From NCBI GenBank assembly GCA_964510345.1, contig CAZEBB010000007.1:3161-67160 (forward strand): a stretch of 64,000 nucleotides of DNA. Reading direction: 5' to 3'. Shown here piece after piece: positions 1 to 64,000 of this stretch. This stretch comes from an uncultured Peptoniphilaceae bacterium. Lineage in GTDB: Bacteria > Bacillota > Clostridia > Tissierellales > Peptoniphilaceae. The notes below the pieces were generated by a model. That model made no database searches. It saw only the letters and a program-made list of their open reading frames with translations, and was not told the DNA's origin. Within the stretch, counting starts at the first letter, position 1. The number at the start of each line of letters is the position of its first letter. The position numbers and the translations under genes were made by a program.

Positions 1-352
1 TCGTCCCAATCCCGCCGTAACCCAGAGGCATCGCGACATTTTCCAGTGTTGTAAAATCCGGAAGCAGATGAAATGCCTGAAAGATATAGCCGACTTCTCG
101 ATTTCTAAAGCGGGCCATTTCCGCAGGTTTTAGCTTCGCCATATCTCTTTTTCCATACAAATAGCGCCCGCTACTCGGTTGATCCATACCACCCAGTATG
201 TTTAACAATGTCGTTTTTCCAGAGCCGGACTTTCCGAACATGCAGACGTATTCTCCGCTTTTAATTTGCAGATCTACATGTTCCAGCGCTTTCGTTTCAA
301 CATTTTTACCTTTGTAGATTTTTGATATCCCTTGCAGTTGTATCATCCTCAT
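1..352 (-). CDS. ABC transporter ATP-binding protein (N-terminal part; the 3' end lies beyond the window start)
   Basis: Minus-strand translation from the ATG at 350-352 gives MRMIQLQGISKIYKGKNVETKALEHVDLQIKSGEYVCMFGKSGSGKTTLLNILGG..., with Walker A GKSGSGKT. The ATG overlaps the TAA stop (352-354) of the upstream permease, which suggests translational coupling. Confidence 0.85.
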   Translation of the reverse strand, partial: MRMIQLQGISKIYKGKNVETKALEHVDLQIKSGEYVCMFGKSGSGKTTLLNILGGMDQPSSGRYLYGKRDMAKLKPAEMARFRNREVGYIFQAFHLLPDFTTLENVAMPLGYGGIGT

Positions 353-1560
353 TACCTTTCTTGTGAAACGATTGTTGCAGGCTCTAATTTGAAAAGAGGA
401 GCGGCTAATACAAGTGCGACAATACTGATTATTGCCAAGCCTCCCAACATACCCAGCAGAACCGTTTGTGGGTGAAACATGGCATCATAGAGGTGGGTAT
501 CCCCCATGTGATTCCCTCGCAAGGCGATAAGAAGCGCCAAACCCACTCCTGTTCCGATCACTATACTTATCTCCAACAAAAGCTCAATCCATTGAGCCGT
601 CTTTGTGGAACCCATCATAAAACTCACAGCGATATCTTTTTTCCTTCGCCGAAGGAATGTGAGCATAATCCCGATGGTGGCAAGCGAAGTGATGACGACA
701 ACCATTCGGGCATGTACTTCATACTGTCTTGTCTGTTGCCGCACGACAGAAATCTCTTCTTGGACAGACCCCATCACACTCATCGGATAAACAGAAGTGC
801 CTTCCGGCAGTCGTCGATTAAACTCCTCGGTAATTTCACGAAGTAACCCGTAGGCATCCGGTGAAGGCAGATCAATCTGTATGGATTCCGACATGAGGAA
901 TCCTTCACCGGTTTTATCGGAAAGGGCTTGCAATAATTCTAATGCTTCCCCGGGTACAACCAGTGTCTCTTTCAATGGATACCGTTCCGGAAAATGCCCT
1001 TCTATTTGTTTGTTCAATCCGAAGTCAATTAACTCGTCGCGGAATGCAACTCGCTCCAGCGGGAAAGAATGGTCGTCAATCCCAAACTCCGTTTCAGAGA
1101 TTTGCAGTCCCGGAATCCGGTTTATTTTTGATCGAATTTCTTTCTCAGAGCTTTCATCTATGTACACACTCGGCGCAACCTCTCCAATCCACTTCTCCAT
1201 TGCTTTATCGGACAGCACCAGAATTTCCAGTGATTGTACGCCATTCTCGTCGAATAATGTGTATGCATACAAGCCCTTATAATACATTGGGATTTCGTCT
1301 TGGTACTTTTCTTCGATCTGTCGAAACCTTTCAAAAGTTTTTTGCGACGAATCTACGATGGCCGATGTCATGCCGATCGATAACAATAGGTATTCATCCT
1401 CGCGAAAACGCTCACTCCATTTCTTACTCTGTTCTCTTCCGGTCAGCTCTGCATTGTGTGAAATCATCATATACGAAAATCCCCAGGCGAGTTGCAGGAT
1501 AATCATCAGGTAGAATAACAAATTGGTTCTAATGTAGCGAAAGACTTTAAAAAGAATCAT
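352..1560 (-). CDS. FtsX/MacB-type ABC transporter permease (402 aa)
   Basis: ORF track. It has an N-terminal TM helix, a large extracytoplasmic domain and a C-terminal 3-TM FtsX-like block (VVVITSLATIGIMLTFLRRRKKDIAVSFMMGSTK...). It is coupled to the ATPase gene. Confidence 0.75.
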   Translation of the reverse strand: MILFKVFRYIRTNLLFYLMIILQLAWGFSYMMISHNAELTGREQSKKWSERFREDEYLLLSIGMTSAIVDSSQKTFERFRQIEEKYQDEIPMYYKGLYAYTLFDENGVQSLEILVLSDKAMEKWIGEVAPSVYIDESSEKEIRSKINRIPGLQISETEFGIDDHSFPLERVAFRDELIDFGLNKQIEGHFPERYPLKETLVVPGEALELLQALSDKTGEGFLMSESIQIDLPSPDAYGLLREITEEFNRRLPEGTSVYPMSVMGSVQEEISVVRQQTRQYEVHARMVVVITSLATIGIMLTFLRRRKKDIAVSFMMGSTKTAQWIELLLEISIVIGTGVGLALLIALRGNHMGDTHLYDAMFHPQTVLLGMLGGLAIISIVALVLAAPLFKLEPATIVSQER

Positions 1561-1564
1561 ATTC

Positions 1565-2659
1565 TCACCGGACGCTTTCTATCACTGGCTTTCGAAACGA
1601 AACCAAGGTTACGATCATCCCATAGAGTATACTGATCCCTGCCTGAACCATTAGGTACAAAAGGAATACACGAAAATCGACCGGCGCCTCCGGCATAAAA
1701 CGGCTCCATTTGAGATAAACGGGAAGCAGAAGACGAAGAATGGGCGCACTGATCAGTCCAAGCAGGAAAAAACCTATCGCATTTTCCAGAAAGATGGAAC
1801 ATGGGGAGGCCCCCAGGCACATGCGGACTCCAATTTTCTTTTTCTCCGCATCAAATCGCGCGAAAGACAGTACGGCAATACTCAAACAGGCTGCCAGCAC
1901 AATCCAAGCGGAAAGCCTCAGCATTGTGAAAGTCCCCCCTCTCATTGAAACTTGATTCATTTGAAAAAGCTCTTCAGACGTTCGGATTTGCAGTTCTCTC
2001 GTATCGACACTCTTTTCAACCAAATCCTCCATCACGTCAGGCAGAAGCTCATCTTTTACAAAAATCAGGACTGTTTTCTGATAACCCGGCGCATACAAGT
2101 CTAAAGAACTCGTATTGTGAACCCATATAGGCATCCAAAAATCGTAGGAAGAAATTCGACCGCGCACGATACAGGAGATTTGTCCCAGCTGAATCTCATC
2201 ACCGACGGAAATTGAGAAAGCCGAATTATTATGGAGAGTGGATACATAGCAAGATTTGTCATCTGGCGAAGCTGAGAGCTCCCCTTCTGTGACGATTACA
2301 TCGTGGGATTCCAAATAAGACGAATCGAAGACCATGACCGGCAACCGAGCATACCGTCCATTTTTGAAAGCATCTACACTTTGAACGGTCGATACAGCTA
2401 TACCTTCACGATTTCTGAAGCCGTTGGCGATCTCAATAACTTCATCCTCTCCAGTCATTCGGATCTCCGAAAAACCGTTTCGAAGCCTTCCGCTTTCTAC
2501 ACTTGTCTGCACTGCAAAAAACTGATTCGCATCGGCGTAGGGAACCATAAACCCGAAGATAAGAATCAGAAGAATTAGGCTGTTGCGTAAGAAATATTTG
2601 CGAAAACTGATGAGGGAGAGAGTGAGTGCATACATTTTTAATACCCGATCGTTACCCAT
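1565..2659 (-). CDS. FtsX/MacB-type ABC transporter permease (364 aa; second, non-identical permease)
   Basis: ORF track. Same topology as the neighbouring permease. FtsX signature KKKIGVRMCLGASPCSIFLENAIGFFLLGLISAP. There is a 4-nt gap to the next permease. Confidence 0.75.
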   Translation of the reverse strand: MGNDRVLKMYALTLSLISFRKYFLRNSLILLILIFGFMVPYADANQFFAVQTSVESGRLRNGFSEIRMTGEDEVIEIANGFRNREGIAVSTVQSVDAFKNGRYARLPVMVFDSSYLESHDVIVTEGELSASPDDKSCYVSTLHNNSAFSISVGDEIQLGQISCIVRGRISSYDFWMPIWVHNTSSLDLYAPGYQKTVLIFVKDELLPDVMEDLVEKSVDTRELQIRTSEELFQMNQVSMRGGTFTMLRLSAWIVLAACLSIAVLSFARFDAEKKKIGVRMCLGASPCSIFLENAIGFFLLGLISAPILRLLLPVYLKWSRFMPEAPVDFRVFLLYLMVQAGISILYGMIVTLVSFRKPVIESVR

Positions 2660-2791
2660 TCATGGAGTGCTAAAGAAATAAGGCGGCGTTAAGTCTAACG
2701 GTTGTACAAAATCCATCACGAGATCAATTTCTTTGTGCACAAAGAGTAAGCACAAAGGTATTGTCTGTATCCATGCTTCCATAGGTTATGA

Positions 2792-2818
2792 AGCACCCCT
2801 AAAATCTCAAGGGGTGCT
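2792..2818 (-). terminator. Stem-loop just downstream of the lipoprotein gene (weak terminator, poor U-tract)
   Basis: agcacccct (2792-2800) pairs with aggggtgct (2810-2818) around a 9-nt loop, about 10 nt after the stop at 2829. Confidence 0.4.
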
Positions 2819-2828
2819 GTCATTCATT

Positions 2829-3818
2829 CTATTGAGCTGTCGTCTTTTCTATCTTAACCATTTGGTTTAAGTGATCAAAAACGATGAAAAAAGTACCTTC
2901 TGTCGTTCGAATCAAATGTCCAAAAAGAGGGCTCAACTTCTCGTACTCACTCCAGTTTCCAAGGGTCTCTACATAATTTCCCACACTGTCAAATCGATCT
3001 AACGTGAAGTTCGCACCTGATGTAACGAAAAATTCACCGTTTGATACCTGGAAGTCACTGGGTGCGTACTTCGGTAGAAATGCGTAAACCTCGTTAAGGA
3101 TTCCATCACGTAATTCATACATTGCGTTGGTTCCTGAGACTCCCGCGATTGTTTGTTCCTTATTCCCTTCTGTCGTTTCGATATCTGTTGGCTCATAAAA
3201 ATTTGTTGCATACAGAGTATCCCCGTCAGAAGAAAGCGCTCCGACCCATGGTGACTGAACGAGGAACACCTCGCCGCTACCTCCCAATTCTACCATTCCC
3301 AGTGCCGATATCGTTGAGCGTATCGAGAGATATACCGTATTTCCTATCCGTTCAATATCCGAACAGATGACCGGAATATCTGTATAATCCTCATTGCGTA
3401 ATTCTAATACCGTCTCTTGAATCAAGGAGCCGGTGTTTGAATATTCGATCAAGGCGCCTCTCTTGTTGTCGAATAAAAGAATTGTCTCATCCACTAGTAT
3501 CGGACCGGGTTCCTGAACAATTGATCCTTCCAGTGTGATTTTGGCTTTATACTCACCATCCGCTCGCAAAACGTATATCGTATTTGCATTCGCTTGGTCC
3601 ATCAGATACATCTCTTCATCGAAAGAGGCAACAAATCCCGGTTTTTCCACAGTTGTGACCGGCATAAAACGAGTCGTCGAATACCCTTCATTCATGATCA
3701 TTTGAAAGTTTTCTATCGTTTGTTCCGTTTCGCTCACATCACTCGTCTGACTGGCTGTACAACCCCCAAGGATAACACCGATAAGGAGTACCGCGAGTAT
3801 CTTACGTACAATCAGCAT
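2829..3818 (-). CDS. Lipoprotein of unknown function (329 aa, beta-rich, possibly propeller-like)
   Basis: ORF track. Signal peptide ends in the lipobox-like ILGGC followed by TASQ. There are 12 nt between the upstream stop and this ATG. I recognise no family. Confidence 0.6.
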   Translation of the reverse strand: MLIVRKILAVLLIGVILGGCTASQTSDVSETEQTIENFQMIMNEGYSTTRFMPVTTVEKPGFVASFDEEMYLMDQANANTIYVLRADGEYKAKITLEGSIVQEPGPILVDETILLFDNKRGALIEYSNTGSLIQETVLELRNEDYTDIPVICSDIERIGNTVYLSIRSTISALGMVELGGSGEVFLVQSPWVGALSSDGDTLYATNFYEPTDIETTEGNKEQTIAGVSGTNAMYELRDGILNEVYAFLPKYAPSDFQVSNGEFFVTSGANFTLDRFDSVGNYVETLGNWSEYEKLSPLFGHLIRTTEGTFFIVFDHLNQMVKIEKTTAQ

Positions 3819-3830
3819 GTTTGGCTCTCA

Positions 3831-4103
3831 TTACAGCCAGCAACATCCAGACATCCAGTTTATCACATTCTTATACTCGTAATAGACTGAACCATCTATT
3901 CTTGTGCATTTTCGAGCATAGTATACACGCTGGGAGTTCTTACCATCTATTGGATTTAGATGACTTCCACATTCATAAGATCTACAAATGGGGGAGTCGG
4001 CAGACAATACGTACCAACTTCCGCAACCCCAGGCAAGTGCAATATTCGGGATGCTGACTAATATAGTCAGTATGATAAGTAGTGAGGAAATTCTCTTTTT
4101 CAT
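3831..4103 (-). CDS. Small secreted six-cysteine protein (90-aa precursor, ~66-aa mature)
   Basis: ORF track. Strong RBS (GAAAGGAGAAAAAC-ATG). Sec-type signal peptide MKKRISSLLIILTILVSIPNIALA, then WGCGSWY...; the mature part has 6 Cys and ends in CCWL. Confidence 0.6.
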   Translation of the reverse strand: MKKRISSLLIILTILVSIPNIALAWGCGSWYVLSADSPICRSYECGSHLNPIDGKNSQRVYYARKCTRIDGSVYYEYKNVINWMSGCCWL

Positions 4104-4417
4104 GTTTTTCTCCTTTCATAGGGTTCTTTTCTGATGTAAACAATTGAACTCATGATCAATTGCCTACTCCCATAATTTGCGTAGTCAAATTATCCATTGG
4201 TGATACACCTCCATGTAATCGACGTTACCTAGTTATAGCCTGATTAGGTTATCGAAATAGATCTTTAAAAATAGAATACAACTAATTCATTTGTGTCCTG
4301 AATTCAATCACTGTTTAGTGTTATGAATCAAGCGCAACCTGTCTCTATTTAGCGTTTTATGTTGGATTCTTACAATCTTTCTATACTATTGAAATATGAC
4401 CCTCTAAGCTCAATATT

Positions 4418-4828
4418 CTAGTAAATTTTGATTGTGGAATACTTTGTAATAGTTTCACCTGAGCAAGAAGCTATTGTCCTTACACGATAGCTTCCTGAAC
4501 TTGACAACGAATATTCTTTATTAATACTGACATATCCATAACCTGATGAAGAGTAAGTTCTTACATTAACCCAATTCCCCGAGCTATACCTTTGCAATGT
4601 TGATGTAATTGTTACATACTTTTTATTGTAACTAGACGCCTCTCCGAGTATCTTTGCAACTGACCCACTTATATACAGATTTGAGTCAATAAAAGAAATG
4701 TTCGCATATGCTGGTGTCACGATATTTACTTCGTTGGTATAACTCGCTTGTGCGGCATGGGTTGGCATCAAAGCAAACACAGTTAAACACAAAACCATCC
4801 ACCTAAGGGCTGTTCTCTTAAATCTCAT
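4418..4828 (-). CDS. Secreted Ser/Tyr-rich protein of unknown function (136 aa)
   Basis: ORF track. RBS GAAGGAG lies 8 nt upstream of the ATG. The signal peptide ends THAAQA. The mature part is beta-strand-like and S/Y/T rich. Confidence 0.6.
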   Translation of the reverse strand: MRFKRTALRWMVLCLTVFALMPTHAAQASYTNEVNIVTPAYANISFIDSNLYISGSVAKILGEASSYNKKYVTITSTLQRYSSGNWVNVRTYSSSGYGYVSINKEYSLSSSGSYRVRTIASCSGETITKYSTIKIY

Positions 4829-4853
4829 ATTCTCTACTCCTTCTCTTTCTACT

Positions 4854-5528
4854 TTACTTGATGATAGTGGTCAGAAAAATTTCTTCTACCACCTTAGGGT
4901 TTTCATTTGACTGGATCAGTATCAAAGTATCTTTCTCTATCCAAACGATTTGAATCATATCCTCCTTTACGTATTCATGCGCGGTCACATCTTGTTTCTC
5001 GATAACCTTAAATTCGGAGTCTTCCGAGTCGATATTGAATGACGTTCCTTCCGCCGGTGTCAATCTGACTCGTATAAAATGTCCTTCTTCATCTTCATAG
5101 ATATATCTGGTAATCAGTTCCTCATTCGTCGAATCGACGAGTTCAAATCCTTTTGGAATTCCATTTACCTCAACTTGGGCGAGCTGTACCATATCTTCAG
5201 TCATCGAATCAGTGTTGGTTTCTGCCTGATATGAGGTATATGAGCTAAATGTTTCTATACGAATTCCAAAGAACTCAAGCGCTTTTGCCCACGTTTCTGT
5301 AGGAATTAATAGCGAGATGACGATAAGCAGCGTCGCTGCGATACCCGCACGGTAAACCGAGAGAATCTTTTTCCTTCTTTTCTTACTCTTTTCAACGGCT
5401 TCTAACCGTTTTTGTAATCTAAAATCATCTTGCGCAGTAAAATCCGGTTCTACATCCGAGAGCTGTTCATATGGGATTCCCTGTGCAAGCAATTGGTCGA
5501 TGTGCTTTTCAATGTCTTTTTCATTCAT
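4854..5528 (-). CDS. Putative anti-sigma factor (single-pass membrane protein with a DUF4367-like extracytoplasmic domain)
   Basis: ORF track. It lies immediately downstream of the ECF sigma gene and has a central TM helix (ILSVYRAGIAATLLIVISLLIP). The C-terminal domain resembles the DUF4367 type common in clostridial anti-sigma factors. There is no zinc-binding HxxxCxxC motif. Confidence 0.55.
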   Translation of the reverse strand: MNEKDIEKHIDQLLAQGIPYEQLSDVEPDFTAQDDFRLQKRLEAVEKSKKRRKKILSVYRAGIAATLLIVISLLIPTETWAKALEFFGIRIETFSSYTSYQAETNTDSMTEDMVQLAQVEVNGIPKGFELVDSTNEELITRYIYEDEEGHFIRVRLTPAEGTSFNIDSEDSEFKVIEKQDVTAHEYVKEDMIQIVWIEKDTLILIQSNENPKVVEEIFLTTIIK

Positions 5529-5545
5529 TTGCCCTCTCCTGCCCT

Positions 5546-5584
5546 CCTATAGATAAATCGATTGGGGATCGCAAAATATGACAT
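5546..5584 (-). promoter_or_regulatory. Promoter-like motif ATGTCA-N17-TCGATTTAT (copy 2, between the sigma and anti-sigma genes)
   Basis: The minus strand reads atgtcatattttgcgatccccaatcgatttatctatagg. Both blocks and the spacing match the copy upstream of the sigma gene. Confidence 0.35.
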
Positions 5585-5588
5585 GTGA

Positions 5589-6101
5589 TTACGATTTTTC
5601 ATCATTTTCTATTTCTTTCAAATAGTATGCTTGAAAGCTCTGCTTTGCGCGCTGCAAAGTCTTAGCGACGGAGCTCTCTCGGATGCCGAATTTCTCTGCT
5701 ATTTCGCGATTCGAATAGCCGATCATATACTTACAGCGCAATAAGTCGGCTTCTCTTTGAGGCATTTCTTCCAGGATGGCATCGACGAGTTCGATTTCTT
5801 TCGGTGGGGTTTCCTCGGCGAGTTGGCCGATTTGTTCGTAGAGTTCCTCTTCTTTTACGCTCCGGCGGATCTTGTCGATGCTTTTGTTTTTTGCGATGCG
5901 ACAGATGAGTGCTAGGGTCTTATACTCGTCGGTGAGGTCCAATGTTTCGAATTTTTCGAGCAACTCAACAAAGACATCCTGTGCGATGTCTTGTGCGAGA
6001 AGTGAGTCCTTCAGCAGCGCGTAGGCCACTTGAAAGGCTCTTTTTCGATACAAGAGATAATACTCGTAGATAATTTCGGACGGTTTCTGTGATCGGCGCA
6101 T
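5589..6101 (-). CDS. RNA polymerase sigma factor, ECF (sigma-70 group 4) family
   Basis: ORF track, 170 aa. Region 2 (DIAQDVFVELLEKF) and region 4 HTH (YSNREIAEKFGIRESSVAKTLQRAKQ) are recognisable. Confidence 0.85.
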   Translation of the reverse strand: MRRSQKPSEIIYEYYLLYRKRAFQVAYALLKDSLLAQDIAQDVFVELLEKFETLDLTDEYKTLALICRIAKNKSIDKIRRSVKEEELYEQIGQLAEETPPKEIELVDAILEEMPQREADLLRCKYMIGYSNREIAEKFGIRESSVAKTLQRAKQSFQAYYLKEIENDEKS

Positions 6102-6126
6102 ACTTCACCCCCTCGAGCGACACACC

Positions 6127-6167
6127 CCTATGTAAATAAATCGAATGGGAAACCCGTTTTGTGACAT
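6127..6167 (-). promoter_or_regulatory. Promoter-like motif ATGTCA-N17-TCGATTTAT (copy 1, upstream of the ECF sigma gene; candidate autoregulated promoter)
   Basis: The minus strand reads atgtcacaaaacgggtttcccattcgatttatttacatagg and ends 25 nt upstream of the sigma ATG. Confidence 0.4.
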
Positions 6168-6244
6168 TATTGAGATAGTATTTATTATATCGTGAATAAC
6201 TACTAGAAATACTTATTCCAAATTCGAGAACGAAACAGCTGTGT

Positions 6245-6273
6245 AAAAGCAAAAACCGGGGTTGCCCCCGGTT
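6245..6273 (-). terminator. Rho-independent terminator of clpC
   Basis: Minus-strand AACCGGGG-GCAA-CCCCGGTT is followed by TTTGCTTTT. Confidence 0.7.
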
Positions 6274-6353
6274 GCGGTGTTGAGTGATTCTGGTATATTT
6301 TCGGCGCGAGATCCTCACGCCTGCTTCGCAGGCTCAGGATGACGGGCCGAGGT

Positions 6354-8765
6354 TTATCTCTTGCTGATGGTGATCTTCTCGTCTTCGTAGTCAATCACGA
6401 TATTATCGTTCTTTTCGATCTCGCCCTTTAGGATCTCTTCGGCCAAGTCGTCTTCGATCAGGCTTTGCAGCGTTCTCTCCAGCGGTCGAGCGCCGTACAC
6501 TTTGTCGAAGCCCTTGGTGCCGATATAATCGGCGGCGCGGTCGGTGATCTCGACGTGGATGTCGAGCCCTTTCAAGCGGCCGACGAGCTCTGCGACCATG
6601 AGGTCGACGATCTCTCGGATATTGTCGGGTTTCAACGCGCTGAAGATGATGATGTCATCCACGCGGTTCAAAAACTCGGGGCGGAAGGTGTGTTTGAGCT
6701 CTTCTTCGATGATCTCTTTCATGCGCTCGTACTCCTGCTTTTCCACCTCGGTCGCCTTGGCGAAGCCGATGGTGTTTTGCTTGTCGAGTCTCGTGGCGCC
6801 GACATTCGACGTCATGATGAGCACGGTGTTCTTGAAGTTGACGGTTTTGCCCTTGCCGTCGGTGAGGCGCCCGTCGTCCAACACTTGTAAGAGCATGTTG
6901 AACACATCCGGGTGCGCTTTTTCGATCTCGTCAAACAGCACGACGGAGTAGGGTTTTCTGCGCACGGCTTCCGTGAGCTGCCCGCCCTCGTCATAGCCGA
7001 CGTATCCAGGCGGCGACCCGACCAGCCTCGACACGGAGTGTTTCTCCATGTACTCGGACATGTCGATCCGCACCATGGCGTCTTCGTCTCCGAAGAGGGA
7101 CTTCGCGAGCGATTTCGCGAGATACGTCTTCCCGACGCCGGTCGGTCCTACGAAAATAAAGCTACCGACGGGTTTCTTAGGGTCTTTCAGCCCGACGCGT
7201 GCGCGTTTGATCGCGTGCGAGATGGAGTCAATCGCGTTGTCTTGCCCCACGACTTGGCGCTTGAGCTCTTCGTCCAAGTGGAGGTATTTCGCGCTCTCTT
7301 CTTCGGTGAGTTTTGTGACCGGCACATGGCTCCAGTCGGCGACGATCTTGGCGATTTCGTCAAACCCGACTTCCATCTTGTTGAGGGTCTTCTTTTGCTC
7401 CCACTCCTGCTCTTTTTCCTTGATCGCGTTTTTCAACACTTTAATCTCGTCGCGAACGGAGGCGGCTTTTTCAAAGTCCTGCACGGCGACAGCTTTGTCT
7501 TTTTGTTCGACGAGCTCTTCCAGCTTATCTTCCAATTCTTTCAGGTTATTGGGCGCGACATAGTTTTTCACGCGCATCATGCTGGCGGCTTCATCGATCA
7601 GATCGATCGCTTTGTCGGGCAGGAAGCGGTCCGTCAGATAGCGTGCCGACAGTTCGACGGCGGCCTCGACGGCTTCGTCGGTGATCTTCACATTGTGATG
7701 CGCTTCGTATTTGTCGCGCACGCCCAAGAGGATCTGCACGGCGTCTTCCACGCTCGGCTCTTCCACCATGATCGGCTGGAGCCTGCGCTCGAGCGCGGCG
7801 TCTTTTTCGATATGCTTGCGGTATTCGTCGATGGTGGTTGCGCCGATGATCTGCAACTCACCTCGTGCGAGGACGGGTTTCAAAATATTGGCGGCATCCA
7901 GCGCGCCTTCGGCTGCGCCGGCCCCCACGATCGTATGGAGTTCGTCGATAAACAGGATGATGTCGGACTCTTTGACCAGCTCATCGATCGCCTGTTTGAC
8001 GCGCTCTTCAAACTCGCCGCGGTATTTGGTACCGGCGAGCATGGACGCGAGGTCTAAGCTGACGACGCGCTTTTCTTTCATGATCTCGGGCACGTCGCTT
8101 TCGACGATCTTTTGCGCGAGCCCTTCGGCGATCGCGGTTTTCCCGACGCCCGGCTCTCCGATGAGCACGGGATTATTTTTCGTTCGACGGGACAAGACCT
8201 GGATGATCCGCTCGATCTCTGTGGATCGGCCGATGACCGGGTCAATCTTCCCGTCTTGCGCCATCTGATTCAGATTGCGGCTGTATTTTTCTAAAACGGA
8301 TTGTTTCTTTTCTCCGGTTTCCGCCACTTCTTCCTGCTCCTTTCCCGCACTCAGCGAACTGTACACGTATTGGACGATGTCATCTTTGTCGACTTGGTTC
8401 GCGCGAAGCATCATGGTCGAAAAGCTGTCTTCTTCTCTGAGAAGCGCCAACAATACGTGTTCTACGCTCATGAAGCGGTGCCCCAACTGACGCGCTTCGT
8501 GCTCGGCTTGCTGCAGCACGCGCTTGGTCCGGGGAGTAAACCCGGTCGGGGGCACCTGTGCTTCGCCCTCGCCGATCATATTGCGCACCGTGTCCAGCAG
8601 CGCATCGTACGATGCACCGGCTTGGACGAGCGCCTGTGTCGCCACCGAATCCTGATTAAACATCGCGAGCAGGATGTGCTCGGTCCCGATGTAGTCGTGT
8701 TTCATTGACCATGCTTCCATGGAGGCGTCGCGCAAGAGCTGGTTGATATCTTTACCGTTTGCCAT
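6354..8765 (-). CDS. clpC: ATP-dependent Clp protease ATP-binding subunit ClpC
   Basis: Clp_N repeats, two AAA+ modules (GEPGVGKT and GPTGVGKT) and a UVR linker. The start was moved to MANGKDIN (ATG 8763-8765), which is preceded by GGAGGA. Confidence 0.95.
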
Positions 8766-9798
8766 AGGTTTCCTCCTTATCAAAGTACTCGCGAATATAG
8801 GTGGCGCGCACTTCGTCTTCTGTCTCTTTCTGTTTCGTATCGTGTTTATATTGCAGCATCGTGAACTTCTGCACGTGCAGCATTAAGTCGTCGAGTTTTC
8901 TTACATCGGTGCCGGGGAACAAGTCCATGCAGACTCCCACGCGCACATGCGACAGGTGTTGCAGCGCTTCCTTCGCGGACATGACGCGCGCATAACGCAG
9001 TGCGCCCAGTGAGCGGTACACGCCGTCCAATACCATGGCCGGTGTGTGTTTGATCAGCGCATTTCTGACATTTCGCTCCTGTTCGATGATGTTTAACGTC
9101 ACTTTTTCCAGTCGCTCGACCGCATCTTTTTCCGTGAAGCCCAGCGTGCGCTGATTGGACACCTGAAACATGTCGCCGAGCGCTTCGCTTCCCTCGCCGT
9201 AGATGCCGCGTACGACCAGCCCGATTTTTCCCAGGCTGTCGAAGAAGCCCTTTAGCTGATGCGCGTATTTCATCGCCGGCAGATGCACCATGACGGATGC
9301 GCGCAGCCCCGTGCCCGTATTGGTCGGGCAGGCGGTCAGATAGCCGTATTCCATATGCCACGCGAAGTCGAGGTTTTCTTCCAGTGCGGATTCGAAGTTC
9401 ATCACCGCGTCAAACGACTCGCCCAGCTGAAAGCCAGGCTTGATGCTCTGCATACGCAGGTGGTCTTCTTCGTTGACCATGATGGTCATCTGCTCATCGT
9501 GGCGCAAGTAAAATTCGGAACTGTTTTTGTTCTTAATCAGGTCGGGGCTGATCAGATGCTGCTCCACCAAGACCCGCCTTTTGATCCTCTCGATGTCGGA
9601 GACTTTGAAGTGGTCAAAGCTTGCGATCATCGGGTTCTGCTGCATGGCTAAATCGACCTTCTCTGCGATCTCCTGCGCTTCTTCCGGCGCACAGCGGTTC
9701 GGGAAGCGGTGATGCTGCACATTTCTCGCCAGGCGCACGCGCGAGCTGACGACCACGTCTTCGGCGATGGTCTCGCCATTCATCAACCACTTCGGCAT
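8752..9798 (-). CDS. mcsB: Protein arginine kinase McsB
   Basis: ATP:guanido phosphotransferase fold. It occupies the conserved position between mcsA and clpC. Confidence 0.95.
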   Translation of the reverse strand: MPKWLMNGETIAEDVVVSSRVRLARNVQHHRFPNRCAPEEAQEIAEKVDLAMQQNPMIASFDHFKVSDIERIKRRVLVEQHLISPDLIKNKNSSEFYLRHDEQMTIMVNEEDHLRMQSIKPGFQLGESFDAVMNFESALEENLDFAWHMEYGYLTACPTNTGTGLRASVMVHLPAMKYAHQLKGFFDSLGKIGLVVRGIYGEGSEALGDMFQVSNQRTLGFTEKDAVERLEKVTLNIIEQERNVRNALIKHTPAMVLDGVYRSLGALRYARVMSAKEALQHLSHVRVGVCMDLFPGTDVRKLDDLMLHVQKFTMLQYKHDTKQKETEDEVRATYIREYFDKEETYGKR

Positions 9799-10340
9799 TA
9801 GGACTCCCCGCCTTCTAATTGCGCGGTCAGCTGTTTCACCGTATCGCGCATCTGCGCCGCCCCCTCGTAATCTTCCACGAGGATCATGTCCTGCAGCTTT
9901 TGTTTGTTTTGTTCAATCTGATCCATCAGGATTTTCTTTTCCCGATACCCGGGCGGTACATCGCCGATGTGCTTGGTCGCGCCTTGCGTCATGCGCAGCG
10001 TCTCGCGCACTTGGTCGCTGAACTCCTTGTAGCATCGGTCGCAACCGAATCGACCCGTCTCCATGATGTCGGAAAACCCGGCGCCGCAAAACGAGCAGTT
10101 CTTTTCGTCGCCCACAGCACCGTGGATATGGGTTTTCGCTTCATCGAAAAACACGCCGATGAGCTTTTTTAAACTATCTTGAAAATACTGGTATCCTTCA
10201 GCTCCGTCTTGCGGCTGAAACGAAGAGCTCATCGCCTCTTGTGCACACTCGGTGCACAGGTGAATCGTCTTCTTTTCTTGGCCGTCTTCCATGACGACGA
10301 GTTGGATACTCGCATCTTTATTACAACGATCGCATTTCAT
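9798..10340 (-). CDS. mcsA: McsA (UvrB/C-motif protein, activator of McsB)
   Basis: Four CxxC pairs (CDRC, CTEC, CSFC, CDRC) plus a C-terminal UVR-like helix. Conserved operon position. Confidence 0.9.
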   Translation of the reverse strand: MKCDRCNKDASIQLVVMEDGQEKKTIHLCTECAQEAMSSSFQPQDGAEGYQYFQDSLKKLIGVFFDEAKTHIHGAVGDEKNCSFCGAGFSDIMETGRFGCDRCYKEFSDQVRETLRMTQGATKHIGDVPPGYREKKILMDQIEQNKQKLQDMILVEDYEGAAQMRDTVKQLTAQLEGGES

Positions 10341-10809
10341 GGGATCCCTCCGTTCGGAAGTACACCATCAGCATATTGCGCAGAATATCTGCCCGCACTG
10401 CATTCCGGTCCTCTTTGACACGCGTCAAGCAGGCATCTTCCATCGCCTGTACCATCAGCATGCCTTCTTTTTTCGTCGCGATCTTCTCGTTCACCAATTT
10501 CTTGATGATGTGGAGCGCTTTGTCTTTGGTGATCTGCTCGCCGATCGTATTTTGGATGATGTCGGAAAGCGTCTCCTCCGACTCCATCGACACTTTGACG
10601 ATGCGGATATACCCCGCCCCGCCGCGACGACTTTCTATTGTATACCCTTTATAGGGGGTAAACCTGGTCGTGAGAACATAGTTGATCTGTGAGGGTGCAC
10701 AGCCAAACTGTTGTGCTAAGTCGTTACGACCGATTTCCAATACTCCGTTTTCTGTCTGTTTCAAGAGCTCGTGAATGAGCCGCTCGATTTCGTTGGACAG
10801 ACCTGCCAT
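10321..10809 (-). CDS. ctsR: Class III stress gene repressor CtsR
   Basis: MAGLSNEIERLIHELL...SRRGGAGYIRIVKV is typical of CtsR. The start was set at ATG 10807-10809 behind GGAGGTGAGGAA; the ORF-track N-terminal extension was rejected. Confidence 0.95.
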   Translation of the reverse strand: MAGLSNEIERLIHELLKQTENGVLEIGRNDLAQQFGCAPSQINYVLTTRFTPYKGYTIESRRGGAGYIRIVKVSMESEETLSDIIQNTIGEQITKDKALHIIKKLVNEKIATKKEGMLMVQAMEDACLTRVKEDRNAVRADILRNMLMVYFRTEGSHEMRSL

Positions 10810-10826
10810 TTCCTCACCTCCCTGAC

Positions 10827-10843
10827 TTTGACTATCTTTTACA
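10827..10843 (-). promoter_or_regulatory. Candidate CtsR operator
   Basis: Minus-strand TGTAAAAGATAGTCAAA matches the CtsR heptad direct repeat (A/G)GTCAAANAN(A/G)GTCAAA at 15 of 17 positions and sits directly upstream of the ctsR RBS. Confidence 0.5.
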
Positions 10844-10853
10844 TTGCGCCGGT

Positions 10854-10877
10854 AAAAAAGTCCACCCGAAGGTGGAC
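10854..10877 (-). terminator. Rho-independent terminator after the Nudix gene
   Basis: Minus-strand GTCCACC-TTCG-GGTGGAC is followed by TTTTTT. Confidence 0.7.
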
Positions 10878-10913
10878 ATCTACCTTGTCTATAGTATACC
10901 AAAAACAGGTGGA

Positions 10914-11423
10914 TCATTCAATAGTGTGCGCCACCCAGCGAAAGAAGTCCTCGTAATAGGTCAGGTCAATAAACTCGCCGTCTCGGATCATCGCGCGGAT
11001 TCTCTCTGCGCTCGCCCACTGCACACCGGCGACCTCCAGCGGTTCCGGCGTCAGGCTCTCCAATGCGACGTCTTGAAAGAAACACCAGATATGAAAGTGG
11101 ATATTGTCTTCCGTGATGGTTCTGTATCGCCGCCCGCAGGATGGGTCGAGCACGAGCCCCAACTCTTCTTCGGCTTCGCGAAGGCAGGTATCGACACTCT
11201 CCTCCCCCGCGATCGCCCCGCCGGCGACGGTACAGTACCACATGCCGCCGAACAGCTTCTTATTCGCCGAGCGCTGCTGGATCAGGTATTCGCCCTTGGC
11301 GTTGACCACCCACAGCTCGCAGATGCGGCGGTACTCGTGTGGCTCTCGCGGGTCGTTTTTGTCGATGACTTTTCCGGTTCGCTCGTCGTTTGCGTCGTAG
11401 ACGTCGATTCTCTCCACTGCCAA
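10914..11423 (-). CDS. Nudix hydrolase
   Basis: Nudix box GGAIAGEESVDTCLREAEEELGL. The true start may be the GTG at 11417, 6 nt after AAAGGAG. Confidence 0.8.
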   Translation of the reverse strand: MAVERIDVYDANDERTGKVIDKNDPREPHEYRRICELWVVNAKGEYLIQQRSANKKLFGGMWYCTVAGGAIAGEESVDTCLREAEEELGLVLDPSCGRRYRTITEDNIHFHIWCFFQDVALESLTPEPLEVAGVQWASAERIRAMIRDGEFIDLTYYEDFFRWVAHTIE

Positions 11424-11431
11424 CTCCTTTC

Positions 11432-11456
11432 AAAAAAACCGCCTTCGGGCGGTTTT
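11432..11456 (-). terminator. Rho-independent terminator of the EF-G paralogue gene
   Basis: Minus-strand ACCGCC-CGAA-GGCGGT is followed by TTTTTTTG. Confidence 0.75.
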
Positions 11457-11461
11457 CGTTT

Positions 11462-13522
11462 TTAGTTTTCTTCCTTGGATTGTTCGATGATCTTCTCGGC
11501 GATATTCGACGGGACTTCTTCGTATCGCGCGAAGGACATCTTGAAGCTGCCGCGCGCTTGGGTCATCGAGCGCAGGTCGATCGCGTATTCGAAGAGTTCC
11601 GCGTGGGGCGCTTCGGCGATGATCAGCTGGCTGCCGTCATTTTGCGGCTCCATGCCGAGGATGCGTCCGCGGCGTTTGTTCATGTCGCCCATGACGTCGC
11701 CCATATAATCTTCCGGCACATTGACTTCGATCTTCATGATCGGCTCGAGAAGGATCGGTTTTGCTTCTTCCATCCCCTTCTTAAACGCCAACGAACCGGC
11801 AATTTTGAACGCCATTTCATTGGAGTCGACCGCGTGGTAGGATCCGTCGAACAGGGTCGCTTTCACATTCACGACCGGGTAGCCGGCGAGAATGCCCTTC
11901 TCTAATGACTCTCTAATCCCCTTTTCGACCGCAGGGAAGAAGTTTCTGGGAACCGCGCCGCCGAAGACTTCTTCAGCAAAGATGAATTCCTCATCCGTCG
12001 GCTCAAAGCGAACGTGAACGTCTCCGTATTGGCCGGCGCCGCCGGATTGTTTCTTGTGCTTCCCTTGCACGCTCGAAGAACCTTTGATGGTCTCACGATA
12101 AGCGATGCGCAGCGGGATTTGATGCACTTCGACGCCGAATTGGTTTTTCAGTTTCTCCATGATGACGGCGAGTTGCACATTGCCCTGTCCGCTGACGACG
12201 AGCTGTTTGGTCTCCGGATTGCGGACGACGGTGAAGCTCGGGTCTTCCTCGTTCAGTTTGGCAAGGGAGGTACCGATCTTTTCTTCGTCACCTTTGGACA
12301 TCGGCTCGATCGCGATGGAAAGAGTCGGTTCAGGTGTGGCCACTTTTTTGAACACGACCGGATGGTCTTTATCGCAGAGCGTGTCGCCCGTTTGCGAAAC
12401 TTGCAGTTTGGAGAACACGCCGATGTCGCCGGCGACCACTTCTTGCGTTTCGATTTGGGTTTTTCCGCGCAGATACAGCAATCCGCCCATTTTTTCCATG
12501 GTCTCTTTGCTGGAGTTGTAGATCTCGTCGCCCTTCTTAACGGAACCGGAAATGACCTTAAAGATCGAGAGTTTTCCTACGAAGGGGTCGGTCAAGGTTT
12601 TGAACACGACGGCAGAGAACGGCTCTTTTGCGTTGACGGTGCGCTCTTCTCCGGACTCGAAGCGGTATCCCAAATGTGCGCGGGGATCGTTCGGTGCCGG
12701 CATATAGTTTTTGATGACATTGAGCAACAGGTCGATCCCGATGCTCTTTTCTGCGGAGCCCACGAGCAGCGGAACGGCTCGGCCTTCCAAGAGTGCGGTC
12801 GTCACGCCGCGCAGAAGCTCTTCACGCGTGAAGCGCTCGCCGTTAAAGAATTTATCCATCAGGACTTCGTCCGACTCGGCGACGACTTCGGCGATCTCTT
12901 CAAAGATGCGCTCGGTGGCCTTTTGTTGGTCGACTTTCAGCTCCACCGGTGTCGGAATTCCGTTTTCATAGTGATAGCCCTTTTGGAAAATAATGTCGGT
13001 GATGCCGACAAAGTCGCTTCCTTCGCCGATCGGGATCGAGAATGGAATGACTTTCTTTCCGAATTTCTCTTCGATCTCTTCCAATACGCGACGGAAGTTG
13101 ACATTTTCATCATCGATTTTATTGACAAAGATAATGCGAGGCAGGTCGATCTGTTCACAGTATTTCCACGATTTTTCCGTACCGACTTCGATCCCCGACG
13201 TCGCGTCGATCACAAGCAGTGCGGCTTCGGCTGCACGCAAGGCGCCGAAAATCTCGGAGACAAAATCGAAGTATCCGGGGGTGTCGATAATATTGATCTT
13301 GTGATCGCGCCATTCGACCGGCACGATGGATGTGGAAATCGAGGTTCCGTGCTCCATCTCTTCTTTGGTGAAGTCGGAAACCGTATTTTTGTCTGCGACC
13401 TTCCCTTGTCTCTTGGTAACGCCTGTTAAGTACAACATAGCTTCGGTTAGGTTGGTTTTCCCGCTGCCGGAGTGTCCGATCAACGCGAGGTTTCTGATAT
13501 TCTCTGTTTGGTAAGCCTTCAT
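11462..13522 (-). CDS. Elongation factor G family GTPase (EF-G paralogue)
   Basis: 686 aa. G1 motif GHSGSGKT, EF-G domains II-V. It is not in the str operon context, so it is probably a second EF-G-like protein. Confidence 0.85.
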   Translation of the reverse strand: MKAYQTENIRNLALIGHSGSGKTNLTEAMLYLTGVTKRQGKVADKNTVSDFTKEEMEHGTSISTSIVPVEWRDHKINIIDTPGYFDFVSEIFGALRAAEAALLVIDATSGIEVGTEKSWKYCEQIDLPRIIFVNKIDDENVNFRRVLEEIEEKFGKKVIPFSIPIGEGSDFVGITDIIFQKGYHYENGIPTPVELKVDQQKATERIFEEIAEVVAESDEVLMDKFFNGERFTREELLRGVTTALLEGRAVPLLVGSAEKSIGIDLLLNVIKNYMPAPNDPRAHLGYRFESGEERTVNAKEPFSAVVFKTLTDPFVGKLSIFKVISGSVKKGDEIYNSSKETMEKMGGLLYLRGKTQIETQEVVAGDIGVFSKLQVSQTGDTLCDKDHPVVFKKVATPEPTLSIAIEPMSKGDEEKIGTSLAKLNEEDPSFTVVRNPETKQLVVSGQGNVQLAVIMEKLKNQFGVEVHQIPLRIAYRETIKGSSSVQGKHKKQSGGAGQYGDVHVRFEPTDEEFIFAEEVFGGAVPRNFFPAVEKGIRESLEKGILAGYPVVNVKATLFDGSYHAVDSNEMAFKIAGSLAFKKGMEEAKPILLEPIMKIEVNVPEDYMGDVMGDMNKRRGRILGMEPQNDGSQLIIAEAPHAELFEYAIDLRSMTQARGSFKMSFARYEEVPSNIAEKIIEQSKEEN

Positions 13523-13648
13523 CCATGGTCCTCCTGACTAAAATTGTCTCCTTTGGAGACAACCGTATATCCTGCATTATAACATAAGAACGCTTTCATT
13601 GGCGAATGAAGAGCGTCCTCGTGTTTTCTTATCTCCGGACAACTCCAC

Positions 13649-14287
<639 letters not shown>

Positions 14288-14719
14288 CTAATCGTCAATC
14301 TTGCAGACGCGTCGTTCGTGGCGTCCGCCTTCAAAATCAGTTGCGAGATAATCGTCGACCATCGCATAGGCGATCTCCACCCCCGTCGTGCGCCCGCCCA
14401 TCACGAGCACATTGGCGTCGTTGTGTTGGCGGCATACGCGCGCTTCAAACTCGCTGTGGCAAAGCGCCGCGCGGATCTCTTTATGGCGGTTGAGCGCGAT
14501 GGAGATCCCGATCCCTGTGCCGCAAAACGCGATGCCCCGCTCGACGTCCCCCTCTAAGATCGCCTGTGCCAATTTCTTTCCATAGTCCGGATAATCGACG
14601 GAGTCTGTGCTGTACGTGCCGTAATCGATGACTTCGACACCCTTTTTCTCAAGATATGCCTTTACCTCTTCTTTCAGCACAAAGCCGCCGTGATCGGTCG
14701 CTAGACCAATTTTTCCCAT
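14288..14719 (-). CDS. rpiB: Ribose-5-phosphate isomerase B
   Basis: 143 aa, RpiB/LacA/LacB family (GIAFCGTGIGISIALNR). Confidence 0.9.
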   Translation of the reverse strand: MGKIGLATDHGGFVLKEEVKAYLEKKGVEVIDYGTYSTDSVDYPDYGKKLAQAILEGDVERGIAFCGTGIGISIALNRHKEIRAALCHSEFEARVCRQHNDANVLVMGGRTTGVEIAYAMVDDYLATDFEGGRHERRVCKIDD

Positions 14720-15129
14720 TGTTTCAGCTCCTTTATCAGTTCAGTGATCTCTCGTAAGGTCTTTTGATAGGTGGAAAGCCCCCATCCGTACGGGTCTGCG
14801 ATGTCTCCCTCCGCACCTGTCGCCGCTTCTCGCAGCGTATGTACATTGGCGTTCGGGTACTTCGCGCGGATTTGGTCTTTATGGGAGATGCCCATCGTGA
14901 AGATCACATCAGCCCACTCAGCAAGCTCTGCACTCAATTGCGTGGAACGGTGCTCGCTCAGATCGATGCCTTGTTCGGCCAGCGCTAAGCGCGCATTCTT
15001 GGAGATCGGGTCTCCCATGGCGGCTACGCCGGCGCTTTTGATCTCCCAGTGCGGGTAGTGCTCTTGAGCGACCGCCATCGCCATGGGGCTTCGGCAGGTA
15101 TTGCCCGTGCAGACAAACAGAACTCTCAT
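14701..15129 (-). CDS. ywlE: Low-molecular-weight phosphatase, YwlE-type protein arginine phosphatase
   Basis: MRVLFVCTGNTCRSPMA carries the CX5R(S) P-loop, including the Thr (CTGNTCRS) associated with arginine-phosphatase specificity. The ATG 15127-15129 overlaps the tsaC stop (ATGA) and follows GGAGGA. Confidence 0.8.
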   Translation of the reverse strand: MRVLFVCTGNTCRSPMAMAVAQEHYPHWEIKSAGVAAMGDPISKNARLALAEQGIDLSEHRSTQLSAELAEWADVIFTMGISHKDQIRAKYPNANVHTLREAATGAEGDIADPYGWGLSTYQKTLREITELIKELKQWEKLV

Positions 15130-16154
15130 AGGGTTTCCTCCAGCGCCGCCTTTTCCAAGCGGTTCATGATCGCAAAGCCCCAACCTTGCGCGGGTACGGC
15201 GGGCACGAGGATTTCGTCCGCCATGCGGGCGTCGGCGTCTCGAAGTCGCTTGTAGAGCAGATGTGCCATTTCCGCCAGGTTCTCTTTGCAACCGAGTGAC
15301 AGCACATCGCGATCCTCTTTTCGGATATCTTGATCAAAAAGCAGCAATACCGCAGTTTTCTTCGCTTCCCGTAAGATCTTCTGATGCTCCCGCATCGTAT
15401 CGACCGCACTCTCGCCTCGGTAGATTCTCACTTTCGCGCGCGGTGCGTAGTGGCGGTACTTTTGCCCCGGAGAGCGGGGGATGTGGTCGCCGGTGCTTAG
15501 GTGCGTGCTCGTCTGCACGAGTCCGATCACTTTTTGGATGTCGTCGTGCGTGATAAACCCCGGTCGCAGGATGACGGGCACAGGCCGTGTGATATCCAAC
15601 ACGGTCGATTCCAGCCCGATCTGCGTACTCCCTCCGTCTAAGATCATCGGGATGCGACCGTCCATGTCGGTCAAGACGGTTTGCGCGTCCGTCGGCGACG
15701 GGCGTCCGGAGCGGTTGGCCGAGGGTGCCGCGATCGGTTGACCGACGTTTCGTATCACGTCCAGCGCCACGGGATGCGAGGGCATGCGAATGGCGACGGT
15801 CGTACCGCCTGCGGTCACATTGGCGGGAATAACGTCCGACGCGTCAAACACGAGCGTCAGGGGACCGGGCCAAAAGGTCTTGATCAGCGCGTCCGCACAG
15901 TCGGGAACCGATTGCACCAAGGCTCCTAAATCCTCCGCGTCAGCAATATGCAAGATCAGCGGATTGTCCTGAGGCCGCCCCTTGGCGGAAAAAATCTTCG
16001 CAACGGCGCCTTCGCTCATGCCGTTCGCCCCGAGACCGTACACGGTCTCTGTGGGAAAGGCGACGAGTTCCCCTTCTAAAAGGAGGCGTGCCGCCTCCTC
16101 GATCGTTTCCTGTGTTGCATTACATAGTTTTGTTTTCACTTTCAGGTCCCTCAT
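15126..16154 (-). CDS. tsaC: L-threonylcarbamoyladenylate synthase (Sua5/YwlC/TsaC, long form)
   Basis: 342 aa. YrdC domain (VAFPTETVYGLGAN) plus a Sua5 C-terminal domain. Confidence 0.9.
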   Translation of the reverse strand: MRDLKVKTKLCNATQETIEEAARLLLEGELVAFPTETVYGLGANGMSEGAVAKIFSAKGRPQDNPLILHIADAEDLGALVQSVPDCADALIKTFWPGPLTLVFDASDVIPANVTAGGTTVAIRMPSHPVALDVIRNVGQPIAAPSANRSGRPSPTDAQTVLTDMDGRIPMILDGGSTQIGLESTVLDITRPVPVILRPGFITHDDIQKVIGLVQTSTHLSTGDHIPRSPGQKYRHYAPRAKVRIYRGESAVDTMREHQKILREAKKTAVLLLFDQDIRKEDRDVLSLGCKENLAEMAHLLYKRLRDADARMADEILVPAVPAQGWGFAIMNRLEKAALEETL

Positions 16155-17073
16155 AGATATAGACCGGGTCCATGTGAATGACGAGATTCACATGGGTCTC
16201 TTCTCTCACTTTCGCCTCGATGGCGTCGACGCTCTCGTGGATCTCCTGCACGCTTAGGTTCGACGGGATCTCCACATGCACGCTCGCGAACAGGTTTTCG
16301 CGACCGTAATCGTGGACGACGAGATCGTGGTAGCCGCGTACGTACTTTCCGTCGAGGATCAGCCGCTCGATATCGTGCACCAGCTCATCATCCGGATGCA
16401 GGCCGATCAGAGAATCGATCGTGTCGCGCATGAGGTCGTAGCCGTTCTTGAGAACAAAGAGTCCGATGAGCACCCCGGCAAAACCGTCTACATTGACGGC
16501 AAATAACCAATATAAAACCAAACTCAGCAGTACGCCGGTGGTCGCAATCACGTCATTTCTGGCGTCCTTGGCGATCCCGTCGTTCAAAGTAGACGAAATC
16601 TTTTTGTCGATCTCGTGATTGTATTTGTACATCCAGAGTTTGACGATGATGGAGAAGATCATGACGACCGCAGCCGCCGGTGTGATGGAAAGCAGCTCGG
16701 GGTTTCTAACGAGTGCGATGCCTCTGCGCAGCAACTCAACCGCGATGTACATGATGATAAATGATACGACTAAAGACGCGATATACTCGTATCGCCCGTG
16801 GCCGAACGGGTGCTTTTTATCGGACGGGCGTTGGCTCAGCCATGAGCCGACCGCCGCGACCAACGAGCCGATCGTATCGGACAGATTGTTGATCCCGTCG
16901 GAGATAATCGCCAACGAATTGACGAGAAGTCCCACGATAATCTTTGTAACGACCAAAATCAGGTTCAGAATGATCCCCAAAACGGAAGAAAAGAAGATCA
17001 GTCGGCTCTGCACCTGTGGATCTTCTGTTCGGGGATATCCTTTGACAAAACGATGCGCAAGTTGCTCAAACAT
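16120..17073 (-). CDS. Cation diffusion facilitator family transporter
   Basis: 317 aa with six TM helices and a C-terminal cytoplasmic domain, a typical CDF pattern. Confidence 0.85.
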   Translation of the reverse strand: MFEQLAHRFVKGYPRTEDPQVQSRLIFFSSVLGIILNLILVVTKIIVGLLVNSLAIISDGINNLSDTIGSLVAAVGSWLSQRPSDKKHPFGHGRYEYIASLVVSFIIMYIAVELLRRGIALVRNPELLSITPAAAVVMIFSIIVKLWMYKYNHEIDKKISSTLNDGIAKDARNDVIATTGVLLSLVLYWLFAVNVDGFAGVLIGLFVLKNGYDLMRDTIDSLIGLHPDDELVHDIERLILDGKYVRGYHDLVVHDYGRENLFASVHVEIPSNLSVQEIHESVDAIEAKVREETHVNLVIHMDPVYIYEGPESENKTM

Positions 17074-17086
17074 CTTTCACCTCATA

Positions 17087-17512
17087 TTAGAAAACTTTAT
17101 ATCCGAAGTATCCGATAACCAACCCGAGAATGATCCCTGCAAAAACCTGCGTGGGGGTGTGCCCCAGTATTTCTTTGACTTTGTTGATGTCGACTTCCTG
17201 TTGTTCATTGTATTCTTCGATCAGCACATTCAGCATCTGCGCCTGTCGTCCGACGGCATGGCGAACACCTGCGGCGTCGTACATGACGATCATGCAAAAG
17301 CACATCGCCAAACCGAAGAGGGTAGAGTTAAAGCCTTCCTGTAACCCGACCTGCACCGCCATCGAGACGACGAAGGAGGTATGAGAGCTCGGCATCCCGC
17401 CGGATGCAAACATCGCGTAAAAGTTGAGTTTCTTCGTTTGCACCCACACGATGACGAGCTTGATCAGCTGCGCAATGAGCCACGCCAGCCCCGATATGCC
17501 CAGAATTTTCAC
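17087..17512 (-). CDS. Divergent PAP2-family membrane protein (DUF212/YuiD-like)
   Basis: 141 aa, with the motif GGMPSSHTSFV and MYDAAGVR. Confidence 0.7.
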   Translation of the reverse strand: MKILGISGLAWLIAQLIKLVIVWVQTKKLNFYAMFASGGMPSSHTSFVVSMAVQVGLQEGFNSTLFGLAMCFCMIVMYDAAGVRHAVGRQAQMLNVLIEEYNEQQEVDINKVKEILGHTPTQVFAGIILGLVIGYFGYKVF

Positions 17513-17520
17513 GGTTCCTC

Positions 17521-18594
17521 CTAACTGACTTGCGAGAGTTTTTGTGCCTGGTCGCTCGTCGTCAATGCGTCGATCATCTCATCGAGATCGCCGTCTAAAA
17601 AGGCTTCCATTTGGTAAATCGTTCGGTTGATGCGGTGGTCGGTGATGCGCCCTTGCGGATAGTTGTAGGTGCGAATGCGCTCGGAGCGGTCGCCGGTGCC
17701 GACTTGGGTGCGGCGGTCTTCGGAGATCTCTTTGTTGAGTTCCGCCTGCATTTCATCGTATAGGCGCGACTTTAGAATCTTCATCGCCTTCTCTTTGTTC
17801 TTCAGCTGCGACTTTTCGTCCTGACAGGAGACGACCATCCCCGTCGGGAGATAGGTGATCCGCACGGCACTGTCTGTCGTGTTGACCGACTGGCCGCCGT
17901 TACCGGACGAGCGGAACACGTCCACGCGCAGGTCAGAGGGGTTGATCTCGATATCCACATCTTCCGCTTCGGGAAGCACGGCGACGGTCGCCGTGGAGGT
18001 GTGGATGCGTCCGCTGGACTCGGTGGCCGGTACCCGCTGCACGCGGTGTACACCTGACTCGTACTTGAGTCTGGAATACGCGCCCTTACCTTGCACCATG
18101 AAGATCGCCTCTTTCACGCCGCCGATCCCCTGCTCATTCATGCTCATGATGTCGACATTCCAGCGCTCGCGTTCGGCATAGCGCACGTACATTCGGTACA
18201 GGACTCCGGCGAACAGCCCGGCTTCGTCGCCGCCGGCTCCGGCGCGGATCTCTACGATGACGTTTTTATGATCGTTCGGATCCTTCGGCAAGAGCAGAAC
18301 TTTCAGCTTCTCTTCCTGTGCTTCCATCTCTTCTTCTCGCGATTGGATCTCGAGTTTCAGCATGGCGTTCATTTCTTCATCGCCGGACTCTTCCAGCATC
18401 GTCTTGTCTTCATCCAAAATGCGGCGGTTGTTCGCGTACTCGCGGTACACGTCCACGATGGGCTGCAAGTCGGAGTGTTCTTTGGCCACTTGCTGATAGC
18501 GTTCCATATTGGAGATGATCTCCGGATCCATCAGCTGTTGTTCCAATTCTACAAATGTGTTTTCAATTAACGATAGTTTTTCAAACATAACCAA
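17521..18594 (-). CDS. prfA: Peptide chain release factor 1
   Basis: 357 aa. PCRF and RF-1 domains, GGQ motif (SGNGGQSVN). Confidence 0.95.
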
Positions 18595-18611
18595 TCATCC
18601 CGTCTATAATC

Positions 18612-19145
18612 CTATTTGCTCACTTTTATTTTATCATAGAAGATTGAGAACAATCCACCGCCTACGAGAAACCATATCGGATTGAGTCCAAAAACGCCAA
18701 CCAACACGGCCACGCCTGCGACCACGAGGAGCCGAAACGGCGTCATCTTGTTCTTCTTCAGCATGCCGAACACCGCTGAGCCGATCAGTGCGGCAACCGC
18801 CGGGCGAATCCCCATAAAGACGCGGTCCATGACCGGGTGATCGCGAAAGCCCATGAAGAAAGACGCGATCAGCGTGATGATCATAAACGAAGGCAATACG
18901 GCGCCTAAGCAGCTGACGATCGCCCCCGGCAGGCCCTTCAACTGATGCCCGATATAAGTGCTCATATTGGCGGCCAGAACCCCCGGCGAACTCTGCGTTA
19001 CGGCGAGCACGTCCAAAAACTCTTCCGGCGTAAGCCATTTTTTATTCTCTACGACTTCCTTTTCGATGATGGGGATCATGGCGACGCCGCCCCCAAAGGT
19101 AAATGCACCGATCAGGAAAAATGTGCGAAACAAATCCCAGAGCAT
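18612..19145 (-). CDS. chrA: Chromate transporter family protein (ChrA half-size)
   Basis: The start was set at MLWDLF (ATG 19143-19145) after GGAGG, 1 nt after the upstream stop. It carries the FTFGGGVAMIP motif. Confidence 0.8.
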   Translation of the reverse strand: MLWDLFRTFFLIGAFTFGGGVAMIPIIEKEVVENKKWLTPEEFLDVLAVTQSSPGVLAANMSTYIGHQLKGLPGAIVSCLGAVLPSFMIITLIASFFMGFRDHPVMDRVFMGIRPAVAALIGSAVFGMLKKNKMTPFRLLVVAGVAVLVGVFGLNPIWFLVGGGLFSIFYDKIKVSK

Positions 19146-19146
19146 C

Positions 19147-19668
19147 TTACCCTCCATACAAAATGAGTCCAAGCCCCGCCGCAAGCACGATCGCCAGCAC
19201 AGGGTGGACTTTCTTAAATGAAACGATCACAAAAATGAAGACCGCAATACCGAATGCGCGCAGGTCGACGATGACGTCTTGAAAGACCGACACGAAGCCT
19301 GCGGCGATTAAGCCGACCACGACCACGCGAAGCCCTTTGAAGAACAGTTCCACCGTTTTGTTTCCGCGAAGTTTTGAAATGAAAATAAACATCAGTGTGA
19401 CGATGAGAAACGAGGGCAGGATGACGCCCAAAGTAGCGACCGCGCCCCCGAGAATTCCGTACTGGCTATGCCCGACGAAAGTCGCCGTATTGACGGCGAT
19501 CGGGCCGGGTGTCATTTCAGAAATGGCCAGCATATCGACAAACTGCGTTTCGGTGAGCCAAGGATGGCGCACCGTAACCTCTTGTTGAATGAGCGGCAGC
19601 ATAGCGTAACCGCCTCCAAAGCTGAACGCTCCGATTTTTAAGAATGTGATGAACAATTGCCAGAGCAT
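19147..19668 (-). CDS. chrA: Chromate transporter family protein (ChrA half-size)
   Basis: 173 aa with the FSFGGGYAMLP motif. It is paired with the downstream half-size gene. Confidence 0.8.
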   Translation of the reverse strand: MLWQLFITFLKIGAFSFGGGYAMLPLIQQEVTVRHPWLTETQFVDMLAISEMTPGPIAVNTATFVGHSQYGILGGAVATLGVILPSFLIVTLMFIFISKLRGNKTVELFFKGLRVVVVGLIAAGFVSVFQDVIVDLRAFGIAVFIFVIVSFKKVHPVLAIVLAAGLGLILYGG

Positions 19669-20489
19669 GGGGTATCTCCTAACTTCCGGGAGAGGATCAT
19701 TCGATCTAACCCGGACAAGTCCTTTTGCACTGAAATATCCGTATAACCGTTGGCTTCCAATAGATGGACCACCGACTCCGCTTGCGTAGCGCCGATCTCC
19801 AACAGGAGATAGCCGCCGTCTTTGAGGTAGCCGGGCGCCTCAGGGATCAGCCTTTCGTAGACATCGAGCCCTTCCGTGCCGGCAAACAGCGCCATCGAAG
19901 GTTCAAAAGTCAATTCTTTCTGCAAGTGTTCTTTTTCGTGATTCGCCAAATAGGGCGGATTGGAGATGATGATGTCGAAGCATTCCCCTTCGACTGCAGA
20001 AAAGAGATCGCCCTCCAGAAAATGAACCTTGTCTAAACCGAGGTTTCTCTTGTTCTCTTCGGCCACCGCCAACGCGCTGCGGGAAATGTCCGTGCCGAAG
20101 ACATTGGCTTCGGGCAAGTGCTTTTGTACCGCAAGCGCGATCGCACCCGAGCCGAAGCCCACATCCAACACCGAAGGGTCCTCCCATTCGTGTTCGTTCG
20201 CGATGTGGAGCGCGCAATCGACCAACAGCTCGGTCTCCGGTCGGGGGATCAACACCCCTTCTTCTACTTTAAGCTCCAGCGTGTAAAAATCCCAGCGACC
20301 AAGAATATACTGCAGTGGATAGCCCTGCTTTCTAAGAGCCACTGCGCGATGCACCAGTTCTTCGACTTTATGAATGACCGGGTCGTCCAAATGCGCGTAC
20401 ACGTACCCGGGGCTCGTCATCAGATAGTGCGACAGGATCTTGATCACTTCCTGTCGGTCCCAAATTTGTAATAGGTCGCGAATTACCAT
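19638..20489 (-). CDS. prmC: Release factor glutamine N5-methyltransferase PrmC
   Basis: 283 aa. SAM-binding VLDVGFGSGAI and the catalytic NPPY motif. Confidence 0.9.
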   Translation of the reverse strand: MVIRDLLQIWDRQEVIKILSHYLMTSPGYVYAHLDDPVIHKVEELVHRAVALRKQGYPLQYILGRWDFYTLELKVEEGVLIPRPETELLVDCALHIANEHEWEDPSVLDVGFGSGAIALAVQKHLPEANVFGTDISRSALAVAEENKRNLGLDKVHFLEGDLFSAVEGECFDIIISNPPYLANHEKEHLQKELTFEPSMALFAGTEGLDVYERLIPEAPGYLKDGGYLLLEIGATQAESVVHLLEANGYTDISVQKDLSGLDRMILSRKLGDTPCSGNCSSHS

Positions 20490-21433
20490 CGGTCTGCGTC
20501 CGCGTCATCGGGGATGACTTCCTGCAATGCGACGATCGCTACTTCGATCTGGTCGTCTTCCGGCTCACGCACGGTCGCCGTGCCTTGCAACCAAAGCCCC
20601 GGCGCTGAGATGAGCTCCGCCAGCTTTCCATCCGAACGGCCGACAAAGCGGTTGACCTCATAGGCGATGCCTGCGATCAGCGGAAGCGTCAAAAGACGCA
20701 CCGCCATGCGAACCCACGGGTTCGGCCATCCGAAGACAGACAGCACCAGGATCGAGATCAGCATGACATTAAACAGGAAACTCGTGCCGCAGCGCGGGTG
20801 TTCGATCGGGTATTTTTTTACGTTGACGACGGTGAGTTCCTCGCCGTGCTCGTAGCAGTGTATCGTCTTGTGCTCCGCCCCGTGATATCCGAAGACCCGT
20901 TTCACCTCGGGCATGCGGGAGATCAGGATCACATAGGCTAAAAAGATACCGATGCGGATCAGCCCTTCTACGAGATTGAGAGCGATCGAATTCGTGATGA
21001 CCTTCGCAAACAGAGAGGTCAAAAGAGTCGGCAAAAAGAAGAACAATCCGATGGCCGCTACCAAAGAGAAGGCAATGCTTCCCCATTGTTCGATCGCCTG
21101 TTCGTTCTTCTCGTACCATTTTTTGAGCCAATTCGGCGCATTCTTTTCAAAGAATGTCTCTTTCTCGGGTTCTTCGATCTCGACGAGATCGGCACTGAAC
21201 ATCAGCGCATCGATCCCTAAGCGCATGGAGTCCACCAAGGTGACGACCCCCCGGATAATGGGCCAACGCTTCCAGCTCGCCTTCGCAGGCGGTTTCAGCG
21301 GGCGGTGTTCGATAACGATACCGTCCCCTGTTCGACATACGATCGCCATCTTGTCCGGACCGCGCATCAGAATTCCTTCGATCAGCGCCTGTCCTCCGAT
21401 GGACGTCTTCTTTGTTGTCTTTCCCATTTCCAC
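20483..21433 (-). CDS. DUF1385-domain membrane protein (YqhQ-like)
   Basis: 316 aa with IGGQALIEGILMRGP. This is the conserved partner gene between rpmE and prmC in Firmicutes. Confidence 0.7.
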   Translation of the reverse strand: MEMGKTTKKTSIGGQALIEGILMRGPDKMAIVCRTGDGIVIEHRPLKPPAKASWKRWPIIRGVVTLVDSMRLGIDALMFSADLVEIEEPEKETFFEKNAPNWLKKWYEKNEQAIEQWGSIAFSLVAAIGLFFFLPTLLTSLFAKVITNSIALNLVEGLIRIGIFLAYVILISRMPEVKRVFGYHGAEHKTIHCYEHGEELTVVNVKKYPIEHPRCGTSFLFNVMLISILVLSVFGWPNPWVRMAVRLLTLPLIAGIAYEVNRFVGRSDGKLAELISAPGLWLQGTATVREPEDDQIEVAIVALQEVIPDDADADRW

Positions 21434-21444
21434 TCCTCTATAAT

Positions 21445-21480
21445 GAAAAAGGTTAAAGCAAACGGTTTTGCCTTAACCTT
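21445..21480 (-). terminator. Rho-independent terminator of rpmE
   Basis: Minus-strand AAGGTTAAGGCAAAACCGTTTGCTTTAACCTT is followed by TTTTC. Confidence 0.7.
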
Positions 21481-21487
21481 CTCTCGA

Positions 21488-21688
21488 CTAGTCGATATTG
21501 TATTTCTTCTTAAATTTCTCAACTCGTCCGCCACGCTCAACAAACTTTTGTTTTCCCGTGTAGAAAGGATGGCACTCGGAGCATACATCCACTTTCAGCT
21601 CCGCTTGCGTAGAGGCCGTTTTGAATGTATTTCCACAGGCGCAGACGACAGTTGTTTCCTGATATTCAGGATGAAGTTCTTTTTTCAT
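21488..21688 (-). CDS. rpmE: 50S ribosomal protein L31 (Cys-containing form)
   Basis: [22 protein letters not shown]...[10 protein letters not shown]. The ATG at 21686-21688 lies 6 nt after GAGGTG. Confidence 0.95.
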
Positions 21689-21797
21689 GTCTATCACCTC
21701 GATTCGATCAAATTTCCAATTACAGATTACGTAACTATATCATCCTACCACAATTTGTCGCGCATAGCAAGAACGCCAACGTGTATTTGTGTTCGTT

Positions 21798-23264
21798 CTA
21801 CGCGTCTCCGTTGCTGCCCATGCTCTCGAGCATCTGGCGGACGAAGACTTCGTTTGTATCGGTCTTACGCATGGAATCGTACATTTTCTCCAGCAGGTGA
21901 TTGTCCGCGTCGCGCTGCATGAGACGGCGCAGCATGACCATCGCATCAAACTCATCCGGGGCAAGGAGCGTCTCTTCTCGCCTCGTGCCCGAGTTTAGGA
22001 TGTGAATGGCCGGGAAGATGCGCATATTGGCGATGTTTCTGTCTAAATGCAGCTCCATATTGCCGGTACCCTTAAACTCCTCGTAAATCACATCGTCCAT
22101 ACGAGAGCCCGTGTCGACGAGCGCCGTCGCGAGGATCGTGAGGCTTCCGCCGTGCTCGATATTGCGCGCCGCACCGAAAAAGCGCTTGGGCTTGTGAAAC
22201 GCCGACGCATCGATCCCGCCGGAGAGCAGTTTTCCCGAAGGCGGTTGAAACAGGTTGTACGCGCGGGTGAGGCGCGTGATGGAGTCGAGCAGTATGACGA
22301 CATCTTTCCCATGTTCCACCAGTCGCTTTGCGCGCTCCAACACGATCTCAGAGATGCGCACGTGGTTTTGCGGCAACTCGTCGAAGGTCGACGCAACGAC
22401 ATCGCCTTTGACGCTGCGGCGGATGTCGGTGACTTCCTCCGGGCGTTCGTCGATCAAGAGCACGATGATCTCGATCTCAGGGTGATTGATCGCGATGGCG
22501 TTGGCAATTTGCTTGAGCATGGTCGTCTTTCCGGCTTTCGGCGGCGATACGATCAGCCCTCTTTGCCCTTTGCCGATCGGTGCGATCAGATCGACGAGCC
22601 GCGGTGCCAAGAGCTCCGGCGCGTGTTCGAGCGTGATGCGCGTATCCGGATAGATCGGTGTAAAATCTTCAAACTCACGGCGCCCCCACAGTTTGTCGGG
22701 CGTGTCGCCGTTGACGGTTTTTACATAGATCAGCGCGTTGAATTTTTCGGTCGTCTTCTCTCGGGTGATGCCTTCGATATAGTCGCCGGTGCGCAGGCGA
22801 AATCGGCGCACTTGTTGCGGCGGGACATAGGTGTCGTTTTCACCGGAGTAGTAGTGGGCGCTTCGCAAGAATCCGTAGCCGTCGGGGTGTAAATCGAGTA
22901 CGCCCTGCACTTCGATCTTGTGGTCGCCCTCTCGTGTGGTTGAAGCCGTTTTCTCGGCCGTTCGCCCTTCTTTGACCGGGCGATCCTCGTCAGACTCATC
23001 GGCCGGTTCCGGGTTCGGCTCTTCTGCGGGCGGCTGCGACTCCGTTTTCTTTTCCGCGCGCTGTTTTTTTACGGCTTTCACCACAGGCTTTTTCTTCGGT
23101 TCTATCGGCTCTTCCTGTGCAGCCGGTGTTTTCTGCGCTTGCACGTCTTCAATGCGTTCAATCAGCGCATCTTTTTTGAGCTGCGCAAAATAAGTAATGC
23201 CTAATTGCTTGGCGATTTCTCGTAATTGTGTCACTTTAAGATCGGTAAGTACGGGTTGGGTCAT
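21798..23264 (-). CDS. rho: Transcription termination factor Rho (with an N-terminal low-complexity insertion)
   Basis: Rho_N helix bundle, RNA-binding OB domain, RecA-type ATPase (PPKAGKT). The start was taken as MTQPVL (ATG 23262-23264); the ORF-track start at 23285 is a TTG without an RBS. Confidence 0.95.
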
Positions 23265-23455
23265 AAAATTGTCAAGATCCTCCAAAGGTTGCCGAATGGC
23301 AGAATTAATAAATTTGTGTACGAAATAGGCAGCGTGTGACGCGATAGCGTCGGATAAAGGAAATCCACCATAGAATTCAATATGTATAGAAAAAAATTAC
23401 AGTCTCCGGGGACACTTGAGTGCACGCCTGTGTCTGATTATATCACAAGTATTTG

Positions 23456-23497
23456 CAAAAAAAGAACCGTTTGAGCGATTTTCTCACTCAAACGGTC
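23456..23497 (-). terminator. Rho-independent terminator of nrdJ
   Basis: Minus-strand ACCGTTTGAG-(11-nt loop)-CTCAAACGGT is followed by TCTTTTTTT. It starts 15 nt after the out-of-frame stop at 23512 and overlaps the frame-0 stop at 23484. Confidence 0.75.
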
Positions 23498-25622
23498 TAC
23501 ATTCGTTTTTATCACACGGAACACGGAGAGAATCCGCAGTCCTGGCACTCGGCACAACCGCCGGAATGCTGCATCGGGCCACCGCACATCGGGCAGACAT
23601 CCGGGTTTTCACCCAACTCTTCCTCTGCCAATTCGTTGATCTCTTCGCGCAACTGATCGATACGGGAGATGCGGTGATCAGGATCCCTGAGCGCTCGCAA
23701 CCGTCGCGATAGATCGTAATGCCCTTCAAGCCGTTCTCCCATGCGTACATGTAGAGGTCTTCCACCTGGTTAATCGTGAAGTCGTTGGGCACGTTGACGG
23801 TCGATGAAATGCTCGCGTCGATATACTCCTGCCAAGCGGCCTGTACGCGGATGCGGTCCTTGTAGTCCAAGGTCGACGTCGTCACGATGAAATCGGGAAG
23901 CTCGGCCTCTTCGTCGATATTGTTGATCTGCATATACTCGCGGACGATCGGTGTAAACACTTTGTAATACGTATCCTCGTGGTGTAATGACTCGGACTTT
24001 CTCGTGTAAGCGATCTGGAACAGGGGCTCTAAGCCGTTGGAGCAACCGATCAAGGTCGAGATGCTGCCCGTCGGCGCGATCGTGAGCAGTTGGCTATTGC
24101 GAAGACCATGCTTTTTGATCAGTTCCAAGGTCTCTTCCGTCGCGTTTGCTTGCAGGAAGGGCGACGCCAAAACAGCTTCCGCTTTGTAGTCCGGGAACGG
24201 GCCGTCTTTTTCCGCCAACCGTGCCGATTCACACAGCGCTTCGTTGATTAGCATATGCCCGATCTCGTGGATCAACGCGATGGATTCATCAGAACCGTAG
24301 CGGATCCCCATCTTGATGAACAGGTCGGCGGCTCCCATGAGGCCTAGGCCGATCTGGCGCAGTCTTTCGGACATCTCCCGTTGTTGCGGCAGCGGGTGCA
24401 GGCGCATATTGTCGTCCAAGATGTCGTTCAGGTAGACGACGCCTTCACGCACGGCGCGCTGCAGACGTGGCCAGTCGATGCTCGCCTCTTCCGTAAAGGG
24501 GCGCAGAACGAATTCGCCGAGGTTGATCGAGCTTAAGTTACAGCTGCCGAACGCGGGCAGCGGCTCTTCCGCACACGGATTGACGCCGGCGTATTCAAAG
24601 CTCTCGTCTTCGCTCATCAGGTGCCAGCGATTGATCTTGTCCTGATACAGTATCCCCGGCTCCGCCATGCGCCAGTTATTCTTGGCGAGTTTGCGGAACA
24701 GTTCTTTCGCGCGGATCTTTCGGCTGATCTCCTCACCCGAAGCTTCTACTTTGAAATAGAGCTCGTACTCTTCGTCATTTTTGACGGCTTTCATGAAATT
24801 GTCGTCGATATTGACGGAAATATTCGCGTATGTCACTTTGGACAGGTCATTTTTTACATCGATGAATTCTTCGATATCCGGGTGATTGACATCCAGGTTA
24901 AGCATGAGCGCACCGCGTCGGCCGCGCATCCCGATCAGTCCCGTGACCAGCGAAAACAGGTCCATAAAAGAAACCGTCCCGGTCGTCGTCGCCGCCGCAT
25001 TGTTCACTTTCGCACCCTTCGGGCGAAGTTTTGAAAGCGTCAGCCCGCAACCGCCCCCGAAGGAGTACGTGCGCGCCAGGTATTTCGCCGTATCGAAGAT
25101 GTCTTCGATGCTGTCTTCCACTTTCGGCATGACATAGCAGTTGGACAAGGTGATCTTGCGGCCGATCTTGTCCAGCCCTCGACCGGCCAGAATGCGTCCC
25201 GCCGGCATGAAGCGCTTGTCGCGGATCGCCTTTTTGATATATTCGTTGCCGCCGCTCACGCGCGTCAGGAAGTCGTCGAATGTTTCGGAGTCGTATTTAT
25301 ATTTTTTCTCGTAGATATCGCGTTGGAGGTCGGTCATATCCCAGCCGTGCTCGCGGAGCTTGGCTCGCTCTACGCGATACAGGATGTAGCGCTTCGCCAC
25401 TTCCGGCGTATAGCGCATCAGCTGGATTTCTACAAAATCTTGAATCTCTTCGATCGATACCGACTCTTTGTCGGCGAATTTTTCTTTCGCTTCTTCCGCA
25501 ATCTGTTTTGACAGTGCTTCGTCAAACCCGCCTGAAACTTCATTCATCGCCTTTTCGATGGCGTGTTGGATCTTTTCCGCTTCGAAATCGACGATGACGC
25601 CGTTCCGTTTTTCCACTTTCAT
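23484..25622 (-). CDS. nrdJ: Adenosylcobalamin-dependent (class II) ribonucleotide reductase NrdJ; reading frame disrupted near the 3' end
   Basis: N-terminal ATP-cone, an RNR barrel with NPCAEEPLPAFGSCNLSS, and the conserved GITIYRDGCERSGIL. After about 23676 the frame-0 tail is non-homologous and runs into the terminator. Confidence 0.85.
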   Translation of the reverse strand: MKVEKRNGVIVDFEAEKIQHAIEKAMNEVSGGFDEALSKQIAEEAKEKFADKESVSIEEIQDFVEIQLMRYTPEVAKRYILYRVERAKLREHGWDMTDLQRDIYEKKYKYDSETFDDFLTRVSGGNEYIKKAIRDKRFMPAGRILAGRGLDKIGRKITLSNCYVMPKVEDSIEDIFDTAKYLARTYSFGGGCGLTLSKLRPKGAKVNNAAATTTGTVSFMDLFSLVTGLIGMRGRRGALMLNLDVNHPDIEEFIDVKNDLSKVTYANISVNIDDNFMKAVKNDEEYELYFKVEASGEEISRKIRAKELFRKLAKNNWRMAEPGILYQDKINRWHLMSEDESFEYAGVNPCAEEPLPAFGSCNLSSINLGEFVLRPFTEEASIDWPRLQRAVREGVVYLNDILDDNMRLHPLPQQREMSERLRQIGLGLMGAADLFIKMGIRYGSDESIALIHEIGHMLINEALCESARLAEKDGPFPDYKAEAVLASPFLQANATEETLELIKKHGLRNSQLLTIAPTGSISTLIGCSNGLEPLFQIAYTRKSESLHHEDTYYKVFTPIVREYMQINNIDEEAELPDFIVTTSTLDYKDRIRVQAAWQEYIDASISSTVNVPNDFTINQVEDLYMYAWENGLKGITIYRDGCERSGILITASPVSISCAKRSTNWQRKSWVKTRMSARCAVARCSIPAVVPSARTADSLRVPCDKNECRPFE
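23512..23742 (-). other. Out-of-frame segment encoding the expected NrdJ C-terminal Cys-rich (zinc-finger-like) tail
   Basis: The alternate frame gives ...ISRIDQLREEINELAEEELGENPDVCPMCGGPMQHSGGCAECQDCGFSPCSV-stop. The CPxCG...GGCxxCxxCGxSxC pattern matches my recollection of class II RNR C-termini. Confidence 0.7.
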
Positions 25623-25653
25623 ACCAATTCCTCCAAATGATGGTTTGTCTCGT

Positions 25654-25704
25654 TATATACTACATATAGTGTTTGCTCGCAATCGAGCACATAATATATG
25701 TATC
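25654..25704 (-). promoter_or_regulatory. Putative nrdJ promoter with two candidate NrdR boxes
   Basis: On the minus strand, TTGCGA (25677-25682) is followed by a 17-nt spacer and TATATA (25654-25659). Box 1 ATACTACATATAGTGT (25657-25672) matches the NrdR palindrome acaCwAtATaTwGtgt at 14 of 16 positions. A weaker box 2 lies at 25689-25704, with box centres about 32 bp apart. Confidence 0.45.
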
Positions 25705-25855
25705 ATAGGCTATTTCCGGAGCGATGGCAAGCGCAACACAGTCCATTTCTTTGTGCTTTCAGTACAACAATCGTATCTTTTTCCACCCCCTCTCGCAACG
25801 GCTCGGTAATTCCTCCAAAGTTAGCGAGGCTTCCAACCACGAAAATACATACTAT

Positions 25856-25887
25856 CCAAAAAAGAAGGCGCAGAAATTTTCCGCGCC
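25856..25887 (-). terminator. Terminator-like hairpin inside the long trx-nrdJ intergenic region
   Basis: Minus-strand GGCGCGG-AAAATTT-CTGCGCC is followed by TTCTTTTTT. Confidence 0.45.
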
Positions 25888-26140
25888 AATTGCTTGTCAA
25901 CTTTTGGGATAAAAAAAGAGCGACATCCGACGCATCCTAGGAGTGATGATAAAAATAGCATCAACAGAATGGTATCGCCGTCTTCGCCCCTGGGCGAAAA
26001 CCCCAAGCTCACCTAAGAGTGAGGAGCGCTCGGAATACTCTTTGAGGCCATATCTTGGCCGAGCGGCCGTGAGCGTGCCGAGAAGAGTTTTCCGGGCGCG
26101 ACGAACGGACTTTGTCTGCGCTCTATGAAGCGACATCTGC
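25888..26140 (-). ncRNA. Candidate structured RNA or small inserted element (unclassified; strand uncertain)
   Basis: A GC-rich segment packed with hairpins (for example 25984-25997, 26008-26023, 26046-26060 and the long-range pair 26037-26042/26083-26088). Terminator hairpins bracket it at 26155-26176 and 25867-25887. It has no convincing ORF and I recognise no family. Confidence 0.25.
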
Positions 26141-26176
26141 CCATAAATGAGAATCGAGCCGAGGGTTCTCGGCTCG
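26141..26176 (-). terminator. Terminator hairpin after the thioredoxin-like lipoprotein gene
   Basis: Minus-strand CGAGCCGA-GAACCC-TCGGCTCG is followed by ATTCTCATTTAT. Confidence 0.55.
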
Positions 26177-26192
26177 TGTATCGGAATGGTTT

Positions 26193-26756
26193 CTATTCTG
26201 TGAGTTCTGCAAATGCAGCGCGCAGTTCGTCTTCGGTCAATAGCCCGATATGACGCGGCATGGACGTTCCGTCTTCTGAGGTCACATCTTCCATATTCGG
26301 CACGGCTTCCGGCGATACGATATTACCTTCCGCATCTAAGAAGATTTGTGTGGGTGTAAATTGGATCTGATAGTCGATCATCAGCGGAGTGTTTTCCATC
26401 GCATCCACATAGCGTACGATCACGGAGTCCGCGTACTCGTCTTGCAGCGATTTTACATACGGGAGCATTTGCTCGCACGGCGGGCATCCGTCTTGGCTAA
26501 TTTGGAGCATGATGGGTTTGCCTTCGGCAAGGAGCGCGTCCATATCGACAACGCCTTTTTCGATCTCTACGACAGGCGCTTCACTCGCCGCTTCGGTCGC
26601 TGCCGCTTCCGTAATTTCGGATGTTGCGGCTTCTGTGGCTTCGGTCGTCGCTTCGGTCGTCTCGGTGGTCTCCGGGGTTTCGCTCTTGTTGCATGCCGTC
26701 ATCACAAGTGCCAGCACGAGCAATACGCCGAAGAGTGTCCTGATTCTTTTTCGCAT
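26193..26756 (-). CDS. Thioredoxin-fold lipoprotein (TlpA/ResA-like thiol-disulfide oxidoreductase)
   Basis: Lipobox LVMTAC, a T/E/A-rich linker and a CPPC active site (ISQDGCPPCEQMLPY). Confidence 0.75.
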   Translation of the reverse strand: MRKRIRTLFGVLLVLALVMTACNKSETPETTETTEATTEATEAATSEITEAAATEAASEAPVVEIEKGVVDMDALLAEGKPIMLQISQDGCPPCEQMLPYVKSLQDEYADSVIVRYVDAMENTPLMIDYQIQFTPTQIFLDAEGNIVSPEAVPNMEDVTSEDGTSMPRHIGLLTEDELRAAFAELTE

Positions 26757-26841
26757 GGGTATATCTCCTTTATACGATCAATTTGTTCTACTGCTACTAT
26801 TATAGCAAAAGATAAGTAAATAACAAAAGAAAGGACCAAAA

Positions 26842-28584
26842 ATGTCAAACTACAATTGGGACATTGAAAAAATCTACGCAACAGACGACGAGCGCCTCGC
26901 GGCAAAAGAGTGCATCGAGCAGCTATTACAAGAGGTGTCGGCTTTTTCACCCGGACAACCGGAGCTTCTCTACGAGCTGCTGCACACCCACTCCGAACTC
27001 TCACAGGCGATGCAAACCTACGGCTCTTACGCGCATATGAAGAAGAGCACGGAAGGTAAGGACCCCGCCTCACAATCGCTCGGTTTGGAGGCAGAAGCGC
27101 TCTGGGCGAAGATCGCCGCACAGACTTCCTTTATCCGCCCATTTATCCTCTCCATCCCCGAGGAGACTCTGCAAGAACAGCTGAAAGAAGAGCGAATGGC
27201 GCCATACCGCCTGTCGATCGAGCGCATTCGCCGCTACAAGGCACACACGCTGAGCGCCGCGGAAGAAGAGCTGCTCTCGTCCGTACAGGAAGCCGGACAA
27301 CTTGCGTCCAACACATTCTATATGCTCTCCTATGCGGACATGACGTTCCCGAAGCTTTCGAACGGCGAAGAACTCACACAATCGAGCTATATCTCGTTGC
27401 TCGAATCCAATGACCCGGAGATTCGCAAAGAAGCTTTTGAAACCTACTACGACGTCTACGAGGGACTCAAAAACACGCTGGCGGCGACCTTATACAACAG
27501 CACCGTGGCCGATGTGCGCACCGCTACGCGCAGAAACTTCCCAAGCGCACGCCATGCATCGCTGTTTGAGGATGATGTCGATGTCGCCGTGTATGACGCA
27601 CTGGTCGAAGCCGTCAACAGCCACTTGCCCTCTCTCCATCAGTATTATCGTGTAAAGGGCGCCGCACAAGGCATTTCGCCTCTGCATATGTACGATGTGT
27701 ACGTCCCCTACGGGGCGGAAAGCGCGGAGAAAGTGCCGTACGAAACTGCGCAACAATGGCTCCTGGAGGCGACCGCCGTGCTCGGCGAGGACTATCAGGC
27801 GATCGTACGCGAAGCCTACGAAAAGCGCTGGATCGACGTTTACCCCAAAGACGGAAAACAGTCAGGCGCTTATTCCGGCGGCAGCTACGACACCATGCCC
27901 TATATCCTGCTGAACTATATGGACAATCTCGAGTCCGCCTTTACTCTGGCGCACGAGATGGGTCACTCCGCCCACAGCTACCACTCGATCAAAAACAATA
28001 CGTTTGAAGATCACAGCTACACGATCTTCGCCGCTGAAGTCGCGTCGACGTTCAACGAGCTGCTTCTCCTCGACTATCTCATGAAAAAGGCGACCACCAA
28101 AGAGGAGAAGCTGCCTCTGCTCAATCATCTGCTGAACAGCTTTAAATCGACCGTGTTTCGCCAAACCATGTTCGCCGAATTCGAACTGGAAACCCACCGA
28201 AAGGTGGAAGCCGGCGAGCCGCTCACGGCGGATACACTGCAAAGCCTGTACTTCAGCTTAAACGAGAAGTACTTTGGCGACGCCGTCATCTCCGACCCGC
28301 AGATCGCCTTGGAGTACGCGAGGATCCCGCACTTCTACCGCGCCTTCTATGTGTACAAATACGCCACGGGCTTCCTCTCCTCCCTCATCCTCTCCAAGCG
28401 CGTGCTCGACGGAGTCGAAGGAGCCCGGGAAAGCTATCTCGCTTTCCTAAGCGACGGAGACAAGCACTTCCCGCTCGATCAGTTGAAAGCCGCCGGTGTC
28501 GACCTGACCGATCCGGACGTTTTGAAAGAAGGATTGCAGGTGTTTGCCGATGCGGTGAAGGAGTTTGAAGAACTCACGAAATAG
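26842..28584 (+). CDS. pepF: Oligoendopeptidase F (M3B family)
   Basis: 580 aa with the HEMGH zinc motif and full-length PepF-like sequence. Confidence 0.9.
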   Translation: MSNYNWDIEKIYATDDERLAAKECIEQLLQEVSAFSPGQPELLYELLHTHSELSQAMQTYGSYAHMKKSTEGKDPASQSLGLEAEALWAKIAAQTSFIRPFILSIPEETLQEQLKEERMAPYRLSIERIRRYKAHTLSAAEEELLSSVQEAGQLASNTFYMLSYADMTFPKLSNGEELTQSSYISLLESNDPEIRKEAFETYYDVYEGLKNTLAATLYNSTVADVRTATRRNFPSARHASLFEDDVDVAVYDALVEAVNSHLPSLHQYYRVKGAAQGISPLHMYDVYVPYGAESAEKVPYETAQQWLLEATAVLGEDYQAIVREAYEKRWIDVYPKDGKQSGAYSGGSYDTMPYILLNYMDNLESAFTLAHEMGHSAHSYHSIKNNTFEDHSYTIFAAEVASTFNELLLLDYLMKKATTKEEKLPLLNHLLNSFKSTVFRQTMFAEFELETHRKVEAGEPLTADTLQSLYFSLNEKYFGDAVISDPQIALEYARIPHFYRAFYVYKYATGFLSSLILSKRVLDGVEGARESYLAFLSDGDKHFPLDQLKAAGVDLTDPDVLKEGLQVFADAVKEFEELTK

Positions 28585-30335
28585 AGAAGGGGCTGACCCA
28601 AAACGAAAAAACCACGAAGGACCGATAAAAATCGGGAAACCCTTCGTGGTTTTTTGATGAAAAGAAAAACCCAAATCCGTCTTTCTTTGTCTTTTTATCT
28701 ACTTCCAGAAGATGAATCATCCAATTCTTGAGGTTATGTGCCATGGCATACAAGCCAAACTCTACATTCACCTTCTCTTTCCCACGCAAAACAAACCTCG
28801 TACACCCCAGGTTCTTCTTCAGGTCCCCGAAGACACTTTCCGGTTCAATTTTCCGTTTCGCGTAGAGTTTTCGGTATTCTTCGTTTTCCAGGAGGTCGTA
28901 CCTGACTCTCGCCTTACACTCTTCATACACCGGATTGTAGTGGATCCTCCGGTTCCCTTTCGCTCGGGTACATTGTTCTTTGATGGGACACCCTGCAATC
29001 TTCACACTCGTAGATTTTCAGGTCTCTCGTGTATCCATAGGTATCTTTCTTTTTGGCGTAGTGACTAAATTCGACAAAGCGACCCTGCGGACATACAAAG
29101 TAGTCCTCCAGCGGATGGTACTCCCAGTTTTGCCAGTACCGGAGGTTCGTTTGGTAGCGTTTGGTTGGTTCTTTGCGAAAGGTGTTGTAGGGAATGAGGG
29201 CGTGGATTTTCTCGTCATCCAGAAACAGATAGTTTTCTTCGCTGGCGTATCCCGCGTCCGCGATGAGGTGTTTGGGTGCAGGCAGTGCCGTTTTGGCATG
29301 TGCCAAAAGATGGTCCTTAAGGGTTCGGGTGTCGGTGGGATTGGGATGGAGTGTATAGAAGAGGATATATTGGTTATTGGTTCCCATCTGCACGTTGTAG
29401 CCGGCTTTGAGCTGTCCGTTTCGCATATGGTCTTCTTTCATGCGCATAAAGGTGGCATCCGGGTCTTTTTTGGAGAAGCTGTTTCTTCCTTGGGCGATGC
29501 GGTGATGCGCTTCGTATTTTCTCATGCGGGGAAGAAAGTCGTCCTGAAAGAGTTTTTTGAGTTTTCTCACTTTTTGCTGCCTTCGTCGCGGGAGTTCTTT
29601 TTGTTGATATTCGGTTTCGACCCTCTCGATTTGGTCGGTGATGGATTGTAGATGTTCCGCGGTGAGAAGGGATGGTTCTTTCTTGTTCTTTGGCGATTCC
29701 TCCATTGACGTAAGGATCTTCTCCGCCATGGCACTCAGGTCGGTCATACTATCCAATAGAGGTTCTGCCTCGTTTTCTTCCTCGGCAAGAAGGACGGCTT
29801 CTTCTAAAAAAGCATGGATTTTTTCACTCAGTTTTGTCTGGTAGTTTTTGGTGGCTTTGATCCAGACAAAACTGTATTTATTGGCATTCGCTTCGATTTT
29901 TGTTCCGTCCAGATAATAGGTAGAGGGGTCTGTCAGTTCCTGTTCGACCAGTTGGGTGATTAGCGCTTGAAAGACGGTTCCGATGGTGTCTTTCATCTTC
30001 TCGGAACGGAAACGGTTGATAGTGCGAAAGTCCGGTTCAGAGTGCCCGGACAGCCAGATCATGGGAAGGTTCTCCTGACACATTTTCGCGATGCGACGAC
30101 CGGAGGTGACTTGCTGGGTATAGGCGTAGAGGATAATTTTGAGCATCATCCGGGGATGGTAACTGCTTCTTCCGCCACCGGGATACTGGGAAAGAAGTTC
30201 TTCCAGATCCATCTTTTCCACCACATGATGGATGAGGCGTACGATGTGATTGGCGGGAATCCATTCCCCCACATCCATAGGCAAATGCAGCTGGTCCATG
30301 TTATAATGCAAGAAGGTAACCGAAGGGTTATTCAA
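28574..30335 (-). pseudogene. IS1182-family DDE transposase, split by a frameshift (470-aa ORF plus 143-aa ORF)
   Basis: The N-terminal InsH-like region (YHPRMMLKIILYAYTQ...FRTINRFR) and the DDE core lie in 28923-30335. The C-terminal CPIKEQCTRAKGNRRIHYNP segment lies in another frame (28574-29005). The junction ...YECEDC/AGCPIKEQC is at the run tgcagggtgtccc (~28988-29000). Confidence 0.7.
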
Positions 30336-30483
30336 AAGAATCTTCTCCTTTCTATGTTGGGTTGTGGTAACTTAATTATAGCATAGGAGAAGATTTTTTT
30401 GTAGAGAAAAAGCCTGCAATTACGCTGATTTTTCAACGTTTTGCAGGCTTTTTACTTGGGGACTTTTGGGTCAGCCCCCTTCT
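28585..30483 (-). mobile_element. IS1182-like insertion sequence (~1.9 kb)
   Basis: Terminal inverted repeats agaaggggctgacccaaaa (28585-28603) and ttttgggtcagcccccttct (30464-30483) match at 19 of 20 positions with one G indel. Subterminal hairpins lie at both ends (28609-28655 and 30408-30452). The element encloses the transposase ORFs. Confidence 0.75.
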
Positions 30484-30484
30484 T

Positions 30485-33400
30485 TTATTTCAATAAAGTC
30501 TTAATCTCTGTGATGATGGACGCCGGCAGGGTTCTTTCTCCGCCGATGACGATCACATTCTCGACTTGGAGCTCTTGCAGATAATCGGCAAGTTCACGCG
30601 ATAATCCGGATGGATTCACGAGAATCAATGGTGCGTCGACCTTCGGTAAGATGGCGCCTGCGGTCAGTGAATCGATCGCGATGGTACCGGACGCTAAGAC
30701 GACGGTCTTTGCATTCGGATACCCTTCTTTGGCGAGGAGCAGCGATGTCTCGTAACGATTGTCGCCTGCGATGCGCTTCGTAGTAACGCCTAGGGATTCG
30801 GCGACCTCTTCGCTCACGGAGTTCACGCCGCCGATGATGGTCACATGGGTTATGCCTCTGTCTTTTATCCACTGTGCGGTTTCTTCGGGCAACGCGTTCG
30901 GTCGCGTCAGAAGAATCGGCTTTTTGCTCGTCGTCGAAAGGTTGGATGCGGCGAGCGCGTCCGGGAAGTTCGTTCCATCGACCAGATATATCTCAGTTCC
31001 TCCGGTTTGATCCAAAATCATGTCCGCTAATCGAGCGGCCGTTGCAAATCGGTTCTCTCCGCTGACGCGTTCGACGTCCAGACCTTTGGCATTCAGCTGC
31101 TCAATCACGGCATCGGATACGACGTTTTCGCCACCGACGATCACAACTTTTTTCGCCCCGAGTCGCGCGATCTCTGCGAGTGTCGCTTCGTCCACTTCTC
31201 CTGTCTCTGTGAGGAGAATCGGGCTATTGAGCTGTTTCGCAAGAGACGACGACACCAGCGCATCGGCTTCTACGCGCGCGCTGACGAGGATCACCTGATC
31301 GGCGCTCGTAAAGTAGCGCTTGCTGATGGCATTGGCCGTATCGATGCGGTTGTCGCCCGCGACTCGCACCGGCTCTACGACAGGTTTTTCAGGCTCTTGA
31401 ACCACCGGAGGTTGCTCGGTATCATCACTCGGATCATCGACCGGCGGGACGACAATCGGCTCGTCTCGTAAGATGATCTCTTGGTTTTTATTTGACTCAA
31501 AGGCCTCATGGTCCGGATTGTACGTGTAGAGTTTGACCGTATGCTGTTCTTTGTTGGCATCTAAGTTATCGGCAAATGCATTAGGCGCCAGCGTTTTCAA
31601 GCTCTTTGGCAATGTCGTTTCACTGAGCAGCCCGCTCTTGAAGGCGTTGGAACCGATCGTTTCGATTCCTTCTCCCAAGGTGAGCTTGGTCATATAGCGG
31701 AACTTCACATTGTGTTCAAATGCGTTGGGTCCGATGTTTTTCACGGTGCCCGGGATTGTCAGGTGTTCGATCCTGTGAGTCGAGAACGCGCGGCGTTCAA
31801 TATTTTCAACCGTGCTCGACAGACTGAGCGACTTGAGCGGTGCGCCTTGGAACGCCGACGAGCCGATGGTCTTCACCCCTCTCGGAATGACGACGGACGC
31901 GAGCTTCGTATTTCTCGAGAATGCGCCACCCGGAATCTCGGTAAGTCCTTTGGAGATCGTAAGGCTTTCCAGTTGGTTCAGCGAGAAGACGCCCTCGCCC
32001 ATTTCCGTTACGCTGTCCGGGATTCGCAGCGATTGGATCTGGTTCCCATTAAATGCCGATGGTCCGATATATTGTAGTGTTCTCGGCATATTGACGCCGG
32101 AGATCGCGTTTAGGCGAAATGCGCGCGCCTCGATTCGTTCAAGCGACTTCGGCAAGACGACCGAGGTCAGTCCGTCCGGTGAAGTGACCGAATCGGTGCC
32201 ATATAGTACGTCTGAATCTTTGATCGCAAACGCATCGGGACCGATGGCGGTGATCGCTTCACCGCTTGGGTTATTGTTCGGCAAGACGAGGTCTTTATTG
32301 ATGCGAAATTTTTCGCGACCGGTCGGGCTGTACCCGGTGATCGTCGTTCCGTCATACGTGAAGTCAGACGACGTCCACTTCGCAGCGTCACTGATTTGGA
32401 GTGCATCGATCGCCGCTTGCAATTTTTGTTGGGCTTGGTCGACCTGTTCTTGTGTCAAGCTCGTGTCAGAAAGGGCCGAATTGGCTTCTGCGATGGCATC
32501 GGCCAGCGCCGCCATGGAATCTTCGGTGAACAGTTTGGGATTCTTCTGTTCAGCCTCTGCGATTGTCGCGGCGAGCGCCTTTTTGTTGACATCCACCGGC
32601 GCTAACGCTGCGATAGCCTTCTTGAGTGCTTTTTCTCTTTGATCGATCGTCGCTTGCGATGCAGCCGGGTCTTCAAACGCCTCTTTGGCGGCCGCTAAGA
32701 CGGTTTGCATTGCCAAATAGCTTTCCGGTGTATACTCGTCTTCCGCCATCTTCTGCGCGATATTGATCTGCTCAAATAAGTCTTGGCGATCCACCGCTTC
32801 TTCCGGCAGAATCAGCTTTTGGTAGCGGCTGTTGTAAATATAGGTGCTCGTGTGCAAGTGCAGCGGGTTTCTTGTGTGCAAATGCACGACGCCGTAGTTC
32901 ACGTCATCCGGCAGCGCATCGGCCGCCGTAATCGGCTCCATACCGGTATTGTTCGCAAATACATACTCTCTGATCTTAAACAAACTGTACGGAAGGTCGA
33001 CTTCCGTGAGCTTATTGTGAGCAAAACTGAAGTTGTCAATTTGAATATTGCGCACATCGTCGGAGATCTCTAGCGTTTTGATCTCGTTCTTTTGGAACGC
33101 GGAGTTCCCGATGATCAGCATCGATGACGGGATCGACACCGCTTCAATTTGGTTGCTGAAAAACGCCTCGGTATCGATAATCTTGACGCCAACGGGAAGG
33201 TCGATCGCCTTGAGCGCATTATGAGAGAACGCACCCGCGCCGATGACGAATTCCGTCTGTCCCTGAATATCGGGCAGCGTCACTTCGGTGAGTCCGAGAT
33301 TGGAGAACGCATTTCTCCCAATCCCCTGAATCGGCTTTTCAACGGTTTCTCCGTCGACGATTTCCGTGCCCGTATTCGGGAGGACGAGCGCTAACCTGCT

Positions 33401-34552
33401 GTCTAATTTCTCTTTTCCTGCATCGGTAAGACCGGTGACCGCAAAGTATTCCCGTGCCGCCACCCGCTTGTCTTCCACCCTACCATAGGTGAAGTCTGCC
33501 GCCGTCCATACCGACGACTCGTCTTGCACAAAGCGAACGCCGACTTTTGGTACTAAGAGCGGGAGTCGTGCATCGACGACAGCCTTTTCGACCACGCTGT
33601 ACACTGTTGTATCGACCTCAAAAGCCGATTCCGGGATCTCTCGGAAAGCTCCGGTGAGCTCCACCTCCGAACCGGCCGATGTGTCGATGTCTTCCGGGAT
33701 GATCCAATCGACCGGCGTGCGGACAAACAGGTCCGTCATCCCGCTAGCATCGCTTTTATTGACGGCGGCAAACCCCGACTCCAGCGGGAAAGCACCGTTG
33801 ATCGCCGCTTGGATTTCTTGCGGGGTCGATCCGGCGGCGACTTCTACCGTTCCTCCGACGATATACTTGGGTTCGGTATTTTCCGCACCTAAGATCGTGT
33901 ACATTGCGAGGATGGATCTGCCCAACGGTACATGCCACGTATCGAAGGTTCCTTCGAGGACAACATCGTGGAAGATGACAGGTGCTGCGCCTTCACCCGC
34001 CGTGACGGGGAGCTCCGTTAACGCCGTCGCATTTAAGAATGCGCCGCGGCCGACATCTTGCACGCCGTCGGGGATCGTCGCCGTGGTGAGTGACTCCACC
34101 GCTTCAAACGCGCGAAAGCCGATGCGCTCCAAGGAGTCGGGAAACTCTACACTCGTAAGCACCTTGTTGTTGGAAAACGCGCGGGGTCCGATATCCGTCA
34201 GCCCTTCCGGGAAGACGAGTTCCGCAATGGCGTTCTGAAAAAACGCCAGTTGCCCGATCGTCTTTAAACCGGACGGAAACACCACTTTCTCCAGATTCTT
34301 TCGACCGAATACGCCTTGTCGTATGTGTTCGACCGCCACTCCGTCGATCGTTTCCGGGATCACCAGCGTACCCCCCGCTCCTGTGTATCTTGTGATCGTG
34401 CCCGTCTCCGGATCGAACCGAAAGTCCGTCTCCGGATTCGCGACGAGCTCCTCCGCAGCTGCCATCTCCGGCGCTGCATATGCATTCACCGGCGCTAGCG
34501 TCAGCAGCATCGCAAGCAGCAATAGCCAAGCGATTTTTCTCTTGTGATTCAC
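30485..34552 (-). CDS. Cell-surface protein: signal peptide, BspA-type leucine-rich repeats, two FIVAR-like helical domains, more LRRs, three CWB2 wall-binding repeats
   Basis: 1355 aa. The signal peptide ends NAYA. There are many ~23-aa LRR_5-type repeats (..IGxxAFxxCxxLxxVxIP..). FIVAR-like segments include EDEYTPESYLAMQTVLAAAKEAF and FTEDSMAALADAIAEANSAL. The C-terminus is 3x CWB2. Confidence 0.8.
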   Translation of the reverse strand: MNHKRKIAWLLLLAMLLTLAPVNAYAAPEMAAAEELVANPETDFRFDPETGTITRYTGAGGTLVIPETIDGVAVEHIRQGVFGRKNLEKVVFPSGLKTIGQLAFFQNAIAELVFPEGLTDIGPRAFSNNKVLTSVEFPDSLERIGFRAFEAVESLTTATIPDGVQDVGRGAFLNATALTELPVTAGEGAAPVIFHDVVLEGTFDTWHVPLGRSILAMYTILGAENTEPKYIVGGTVEVAAGSTPQEIQAAINGAFPLESGFAAVNKSDASGMTDLFVRTPVDWIIPEDIDTSAGSEVELTGAFREIPESAFEVDTTVYSVVEKAVVDARLPLLVPKVGVRFVQDESSVWTAADFTYGRVEDKRVAAREYFAVTGLTDAGKEKLDSRLALVLPNTGTEIVDGETVEKPIQGIGRNAFSNLGLTEVTLPDIQGQTEFVIGAGAFSHNALKAIDLPVGVKIIDTEAFFSNQIEAVSIPSSMLIIGNSAFQKNEIKTLEISDDVRNIQIDNFSFAHNKLTEVDLPYSLFKIREYVFANNTGMEPITAADALPDDVNYGVVHLHTRNPLHLHTSTYIYNSRYQKLILPEEAVDRQDLFEQINIAQKMAEDEYTPESYLAMQTVLAAAKEAFEDPAASQATIDQREKALKKAIAALAPVDVNKKALAATIAEAEQKNPKLFTEDSMAALADAIAEANSALSDTSLTQEQVDQAQQKLQAAIDALQISDAAKWTSSDFTYDGTTITGYSPTGREKFRINKDLVLPNNNPSGEAITAIGPDAFAIKDSDVLYGTDSVTSPDGLTSVVLPKSLERIEARAFRLNAISGVNMPRTLQYIGPSAFNGNQIQSLRIPDSVTEMGEGVFSLNQLESLTISKGLTEIPGGAFSRNTKLASVVIPRGVKTIGSSAFQGAPLKSLSLSSTVENIERRAFSTHRIEHLTIPGTVKNIGPNAFEHNVKFRYMTKLTLGEGIETIGSNAFKSGLLSETTLPKSLKTLAPNAFADNLDANKEQHTVKLYTYNPDHEAFESNKNQEIILRDEPIVVPPVDDPSDDTEQPPVVQEPEKPVVEPVRVAGDNRIDTANAISKRYFTSADQVILVSARVEADALVSSSLAKQLNSPILLTETGEVDEATLAEIARLGAKKVVIVGGENVVSDAVIEQLNAKGLDVERVSGENRFATAARLADMILDQTGGTEIYLVDGTNFPDALAASNLSTTSKKPILLTRPNALPEETAQWIKDRGITHVTIIGGVNSVSEEVAESLGVTTKRIAGDNRYETSLLLAKEGYPNAKTVVLASGTIAIDSLTAGAILPKVDAPLILVNPSGLSRELADYLQELQVENVIVIGGERTLPASIITEIKTLLK
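30488..31366 (-). repeat. Three tandem cell-wall-binding repeat 2 (CWB2) modules (99, 98 and 96 aa)
   Basis: The modules start at RVAGDNRIDTA, RVSGENRFATA and RIAGDNRYETS. Each has the ...DALxAxxL...PILL...VxIIGG pattern known from clostridial Cwp proteins. Confidence 0.8.
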
Positions 34553-34663
34553 GTAATCATTCCTTTCAAAAATAATATTGATACAGAATCACCCTAGCAC
34601 GAACTGTCAATTTTCGTCAATAAATTTACGATTCGATTTATTTATATGATAATAAGAAAGGCT

Positions 34664-34694
34664 AATAAAAACCCCTGTGGATTTCCCACAGAGG
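34664..34694 (-). terminator. Rho-independent terminator of the barnase-barstar pair
   Basis: Minus-strand CCTCTGTGG-GAAAT-CCACAGGGG is followed by TTTTTATT. Confidence 0.7.
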
Positions 34695-34702
34695 TTATAG
34701 GA

Positions 34703-34966
34703 TTAGGACAAGTGATGGATGGTCAATTTCAGGTTGGCTTCTGCTGCGTCTTGCAAGGTCTCTAAGATCCGCTGCGCGTAGTCGCTGAGCTCTCCTCTCT
34801 CCTGCATGAGATAGATCGTCGTGTCTCGCCCAAAGCTCGTGAGCACATCATACAGCGCATCCAAATTGCGACCGTAGTATTCCTGTGTGGCGAGGCGCTT
34901 TTGCAGATACTCGTGTGCAGAATCTTTCTCCTGCAAGCGCTGCACATTGATGAAAATCCGTTTCAT
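34703..34966 (-). CDS. Barstar-family ribonuclease inhibitor
   Basis: 87 aa with the YYGRNLDALYDVLT motif (barstar has YYGENLDALWDCLT). The start lies 2 nt after the barnase stop. Confidence 0.85.
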   Translation of the reverse strand: MKRIFINVQRLQEKDSAHEYLQKRLATQEYYGRNLDALYDVLTSFGRDTTIYLMQERGELSDYAQRILETLQDAAEANLKLTIHHLS

Positions 34967-34968
34967 AT

Positions 34969-35505
34969 CTATTCCTCCGGCGTCCAGTCTTCAAAACTGT
35001 CGTAGTGGTCTTGCGTGTAAAAAATAAGCCCGTCGTTCGAGAATACCAGCCGATCGGCTCCGCGTCGTCCGCCGTTGTAGTTGACGTCGGCTTCATAGTA
35101 TTTGCGGCCTTTCGCTTTCGGCAACAGCCCTTCACGGTTTCCAAAGGTATCGCCTCCGATGACGCCCTTGTCGGTCACATCCCACAGGTTTCCGTCTTCG
35201 GCGATCCACCCTAGGTCTCTCGCTTCCGACTTTGTCAGGTAATTCGGCGGCAGATGCCCGAATTCGATCAGATAATCGGCCACGTCGTTCGCTTCGTAGT
35301 AGGCTTGATTTTCTTCCAGCGGGGGAAGTAGCTCGGCATCATCCTCCGCGCTTTGGGTTTCTTCGGTTTGCGGCAAAACCGCGCGTTCTGTCGCCTCTGA
35401 TTCACTCAGGGCGGGTTCTTGTACCTCCGGCGGTGCAATCGCCTCTGCGCTGCAACCCGCGATGAGTAACAACGATAAGAAGACGATGAGTAATATACGT
35501 TTCAT
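34969..35505 (-). CDS. Barnase-family extracellular ribonuclease with a lipoprotein signal and an acidic linker
   Basis: The start was set at MKRILLIVFLSLLLIAGC (ATG 35503-35505). The C-terminal domain NDVADYLIEFGHLPPNYLTKSEARDLGW...GGDTFGNREGLLP...YYEADVNY...RLVFSNDGLIFYTQDHYDSF aligns with barnase along its length. Confidence 0.9.
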   Translation of the reverse strand: MKRILLIVFLSLLLIAGCSAEAIAPPEVQEPALSESEATERAVLPQTEETQSAEDDAELLPPLEENQAYYEANDVADYLIEFGHLPPNYLTKSEARDLGWIAEDGNLWDVTDKGVIGGDTFGNREGLLPKAKGRKYYEADVNYNGGRRGADRLVFSNDGLIFYTQDHYDSFEDWTPEE

Positions 35506-35598
35506 GGGTTCACATCCTTCTTTTCGATCATAAACTTTCTTTCTGCGTTTGTCGAGCATTAGGGTATAATACAACTGGAATACTAAAGGAGGTACCTC

Positions 35599-36525
35599 AT
35601 GCGCTATGCGATCGTAGATATCGGCTCCAATACCGTTCGAATGAATGTGTACGACGTCGGCAAAAATAAAATCACGCAATTATTCAGTAAAAAGACCGTG
35701 GCCGGCCTTTCTTCTTATTTGCAGGATGGCCATCTCACGCAGAAGGGGATCAATAAAGCGTCCAAAATTCTCTCATCCTATCGTTACATTGCCGAACTCC
35801 TCGGCGCAGAGAAATTCTTGCCCTTTGCCACCGCGTCGCTTCGCAATATCGGCAATGCAGATGAAGCGGTCAACGCGATCAACAAAAACGCCAAAGTCAC
35901 GATCGACCTAATCCAAGGGCGCGATGAAGCTCTCTACGGTTTCCGCGGACTCACACTCGGCACCAAAGTAAATTCAGGCGTAATGTTTGACATCGGCGGC
36001 GGCTCGACCGAGGTCATCCACATTCAAGACGGCACTGTACAGCGAGCGGAGAGCATCCCGTTGGGGAGTTTAAATACCTTTACCACAATGATGAAAGACC
36101 TTACGCCCAGCACGGAAGAAGCGGATGCCATCAAGGCTGCCTTCAACCAATATCTGGATGATGTGGGTATCTCTAAGGACCGCGAGTTCCCCGTCATCTA
36201 CGGGATCGGAGGAACCGCGCGCGCCTGCGGAAATGTCTGCCAGGAGTATTTCGGCCTCGCCAACCACCGCGAATTCCGATACGAAGCGCTGCGTGCATTG
36301 GTCGATGCGCTGGAAACCGGCGACCGACGCGCTCTTCGCATCGTGTTACAAGTCGCACCGGAGCGCGTCCACACGCTCACCCCGGGGATGCTGATCATCG
36401 AAGCGCTATGCGAGCGATTTTCCGCCGGCGTGATCTCCGTCGGGAAAAACGGCGTACGCGAAGGGTATATCGTCGAACACTTGCTCAAAGAAGGAGTGGT
36501 GAATCATGACTGCACCGTCGGCTAA
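35599..36525 (+). CDS. ppx: Ppx/GppA-family phosphatase (exopolyphosphatase)
   Basis: 308 aa with an ASKHA-fold N-terminus (YAIVDIGSNTVRMNVY). It overlaps ppk by 20 nt. Confidence 0.85.
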   Translation: MRYAIVDIGSNTVRMNVYDVGKNKITQLFSKKTVAGLSSYLQDGHLTQKGINKASKILSSYRYIAELLGAEKFLPFATASLRNIGNADEAVNAINKNAKVTIDLIQGRDEALYGFRGLTLGTKVNSGVMFDIGGGSTEVIHIQDGTVQRAESIPLGSLNTFTTMMKDLTPSTEEADAIKAAFNQYLDDVGISKDREFPVIYGIGGTARACGNVCQEYFGLANHREFRYEALRALVDALETGDRRALRIVLQVAPERVHTLTPGMLIIEALCERFSAGVISVGKNGVREGYIVEHLLKEGVVNHDCTVG

Positions 36526-38701
36526 AGACTATTCGTACACGCAAAACCGGGAGCTCAGTTGGTTGCGGTTTAACGAGCGCGTCCTCGAGGAAGCGCTCGA
36601 CCCGACCGTTCCCATCTTTGAACGACTCAAATTTGTTTCGATATTTACATCTAATCTTGACGAATTTTTCATGATCCGCGTCGGATCACTCACCGACGTA
36701 TTGCTCGTCAAGGACACCGTCGTCGACAGCAAGAGCGGGCTCTCTCCCGCCGAGCAACTGGACCGCATCTACGACGAGGTCGCCCGCTTGTCGATAAGAA
36801 AAGACGAAATCTTCCACACGGTGACCCAACTGTTGCGCGAGGCCAATTTTGTCAATCTGTGCGACGCAGACCTCGTAGGCACCGAGCGAAAAACGGTCGA
36901 CCAGTACTTCCAATCTTATGTAAAACCCGTCCTCAGCCCGCAGATCATCGGGTCGCACCATCCGTTTCCTCATATCGAAAACCTGAGCATGCACATCGCC
37001 GTGCGCCTCCAAAAGAATCAGAATATCATCTACGGCCTCATTCCCGTTCCCAAATACTTACCTCGCATTTTTTATACCGATCCTTCGAACACGCGCTTTG
37101 TCTTGATGGAGCAAATCATCCTGATGCACGTGGAAGAGATCTTTGACCAGTTCACCGTACTGGATAAATCCATCATCGTCGTCACTCGCAATGCCGACAT
37201 CAACACCGATGAAGGGCTACTGGATGAAGATATCGACTATCGCATGCACATGAAAAAAATCCTGAAAAAAAGAGCCCGGCTCTCTCCGGTGCGCTTGGAG
37301 TACAGCCCCTCGATCAGCAAACAGACACTACAGTTCTTCTTACAACAACTGGGTCTCACGAACAAAAACTCGTACCGCATGGAGTCCCCCATCGACATGA
37401 GCTTTGTGTTCAGCTTGGAAGGCAAACTCCCCAAAGCGCTGGCGCGTACGTATCTGTATCTGCCGCATAAACCCTTGACGATCGTCCCCAAGGAACCCGG
37501 CGAACGCGTAAGCGACCTCGTCGCAAAAAAGGACATCCTTCTACAATATCCCTACGAAGATATCGACCTCTTCTTGCAGCTCATTAAAGAAGCGGCGGAA
37601 GACCCGCACGTGATCTCCATTCACATCACGATCTATCGGCTGGCAAGGAATTCAAAGCTGGTGGAATACCTCTCCAAGGCGTCCGAAAACGGCAAAGACG
37701 TCATCGCCTTGATGGAGCTGCGCGCTCGCTTTGACGAAGAGAACAATATCAACTGGTCCGAGAGCTTAATGGAGTCCGGCGTGAAAGTCTTCTACGGCTT
37801 TGACGACTACAAAGCCCACTCCAAAGTCTGCCTGATCACGTCGATCGAAGACAACAAGCTCCTCTACACCACGCAGATCGGCACCGGCAACTACAACGAG
37901 TCGACCTCCAAACAGTATACCGACCTCAGCCTGATCACGCGCGACCAGCGCATCGGGCAAGACGCCAGCGAATTCTTTAAGGACATGATGATCGGCACCT
38001 TGGAAGGGCGCTACGATCACCTGATCGCCTCGCCTTATACGCTGAAAGATACAGTGATCGACCTTATCGACGAGCAGATCCGTCTGGCAGAAGATGGCGA
38101 GCCCGCGCTGTTGACCTTTAAGCTCAACTCGCTGACCGATAGAAATATCATCGACAAGCTCGCCGAGGCTTCCCAAGCCGGCGTGCAGGTGAACATGATC
38201 ATCCGCGGCATCTGCTGCCTCTTGCCCGGCGTACCGGGAAAGACGGAGAATATCCATATCCGCAGCATCGTCGGTCGTTTCCTCGAACACTCGCGCATCT
38301 ACGCCTTCGGTTCGGGCGAAACTGCAAAGATTTACATTTCCTCTGCCGACTTTATGACCCGCAACACCGAAAAGCGCGTCGAGATCGCGACACCGATCTA
38401 CGACCCCGATGCTAAAGCCAAGATCTTCGACATATTAGACATCGAGTTAAGAGACAATGTCAAAGCGCGCGTCATGCAGCCCGACGGCACCTACCGCCCC
38501 GTTGAGTCCGTTGAGCCGCCGCTCAACAGCCAAACCTTCGAGATGGTGCGCGCCCAAAAAACCAAGGCCGAGCTCGATGCACGAGCGGAAGAAACTGCGA
38601 AAGCACAAGCGAAAGCCGCCGCGCTCACCCCGCCCGAAGTGCGCCAAGAGCAAACCCAACGCACCTGGTGGCAGAAGTTGTTAGATCGGTTTAGGGGGTA
38701 A
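36506..38701 (+). CDS. ppk: Polyphosphate kinase 1
   Basis: 731 aa, full-length PPK1 (NRELSWLRFNERVLEEA, two PLD-like C-terminal domains), with a short Lys/Ala-rich C-terminal extension. Confidence 0.95.
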   Translation: MTAPSAKDYSYTQNRELSWLRFNERVLEEALDPTVPIFERLKFVSIFTSNLDEFFMIRVGSLTDVLLVKDTVVDSKSGLSPAEQLDRIYDEVARLSIRKDEIFHTVTQLLREANFVNLCDADLVGTERKTVDQYFQSYVKPVLSPQIIGSHHPFPHIENLSMHIAVRLQKNQNIIYGLIPVPKYLPRIFYTDPSNTRFVLMEQIILMHVEEIFDQFTVLDKSIIVVTRNADINTDEGLLDEDIDYRMHMKKILKKRARLSPVRLEYSPSISKQTLQFFLQQLGLTNKNSYRMESPIDMSFVFSLEGKLPKALARTYLYLPHKPLTIVPKEPGERVSDLVAKKDILLQYPYEDIDLFLQLIKEAAEDPHVISIHITIYRLARNSKLVEYLSKASENGKDVIALMELRARFDEENNINWSESLMESGVKVFYGFDDYKAHSKVCLITSIEDNKLLYTTQIGTGNYNESTSKQYTDLSLITRDQRIGQDASEFFKDMMIGTLEGRYDHLIASPYTLKDTVIDLIDEQIRLAEDGEPALLTFKLNSLTDRNIIDKLAEASQAGVQVNMIIRGICCLLPGVPGKTENIHIRSIVGRFLEHSRIYAFGSGETAKIYISSADFMTRNTEKRVEIATPIYDPDAKAKIFDILDIELRDNVKARVMQPDGTYRPVESVEPPLNSQTFEMVRAQKTKAELDARAEETAKAQAKAAALTPPEVRQEQTQRTWWQKLLDRFRG

Positions 38702-38725
38702 TATCCAATATATGATTATCAACTG

Positions 38726-38770
38726 AAAAAGCCTGCCATCCGCTGTTCTCACAACGTCTTGCAGGCTTTT
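38726..38770. terminator. Bidirectional terminator hairpin between the convergent ppk and hydrolase-like genes
   Basis: aaaaagcctgc ... gcaggctttt with a 24-nt loop, flanked by A and T runs. Confidence 0.5.
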
Positions 38771-38780
38771 GTATTGCGAT

Positions 38781-40571
38781 CTATTCTTCGGTGTCTTCTT
38801 CTGTCTCTTCTTCCACCGGCTCTTCTTCGACTTCCGCTTCGGTTTCTTCTTCCGTCGCGGGTACTTCGAAGGTGAGGTCAGGCATACGGACTTTGTAGAT
38901 ACCGCCTTCGGTGATCACTTGGTAGGTGGCGCCGGTCAGTGTGGCGACGCCGTCAGCGGAGCTGTACTCGGCATCCACGGTGACATTGTACCCGTCGCCG
39001 GACGCTTCGGCCGTGTGCACAGTGTAGCTGTCCAGTGAGATGGCGGCTTCATCCAATTTGGCGGCGAAGCTGTCATAATCGTGGTCGCGGTCGGCTCGTG
39101 GAGTCAGCAGGTACTGGGTCGCTTGGAACTCGTTGTACTGCGCGAAGAGGAATCGCTCGACGGCATCGGCGGGCGTGCGGTCCATCAGGTCGGTACCTTC
39201 TGTCTTCCCTTCCTGTCCGATGCGCCCTTCATAATCGAAGATCGCGGGATCGTACGAGTTGTTAACCGCCCAGATCAGGTACTCTTCAATGCCCAAATCG
39301 CGGCACGCGACAATCTGGTCAGAGATCGCATAAGCGTCGTAATCGATATAGCCGTCCACCCACGGAGCGGTGAAGCCTTGAATCCACGGGCGGATGTTCG
39401 CCGGTGTCTCGATCGCGGCGTTTCGCTCGATCGCCTCTTGCATCGACTGATAGAGCACTCCATAGGGATGCTGGTCGGGATAATCATAGCCGTACCATCC
39501 GGTCGAATAGTGACTCGGGTAGATCATCGGGCTGATCGCCTTCACTTGATTGGAGATCTTGCGCCAGGTTTGTCCGATGTCTTCAGGGCTGTCATCCCAT
39601 GTATGGGTGATGATACCGAATACGTCGGCAGAGATCGGCACGCCGTAGGGCTCCAGCTCTTCTTTGGCATAGGCGAGGAATTGCTCGATCGCTTCGTCTT
39701 TATCGCGGTCTTCGCGCCCGGGGAAATTGGTGATCGGGTTGTAGCGCGCAGCTCCGTCGGGGAAGCGCACATAGTCAAACTGGATCTCGTCAAAGCCGAT
39801 CAGGCTGGCTTCTTTGGCGATCGAGATCACGTAATTCCACACGTATTTGTCAAATGGGTTCACCCACGCATCGCCGGCGCCGTCCCGGTACACGCCGCCT
39901 TCGTTGAGCTGAATCGCATGGTCGGGTTCGTTCTCGGCGAAGTAGTGGTCTTTAAAGGTTACGATGCGGGCGATCAGATAGATGTCGTTCGCCTCGCAGT
40001 AATCGGCCAACTGTTTAAACTTGTCCTGCGTCGCCGGTACGGTAGAATCCAGGGTCTTTACGATTTCGATCTCGGAGTCATACGTCACATAGCCTTCGTC
40101 CGTTTTGACGTCCACGACAATCGTGTTCAGCTCGGTCGCTTTCACAATCCCCAGCAGCTCTTCGATCAGATTGACATCCGGTGCACTGCCGCCGTTGGAC
40201 ACGTAGTCAGCGTAGCTGTCGATATTCTCTTCTGCGAAAGATTGTCCCGCGGCACTGGTCGTCACAAAGATTCCCTTTGCCTTAACATCTTTGGGGGTCG
40301 GCTCACTCCCCAGTGCGGGCAGCGGCACGTAAAACTCTCCGTAGGTCTCTTTGCGCTCCGCTTCCAGTGCTTCCCGCTCTTCCTCTTTCTTCTTTTCTTC
40401 ATCGTCTACGGGCGCTTCCGTTTTATCGTTGTCGTCCGTTTTTTGGCCGCCGGATTCGGTTTGTCCCGGGGTTGTATTTCCTGTCTCGACGTCTTCTTTT
40501 TTACAGGAGGTAAATACCATCCCTAAGAGAAGCACGAGTATCAGGCTAAGCAGTCTTCTTTTCATTGTCAT
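38781..40571 (-). CDS. Lipoprotein with a putative glycoside-hydrolase-like TIM-barrel domain (DUF4015/GHL type)
   Basis: 596 aa. Lipobox MVFTSC, an acidic linker, then KGIFVT...LNTIVVDVKTDEGYVTYDS...YLIARIVTFKD...WVNPF...GFDEIQFDYVRFPDG, which is typical of the DUF4015 family. The C-terminus has an acidic tail. Confidence 0.55.
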   Translation of the reverse strand: MTMKRRLLSLILVLLLGMVFTSCKKEDVETGNTTPGQTESGGQKTDDNDKTEAPVDDEEKKKEEEREALEAERKETYGEFYVPLPALGSEPTPKDVKAKGIFVTTSAAGQSFAEENIDSYADYVSNGGSAPDVNLIEELLGIVKATELNTIVVDVKTDEGYVTYDSEIEIVKTLDSTVPATQDKFKQLADYCEANDIYLIARIVTFKDHYFAENEPDHAIQLNEGGVYRDGAGDAWVNPFDKYVWNYVISIAKEASLIGFDEIQFDYVRFPDGAARYNPITNFPGREDRDKDEAIEQFLAYAKEELEPYGVPISADVFGIITHTWDDSPEDIGQTWRKISNQVKAISPMIYPSHYSTGWYGYDYPDQHPYGVLYQSMQEAIERNAAIETPANIRPWIQGFTAPWVDGYIDYDAYAISDQIVACRDLGIEEYLIWAVNNSYDPAIFDYEGRIGQEGKTEGTDLMDRTPADAVERFLFAQYNEFQATQYLLTPRADRDHDYDSFAAKLDEAAISLDSYTVHTAEASGDGYNVTVDAEYSSADGVATLTGATYQVITEGGIYKVRMPDLTFEVPATEEETEAEVEEEPVEEETEEDTEE

Positions 40572-40599
40572 CTCCCATTGGAGGTCTACTTAACTCCTC

Positions 40600-40645
40600 T
40601 AAAAAAGAAAGAACTGTCCTTTCTTTCGAAACCGACAGTTCTTCA
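40600..40645 (-). terminator. Rho-independent terminator of rplL
   Basis: Minus-strand GAAGAACTGTC-(loop)-GACAGTTCTTTC is followed by TTTTTT. Confidence 0.75.
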
Positions 40646-40655
40646 CATTCTTACC

Positions 40656-41045
40656 TTACTTCAACTCGACGGTTGCGCCGACTTCTTCAAGTTTGGTTTT
40701 GATTTCTTCTGCTTCTTCTTTGGTTGCGCCTTCTTTAACAGCCTTCGGTGCGCCGTCAACGACTTCTTTTGCTTCCTTCAGGCCAAGTCCGGTCAGGTCT
40801 TTGACAACTTTGATAACTTTGATCTTTTCAGCGCCAACGCTGGCAAGAATAACGTCAAAGCTGGATTTTTCTTCTTCTGCCGGTGCAGCGGCTTCTCCGC
40901 CGGCTGCCGGTGCTGCTGCCACTGCCATCGGAGCAGCTGCGCTTACGCCAAACTCTTCTTCAAGAGCTTTTACGAGCTCGGAGAGCTCAAGAACGGTCAT
41001 TGCCTTTACTTCTTCAATCAATTGGGTTACTTTTTCAGATGCCAT
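40656..41045 (-). CDS. rplL: 50S ribosomal protein L7/L12
   Basis: 129 aa. Ala-rich hinge and a conserved C-terminal domain ([26 protein letters not shown]). Confidence 0.97.
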
Positions 41046-41069
41046 GTTTGTATTCCTCCTAAGATATAA

Positions 41070-41597
41070 TTATTGTTCCATTTGTGTACGCACTTGATCT
41101 AAGCAGCGTACGAGACCACCGAGTGTACCTTGTAGTACCGTTGCGAACCCTTGAATCGGTGCATTGAGGGTGCCAAGTACTTGCGCGACCAAAACTTCTT
41201 TCGGCGGCAATTTTGCGAGCGCGTCCACGCCTTTGCTGTCGATGACTTTGCCGTCGACCAAACCCGCTTTGATCACGAGTTTTTCGTTGCCTTTTGCGAA
41301 TTTCTGGCTGATCTTCGCTGCGGCAACCGGGTCGTCATAGCAGAATGCGACGGCGTTCGGGCCGGTCAAATGCTCATCCATGCCTTCGATGCCTGCTTTT
41401 TCGAAGGCAAAGCGCATCATGGTGTTCTTGTAAACTTTGTAGTCGACGTTTTCTGCACGATATTGATTTCTCAAATTCGTGACTTCGTCAACATTGAGTC
41501 CGCGATAGTCGACAAGCACGAGTGCTTGCGCGCGGCTGATTTTGTCTACGATTTCTTCCACGACTTCCTGTTTCTGTCTGAGGACTTCGTCTTTCAC
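41070..41597 (-). CDS. rplJ: 50S ribosomal protein L10
   Basis: 175 aa. GTG start at 41595-41597 behind GGAGGTG. Confidence 0.95.
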   Translation of the reverse strand: MKDEVLRQKQEVVEEIVDKISRAQALVLVDYRGLNVDEVTNLRNQYRAENVDYKVYKNTMMRFAFEKAGIEGMDEHLTGPNAVAFCYDDPVAAAKISQKFAKGNEKLVIKAGLVDGKVIDSKGVDALAKLPPKEVLVAQVLGTLNAPIQGFATVLQGTLGGLVRCLDQVRTQMEQ

Positions 41598-41748
41598 TGT
41601 TTCACCTCCATGTAAGGCTACGATGAAAAAAAGGTCTGCCCAAAGATGGACAGACCTACCTATACAAAGATCTTTTCCACCTCTGCAGGATTTTTACATC
41701 CAAGGGATCCCTGCGGTCTTCGGTAGCCAATGTTGTATTAACTTGTTT
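41598..41748 (-). promoter_or_regulatory. rplJ 5' leader with an intrinsic terminator/attenuator hairpin (L10-leader-like)
   Basis: A ~150-nt UTR lies between the promoter and the start. Minus-strand AGGTCTGTCC-ATCTTTG-GGCAGACCT is followed by TTTTTTTT (41624-41657), 27 nt upstream of the GTG. This fits the L10(L12)4-controlled attenuation described for Firmicutes. Confidence 0.45.
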
Positions 41749-41776
41749 AGTATATCAGAACAAGGGCACTTGTCAA
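41749..41776 (-). promoter_or_regulatory. Sigma-A-type promoter for rplJ-rplL
   Basis: Minus strand: TTGACA (41771-41776), 16-nt spacer containing TG, TATACT (41749-41754). It lies 4 nt downstream of the stop of the preceding Wzz/kinase-like gene. Confidence 0.6.
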
Positions 41777-41779
41777 CCC

Positions 41780-43084
41780 CTAGACTCCTTCATTAAACAC
41801 GATTCCTACGAGGTTTGCCTTTACATTGGCCAGTTTTTCTAAGGTGTCGTCAAACTCCTCTTTCCTCGTGTGTCCTTCCGCAACGATCGCCACCACGCCG
41901 TCCGCTTGCTTCGCAAGCACCGCGCCGTCTGTGTATTCGCTGAGGCTCGGGGTGTCGATGATCACGTAATCATAGGCTTGTTTGGCCTCCGCCAGCAGCT
42001 TCGCCATCTGTGCAGAGTCCAGCAATTCCGCCGCAAACGGGGTATTCGTTCCCGCGAGGACGACGGCTACGCCTTCATGCTCCGTCACGACATCTGATCG
42101 CACGGCTTTTTCCGTCAACACGTCGTAGAGGCCTTTTTCATTGGCCGTTTTCACTTTCTCTTTCAGCGTCCCGCTGCGAAGGTTTCCTTCTAAGAGCAAT
42201 ACTTTCTTCCCATTGGCGACCAAGCTCTTGGCGAGTGCCAGGCTCAAAAGTGTCTTTCCTTCATTCGCATTTGTCGAGGCGATCACGAGAGATCTCCACT
42301 GATTTTCATCCATCGCAAAGCGGATATTCGTGCGAATCGCTCGCACGGACTCGTCGACCGAGGCATAATCTCCGCTCTTTTCCGCCTTCTTGAGCACAGG
42401 GCCATGCACGCGGCTCACCCCCAGCATCGGGATGTCGTAGAGCTTGCGAAACTCCGAAACGCTTTTGAAGCTTTTGTCGGTAAAGGTGAGGTAGATGGAT
42501 TGCACCAAGCCTAAGAACCCGCCGAACAGCGCGGCGATCGCCGTGTTCAGAAGCGTGCCGGACTCTTCCGGCTCCTCCGGCACTTTGGCTTCATCCAGCA
42601 TATAGACGGTGATATCGTCTTGGATATTCTTCACCTCGCCCATAAAGAGCGTCGTGATCTCGTTGGCGATATCAGCGGCCATCTGCGGATCTTTGTCCTT
42701 GACGACGAGCGAGATGACTTCCGTATTGTTGACGGTACGGATGGAAAGCTGTTCGTTGAGGTCTTTGACCGTCACATCTAAGCCGAATTTCTCGATGACT
42801 TGGCTCAAAATCTTTTCCGACTTCATGATCTCCGCATAGGTCGCCAACATCTTCTGGTTCAGCAGCACGTCGTTGTACACGTCCTCATAGTTCGGGTTTT
42901 CTTCAAACTGCGTGTAGGTGACCGGTCGCCCGAACACCATCGTCGACTGCACCGCATAGTCCTTGCTCAGCACAAAGGCAAACAACACAAAGGCGATGAT
43001 GCCAAATGCTGCCGTCATGAGCGCGATGGTCTTGATTCTCTTTCTGATACCGAACCATAAGTCGGCAATTCGTACGTCTTCCAA
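41780..43084 (-). CDS. Fused Wzz-type chain-length-determinant / BY-kinase-like P-loop protein with degenerate catalytic motifs
   Basis: 434 aa. Two TM helices flank a Wzz-like ectodomain. The C-terminal CpsD/CapB-like domain has Walker A STNANEGKT, A' LLLEGNLR and B DYVIIDTPS. There is no C-terminal Tyr cluster. Confidence 0.65.
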   Translation of the reverse strand: MEDVRIADLWFGIRKRIKTIALMTAAFGIIAFVLFAFVLSKDYAVQSTMVFGRPVTYTQFEENPNYEDVYNDVLLNQKMLATYAEIMKSEKILSQVIEKFGLDVTVKDLNEQLSIRTVNNTEVISLVVKDKDPQMAADIANEITTLFMGEVKNIQDDITVYMLDEAKVPEEPEESGTLLNTAIAALFGGFLGLVQSIYLTFTDKSFKSVSEFRKLYDIPMLGVSRVHGPVLKKAEKSGDYASVDESVRAIRTNIRFAMDENQWRSLVIASTNANEGKTLLSLALAKSLVANGKKVLLLEGNLRSGTLKEKVKTANEKGLYDVLTEKAVRSDVVTEHEGVAVVLAGTNTPFAAELLDSAQMAKLLAEAKQAYDYVIIDTPSLSEYTDGAVLAKQADGVVAIVAEGHTRKEEFDDTLEKLANVKANLVGIVFNEGV

Positions 43085-43096
43085 AGTATTCCTCCC

Positions 43097-44428
43097 CTAA
43101 TGTAATGTTCCTGACTTCAATGGGCTTACGCGATGGCGGTACCGGATGCGTTGGATGCTCGCCTCCGGTTTCTCTCTGCCGACACTCGGTATCACCAGAT
43201 ACGCAAATACGAGGAAGAAGAGAAGTCCATGTGTAATAAACAGCGGTTCCATAAACGATGTGTTTAAGATATAGATATAGGCGAACACGATCCCGAAATA
43301 TGCCGGCGCAAAATCCAGCTTGCGGATGAACAGCAGCGTCGCCATGAAGATCAACGAGTGCAAAAACACGCCGACCAGACCGTAACTCAAGTAGCCTTCC
43401 ACAAAGATGCCGACATTCGCATTTTGCCCTGCTCGGCCGATCACCTGCTCACCGATAAACAGCGGGATGTCGCGCATGCCCTGCACGCCGGTGAACAGGG
43501 GGACGAGTTTCGTGTGATTGTACAGCGTGAAGTTGCCAGCAAAGTATTGATGGTAGACATCAAACAGTCGGGCCGGTACAAATGCCAGCCTTCGCATGTA
43601 GTCGTTGATGATCAGCAGATCAAACGCATAGTAAGAGGCAAGTCCGGCCAAATTGGCGCCGAAGAAGGCAAACAGCATGTACTTTTCCTTCTGATTGTAA
43701 GTCCCCAACACGAAGATGAGGGCGGCCAGTATGCCGAAGAACACGCTCTTCACCGCACCAAACAGCAGATACAGCGCGAGCACACCAAAGATCGCTAAGC
43801 CTACCGTCAGCTTCTTTCGTTTCATCAACCCGTAGATAAACAAAAACGGAAACACGGTTCGCGACAAAGGTGAGAACAAATACCCCAGTACGCCGTGGTT
43901 AAAGCGGCGCAGAGCCAGCCGCGTTTCATATATGTCGAGCAAGAGCAGGTTTTTCAAGTTGAGTGTGCTGATATAGCGCAAAAACGGCGCGACGGCGATC
44001 ATCGCCATCAGCAAAAAGAAGACTCTCGTGTCCTGATCCGACAGATCGAGGATGCGCCGCTTCAGCGGTTCACCGTCATCTAAGCGGTCCGCCGCCAGTA
44101 TTGCTAGCAGTGGCATCGCCATCGCAAACAACAAGACAAACGAGGAGTCGTTGAATAAGAAAAAGATCACTTGTCCGAAAATGTAGAGAACCATCATCAG
44201 GCTGTAGAGCAGTCGGTAAAAGTCACGCCGAAGCAGTGTCGAGGCAAAGATCGTCGTCGTCACATACATGATGCTGACGAACAGTTTGGGCACCGTGAAG
44301 AAATCTATCGAATACCCTTCATAGAAATACCACGGTTGGATGACCGCCATGTAGTTGAGCAGCAGCAAAATGAAGATGGCAAATAGGAGCCATACACGCG
44401 CATGATTCTCGAATACGAGTTTCCTCAT
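43097..44428 (-). CDS. Polytopic membrane protein, putative Wzy-like oligosaccharide repeat-unit polymerase
   Basis: 443 aa with at least 10 predicted TM helices. It pairs with the Wzz/kinase-like gene across a 12-nt gap. The family assignment rests on context and topology only. Confidence 0.35.
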   Translation of the reverse strand: MRKLVFENHARVWLLFAIFILLLLNYMAVIQPWYFYEGYSIDFFTVPKLFVSIMYVTTTIFASTLLRRDFYRLLYSLMMVLYIFGQVIFFLFNDSSFVLLFAMAMPLLAILAADRLDDGEPLKRRILDLSDQDTRVFFLLMAMIAVAPFLRYISTLNLKNLLLLDIYETRLALRRFNHGVLGYLFSPLSRTVFPFLFIYGLMKRKKLTVGLAIFGVLALYLLFGAVKSVFFGILAALIFVLGTYNQKEKYMLFAFFGANLAGLASYYAFDLLIINDYMRRLAFVPARLFDVYHQYFAGNFTLYNHTKLVPLFTGVQGMRDIPLFIGEQVIGRAGQNANVGIFVEGYLSYGLVGVFLHSLIFMATLLFIRKLDFAPAYFGIVFAYIYILNTSFMEPLFITHGLLFFLVFAYLVIPSVGREKPEASIQRIRYRHRVSPLKSGTLH

Positions 44429-44526
44429 TTGTCACCACCTCCAGCGTAGGAATGTTCTTAGACGGTAAAAACGTACCGGCTCGGCCTAAGCCTCACCGAT
44501 ACGTCTACATTCGTGTGCGATATAAA

Positions 44527-45231
44527 TTATGCGTTATCCATGATGCGCTGTGCGTTCAATTTGACGCCGGGGCCCATGGTCGAGCTCACCGTAACGGAGC
44601 GCAGGTATTTTCCTTTTGCTGCCGCCGGTTTCGCCTTAACGATCGCGCTCATGAGCGCTTTGAAGTTCTCTTCCAGTTTTTCTTTTCCGAAGGATGCTTT
44701 TCCAAACGGTACCGCGACATTACTCGCTTTGTCAACGCGATACTCAACTTTACCGGCCTTGATTTCAGATACCGCATTGGCGACATCCATCGTAACGGTT
44801 CCGGATTTGGGGTTCGGCATCAAGCCTTTCGGTCCTAAGATACGTCCGATTTTACCGACGACGCCCATCATGTCCGGGGTCGCAACGGCTACGTCAAACT
44901 CAAACCAGTTTTCTTTTTGGATCTTTTCAGCGAGCTCTTCGCCACCGACATAGTCAGCACCGGCAGCTTCCGCTTCTTTGATCTTGTCGCCCTTTGCAAA
45001 TACGAGAACGCGGCTCGTACGTCCGGTTCCATGCGGCAGAACGACCGTGCCGCGGACTTGTTGGTCCGCATGACGCGGGTCAACACCCAGTCTTGTGGAA
45101 AGTTCAATCGTCTCGTCGAACTTCGCTTTGGCGTTTTCCAACACGATGTCAAGAGCTTTGTCTAAATCGTACGTCTCTTGACGGTCGTATTTGGTGACCG
45201 CCTCATTATATTTTTTACCATGTTTTGCCAT
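44527..45231 (-). CDS. rplA: 50S ribosomal protein L1
   Basis: 234 aa, full-length L1 similarity. Confidence 0.97.
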
Positions 45232-45272
45232 TTGTGTCCTCCTTGTGGTACAAGCGGAAATCCTCCCACATG

Positions 45273-45698
45273 TTACTCTTCTACAGTAACGCCCATGCTG
45301 CGTGCGGTACCTGCCACCATGCGCATGGCAGCCTCTACGTCGGCTGCATTTAAGTCTGGCATTTTTGTTTCTGCGATCTCACGAACTTGTGCTTTGGTCA
45401 GTTTTGCCACTTTGGTCTTATTCGGCTCTTTCGAACCCGATTGCAGACCCAAAGTCTTTTTAATCAATACTGCCGCCGGCGGAGTTTTCGTGATAAACGA
45501 GAACGAACGGTCTTGATACACCGTCAATACGACCGGGATAATCAGCCCCATTTGCTCTTGGGTTTTTGCGTTAAACTCTTTGGTGAACTGCATGATATTG
45601 ACCCCATGCGGTCCCAAAGCGGTACCTACAGGCGGAGCCGGTGTGGCCTTGCCTGCCGGGATTTGCAGTTTTACGATTGCCTGCACTTTTTTTGCCAT
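45273..45698 (-). CDS. rplK: 50S ribosomal protein L11
   Basis: 141 aa, [25 protein letters not shown]. Confidence 0.97.
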
Positions 45699-45765
45699 TT
45701 GCTAAACTCCTTTTTAAAGGTTGTGGTATACGGGCGCTACCCTCCCACATCTATACACAACGCTG

Positions 45766-46323
45766 TTAGACTTTTTCGATGTCGTCGACATCCAGTTCTG
45801 TCAGTGTTTCTGCGCCGAAAATGAAGACATACGCCTTGATCTTGCGGTCTTCGATCGAGTCGACCTTCGCCACAAAATCCATGAACGGACCGTTGATGAT
45901 CTTGATCGAATCGCCCGGCTTCACGTCGATCGCCTCTTGCGTCTTTTGGACGCGCATGCCGAGGCGCTGCGTTTCGCGGTCGGTCAGCGGTACCGGTTTG
46001 GATCCCGGGCCCACAAAACCCGTCACTCCTCTCGTATTTCGTACGAGATACCAAGTGACGTCGTTGATGATCATCTTGATCAGCACATAGCCCGGGAACA
46101 TCTTGCGCTCCTTGACTTGCTTCGTGCCGTTCTTCGTGTCGTAGTATTCTTCCGTGGGGACCATTACCTCAAAGATATCGTCTTTGAAGCCGCGGTTCTC
46201 CACCATGTTTTCGATATTGCGCTTCACCTTGTTTTCGTGGCCGGAATACGTGTGGACGATGTACCACTTCGCTTCCTGTTCTCTTTCACTTCTCGCTTGC
46301 GCTTGTTCTTCGTTCATAGTCAC
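45766..46323 (-). CDS. nusG: Transcription termination/antitermination factor NusG
   Basis: 185 aa. NGN domain (KWYIVHTYSGHENKV) and a KOW domain. Confidence 0.95.
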   Translation of the reverse strand: MTMNEEQAQARSEREQEAKWYIVHTYSGHENKVKRNIENMVENRGFKDDIFEVMVPTEEYYDTKNGTKQVKERKMFPGYVLIKMIINDVTWYLVRNTRGVTGFVGPGSKPVPLTDRETQRLGMRVQKTQEAIDVKPGDSIKIINGPFMDFVAKVDSIEDRKIKAYVFIFGAETLTELDVDDIEKV

Positions 46324-46345
46324 AGGACGCGGTATCCTCCTTCCC

Positions 46346-46561
46346 CTATCCTACAATCAGCTGAATCAGATTGAGGAATAGCATATCCAGTCCATACACG
46401 ATAAGGGATAGCAAGATGGACATAATAATGACCACTATCGTGTATTGAACCAACAATTTCTTCGTTGGCCAAACGATCTTCTTGAACTCGGACTTGACAC
46501 CTTTGAAAAATCCTGATGCCTTCTTACTTTTGTTTTCTGTTGAGCTTGTCTGCGTTGCCAT
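46346..46561 (-). CDS. secE: Preprotein translocase subunit SecE
   Basis: 71 aa with a single C-terminal TM helix, in the conserved position between rpmG and nusG. Confidence 0.9.
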   Translation of the reverse strand: MATQTSSTENKSKKASGFFKGVKSEFKKIVWPTKKLLVQYTIVVIIMSILLSLIVYGLDMLFLNLIQLIVG

Positions 46562-46570
46562 TCTTCCTCC

Positions 46571-46720
46571 CTAACGGGTCTCTCTGTGTAGCGTGTGCGT
46601 TTTGCAGAATTTACAATACTTCTTCAATTCCACGCGCGCTGTCGTGACCTTCTTGTTCTTGTTGGAAGTATAGTTCCGATTCTTGCATTCAGTACAAGCC
46701 AGAGTGATACGATCTCTCAT
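46571..46720 (-). CDS. rpmG: 50S ribosomal protein L33 (not in the ORF track, under 60 aa)
   Basis: Manual translation gives [49 protein letters not shown]-stop. GGAGGTG lies 5 nt upstream of the ATG at 46718-46720. Confidence 0.9.
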
Positions 46721-46745
46721 AATGCACCTCCTGAACGGTTTGGTA

Positions 46746-46777
46746 CTAAAAAATGGATAGGGTCTCTATCCATTTTC
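46746..46777 (-). terminator. Rho-independent terminator after the Bce-type permease gene
   Basis: Minus-strand ATGGATAG-AGACC-CTATCCAT is followed by TTTTTTAG. Confidence 0.75.
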
Positions 46778-46843
46778 GGGCACCTTAGTAAGGGTATCAC
46801 ATGAAACGTGCAATTGTCAAGTAAAATCCGCGATTTTCCTGCG

Positions 46844-48844
46844 CTATTCCGCCACGATCCGGTAGTATTCGCGCGAGGTGAACTTGTAAACGATGAAGTA
46901 CACGAGGGCGATGATGCCGACTGCAATCCCCAATGTCGTGAAGTAGAATCTCCAGTCGCGGATGCCGAAGAGTCCCAAGAGGCGAAACAAGATCTTCGAG
47001 CCGACGGCCGTGTGAATCAGCGCGATGGCCAAGGGCAGTGTGAACAGCCAAATCAGTTGGCGATTGGTTGTCTTGCGAATGAGTTCGTCGGGCAAGCCGA
47101 CTTGCTTCATGATTTGGAAATTGCGGCGATCCTCATAACCTTCTGTGATCTGCTTATAGTACGTGATCAGCGCGGTGCCGGTCAGGAACATCAGGCTCAC
47201 GAGCAATCCGATAAACACGAAGCTTCCGTTGATCTGGTACAGGCCGTCTCGCATCTCCGCTTCGCTGCGCGGCGCTTGGATGCCTTCTTCCGCCAAAACG
47301 TCTTGCATGCGCGAGGTATAGCCGTCGTTCACCTTCGCCATATCCCAATCGACGATGAGACTGTACGTCGGGGGAAGGATTTCATTCGTCTGCGGGTTCA
47401 TCATCGCATAGTCCTTGGAAAGCTCTTGCATCATCGAAAAATCCGGCACTAAGATCGTGTACATGTCGATCGCAATCGTCGAAGAGATCGTGTCGTCGAG
47501 CGGTTTGACGGTATACTCTTTTCCGGAGAGGACGAGCGAGGTCTTCTCCTTCAGCGTATCGTTGTTGGCTGTCATATAGATCTCATCGGGTTGCAGGCTC
47601 AAGTTCGTTCCGTTGGTCGCATTGTAGTCGGATACCGTCATCGCCGAGAGGAAAACGGCGTCAGCGATCGAACGACCCACTTGATTCTCCGTCACCATCG
47701 CCAACAGTTCATTATCATGCATGACGACGCCGAAAAATAAATTGTAACCGGTGACGATCGTTTCGATGCGATTGTCTGTATCCTCTGTCTTTTGGACGAT
47801 GGCGCTCAGTCGGCTTAACTCCTCACGAATCTCCGCTTCGCTCGCGGTCCCGTCCATCGTCCAGCCTTGCATTGAAAAATCGTGTTTGATCTCGTTTGCG
47901 ATCATGGCTTCCATGCCGCGATAGATCGACAAGCCCGCTGCGGCGGCGATCATGATCCCCGTGATCAGCACGCATACGCTCGCCAGACCCATGGCATTGG
48001 CGCGCATGCGGTACAGCATGCCCGATACGGAGATAAAATTGGTTGGGCGATAAAACGAGTGGCGGTTTCTCTTTTGCGCTTTCAAAATAAAGATGCTCAA
48101 GCTCTTGAATAGTGCATAGGTGCCGCCGATGACGAGCAGCACAGCCACAAAAAACATCATCAGGCTGTCGAGCGTTCCCTTGGTCGTTAGAGCGATCCAG
48201 TACCCCGCGCCCATCATGACGAGTCCTGTGATCAGCGAAAGATAGTTGTTCTTCGGCTCACCTTCTGCGCGGGAGCCGGAGCTCATCAGTTGGATCGGGT
48301 TGACCATGCGCACCTTCACCACGTTCAGGATGTGCAGCAAGATGAAGAGCCCCAGTAAGAAGAGAGCGGTGACGACCGCGTTCTTCGGGTCGAATCCGTA
48401 TTCGCCCATGCCGGCCGACAGGTCGCCCGTCAGGCGATTTAGCCCGACAAAGGCCAGGAGCCCCAGTAGTTGTCCACCGGTGATGCTGAGCACTGTGACG
48501 AAGAGATAGCGGATCGCGTTTTCGATGCCCAGCACGCGAGCGACGTGGCGTTTCTCCAACCCCAAAATGCCGTACAGGGCGAGTTCTTTGTTTCTGTTCT
48601 TGATCAAGAATCGGTTTGCATACAAGACGAAGACCGCGGTCAACAGCCCGCACAACACGACGCCGAACATGATGATCATCGGCAAGGACCCGTGCCGCGT
48701 CTGTACATATTCGTTGCCCACGAGAGCGAGCATGATGTAGAACAGTCCGCCCATAACGGACGATGCCAGAATAAACGGGATCTCCAAATTCAGATTGGCT
48801 TTCATCCCACGCGTGGCGACGCTAAAGAAGAGGCTATTCTTCAT
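46844..48844 (-). CDS. BceB-type ABC transporter permease (10 TM, large extracellular domain, two FtsX domains)
   Basis: 666 aa. It overlaps the ATPase gene by 11 nt, and its architecture is typical of peptide-antibiotic detoxification transporters. Confidence 0.85.
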   Translation of the reverse strand: MKNSLFFSVATRGMKANLNLEIPFILASSVMGGLFYIMLALVGNEYVQTRHGSLPMIIMFGVVLCGLLTAVFVLYANRFLIKNRNKELALYGILGLEKRHVARVLGIENAIRYLFVTVLSITGGQLLGLLAFVGLNRLTGDLSAGMGEYGFDPKNAVVTALFLLGLFILLHILNVVKVRMVNPIQLMSSGSRAEGEPKNNYLSLITGLVMMGAGYWIALTTKGTLDSLMMFFVAVLLVIGGTYALFKSLSIFILKAQKRNRHSFYRPTNFISVSGMLYRMRANAMGLASVCVLITGIMIAAAAGLSIYRGMEAMIANEIKHDFSMQGWTMDGTASEAEIREELSRLSAIVQKTEDTDNRIETIVTGYNLFFGVVMHDNELLAMVTENQVGRSIADAVFLSAMTVSDYNATNGTNLSLQPDEIYMTANNDTLKEKTSLVLSGKEYTVKPLDDTISSTIAIDMYTILVPDFSMMQELSKDYAMMNPQTNEILPPTYSLIVDWDMAKVNDGYTSRMQDVLAEEGIQAPRSEAEMRDGLYQINGSFVFIGLLVSLMFLTGTALITYYKQITEGYEDRRNFQIMKQVGLPDELIRKTTNRQLIWLFTLPLAIALIHTAVGSKILFRLLGLFGIRDWRFYFTTLGIAVGIIALVYFIVYKFTSREYYRIVAE

Positions 48845-49604
48845 GATCCTGTCCCCCTTGGTTCAAAGCGGCCAGCGACTGAGCGATCCGCTCCATGTAG
48901 GGGTGGATCCCCTCGTCCCCGCGGTAAATCTCGTGGTACACTTTGCCGTCCTTGATGAAGAGCACGCGTCCGGCGTGGGCCGCCGCATAAGCGGAGTGCG
49001 TGACCATGAGGATGGTCTGCCCCATCGCCTGCAGGTTTTCAAATACGGACAGGATCCGCTTAGATGATTTGGAATCCAGCGCACCGGTCGGCTCATCCGC
49101 TAAAAGCAGTGCCGGATTCGTAATGATGGCGCGCGCGATCGCGATGCGCTGTTTCTGTCCGCCGGACACTTGGTAAGGGAATTTGTCGACGAAGTCCGCA
49201 AGGCCGAGCGCCTCTTGGATCTCTGCGAGCCTTGCGTCCATCTCGGACGGTTTCTTCCCGGCCAGTACCATCGGCAGGTAGATATTGTCGCGGTTGGAAA
49301 ATGTGTCCAGCAGGTTGAAATCCTGAAACACAAAGCCCAGCTCGTTTCTTCGGAAGGCGGCGATGTCTTTGTCCTTGATCACAGAGATGTCCTTCCCGTT
49401 CACGAGCACCGTGCCCGACGTCGGCTTGTCCAGCGTGGCGACGATATTGAGCAGCGTCGACTTTCCGCTTCCACTCTCGCCCATGATGGCGACGAACTCG
49501 CCTTTATTTACGCTGAAATTCACTTCGGTGAGCGCTTCTGTCTTCGCTTCGCCGAATCGGCTTCCGTATACTTTCTTTATGCCTTTTACTTCTAATACTG
49601 TCAT
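48834..49604 (-). CDS. BceA-type ABC transporter ATP-binding protein
   Basis: 256 aa. Walker A GESGSGKST, signature SGGQKQR, Walker B LLLADEP. Confidence 0.9.
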   Translation of the reverse strand: MTVLEVKGIKKVYGSRFGEAKTEALTEVNFSVNKGEFVAIMGESGSGKSTLLNIVATLDKPTSGTVLVNGKDISVIKDKDIAAFRRNELGFVFQDFNLLDTFSNRDNIYLPMVLAGKKPSEMDARLAEIQEALGLADFVDKFPYQVSGGQKQRIAIARAIITNPALLLADEPTGALDSKSSKRILSVFENLQAMGQTILMVTHSAYAAAHAGRVLFIKDGKVYHEIYRGDEGIHPYMERIAQSLAALNQGGQDHEE

Positions 49605-49687
49605 GTGGATACCCTCCCTGTTTGATGTTTCCAGTGTATCGCCTTTTGTCGTTGGGTTCCTTTATCTAATCTGACAGTTGCGCCTTT

Positions 49688-50602
49688 TTAGCTTACATTT
49701 TTGAAAGGTTGAAAGCCGATCCGCACCGTCGTGCCGTGGCCTACTTCCGACGCCACGTGGATCGTATGCCCCAGCCTGTTCGCAATGCTCTGCGCGAGAA
49801 ACAGCCCCAGCCCTGTGGATTTCTCATGCAGGCGACCGTTCGTACCCGAGTAGCCGCGGTCAAAGATCTTCGGAAGATCCCTCGCGTGGATGCCGATCCC
49901 CGTGTCCGCGATGACGAGCTCTTGTCTCTCGGCGTCCCAAGAGACGGAGACTTCACCTTCTTTGGTGTACTTGACCGCATTGGAGAGGATCTGTTCGATG
50001 AGCACGCGCAGCCATTTGCCATCGGTGAGGACCATCGCATGGGTAGGCGCATAATCGAGCCTGACATTGCCGTGGATAAAAAACAGCGAGAAGTGCTTAA
50101 ACAGTCCCCGGAGGATGTCGTCCAGCGCGACGTCTGCAAACTCGAGATCTGCCGTGGGGTCCGTGAGCTTCAGATAGTTCATCGCCATGTTCGCGTAGCC
50201 CTCGATGCGGACGAGCTCCAAGCGGATGTCATCTCGTCGGTCGGTGCCGGCGTCTTCTGCCAGCAGCTTGGCTGCCGTGATCGGCGTCTTCATCTGATGC
50301 ACCCACAGGAGGAAGTAGGCGAGTAGCTCCGCACGGCTTTCCGCATATTCCGCTTCCTTTTGCCGCGTTTCGTATTGCAATTGCTCCAGTTGTTCCTTGG
50401 CACTTTCTTCCTTTTTAAAAGAGATAAACCGAACCCCTAAGTAGATGAGCGCAAAGAACAGAATCACCTGCGATGCGTATGTGAAAACTCGAATGTCTGA
50501 ACGCAATAGCGCTGTCGCAACGCCAAATGCGGCGATGGCGATCGCTACGCCCAGTATGAAGGGCAGCTGCCAAACTAGGTACGCACGCAATCGGGCGGTC
50601 AC
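49688..50602 (-). CDS. BceS-type intramembrane-sensing histidine kinase
   Basis: 304 aa. Two N-terminal TM helices with a minimal loop, H-box WVHQMKTPITAAK and a HATPase_c domain. Confidence 0.85.
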   Translation of the reverse strand: MTARLRAYLVWQLPFILGVAIAIAAFGVATALLRSDIRVFTYASQVILFFALIYLGVRFISFKKEESAKEQLEQLQYETRQKEAEYAESRAELLAYFLLWVHQMKTPITAAKLLAEDAGTDRRDDIRLELVRIEGYANMAMNYLKLTDPTADLEFADVALDDILRGLFKHFSLFFIHGNVRLDYAPTHAMVLTDGKWLRVLIEQILSNAVKYTKEGEVSVSWDAERQELVIADTGIGIHARDLPKIFDRGYSGTNGRLHEKSTGLGLFLAQSIANRLGHTIHVASEVGHGTTVRIGFQPFKNVS

Positions 50603-51282
50603 TTCCCTACCTCCGGGTTTAGTCCATAGCCGATCCCCTTCTTCGTCACGATCAGGTCATTCAGCCCGATCTCATTCAGTTTTTTCCGAAGTCTCGTGAC
50701 ATTGACGGCGAGCGTGTTGTCGTCGATATAGCTGTCGCCCGCCCAGCATTTTTCCATCATCGTCTCCCGCCGAACAAAGGCGCCCTTGGCCTGAAAGAGC
50801 GCATCTAATATGACCAGCTCCGTGCGCGTGAGATCGATCGTCTCGCCCTTGGCTGCAAGCTTGGCCTCGCCCGGATACAGGCGTATCCCGTTCCAAGACA
50901 GCGCGTCCGCTTCCTGCGAAAAGTCGTACGTGCGGCGCAGCAGCGCTTGGATTTTTGCCAGCACCACCGTCGTGTCAAAGGGCTTGGTGATGTAGTCGTC
51001 GCCGCCCATCTGCACCGCCATCACGACGTCCATATTCTCCGCTTTCGAAGAAATGAAGATGATCGGCACATTAGACGTCTTGCGGATCTCGGCGCACCAA
51101 TAATAGCCGTTGAAATGCGGCAACACGATGTCCATCAGAATCAAATGAGGCGCATACGCTGCGACTTCCCCATCGATCTGCGTGAAATCCTGCACGGTCC
51201 GCACTTCATAGTCCCACTTCTCCAGCTCCCGCGACAATGATTGCGCGATCGTCGGGTCGTCTTCAATAATATAGATTTTCAT
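50599..51282 (-). CDS. OmpR-family response regulator (BceR-type)
   Basis: 227 aa. Receiver domain (LILMDIVLP) plus a winged-helix output domain. It overlaps the kinase gene by 4 nt. Confidence 0.9.
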   Translation of the reverse strand: MKIYIIEDDPTIAQSLSRELEKWDYEVRTVQDFTQIDGEVAAYAPHLILMDIVLPHFNGYYWCAEIRKTSNVPIIFISSKAENMDVVMAVQMGGDDYITKPFDTTVVLAKIQALLRRTYDFSQEADALSWNGIRLYPGEAKLAAKGETIDLTRTELVILDALFQAKGAFVRRETMMEKCWAGDSYIDDNTLAVNVTRLRKKLNEIGLNDLIVTKKGIGYGLNPEVGK

Positions 51283-51297
51283 CAGAAGGTCACCTCC

Positions 51298-52665
51298 TTA
51301 TCGAAATACTTCTTTCCCCGCGCGCAAGTTCTTCACGCCGATCCAGAGCAGCGTGCCGCTCACGCAAACCGAGAGAATGTCCGCCAACGGCTCCGCATAG
51401 ATGACCCCGTTCGCCCCGAAGAAAATCGGTAAAACAAACGTAAAGGGAATCAGCAGGATCACCTTTCTCAGGATCGCAATAAACAGCGAGACCCTCGCCT
51501 GCCCGGTGCCGATATAGAGCATCTGCGCACACATTTGAATGGAAAAGATCGACGAACCCAGCATAAAGATCGGCAAGAGTTCTTCTACCAGCCCGAGAAG
51601 CGCGGGGTCGGTCGTAAAAATGCGCGCAAACAGGCCCGGAAAGAAAAAGATCAGCAAATAGTAACTCATACTCACAGCCGTGAGGGCGATCACGCTGATC
51701 TTCACCGCCTCCAGGATGCGCTCATACCGCTTCGCGCCGTAACTGAAGCTGATCAATGGCTGCACCCCGGCCGTGTACCCACTAATGGGGATGATGATCA
51801 GCTGCATGAGACTCTGGAGAATGGTAATGGCGCCGATATGTAAGTTGCCACCATATAATAGAAGACGATTGTTAAAGGCGATCTGGATGGCGCTTTCTGT
51901 CGACTGGATGATAAACGATGAAACCCCGATCGAAAGAATGAGCCCCAGCCGCTTGGTGTCGATGCGAAGTTCTGACTTGCGTATGCGCAAGATGCTCTTG
52001 TCGGAGGTTAAGAAACGCACGACAAACACGGCGCTCAAGGCCTGCGACAACACCGTCGCGATGGCTGCACCGCGGACTCCCATATCGAGAGCATAAATAA
52101 ACACCGGGTCCAGTACGATATTGGTCACCGCACCGATCACGACCGTGATCATCGCCGTCTTCGCCTTGCCTTGGCTCGAGATAAAAGGGTTCAGACCGGT
52201 CGAGTACATGACGAAGATCGTGCCCAAAAGATAGGTCGACGCGTAATCCATCGCATACGGTAGCGTTTCCGGACTCGCGCCGAACACATACAAGAGCGGC
52301 TCCAAAAACAGCAATCCCATTACTGTGAGCACGACACCCAACACCGTCAGCGTGGCAAATCCCGTGCCCAGGTTTTTCCCGGCATCTTCCGGCTGGCCTC
52401 GCCCCAGCGCCATCGCAGCAAGCGGCGCTCCACCTCCGCCGATCAGCAGCGCAAACGCACTCACGATTAAGAGCAGCGGTGCACACACACCCAATGCGGT
52501 AAGGGCGATCGCCCCATCCCCCGGCATATGACCTACATACATGCGGTCCACGATGTTATATAAGATATTGACAATTTGCGCCACGATCGACGGCACCGCC
52601 AGCGTCACGATCAGAGAGGACACCTTCTTTGTCGCCATCGGGCTTTCAGTAGAATTTCTCATCAT
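51298..52665 (-). CDS. MATE-family efflux transporter
   Basis: 12-TM MATE pattern. The start is uncertain (MMRNSTESPMATKK...). The longer ORF-track extension overlaps the upstream terminator. Confidence 0.8.
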   Translation of the reverse strand: MMRNSTESPMATKKVSSLIVTLAVPSIVAQIVNILYNIVDRMYVGHMPGDGAIALTALGVCAPLLLIVSAFALLIGGGGAPLAAMALGRGQPEDAGKNLGTGFATLTVLGVVLTVMGLLFLEPLLYVFGASPETLPYAMDYASTYLLGTIFVMYSTGLNPFISSQGKAKTAMITVVIGAVTNIVLDPVFIYALDMGVRGAAIATVLSQALSAVFVVRFLTSDKSILRIRKSELRIDTKRLGLILSIGVSSFIIQSTESAIQIAFNNRLLLYGGNLHIGAITILQSLMQLIIIPISGYTAGVQPLISFSYGAKRYERILEAVKISVIALTAVSMSYYLLIFFFPGLFARIFTTDPALLGLVEELLPIFMLGSSIFSIQMCAQMLYIGTGQARVSLFIAILRKVILLIPFTFVLPIFFGANGVIYAEPLADILSVCVSGTLLWIGVKNLRAGKEVFR

Positions 52666-52700
52666 AAAATAAGTATGACATATTGACAAGGAAACTTCCA

Positions 52701-52741
52701 ACGTAAAACACCCCACACTTCACAAAATGAAGTACGGGGTG
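52701..52741 (-). terminator. Rho-independent terminator of the GntR gene
   Basis: Minus-strand CACCCCGTACTTCA-TTTTG-TGAAGTGTGGGGTG (with G-U pairs) is followed by TTTTACGTT. Confidence 0.65.
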
Positions 52742-52758
52742 ACACAGTGTTCATATGA

Positions 52759-53400
52759 TCAGTTTTTTGCGATCGACTTTCCGTAGTGCTGCTTGATCAT
52801 CGACAGCACGCGGTCATGATCTTCCATCGTGATCGCCGCCAAGATATCCTGATGCTCCAGAAAATTTCTCGTCTTGTCGAAATCGCGGTACGTATAGTCG
52901 TGGATAAAGGCGAGCAGAAACCTGTCAACCAACTTGTCGTATACGCCCATCAGGCATTGATTCCCGGACACCCGCACAAAGCACTCATCGAACACCATCG
53001 CGTGGCGCGCCAAATCGAGCACCTCACCTTCCTGTGTGAGCGCTTCTTCTTGTTTCACCAGCGCTTCCTGCATCGCCGTAATCAGCTCCGGGACGCGCTC
53101 TTCTCGCCTGCACAGCTCGTACCCGCCGACCAGAAGAATCTCGATCGTCTCTGTGAGTTCCCGGTACGACTCTGCGGTAAACTCCAGTACCTTCGCGCCG
53201 ACATTCGGCGTGATCGTGATGATGCCGTCCTGCTCAAGAACGGTCAGCGCCTCTCGTATCGGATTGTTGCTCACCCCCAGCTCGCGTGAGAGGATATCGA
53301 TATTAATGCGCTCCCCAAACCGGTAGTGTTGGTTGAGGATGCGCTCGCGAATAATCCGGTAGGTCTGATCTCGCATACGAGATCGTGCGACTTTGGTCAT
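52759..53400 (-). CDS. GntR-family transcriptional regulator (FadR/FCD subfamily)
   Basis: Winged HTH (INIDILSRELGVSNNPIREAL) plus an all-helical FCD-like C-terminal domain. The start was set at MTKVARS, 6 nt after AAGGAG. Confidence 0.8.
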   Translation of the reverse strand: MTKVARSRMRDQTYRIIRERILNQHYRFGERINIDILSRELGVSNNPIREALTVLEQDGIITITPNVGAKVLEFTAESYRELTETIEILLVGGYELCRREERVPELITAMQEALVKQEEALTQEGEVLDLARHAMVFDECFVRVSGNQCLMGVYDKLVDRFLLAFIHDYTYRDFDKTRNFLEHQDILAAITMEDHDRVLSMIKQHYGKSIAKN

Positions 53401-53510
53401 GTTCATCTCCTTTAGATGCTTATCGTCTATGCTTATCGCGGTCAACATGAGAATCCATCTTCTCTTATTGAATTTATATTACTACATATATGCCAAACTC
53501 GCCACTGCTA

Positions 53511-53542
53511 AATACAAAACCCCGAGAGCTTGCCTCCCGGGG
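53511..53542 (-). terminator. Rho-independent terminator of the CWB2 protein gene
   Basis: Minus-strand CCCCGGGAG-GCAAG-CTCTCGGGG is followed by TTTTGTATTT. Confidence 0.7.
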
Positions 53543-53556
53543 TCTGTTGGGTTCAA

Positions 53557-55602
53557 TTACTTCAGTTGTCCTTCCACTTTTGTCGAAATGGTGTTCACAC
53601 CACCGACGATCGTGAAGTGGTTGATCTCTTTGCCTTCGCCCTTCAGGTATTCCAGTACGATCTTCGGAACATTATCCTTTTGGACCAAGAGGATCGGTGC
53701 GCCGAATTCATCGGTCAACGGTCCGGCTGCCAATGCGTCGATATACACTTCTCCGCTTGCCACAAGTGCGCGTTTCGCGTTCGGATAGGTGTAGGCTGCG
53801 ATCATCGTTGCGGTTTCGTAACGATCCGCGCCGCCGATACGAAGAACATCCGCGTCTTTCTTGAGCTCGTCTTCGATCTCTTTCGAGACGGATGCGGTTT
53901 GACCGGCGATGACGATGTCATCAGGATTGATCGCTGCCAAGCTTGCCTTCGTGTACTCAGGCAGTACGGTCGGCATCGTCAACAGGATCGGTGCGCCTTC
54001 GCGAATTGCCAAGGAGCTGATGGTCAACGCATCGGGGAAGATATCGCCGCGTGCGAGAAGCACGAGGTCATCTTGTCCGGTGATCGATACAACGCGAGCC
54101 GCTACGAGTTTCGCGGTTTCGTAACGATCGGTTCCGCCGATACGCTCAACGCTGTAGTCTTCTTTCAGAAGATCTTCAACTTTAATGCTGATCGTGTTCG
54201 GTCCGCCGACGAGAATAATCTCTTCTACGCCCAAGCGAACGAGTTCGGCTTTGGTCGCTTCAGGAATGTCATCCTTGTTGACGAGAAGCAACGGTGCATC
54301 CAATACATCTGCCAATACGGTGGCTGTCAGTGCATCGGGGAAGAGGTGTCCGTTGACCACGACGGCGATTTTTGCCTTGTCATAGTTTTCTTTGGACACT
54401 TCCACTGCCGTTTCAAAACGGTCTTCGCCGTCGATACGGTCTACGATGTTGTCATCATCTCCGCCGCCGCCAACGCCGTCGGTAGTTTTATCGGTGACGA
54501 TTCTCTTCACTTCACCACTTGGCGCTTTACCATTTTCAACTTGGATCGCCGTAATGATGTCTCCCTTTTTGAGTTCGGGTACATCGACCGTCCATTTGCC
54601 GTCCGTTCCTACAACGACTGTGACTTGTGTCGTACCATCCGGTAAGGTGACGGTAATGGTCGCTCCCGGTACACCGCTACCCGATACTTTCGTATCTCCC
54701 GTGTAGGGTTGTTGAACGCTCGGGTTTGCGCTGATCTCTTTGGTTCCGACCAACAGAATACGGTCGACTGCTTCTTTAACGACCTTTTCAGAAACTTTAT
54801 CTTTAGTGACCACTCCGTTAAAGGTCGTCACTTTATAGGTGACTTCTTTCTCGCCAAGTACACCGGCTTGTTTTTCTTTTTCTTCACCGGCAGCTAAGGT
54901 CGGATCATATTCTTTGATCGTGTTGAAGGGAATGTCTTCCTTCACCACTTCTTCGCTTACAACAGCGACACCCGTTCCGCGCTCAATGATTTCATTGACT
55001 GCTGGCGTAGTGATAGTGTTAGACTTTTCGACTCTTCCCGTCTCTACTCCGTCGGTGTACGTAACGGTTTCAACAATTGTGCGAACTCCATTTTTCCCGG
55101 TTTGAACAACTTTCTGTTCTCCCACGAGGAGATTCGGATTATCTCTATATTCGGTGGTGTAGGGGACAGTTTCCGTTTTGGTTTCGTCCTTAGTCGTAAT
55201 CACCGGAGGAGTTTCGGGGGTCAGTAAAACGTAAACCGAGTTCTTAAAATTTGTTACCGTGATGCTGTCGGTTGTAGCCGGTAAATCAGAATCATCGATA
55301 ACCGCGGTATAACCGGGTACGTCGATACTGAAGGTATAGTCTCCCGGAGGGACATCTATTACATACTGCTGGTGCTTGGATCCAAACGGACTAGGAATGC
55401 CTGTCCAAGTATTTCCTGCAGCGTCAGAAATAGTGACTGTGACCTTGCTCATATCAACGCCAGCTTCGTTTGCGAAGTCATTGCCCACGAAGAAGTTGAC
55501 AGCAGCGCCTCCACCATAAGTGTCCGCAAAGCTAATGCCCGGGATTCCCATGATGAGTGCCAAGGCGAGAACCAGCACCAAAATTTTCGATACTTTTTTC
55601 AT
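53557..55602 (-). CDS. Cell-wall-bound protein: signal peptide, N-terminal beta domain, two G5 domains, one Ig-like module, three CWB2 repeats
   Basis: The start was set at MKKVSKILVLVLALALIMG after AAAGGAG. G5-like segments (VGEQKVVQTGKNGVRTI...; AAGEEKEKQAGVLGEKEV...). The Ig-like module YTGDTKVSGSGVPGATITVTLPDGT...GKWTVDVP is homologous to those of the upstream giant protein. Confidence 0.8.
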   Translation of the reverse strand: MKKVSKILVLVLALALIMGIPGISFADTYGGGAAVNFFVGNDFANEAGVDMSKVTVTISDAAGNTWTGIPSPFGSKHQQYVIDVPPGDYTFSIDVPGYTAVIDDSDLPATTDSITVTNFKNSVYVLLTPETPPVITTKDETKTETVPYTTEYRDNPNLLVGEQKVVQTGKNGVRTIVETVTYTDGVETGRVEKSNTITTPAVNEIIERGTGVAVVSEEVVKEDIPFNTIKEYDPTLAAGEEKEKQAGVLGEKEVTYKVTTFNGVVTKDKVSEKVVKEAVDRILLVGTKEISANPSVQQPYTGDTKVSGSGVPGATITVTLPDGTTQVTVVVGTDGKWTVDVPELKKGDIITAIQVENGKAPSGEVKRIVTDKTTDGVGGGGDDDNIVDRIDGEDRFETAVEVSKENYDKAKIAVVVNGHLFPDALTATVLADVLDAPLLLVNKDDIPEATKAELVRLGVEEIILVGGPNTISIKVEDLLKEDYSVERIGGTDRYETAKLVAARVVSITGQDDLVLLARGDIFPDALTISSLAIREGAPILLTMPTVLPEYTKASLAAINPDDIVIAGQTASVSKEIEDELKKDADVLRIGGADRYETATMIAAYTYPNAKRALVASGEVYIDALAAGPLTDEFGAPILLVQKDNVPKIVLEYLKGEGKEINHFTIVGGVNTISTKVEGQLK
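53560..54438 (-). repeat. Three tandem CWB2 wall-binding modules (293 aa in total)
   Basis: The modules start at RIDGEDRFETA, RIGGTDRYETA and RIGGADRYETA. Confidence 0.8.
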
Positions 55603-55627
55603 GTTTTCTCCTTTGAATGAGTAGTGA

Positions 55628-55652
55628 GGGGAAAGGCGGCGCGCGCCTTTCC
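55628..55652 (-). other. GC-rich intergenic stem-loop between the giant adhesin gene and the CWB2 gene
   Basis: Minus-strand GGAAAGGCG-CGCG-CCGCCTTTCC has no U-tract. It may be a partial terminator, a processing site or an mRNA-stability element. Confidence 0.4.
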
Positions 55653-55666
55653 TCTTGATCACTTAC

Positions 55667-58600
55667 TTAATTGATGACTAACGGATTTCTGCCTGCGTCG
55701 ATCTCAAACTTGTCACCCATGCGGTCGCCGTCAGTATCGCGGTTCAACGGATCCGTCTTGTATCCAAGTGTACCGTGATATTCATCGTAATCAGAAATTC
55801 TGTCACCGTCGGTATCTCGATTGAGCGGATCGGTAAAGGTGACCTCTTTCTCAAAGCAATCGGTGAGTCCGTCTCCATCTGTGTCGATGCAGTCGATGAC
55901 AACCACTTCTTTTGGATCGGATGCGGGTTTGTCGCCGTCTTTCGCTACGACATCGATCACATCGCCTGTGTTGATCTTTTCGGGATCTACTGGAATCGAG
56001 AAATCTCCGTTTTCATCCGCTTTTCCGGTGTACTCGGTTCCGTCGGGCAGGGTTACTGTAACATCTGCGTTCGGTTCCGTCGTACCGGTGATCTTGTCAT
56101 CGGACTCGTGAACAGGATCAACCGTCGGTTGCGGGGTCTTGTCTTGATCAACAACCGTTACGAAAACTGGATCGCTCGGTGTTTTACCATCTTCGGTTTG
56201 AGTGACTTCGATGTCAGTACCCGGTACCAGATCAGTACCTTCCGGTACAGGTACAGTCCACGTTCCATCATCGTCTACGGTCGTCGTAATCGGGTCGGTT
56301 ACGCCAGGGATCGTGACGGTGATCTCAGCCCCCGGTTTTCCTGTTCCGTCGATCGTCGTGTCACCTGCCACCGGTGTTTCTACGGTCGGTTTCTCACTTT
56401 CTCCCGGAGTCGGTTTGTCTACCACAGTCGCCGTTGCAGGAATACTCGGTGTCTTGCCGTCTTCCGTTTGCGTAGCGGTGATTTCATCGCCGGCCGTCAA
56501 CTCTGTGCCTTCCGGTACAGGTACGCTCCACGTTCCATCATCGCCTACCGTCGTCGTAATCGGATCGGTTACACCCGGGATTGTGACGGAGATCTCGGCG
56601 CCAGGTGTTCCGGTTCCGTCAATTGTCGTGTCGCCTGCCACAGGTTGCGTGATGTTTGGTGTTGTGCTTTGATCCGGTGCCGGTTTTTCATCTACTGGTA
56701 CGACAACCGGTTCACTCGGATCTTTATCCGTTTCAGTTTGCGTTACGGTTACATCCGTACCCGGTACTAAATCAGTACCTTCCGGTACAGTAGCGGTCCA
56801 TGTTCCGTCATCGCCTACCGTTGTTGTCACAGGATCGGTTACGCCTGGGATCTTAACGTCAATCGTCGATCCCGGTACGCCGCCGCCGGTGATTTCCGTA
56901 TCGCCTTCCGTAATTGGATTAACCGTCGGTTGATCACTTTGCGTGACCGGTTTTTCGCCTACGGTTGCCGTAGCCGGATCACTCGGAGTTTTTCCTTCTT
57001 CGGTTTGCGTAGCGGTGATTTCATCGCCTGCCGTCAACTCTGTTCCAGCCGGAACAGGTGCTGTCCATGTTCCATCCGTACCTACGGTTGCTGTCACAGG
57101 ATCGGTTACGCCGGGGATCTTAACGTCAATCGTCGATCCCGGTACACCGCCGCCGGTGATTTCCGTATCGCCTTCCGTAATTGGATTAACAGTCGGTTGA
57201 TCACTTGGGATGACCGGTATGACATTCTTGTTATACGTTGCCGTATAAGTTGCGTCAGCCGTTACATTCCCAGTTGCAACAGGATCCCATGCTTTGAAGG
57301 TATAGTCTTCATCTACTGTGATTCCCGTTGCGTCAGCAGCGTTCAGTCCAGCTTTAGTAAAGACATCCGCTACAGGCACTGTACCATCTTTCAAGACAAA
57401 GTATTCTTTAGTCTCTACGATGGGGGTTCCACCGAAGTTTCCATTGGTGCCGGAATCTAAGGTGACTTTCGCAAATCGGTCAGGATCCGGGTTATTTGGA
57501 TTCTCCGGAGTCACAGGGACGATCTTATCTACGACGGTCGCGGTGGCGTCTGCACTCGGTAATAATCCGGGTTCGGTTTGGTTGGCAGTGACATCGGTGC
57601 CGTTCACTAACGGTTTGTCAGCCGGTACATCCACACTCCATGTGCCGTCGGTGCCTACGGTGACGGTGACGGGCTCGGTTTGCCACGGTACGGTGACGGT
57701 GACGTCGGCTCCGGCTACACCGGTTCCGGTAATCGTGGTGTCGCCTACAACGGGTTGGTTAATCGTCGGGGTCGCGGATGCGCCTTTGGCAACATAGGTG
57801 GCCGTATAGGTGGCATCGGCGGTGACGTTTCCGGTAGCGGCTGGATCCCATTTGTCGAAGTTGAAATCGCCCACAACGGTAATGCCTGTCGCATCGGCCG
57901 GGTTTAATCCTGCTTCTGTAAATACGTCAGCAACGGCAACGGTGCCGTCTTTCAGCACGTAGTAGTCTTTGGTCTCTACAACGGGGTCTCCGCCGAAGTT
58001 TCCGTTGGTACCGGAATCTAGGGTGACTTTTGCGAATCGGTTAGGATCCGGGTTGTTTGGATTCTCGGGATCAATCGGGATGATCTTATCGACGACGGTT
58101 TCGGTAGCTGTATCGCTGACCGTCTTTCCGCTTTCTATTTGTTGCGCGGTGATTTCGTCATCTACCTTGAGGGTAATTCCTGCCGGTACATCAACTGTCC
58201 AGTTTCCATCTGGATCGACAGTCGCTGCGATGGTTCCTTCTACACCCGGAATTGTAACAGCAACTTCTGCGTCGGGGACTCCGGTTCCGGTGATTGTGGT
58301 GTCACCAACAACAGGTTGGTCAATCGTCGGAGTCGGCGTTTTTTCCATTGGCACATATTGTGCCGTGAAGGTATTATTTGCCGCCGTAACCGCAGTGGTA
58401 ATGGAAGGCGTCCAACCATTGGCTATAAAACCTGCATCAGGGGCAATCGTCGGTACATATTTTCCGAGGATGACGGTGTTCTCCATGACATCTAATAGAA
58501 TGCTGCCGTCTGTTTGCGCGGATGTGCCGGTTGCCGGTGTGAGCGATCCGTTTGCCCCTTCTAGTAAGGTGACGCGGATATAACCTGCCGGCGTTTCGGT

Positions 58601-61600
58601 CGTAGGATCTTCTACCGGGATGGTCGTTTCAAGTTGATTCAGCTGAACCGTAAACTTGTTAACTGTGTCGCTTACCAGTTCGGTAATCGCAGGAGACCAC
58701 GGTTCTGCCTTTACTTCATAGCCGACTTTCGGCGCAATATTCGGGACATATTTTTCAAGGATTGCCGTTCCTTCTTTGACATCCAGCAAAATAGTTCCGT
58801 TTGTTTGAACGGTTGTGCCGAGTGCGGGGTTAAACGTTGCGTTCGTCGTCGGATCCAAGGTCACGCGGATATATCCTTCCGGTGTTGGATCGGTCGGATT
58901 GGTAACCGGGATCGTCGTTTCCAATTCAGTGTACTGTGCGGTAAATAGATTCACGGCATCAGACACTATAGTCGTAATCGCAGGATCCCATGGATCGGTC
59001 GCAACTTTAAAGCCGACGTTCGGGTTGATGGTTGGAACATACTTTTCTAAAATCGCGGTGTCCTTGAACACATCCAACAGAATCGTGCCATTTGTTTGCG
59101 CTGTTGTTCCACTTGCCGGTGTGAAGGATCCGTTCGTTGCAGGATCTAACGTGACGCGAACATAACCGGGGGGAGTGGGATCATTCGGGTTAATGACCGG
59201 AATGGTCGTATCCAATTGCGTGTATTGTGCGGTGAATGTGTTGTTATCTACAGTCACCGGTGTGGTGATCGCCGGATCCCATCCGTTGGCTGAATAGCCG
59301 TCGTTCGGATCGATTGTCGGAACATATTTTGTCAAGATGGCCGTATCCGGCTTAACATCCAAAACGATCGTTCCATTTGTTTGAAGCGTAGTTCCATCTG
59401 CAGCGATCAAACTTCCGTTCGCACCGGGTTGCAGTGTGACACGAACATAGCCGGGTGTCACCGGATCGGTATCCGGATTGGTTACAGGAATCGTCGTATC
59501 CAATGCAGTGTACTGCACAGAGTAGTTTTGTCTTGGATACGTGCCGTTGACTTCGCCCGTATAGTCATCTGCGGGGATTGCCGGTGTCCATGGGTCGGTT
59601 GCGTTTACAATCCAACCGGTCTCCAGCGTCATATCCGCTACTAGCGGCATGACCGCTTTGACTTCGTCAAACGTAACGCCGTTCAGAACGTCGAAGTGGA
59701 TTTGTCCTGCATAGCTACCTGTTGCAATAAAATAGTTATCCGAGGGTGCAAAGCTTCCGTGCGTATTGATCGCATCTGTTCCCGGAAGGAATACTACGCG
59801 GTGATAGCCGGGTTTCGGAGTCGTGTCTCCAGCACCTGGATCGACCGGATCGACGACCGCGCCAAAGTTTGCCGTGAAGCTCGTGTCTGTCATATCTTTG
59901 ACAGTAGTGGCTTCTGCCGGGAATGCCGGGGTCCAGTCAAGATGTTCGTAACCAGGATTCCCAACTGCCGTCGGCACGGGGATATCTGCAAAGGTTAATG
60001 TGTCCTTTACATCGTACGTGATCGTACCACCCGTAGCCGTAGATCCCGATTTTGTAGACGTAATCGTACCATTGGGTCCAGCCGTAAAGGTAATACGTTT
60101 ATAGCCGGCCGGCGGTGTAACGTCTGTCGGGTTTTCGATGATCGCATCGCGATATGTCGCGTTGTATACCATAGTGTCAGTTTCGGCTGCTACTGCGTCA
60201 TCCGCTGGGAGTGGTGTATCCCATCCGGCGAAAGAGTGGCCAGCATCCGCAATCGGGTCATACAATACGGACTTAACTTCCGCATACGGGGTGCCGAGCA
60301 ACACATCGATGATTTTTACATCAAATTTCGTGTGTGTTCCGTCAATCGATTCAAAATCTCCGAACTCACCACTGTTGAAGGTCAGGCGGATGTAGCCATC
60401 CGGAGGATTTGGAGTGCCCGGGTCTTCAATAATATTCTGATTGAAAACTGCGGTATAGGTTGCACCGGGGATTACGGTATCGGTAAGTTGGATTGCGGTG
60501 AGAGGATCTCCGGTTTTCCAAACGTACCCGGTGACATCTGCGTCAGCGTTTTTCGTTGCGACAGGCGCTTTGATATTTTCCAAAATGTCTGTCTTGAGTG
60601 CGTACATTTGCCATAGGCCTGTTGTATCGCCCGGTACCGGTTTTTGTTGCGTCCAAGCCGGAGCTTCAGGTCGTAAGGACAAAGTTCCGTTTCCGTCGGT
60701 GTTAAAGTAAATCAGCGTTTCTAAAACATCCGCTACGCCATTCTCGTTTGCATCTTTTTGTACGGTAATGGTGAACGTCTTGGGGTCTGCTGTGTTCCCT
60801 GCGGCGTCTGTCGCGTTCAAGGTAATGGTGAAGGTCTTCTCTTCATCCGTACCCCAGTCAGCTACCGTAGGTGTTCCTGAGAACGTACCGGTTGCGGGAT
60901 CAAACGTGACGCCCCCCAATTCTGCAGGGATCGTTGCTGTGATCTCCGTTCCGTCGTTGGTCTTTGCAACCACGCCCGTTGGAAGCGCGTTTCCTTCGAG
61001 GACTTTCTGATTAGCCGGTGGAGTAATGACAGGTTTCACATAATCCATTACGGCGCTGTCGGTCGCTTTTTCCGAGGTGTTTCCGGAAACGTCTTGAATG
61101 GTTACATCTGTAGTCAATTTTCCATCTTGTGGCGGCAACGGAATATTGGGAATGGTCACGGTGCCTGCTGCGATATCATCGGCTGTCAATGTATGGGTAA
61201 AGCCGGGGATACCGTCGCCGTTTAGGTCAACCTGCACCACATCTCCCACAACTGCGTCTGTGGGTAAATCAACTTTTAAGTCGGTTGTTGTTGCTGCACC
61301 TTTTTCTTCTGCACTGATGAAACCATCATCGTTTGCATCGATGAGGATTTCTACAGAAGTGGGTGCACTTGGCGGAATGGTATCAGGTTCTGAAATGGTC
61401 ACCGGAATTGTTACGGTTGCCGTGTAACCATTGGCTTCTGTTACAGTGATCGCCACTTGCGAAGTGCCGGCAGCTGTCGGCGTTCCAGAAATCACACCGG
61501 TTGTCGGGTCGATCGATAGCCCTGCCGGTAAACCAGTTGCCGTAAACGAATATGCCTCTTCGCCTCCTGCGACAATTGGCGCCGGTGCGGTATACGGAAC

Positions 61601-63742
61601 ATTCTGTGTACCGTTCGGCAGTTGAGCTTCAATCGTCAGTTTTTCCAATACGACGATGGGCTTGTCTACTTGCGTGACGGTTTCTGTGATCGTCTTGGTT
61701 GGGTCTGCGGGATCCGGATAGGTTACCTTGTAAGTGATATCGAACAGATGTGTATCCGTTGTCGTGTTTGCATCGATATCCGGTTTCCCCGACAGATTGT
61801 TGGTGTCTGCGTTGGAAAGCGTAACGGCTGACGGTAAATCGGTCGCTGTGCGGGTCAACGTATAATTCGCTGGAAGTGCTACCGGATCGTATACGACCGA
61901 TACTACTCCGTTTGTTTCGGTATCTTCCATGGCGGGTTTGTCGACATTGCCGTCGAAGATATAGATCGTCTTTTCAACGTATACGTCGTAAGGCGGCTGT
62001 GTTACTCCGTTATAAGCCGGTCCTTGACCTGTCACCTTAAAGCGAACTTTGTATTCGCCTGAGGTTCCATCTGCAGGGGTTCCGGTAATCATGCCCGTGG
62101 CGGGGTCTAAACTCAAGCCCGTCGGTAACGCTCCAAAACCGCCATCAATGGCATCTTGGGTCGTCGTGTCGATCGCATAGGTGTAAGAATGATCAACCAT
62201 CGGCTGCGGTGTGATATCTTCCACTAGACCGGTTGTACTGTTAACGCGTTGATTAGGACTGTACACCTGGCCGGTATACGCCGCTCCTTCAGCGCCAATC
62301 GGTGTAACCGCACCAGCCGCTACCGCGATAAAGCTATCGTACAGAACCTCACTTCCAAATGGCGTAATTAGAACCGCGCGATAAACCGTCGTCTCTTTAA
62401 GTGATTGCGGCACCGTATAAGAGGTTTCCGGTAAGTGTCCATCGGCTGACGGTACAAGGTTCTCGTAGATGGCAACTTGTTCGTAAGTTACCGCGTCGGA
62501 ATTCGGCGTGGGTATAATTTTGTCCCAACGAATTTTGTAGCTACCACTGTTGGGTGCCCAACCCGTCGCAAGTGTATGCGCAGTGTCTCCGGCGCCTGCA
62601 AAGCGAGAGGTCGTGTCATAGTCGTAAATCTCAAACGTTGTACCCTGTGACTTAAGAGCCACGTGCACATTGGTAATGTAGTTTTCAACATTATTCGTTC
62701 CTGGATTCGGACCCGTCACAGCATCACGGCTGAGGTCTTGGGCTTGATAGAAATTGTTGCCACCCATCGGTGTCCATTGTGCTAAACCTAACGGCGCATC
62801 CACAGAAATATTGATGAACGGACGATTTCCCCATAATGCTGCGGTCATTCCTCTTCCATTGTAATCTGTCGGATTATCAAAGTAGAATTCACCGTTTGAG
62901 TTTGTCAAGACTTTGTAGGTTTTTAATGCCGGTCCATTTTCGTTATCCGCAAAAGACAAATAGACAGGGATACCGGCTGCAGGGACATCTCCATCTCCAG
63001 GATTGTAGTAGGGGTTAAACGAAATACCCGCTACGTATTCCCAGTCAAAAAATACTTTTCCTGTAACTCTGTTATAGAGTCCGCCCGGAAGGCTCGGCGG
63101 GGTCACTCCCTGATCGATCAGATTGGTCGAAATGGATGTGGCTGGGATCGGACGCTGTTGTAGCGCGATATGATAGCCTCGTACACTACCGGAGATCCAT
63201 GTCGTCGCCCAAGTAAAATTGTAGTTTCCGTATCCGTCTTGATAGGAATTCGAGACGACATCATAGTTATTCGCTTCCAACCAAGCCGGATCCGCCCAGA
63301 CGCGTATTTGCTGGTTAGCGCTGATTACACCTTTAAAGGTATGCACTTTCCCAAATGGGTCTGTCCAGTTTGGTACTAAGTTAGAGAACGAACCATCATC
63401 TTTGGATGTGGTCTTGTAGATCGGGCTCATGAATCCATCGCTATCGATCCATTGATAGAAGAGATCGACTCTGCCGACATAAGTGTCGGTTGAACTTGCA
63501 TATGCGGTCGTAATGTCTGAGCCGGGACTGGTATGATCCTCCCAGATTGAACCATTGATGGTTGCCGGCGCGTTTTGAGCGGCTTGATCCACCCAAATGG
63601 CTTCAGCCATCGTGTCGCCGGCGGCTGCATACACCGCTTCCGGTTTAGCAAACCCTCCTACGGGGACAACCCCGAGGACCATCGCAAAGACAAGGAGCCA
63701 AGCTACGACTCGCTTAGCACTTGCGTATTGCATTTTCTTCAC
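55667..63742 (-). CDS. Giant modular surface adhesin (~2690 aa) with no recognisable wall or membrane anchor
   Basis: The probable start is the GTG at 63740-63742, 8 nt after AAAGGAG (MKKMQYASAKRVVAWLLVFAMVLGVVPVGGFA...). Domains: SdrD-B/Cna-B-like N-terminal region, He_PIG/cadherin-like motifs (LPTGLSLDPATGMITGTP; LPAGLSIDPTTGVISGTP), about 9 Listeria-Bacteroides-repeat-like modules, 7 Ig-like modules and a C-terminal bacterial TSP3 repeat tail. LPXTG, CWB2, SLH and LysM are all absent. Confidence 0.85.
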   Translation of the reverse strand: MKKMQYASAKRVVAWLLVFAMVLGVVPVGGFAKPEAVYAAAGDTMAEAIWVDQAAQNAPATINGSIWEDHTSPGSDITTAYASSTDTYVGRVDLFYQWIDSDGFMSPIYKTTSKDDGSFSNLVPNWTDPFGKVHTFKGVISANQQIRVWADPAWLEANNYDVVSNSYQDGYGNYNFTWATTWISGSVRGYHIALQQRPIPATSISTNLIDQGVTPPSLPGGLYNRVTGKVFFDWEYVAGISFNPYYNPGDGDVPAAGIPVYLSFADNENGPALKTYKVLTNSNGEFYFDNPTDYNGRGMTAALWGNRPFINISVDAPLGLAQWTPMGGNNFYQAQDLSRDAVTGPNPGTNNVENYITNVHVALKSQGTTFEIYDYDTTSRFAGAGDTAHTLATGWAPNSGSYKIRWDKIIPTPNSDAVTYEQVAIYENLVPSADGHLPETSYTVPQSLKETTVYRAVLITPFGSEVLYDSFIAVAAGAVTPIGAEGAAYTGQVYSPNQRVNSTTGLVEDITPQPMVDHSYTYAIDTTTQDAIDGGFGALPTGLSLDPATGMITGTPADGTSGEYKVRFKVTGQGPAYNGVTQPPYDVYVEKTIYIFDGNVDKPAMEDTETNGVVSVVYDPVALPANYTLTRTATDLPSAVTLSNADTNNLSGKPDIDANTTTDTHLFDITYKVTYPDPADPTKTITETVTQVDKPIVVLEKLTIEAQLPNGTQNVPYTAPAPIVAGGEEAYSFTATGLPAGLSIDPTTGVISGTPTAAGTSQVAITVTEANGYTATVTIPVTISEPDTIPPSAPTSVEILIDANDDGFISAEEKGAATTTDLKVDLPTDAVVGDVVQVDLNGDGIPGFTHTLTADDIAAGTVTIPNIPLPPQDGKLTTDVTIQDVSGNTSEKATDSAVMDYVKPVITPPANQKVLEGNALPTGVVAKTNDGTEITATIPAELGGVTFDPATGTFSGTPTVADWGTDEEKTFTITLNATDAAGNTADPKTFTITVQKDANENGVADVLETLIYFNTDGNGTLSLRPEAPAWTQQKPVPGDTTGLWQMYALKTDILENIKAPVATKNADADVTGYVWKTGDPLTAIQLTDTVIPGATYTAVFNQNIIEDPGTPNPPDGYIRLTFNSGEFGDFESIDGTHTKFDVKIIDVLLGTPYAEVKSVLYDPIADAGHSFAGWDTPLPADDAVAAETDTMVYNATYRDAIIENPTDVTPPAGYKRITFTAGPNGTITSTKSGSTATGGTITYDVKDTLTFADIPVPTAVGNPGYEHLDWTPAFPAEATTVKDMTDTSFTANFGAVVDPVDPGAGDTTPKPGYHRVVFLPGTDAINTHGSFAPSDNYFIATGSYAGQIHFDVLNGVTFDEVKAVMPLVADMTLETGWIVNATDPWTPAIPADDYTGEVNGTYPRQNYSVQYTALDTTIPVTNPDTDPVTPGYVRVTLQPGANGSLIAADGTTLQTNGTIVLDVKPDTAILTKYVPTIDPNDGYSANGWDPAITTPVTVDNNTFTAQYTQLDTTIPVINPNDPTPPGYVRVTLDPATNGSFTPASGTTAQTNGTILLDVFKDTAILEKYVPTINPNVGFKVATDPWDPAITTIVSDAVNLFTAQYTELETTIPVTNPTDPTPEGYIRVTLDPTTNATFNPALGTTVQTNGTILLDVKEGTAILEKYVPNIAPKVGYEVKAEPWSPAITELVSDTVNKFTVQLNQLETTIPVEDPTTETPAGYIRVTLLEGANGSLTPATGTSAQTDGSILLDVMENTVILGKYVPTIAPDAGFIANGWTPSITTAVTAANNTFTAQYVPMEKTPTPTIDQPVVGDTTITGTGVPDAEVAVTIPGVEGTIAATVDPDGNWTVDVPAGITLKVDDEITAQQIESGKTVSDTATETVVDKIIPIDPENPNNPDPNRFAKVTLDSGTNGNFGGDPVVETKDYYVLKDGTVAVADVFTEAGLNPADATGITVVGDFNFDKWDPAATGNVTADATYTATYVAKGASATPTINQPVVGDTTITGTGVAGADVTVTVPWQTEPVTVTVGTDGTWSVDVPADKPLVNGTDVTANQTEPGLLPSADATATVVDKIVPVTPENPNNPDPDRFAKVTLDSGTNGNFGGTPIVETKEYFVLKDGTVPVADVFTKAGLNAADATGITVDEDYTFKAWDPVATGNVTADATYTATYNKNVIPVIPSDQPTVNPITEGDTEITGGGVPGSTIDVKIPGVTDPVTATVGTDGTWTAPVPAGTELTAGDEITATQTEEGKTPSDPATATVGEKPVTQSDQPTVNPITEGDTEITGGGVPGSTIDVKIPGVTDPVTTTVGDDGTWTATVPEGTDLVPGTDVTVTQTETDKDPSEPVVVPVDEKPAPDQSTTPNITQPVAGDTTIDGTGTPGAEISVTIPGVTDPITTTVGDDGTWSVPVPEGTELTAGDEITATQTEDGKTPSIPATATVVDKPTPGESEKPTVETPVAGDTTIDGTGKPGAEITVTIPGVTDPITTTVDDDGTWTVPVPEGTDLVPGTDIEVTQTEDGKTPSDPVFVTVVDQDKTPQPTVDPVHESDDKITGTTEPNADVTVTLPDGTEYTGKADENGDFSIPVDPEKINTGDVIDVVAKDGDKPASDPKEVVVIDCIDTDGDGLTDCFEKEVTFTDPLNRDTDGDRISDYDEYHGTLGYKTDPLNRDTDGDRMGDKFEIDAGRNPLVIN
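55670..55891 (-). repeat. C-terminal thrombospondin type-3-like Ca-binding repeats (3 copies)
   Basis: DTDGDGLTD, TDPLNRDTDGDRISDYDE and TDPLNRDTDGDRMGDKFE within the last 74 aa. Confidence 0.75.
55892..58342 (-). repeat. Array of seven ~81-91-aa Ig-like modules, with two ~100-aa Flg_new-like modules interspersed
   Basis: Recurrent pattern P..GDT.I.G.G.PG..(V/I).V.(I/L)PG......T(V)..DG.W.V.VP....L..G..(I/V)...Q. Module boundaries computed from the translation: 55892-56134, 56135-56395, 56396-56665, 56666-56938, 56939-57205, 57515-57778 and 58076-58342. Confidence 0.75.
58343..59512 (-). repeat. Four tandem ~97-aa Listeria-Bacteroides (Flg_new)-like modules; more divergent copies extend to about 60.4 kb
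   Basis: The unit Y(T/N)(Q/E/A)L(D/E)TTIPV.(N/D)P....P.GY(I/V)RVTL..(G/T).N.(S/T)(F/L)...GT..QT(N/D)G(T/S)I(L/V)LDV....(A/V)IL.KYVP(T/N)I.P..G(Y/F)......W.P.IT..V.....F(T)(A/V)Q repeats at 58343-58642, 58643-58933, 58934-59224 and 59225-59512. Confidence 0.7.
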
Positions 63743-63885
63743 ACTTTTCACTCCTTTTCTAAAAGAAAATTGCTCGTGTTGTACATTCGTTTTCGTTGTG
63801 ATTTCACCTCCGAGAATTTTCATAGCGCAAGTGTTGGTTTTTAATTTCGATCGGGTATAAATTGTATTTACATACATTTATACAT

Positions 63886-63913
63886 AATCTAAACCCGCTA
63901 TTTTGCCTATCAA
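63886..63913 (-). promoter_or_regulatory. Possible sigma-A promoter of the giant adhesin gene
   Basis: Minus strand: TTGATA (63908-63913), 16 nt, TAGATT (63886-63891), about 145 nt upstream of the start. Confidence 0.3.
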
Positions 63914-64000
63914 GCAGAACTCGCGCGATTCTTTTCTTCTACTATTGCACATTTCTTTCGCCCTAATGAGAGGTTGCGAAAAATTGGACAAAATAGCTGT

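Follow-up and report, generated by a model that had tools for sequence, protein, structure and literature searches.

At the beginning of the window (the whole stretch of 64,000 nucleotides analysed here) eight genes are packed together on the minus strand, at the coordinates that the first-pass annotation had given them (Table 1); the ATPase gene runs off the window start and is cut by its edge. The block is situated between clpC and radA, the latter lying beyond the window and seen on longer contigs. The order ctsR-mcsA-mcsB-clpC-radA, known from B. subtilis, is therefore split here. At the clpC terminator, which forms the right-hand edge of the island, G+C drops from ~0.55 to ~0.45. Positions 1-6250 have a G+C of 0.427, versus 0.527 in the remainder of the window and 0.557 in clpC, and GC3 amounts to 0.34-0.55 in the island genes versus 0.68-0.74 in clpC, mcsB and the EF-G gene. 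The first-pass annotation had read the AT-richness of the block relative to clpC, from hand counts of 24/60 and 35/60 G+C that proved exact, as a sign of horizontal acquisition. This view has gained ground: the shift in G+C and GC3 and the insertion between clpC and radA support a foreign, horizontally acquired origin of the ~6-kb island behind clpC, as does the same cassette in three other genomes (four with this one), where it is more AT-rich than its flanks.

Table 1. Features of the island and its right-hand edge, in window coordinates.
Feature	Position	Strand	Remarks
ABC ATPase, N-terminal 117 codons, MacB/LolD/FtsE-type	1..352	-	rest beyond window start
Permease B, 402 aa, divergent FtsX/MacB-type 4-TM	352..1560	-	FtsX 22.2 bits, under gathering score 25.5
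Permease A, 364 aa, FtsX/MacB-type 4-TM	1565..2659	-	FtsX 16.4 bits; ADOP 1.8e-7
Stable hairpin just 3' of lipoprotein gene	2793..2817	-	-19.5 kcal/mol, z = -3.64
Lipoprotein, 329 aa, lipobox ILGG-C20	2829..3818	-	predicted NHL/DUF5128-type six-bladed beta-propeller
Miniprotein precursor, 90 aa	3831..4103	-	24-aa Sec signal + 66-aa mature part
AT-rich 315-nt spacer between regulatory module and cassette	4104..4417	-	33% G+C; no feature called
136-aa secreted protein	4418..4828	-	signal peptide ends AQA, then S; orphan
Single-pass DUF4367 protein, 224 aa	4854..5528	-	DUF4367 35.7 bits, gathering score 22.1
Motif copy 2, ATGTCA-N18-CGATTTAT	5553..5584	-	ends 24 nt upstream of DUF4367 gene start codon
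ECF-type sigma, 170 aa	5589..6101	-	Sigma70_r2 1.5e-11; r4_2 7.2e-11
Motif copy 1, ATGTCA-N18-CGATTTAT	6136..6167	-	ends 34 nt upstream of sigma start codon
clpC intrinsic terminator, island edge	6254..6273	-	8-bp stem, 6 G-C pairs, T-run

The Sec signal of the miniprotein (4032-4103) has its predicted cleavage site between ALA and W, leaving a mature part (3834-4031) of ~7.65 kDa and pI 8.3. Six of its residues are Cys and 11 are aromatic. Searches of Pfam, NCBIfam and PDB gave no match to it and no homology to any characterised bacteriocin. Structure prediction, which the first-pass annotation had proposed, proved uninformative for this protein: the single-sequence models were unusable (pLDDT 56.6 and 46.4) and the fold search returned no match. 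Only 12 nt separate its gene from that of the lipoprotein.

The same annotation could assign none of the three exported proteins to a family. Profile HMMs have now placed the lipoprotein, while the miniprotein has homologues but no curated family and the 136-aa protein alone is still an orphan. The lipoprotein scores 24 bits on DUF5128 (gathering score 22.9); DUF5128 is found in seven and NHL in five of its ten orthologues, and a profile of these ten matches NHL propellers in the PDB (6d69 at 1.6e-61, TRIM71, Brat, PknD, NHLRC2, SOQ1), identifying it by homology as an NHL/DUF5128 six-bladed beta-propeller. The hairpin between the lipoprotein and permease genes, which has no proper U-tract and was not called by the terminator scan, may be an attenuator or an RNA-stabilising element.

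No similarity between permeases A and B is detectable. Both have one N-terminal and three C-terminal TM helices and an extracytoplasmic loop of ~200-250 aa (~250 aa in permease B), and ADOP is the only NCBIfam model matched. Permease A finds only ORFs in the A position by phmmer; its orthologues in L023, L024 and L026 score above the gathering threshold of FtsX, and two of them, from L023 and L026, clear that of MacB_PCD as well (L024 reaches 24.6 bits, under 27). The stop codon of permease B and the ATPase start codon overlap (TGATG). On longer contigs the full-length ATPase has 220-222 aa, and the 220-aa protein from L004 matches ABC_tran at 6.6e-35. Among NCBIfam models LolD scores best (258.4 bits, cut-off 307.75); DarD, MacB and L_ocin_972_ABC (the last at 207.4, cut-off 254.85) match too, and all four stay under their cut-offs. 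The combination of two unlike permeases and a single ATPase, already noticed in the first-pass annotation, is real and recurs in related cassettes; its predicted architecture is that of a MacB/LolCDE-style (type VII) ABC transporter.

Such a transporter could work by FtsEX-like mechanotransmission, controlling the propeller lipoprotein, as an enzyme or receptor, in wall remodelling or cell-cell signalling, with the miniprotein as ligand or inhibitor of the propeller. FtsX-type permeases with large extracytoplasmic loops would suit this role, the ATPase reaches 207.5 bits with the FtsE model, and the NHL-type propellers matched include enzymes (PAL, arylesterase). Nonetheless, we judge it quite improbable: the lipoprotein alignment contains no conserved catalytic motif and only four invariant residues, no hydrolase gene lies alongside the cassette, and a mobile, AT-rich and patchy locus with variable regulators is ill-suited to a housekeeping wall function.

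The cassette in other Bacillota lineages

In a word-indexed search of 5.8 billion proteins the three exported proteins gave self-matches only. Together with the AT-rich, foreign composition, this could suggest that the block is no functional unit at all, but a set of unrelated and possibly decaying genes that were horizontally acquired and are neighbours by chance. We find this hardly credible, since all ORFs of the block are intact and identical in at least 20 contigs from different sequencing runs, and at least ten other divergent lineages share this gene order.

The recurrence emerged from permease B, a rare family with 45 relatives at E<=1e-3 in an exhaustive search of 1.84 billion representatives. 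Contigs of these relatives carry the cassette in at least ten other Bacillota lineages, with the permease B orthologue in the same position in every related cassette. Synteny is kept despite deep divergence, permease B identity across the cassettes being only 20-32%. Likewise, wherever a related locus is long enough to tell, a propeller lipoprotein gene immediately precedes permease A. On this comparison the cassette has a five-gene core of conserved order: miniprotein, propeller lipoprotein, permease A, permease B and ATPase. The first-pass annotation had proposed a gene-neighbourhood search and had named a lack of conservation in other genomes as evidence against its reading; this objection fails. 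All parts are found in L016, L023, L024, L026, L010 and L040 (in L026 without an adjacent ATPase), and the L016 cassette adjoins a transposase. The miniprotein is absent from the cassettes of L012, L009 and L008. L019 is counted as a cassette, with its contig ending upstream of the lipoprotein genes, where any miniprotein gene would be cut off; L039 and L011, whose contigs are too short, stand outside the ten-lineage count.

Miniproteins are thus present in seven lineages, this locus included (alignment A8). The homologue in L016 scores 78 bits, that in L040 reaches 8e-8 by BLASTP, and those in L023 and L024 reach 1e-5 and 1.7e-3; the L026 and L010 members are not individually significant by HMM and were included via Cys framework, search rank and synteny. 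All six Cys are invariant in the seven-member alignment, in the framework C-x10-12-C-x4-C-x18-22-C-x18-20-CC; the precursors have a Sec signal, and the mature length is 61-67 aa. Mature pI ranges from 4.8 to 9.0, and therefore the family is not uniformly cationic. Judged from this alignment, the miniprotein founds an uncurated family with clear homologues.

The neighbours of the cassette are informative as well. Thioredoxin-like CxxC proteins occur in the cassettes of L008, L010, L024, L026 and L040, and L019 has a distant match (1.9e-9, under cut-off) to the PedC/BrcD 'bacteriocin maturation disulfide isomerase'; such genes are accessories typical of disulfide-containing bacteriocins. In L010, AgrB (4.1e-41) and an AgrC-type kinase lie upstream, and in L012 a LytTR response regulator and a kinase; agr-like and LytTR regulators are typical of bacteriocin loci.

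The thioredoxin-like proteins also invite another explanation, a maturation and release machine, in which the lipoprotein (with the thioredoxin-like protein where present) would fold and oxidise the miniprotein and the MacB-type ABC would free it from the membrane or wall zone. This would be compatible with a toxin, a signal or any other role for the miniprotein. MacAB-TolC, which exports the periplasmic disulfide-bonded enterotoxin STII, offers an analogue. Thioredoxin-like proteins adjoin NHL propellers in five cassettes, and SOQ1 and NHLRC2, among the PDB matches of the lipoprotein profile, are natural Trx-NHL fusions, so that the lipoprotein might serve in folding instead of immunity; the short gap between the miniprotein and lipoprotein genes fits as well. 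Nonetheless, cassettes without a miniprotein speak against it. L009 and L012 keep permeases and ATPase intact, the lipoprotein of L012 having shrunk to a 66-73-aa remnant, and three propeller lipoproteins stand in tandem in Ezakiella peruensis (L008). A pump retained without the miniprotein is hard to explain if processing the miniprotein were its sole job. Moreover, a deletion in L009 relative to L010 has removed the miniprotein gene with the larger part of the thioredoxin gene but spared the propeller gene. Therefore, we regard this machine as an unlikely answer.

Regulatory genes and the spacer

The ECF-type sigma scores 68.5 bits on TIGR02937 (cut-off 42.9) and reaches no NCBIfam equivalog, with SigW at 40.9 bits against a cut-off of 243. 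The neighbouring protein had been described as a single-pass anti-sigma factor with a DUF4367-like ectodomain. The DUF4367 domain, placed outside the cytoplasm, and a single TM helix (54-81) are both found, but no anti-sigma domain is recognised; we presume from the gene position that it is an anti-sigma factor. The 136-aa protein is rich in Ser (22), Tyr (13) and Thr (13), has only sub-threshold matches in Pfam and PDB and has no homologue in related loci. The motif ATGTCA-N18-CGATTTAT has two exact matches in the 64-kb window: copy 1 is a candidate autoregulatory ECF promoter and copy 2 a candidate ECF-type promoter. The spacer between regulatory module and cassette contains no minus-strand promoter-like or terminator-like site, no meaningful ORF, no Rfam match and no significant structure (z = -1.19), so that the sigma may drive the cassette by read-through. 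One population contig, L035, carries an IS3-family transposase gene in this spacer, after the gene for the 136-aa protein.

This arrangement would agree with an envelope-stress or resistance module, in which exogenous antimicrobials would be countered by a detoxifying MacB-type ABC and an accessory lipoprotein, induced through the ECF sigma and a DUF4367 sensor, the miniprotein and the 136-aa protein being accessory envelope proteins and no toxins. The ECF pair lies directly upstream with its duplicated promoter-like motif, the ATPase belongs in the MacB/LolD clade, and YknWXYZ, an exporter under sigma-W control, is a precedent; its role against SDP is described in PMC4887032. We consider such a module unlikely all the same. 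The first-pass annotation had treated the ECF pair as a dedicated part of the system, a claim that does not survive comparison: the ECF pair (sigma and DUF4367 protein) and the 136-aa protein are restricted to this locus, and the motif has no copy upstream of the miniprotein gene. On gene content, the ECF pair is no conserved part of the cassette system, while the Cys-rich miniprotein is, in seven lineages. Additionally, regulation by agr and LytTR and the presence of PedC-like genes are signs that a secreted peptide is made, which goes beyond defence alone.

A possible toxin with self-protection

We lean, with somewhat more confidence than doubt, towards the island cassette being an undescribed system of a Sec-dependent, three-disulfide bacteriocin-like toxin and lipoprotein/MacB-type-ABC self-protection, here wired to an ECF pair. 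The likeness to bacteriocin-plus-immunity loci, raised in the first-pass annotation, has gained comparative support from the conserved cassette, the thioredoxin/PedC-like and agr/LytTR neighbours and the orphan cassettes without a toxin. We infer the toxicity of the miniprotein, the immunity conferred by lipoprotein and ABC, and the sigma dependence. Several observations weigh against this reading: the miniprotein matches no characterised bacteriocin and its family is not uniformly cationic, the propeller lipoprotein may serve in folding, the ECF motif is missing in front of the miniprotein gene and relatives carry no ECF pair, and two of the seven family members (L026, L010) do not reach significance individually.

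The cassette would have arrived by horizontal transfer, with or beside the ECF pair and the gene for the 136-aa protein, and the sigma probably autoregulates through the two motif copies. The miniprotein would be exported by Sec, form its three disulfides outside the cell (in many relatives with a dedicated thioredoxin-like or PedC-like helper) and act on the envelope of competitor cells. The producer would be protected by the surface-anchored propeller lipoprotein binding the miniprotein, and by the heterodimeric ABC, in which ATP-driven motion of the large extracytoplasmic domains could expel it from the membrane surface. We liken this protection to that by YknYZ against SDP and by LanI and LanFEG against lantibiotics. 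The MacB-type ABC YknWXYZ (YknYZ) of Bacillus subtilis is described in PMC4887032 as protecting the producer from SDP, a Sec-exported, Cys-containing peptide toxin, and is thus a precedent for a MacB-type ABC guarding against a secreted peptide toxin.

Comparison with known systems

Lactococcin 972, YknWXYZ/SdpC and LolCDE had been named as likenesses in the first-pass annotation; membership tests placed the locus in none of them, and they hold as analogies only. The lactococcin 972 locus is similar in its ~90-aa precursor with a Sec signal and an unmodified mature protein (~66 aa in lactococcin 972), and in the downstream genes for a membrane permease and an ABC ATPase, which presumably confer self-protection. 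The ATPase resembles TIGR03608 (207 bits), under the family cut-off of 254.85, and no sequence similarity links the miniprotein to Lcn972. The miniprotein family has six invariant Cys, whereas Lcn972 has zero (PMC8538875), and the cassette differs further in its two 4-TM MacB-type permeases and NHL lipoprotein.

YknWXYZ/SDP shares the ECF-plus-MacB-type logic. The YknWXYZ exporter is controlled by the ECF sigma-W; the sigma here is not SigW, and no YknX-type membrane-fusion protein, YknW or SdpI/SdpR is found in the locus. Two unlike permeases replace the single one of YknWXYZ, an NHL lipoprotein is present, and the putative toxin gene is part of the cassette itself. LolCDE is likewise a heterodimeric type VII ABC of two unlike 4-TM permeases and one ATPase, here with a lipoprotein gene adjacent; the ATPase stays under the LolD cut-off, the permeases match no NCBIfam model except ADOP, and a role in lipoprotein trafficking is not indicated.

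Lantibiotic immunity by LanI and LanFEG combines a surface lipoprotein with an ABC exporter of two different permeases and one ATPase beside the bacteriocin gene, and our cassette repeats this combination next to its peptide gene. LanEG are ABC-2-type 6-TM permeases and LanI is not a beta-propeller, in contrast to the FtsX/MacB-type permeases and propeller lipoprotein here; moreover, the peptide is no lantibiotic and modification enzymes are absent. Finally, pediocin-type (class IIa) loci, which have the disulfide isomerase PedC, and the defensin-like actifensins differ in several respects. The miniprotein has no YGNGV box, and a Sec signal takes the place of a double-glycine/GA leader with a C39 ABC exporter. 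Actifensin has six Cys as well (PMC6989792). Its length is 37 aa, versus 61-67 aa in the mature miniproteins, whose Cys framework is different. They resemble the cassette in that disulfide-dependent secreted antimicrobial peptides are encoded with ABC genes and, for pediocin-type loci, in the distant PedC/BrcD-like protein of one related cassette.

The AT-rich island and its place in the chromosome

All eight minus-strand genes that a first-pass annotation had placed in an AT-rich block at 1-6167 were recovered where it had put them (see table below), and its hand counts of G+C were exact on recount. The shift in composition that it perceived is real. G+C is 0.427 at 1-6250 versus 0.527 in the remaining window and 0.557 in clpC, and GC3 ranges from 0.34 to 0.55 in the island genes versus 0.68-0.74 in clpC, mcsB and the EF-G gene.

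Genes of the island, with positions in the window
Feature	Position	Strand	Remark
ECF sigma	5589-6101	minus	Pfam/NCBIfam
Single-pass DUF4367 protein	4854-5528	minus	
136-aa secreted protein	4418-4828	minus	Ser/Tyr/Thr-rich
90-aa six-Cys protein (miniprotein)	3831-4103	minus	with Sec signal
329-aa lipoprotein	2829-3818	minus	
4-TM permease A	1565-2659	minus	
4-TM permease B	352-1560	minus	
ABC ATPase, first 117 codons	1-352	minus	220-222 aa on longer contigs

Longer contigs place the island between clpC and radA, and clpC carries its own terminator at 6254-6273. The gene order in B. subtilis is ctsR-mcsA-mcsB-clpC-radA, an order that the island, given its position and the terminator of clpC, therefore splits. 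Neither flanking direct repeats nor an integrase were found around it. The island was present in 20 of 20 contigs with identical ClpC, and an empty site was seen in none of these. A PADLOC search for defence systems returned only a weak CARF-family match on the HTH region of the sigma factor, an Rfam search had no match within the island, and plasmids gave no tblastn match to the miniprotein or to permease B. Across the window, the sole Rfam match above gathering score is a ribosomal protein L10 leader (RF00557, 62.3 bits) at 41618-41741 on the minus strand; close to the far end, at 55667-63877, the same strand carries a very long ORF (2,736 aa).

A conserved cassette and its protein families

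Relatives of permease B were collected by an exhaustive HMMER search of 1.84 billion representatives and by a scan of the GTDB representative genomes. The family is very small (45 representatives in the HMMER search at E<=1e-3, of which 7 reach E<=1e-10), and the same cassette was found repeatedly on the contigs of its members, here labelled with L numbers (see table below). The gene-neighbourhood check proposed in the first-pass annotation thus showed the gene set to be conserved in other genomes. With phmmer, the window proteins matched solely ORFs at the corresponding cassette positions, which argues that the A and B permeases form two distinct and ancient orthologous lines.

Cassettes on contigs of permease B relatives
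Locus	Source	Gene order
L016	Peptoniphilaceae MAG	90-aa protein, 323-aa lipoprotein, permease A, permease B, ATPase
L023	ENA metagenome assembly ERZ27276730	uncalled 83-aa ORF, NHL lipoprotein, A, B, ORF start at ATPase position (29 codons, contig end)
L024	Logan contig, run SRR29749762	thioredoxin-like protein, 89-aa protein, NHL propeller protein, A, B, ATPase
L026	ENA metagenome assembly ERZ28601516	85-aa protein, DUF5128 lipoprotein, thioredoxin-like lipoprotein, A, B
L010	Bacillota MAG	AgrC-type kinase, AgrB, 85-aa protein, thioredoxin-like lipoprotein, propeller lipoprotein, A, B, ATPase
L040	Logan contig, run ERR14127477	thioredoxin-like protein, 91-aa protein, DUF5128 lipoprotein, A, B, ATPase
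L019	GCA_023443025.1	two propeller lipoproteins, A, B, ATPase, PedC-like protein, second permease/ATPase set

For the miniprotein, the lipoprotein and the 136-aa protein, a word-indexed search of 5.8 billion proteins brought up nothing but self-matches. This is misleading, because phmmer finds true homologues: L016 matches the miniprotein at 78 bits and the lipoprotein at 52 bits, both overlooked by the word-indexed search. Self-matches alone from such a search should not be taken as orphan status. Scans of JGI metagenomes with the permease B alignment and with the miniprotein alignment found nothing. Full-text literature searches returned no description of the cassette, and no paper found mentions DUF5128 or DUF7170.

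The cassette has a lower G+C than its flanks in L012 (0.43 vs 0.565), L016 (0.41 vs 0.52) and L024 (0.36 vs 0.48), as it does in the window, and therefore behaves as a mobile module. In L016 a transposase lies upstream.

Several further contigs show variants of this arrangement. The nearest permease B relative (66% identity) sits on a 1,470-bp contig, L011 (Logan run DRR480202, 50.6% G+C), in the order of the window: the end of permease A, permease B, the start of the ATPase. A second, degenerate cassette is present in L012 (6397-11853) and L015, with a LytTR regulator, a kinase, a lipoprotein remnant, both permeases and an ATPase. Its permease B is 32% identical to that of the window, and its neighbours are leuABCD genes with a G+C of 56.5%, similar to that of the window's host; the source runs (SRR29243439, SRR16642430) also contain the window's island, and this copy could come from the same or a closely related organism. 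In L019 (5817-9357) the first cassette and the PedC-like gene are followed by a second A/B/ATPase set and a 173-aa membrane-anchored protein, which looks like a tandem duplication of the pump. The Ezakiella-type cassettes L026 (4796-6115) and L008 (11077-14216) have no ATPase gene following permease B. What follows there is a membrane protein of 86-92 aa and a lipoprotein of 320-334 aa whose repeat linker is acidic and rich in Ser, Thr, Asp and Glu, and in L008 a gene for a 535-aa fused ABC transporter stands between the two. Finally, permease A of L038 (6581-7474; same island as the window) is called at 297 aa versus 356-364 aa, which could reflect a start-site difference or a truncation variant.

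The first-pass annotation could place none of the three exported proteins. This holds for the 136-aa protein, an orphan with a relative in none of the related loci and only E ~0.25 against PDB sequences; a 166-aa secreted protein near the cassette of L009 was considered as a homologue and rejected, as the two share no similarity. It does not hold for the lipoprotein, and the miniprotein has homologues, albeit no curated family.

The conserved gene set defines an uncurated miniprotein family. The window precursor consists of a 24-aa signal ending in ALA, followed by a 66-aa mature part that begins with W. In all seven aligned members a Sec-type signal precedes a mature part of 61-67 aa (6.9-7.7 kDa), which contains 8-11 aromatic residues. 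The seven share an invariant framework, C-x10-12-C-x4-C-x18-22-C-x18-20-CC, with the first Cys at or adjoining mature position 3 and the CC pair followed by 0-3 residues. Beyond L016, similarity is significant for L040 (BLASTP 8e-8), L023 (1e-5) and L024 (1.7e-3), the last two with an HMM of mature sequences only against 2,940 ORFs. Matches in L026 (0.06-0.3) and L010 (0.086) are top-ranked yet sub-significant, and these two were counted as members on framework, signal peptide and synteny.

Neither the window miniprotein nor five relatives from an earlier alignment match Pfam or NCBIfam at E<=1, and no family member reaches any model; the 20.3 bits of the L016 protein on Pfam DUF7170, below the gathering score of 27, are a lead only. 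A PDB sequence search with the family profile had no match, the AlphaFold2 single-sequence model of the mature protein (pLDDT 56.6) is unusable, and Foldseek of this low-confidence model against the PDB returned none at E<=0.001. No modification enzyme gene was found in the island. Pfam, NCBIfam and the word-indexed search all missed the family, and in the one gene call checked the L023 member (536-787) was missed too, the collection's gene finder having called an overlapping 90-aa ORF in another frame (316-588) instead. Members may be systematically under-annotated.

Profile matches assign the lipoprotein to the NHL-repeat six-bladed beta-propellers, within the DUF5128 group. The window protein scores 24.0 bits on DUF5128 ('6-bladed beta-propeller'; gathering score 22.9), and among ten orthologues seven match DUF5128 and five match NHL. 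A profile of these ten retrieves many NHL propellers from the PDB, among them Thin (6d69, 1.6e-61), TRIM71, Brat, PknD, NHLRC2, SOQ1 and PAL. A single-sequence AlphaFold2 model (pLDDT 46.4) is too poor to confirm the blade count. The L024 propeller protein has an N-terminal hydrophobic segment without a lipobox Cys.

In each permease a large extracytoplasmic loop separates a single N-terminal TM segment from three C-terminal ones, and the two permeases have no detectable similarity to each other; the arrangement described in the first-pass annotation, two unlike 4-TM permeases with one ATPase, is indeed present. On FtsX the window permeases score 22.2 and 16.4 bits, below the gathering score of 25.5. 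Their positional orthologues exceed it (42.8, 32.1 and 27.7), and on MacB_PCD reach 38.7 and 30.4 versus 27. Topology and orthologue matches together place the permeases in the MacB/FtsX (type VII) ABC superfamily. In NCBIfam, neither matches any model other than ADOP.

Candidate regulators of the cassette

The sigma factor comprises regions 2 and 4 only and reaches the ECF superfamily model (TIGR02937, 68.5 bits vs a cut-off of 42.9). The neighbouring DUF4367 protein (35.7 bits vs 22.1) is single-pass with a 53-aa cytoplasmic N-terminus; in Pfam it matches the ectodomain model DUF4367 and none of the anti-sigma domain models, and from the position of its gene we infer a putative anti-sigma factor. 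Among the direct-repeat families of the region, one with a 35-nt unit ranks first. Its core, ATGTCA-N18-CGATTTAT, has only two exact matches in 64 kb, ending 34 nt upstream of the sigma start and 24 nt upstream of the DUF4367 gene start (with CGATTTAT at 6136-6143 and 5553-5560), and the pair are plausible candidates for autoregulatory ECF promoters. Given this arrangement, the candidate ECF regulon has its most certain member in the 136-aa gene, which begins 25 nt past the end of the DUF4367 gene.

No copy of the core lies upstream of the miniprotein gene (4103) or of permease A (2659), even at 3 mismatches. The 315-nt spacer between the 136-aa gene and the miniprotein gene holds no predicted promoter, terminator, ORF, significant structure or Rfam match, so that read-through from the ECF module into the cassette is possible. 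The ECF pair, taken in the first-pass annotation as part of the system, was seen in the window only, and no related locus has one. It is a local add-on, and its control of the cassette is unproven.

In L035 (14566-15417), which is a contig of the same island from Logan run SRR29243439, the spacer after the 136-aa gene contains an IS3-family transposase gene (rve, HTH_21), and the contig ends there. The explanation may be a variant within the population in which the ECF module and the cassette are uncoupled, or else a repeat at which the assembly broke. Further down, a strong hairpin without a U-tract directly follows the lipoprotein gene and could set the ratio of miniprotein and lipoprotein to pump transcripts.

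Regulators vary between cassettes, with AgrB and an AgrC-type kinase in L010, a LytTR regulator and kinase in L012 and the ECF pair in the window. Control by agr and LytTR is typical of bacteriocin loci.

Proposed self-protection and comparison with known systems

We lean towards a bacteriocin-like toxin-plus-immunity system, in which the cassette would protect its host against the miniprotein. Export through Sec is to be expected from the signal peptide. The exported miniprotein would be oxidised to three disulfides and then act on competitors. Five lineages have thioredoxin-like CxxC proteins alongside the cassette, and L019 encodes a distant relative of PedC/BrcD, the 'bacteriocin maturation disulfide isomerase'; these neighbours fit extracellular oxidation of a six-Cys product. 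The producer would be shielded by the propeller lipoprotein, binding the miniprotein at the surface, and by the heterodimeric MacB-type ABC transporter, expelling it from the membrane surface. LanI and LanFEG are a parallel for self-protection by a lipoprotein with an ABC transporter. Another, for the proposed ABC protection, is YknYZ acting against SDP (PMC4887032).

In the chief rival reading, the propeller and the thioredoxin protein would together fold the miniprotein and the ABC transporter would release it, an idea kept alive by the Trx-NHL fusions SOQ1 and NHLRC2. Three cassettes that have no miniprotein speak against it. L009, closely related to L010, has lost the miniprotein gene and also the thioredoxin gene apart from its last ~130 nt, and retains intact genes for the propeller lipoprotein, the two permeases and the ATPase. 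L012 retains the pump with a lipoprotein remnant of 66-73 aa. L008, from Ezakiella peruensis, has three tandem propeller lipoproteins, a thioredoxin lipoprotein and both permeases; its near relative L026 does have a miniprotein. Protection genes kept or multiplied without the toxin are the classic signature of orphan immunity loci, and this is the signature that the three cassettes carry, if the toxin and protection roles are as proposed.

The toxin-plus-immunity interpretation of the first-pass annotation is partly supported. It has gained from the conserved gene set, which makes the finding stronger than was thought; the ECF control, local to the window and unproven, makes it weaker, and the likeness to known systems that the annotation drew does not extend to membership. 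A fuller version is offered only tentatively: an undescribed class of ~7 kDa Sec-dependent triple-disulfide toxins would be captured by an NHL propeller lipoprotein and ejected, in a monoderm, by mechanotransmission through a LolCDE-like heterodimeric MacB-type ABC transporter, the whole being a mobile AT-rich module that uses the ECF, agr or LytTR regulators of its host and leaves toxin-less copies as orphan immunity.

If the miniprotein is antimicrobial, it would represent a new bacteriocin family, attractive for engineering because its six-Cys scaffold is fixed and its loops are highly variable, and the propeller lipoprotein with a two-permease MacB-type ABC transporter would be a new immunity architecture. 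The locus would also illustrate one effector cassette re-wired to ECF, agr or LytTR control. Moreover, it offers a tractable Bacillota example of a heterodimeric type VII ABC transporter, best known from LolCDE of Gram-negatives. With LolCDE it shares two unlike 4-TM permeases and one ATPase; it differs in that the ATPase scores 258.4 bits on LolD (cut-off 307.75) and the permeases match no LolC/LolE model, only ADOP, and membership was rejected.

As in lactococcin 972, with a Sec precursor of ~90 aa and an unmodified mature protein of ~66 aa, the island miniprotein goes from 90 to 66 aa. However, the island ATPase scores 207.4 bits on TIGR03608 (L_ocin_972_ABC), below the cut-off of 254.85, and the permeases, matching only ADOP in NCBIfam, do not match the bacteriocin-associated integral membrane protein of the lactococcin 972 type. 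With no Lactococcin_972 match in Pfam or NCBIfam, and Lcn972 itself being free of cysteines (PMC8538875), membership was rejected. The YknWXYZ/SdpC system was rejected as well, as the island has no YknX-type membrane-fusion protein and no YknW, and its sigma factor is no SigW equivalog (40.9 bits vs a cut-off of 243.1). The class IIa (pediocin-like) bacteriocins were set aside because the YGNGV box and the double-glycine leader are absent from all seven aligned miniproteins. Actifensins have six Cys (PMC6989792), a count that is the only trait they have in common with the miniprotein. By analogy, the locus resembles a Sec-dependent bacteriocin with ABC-type immunity that stands outside every one of these known systems.
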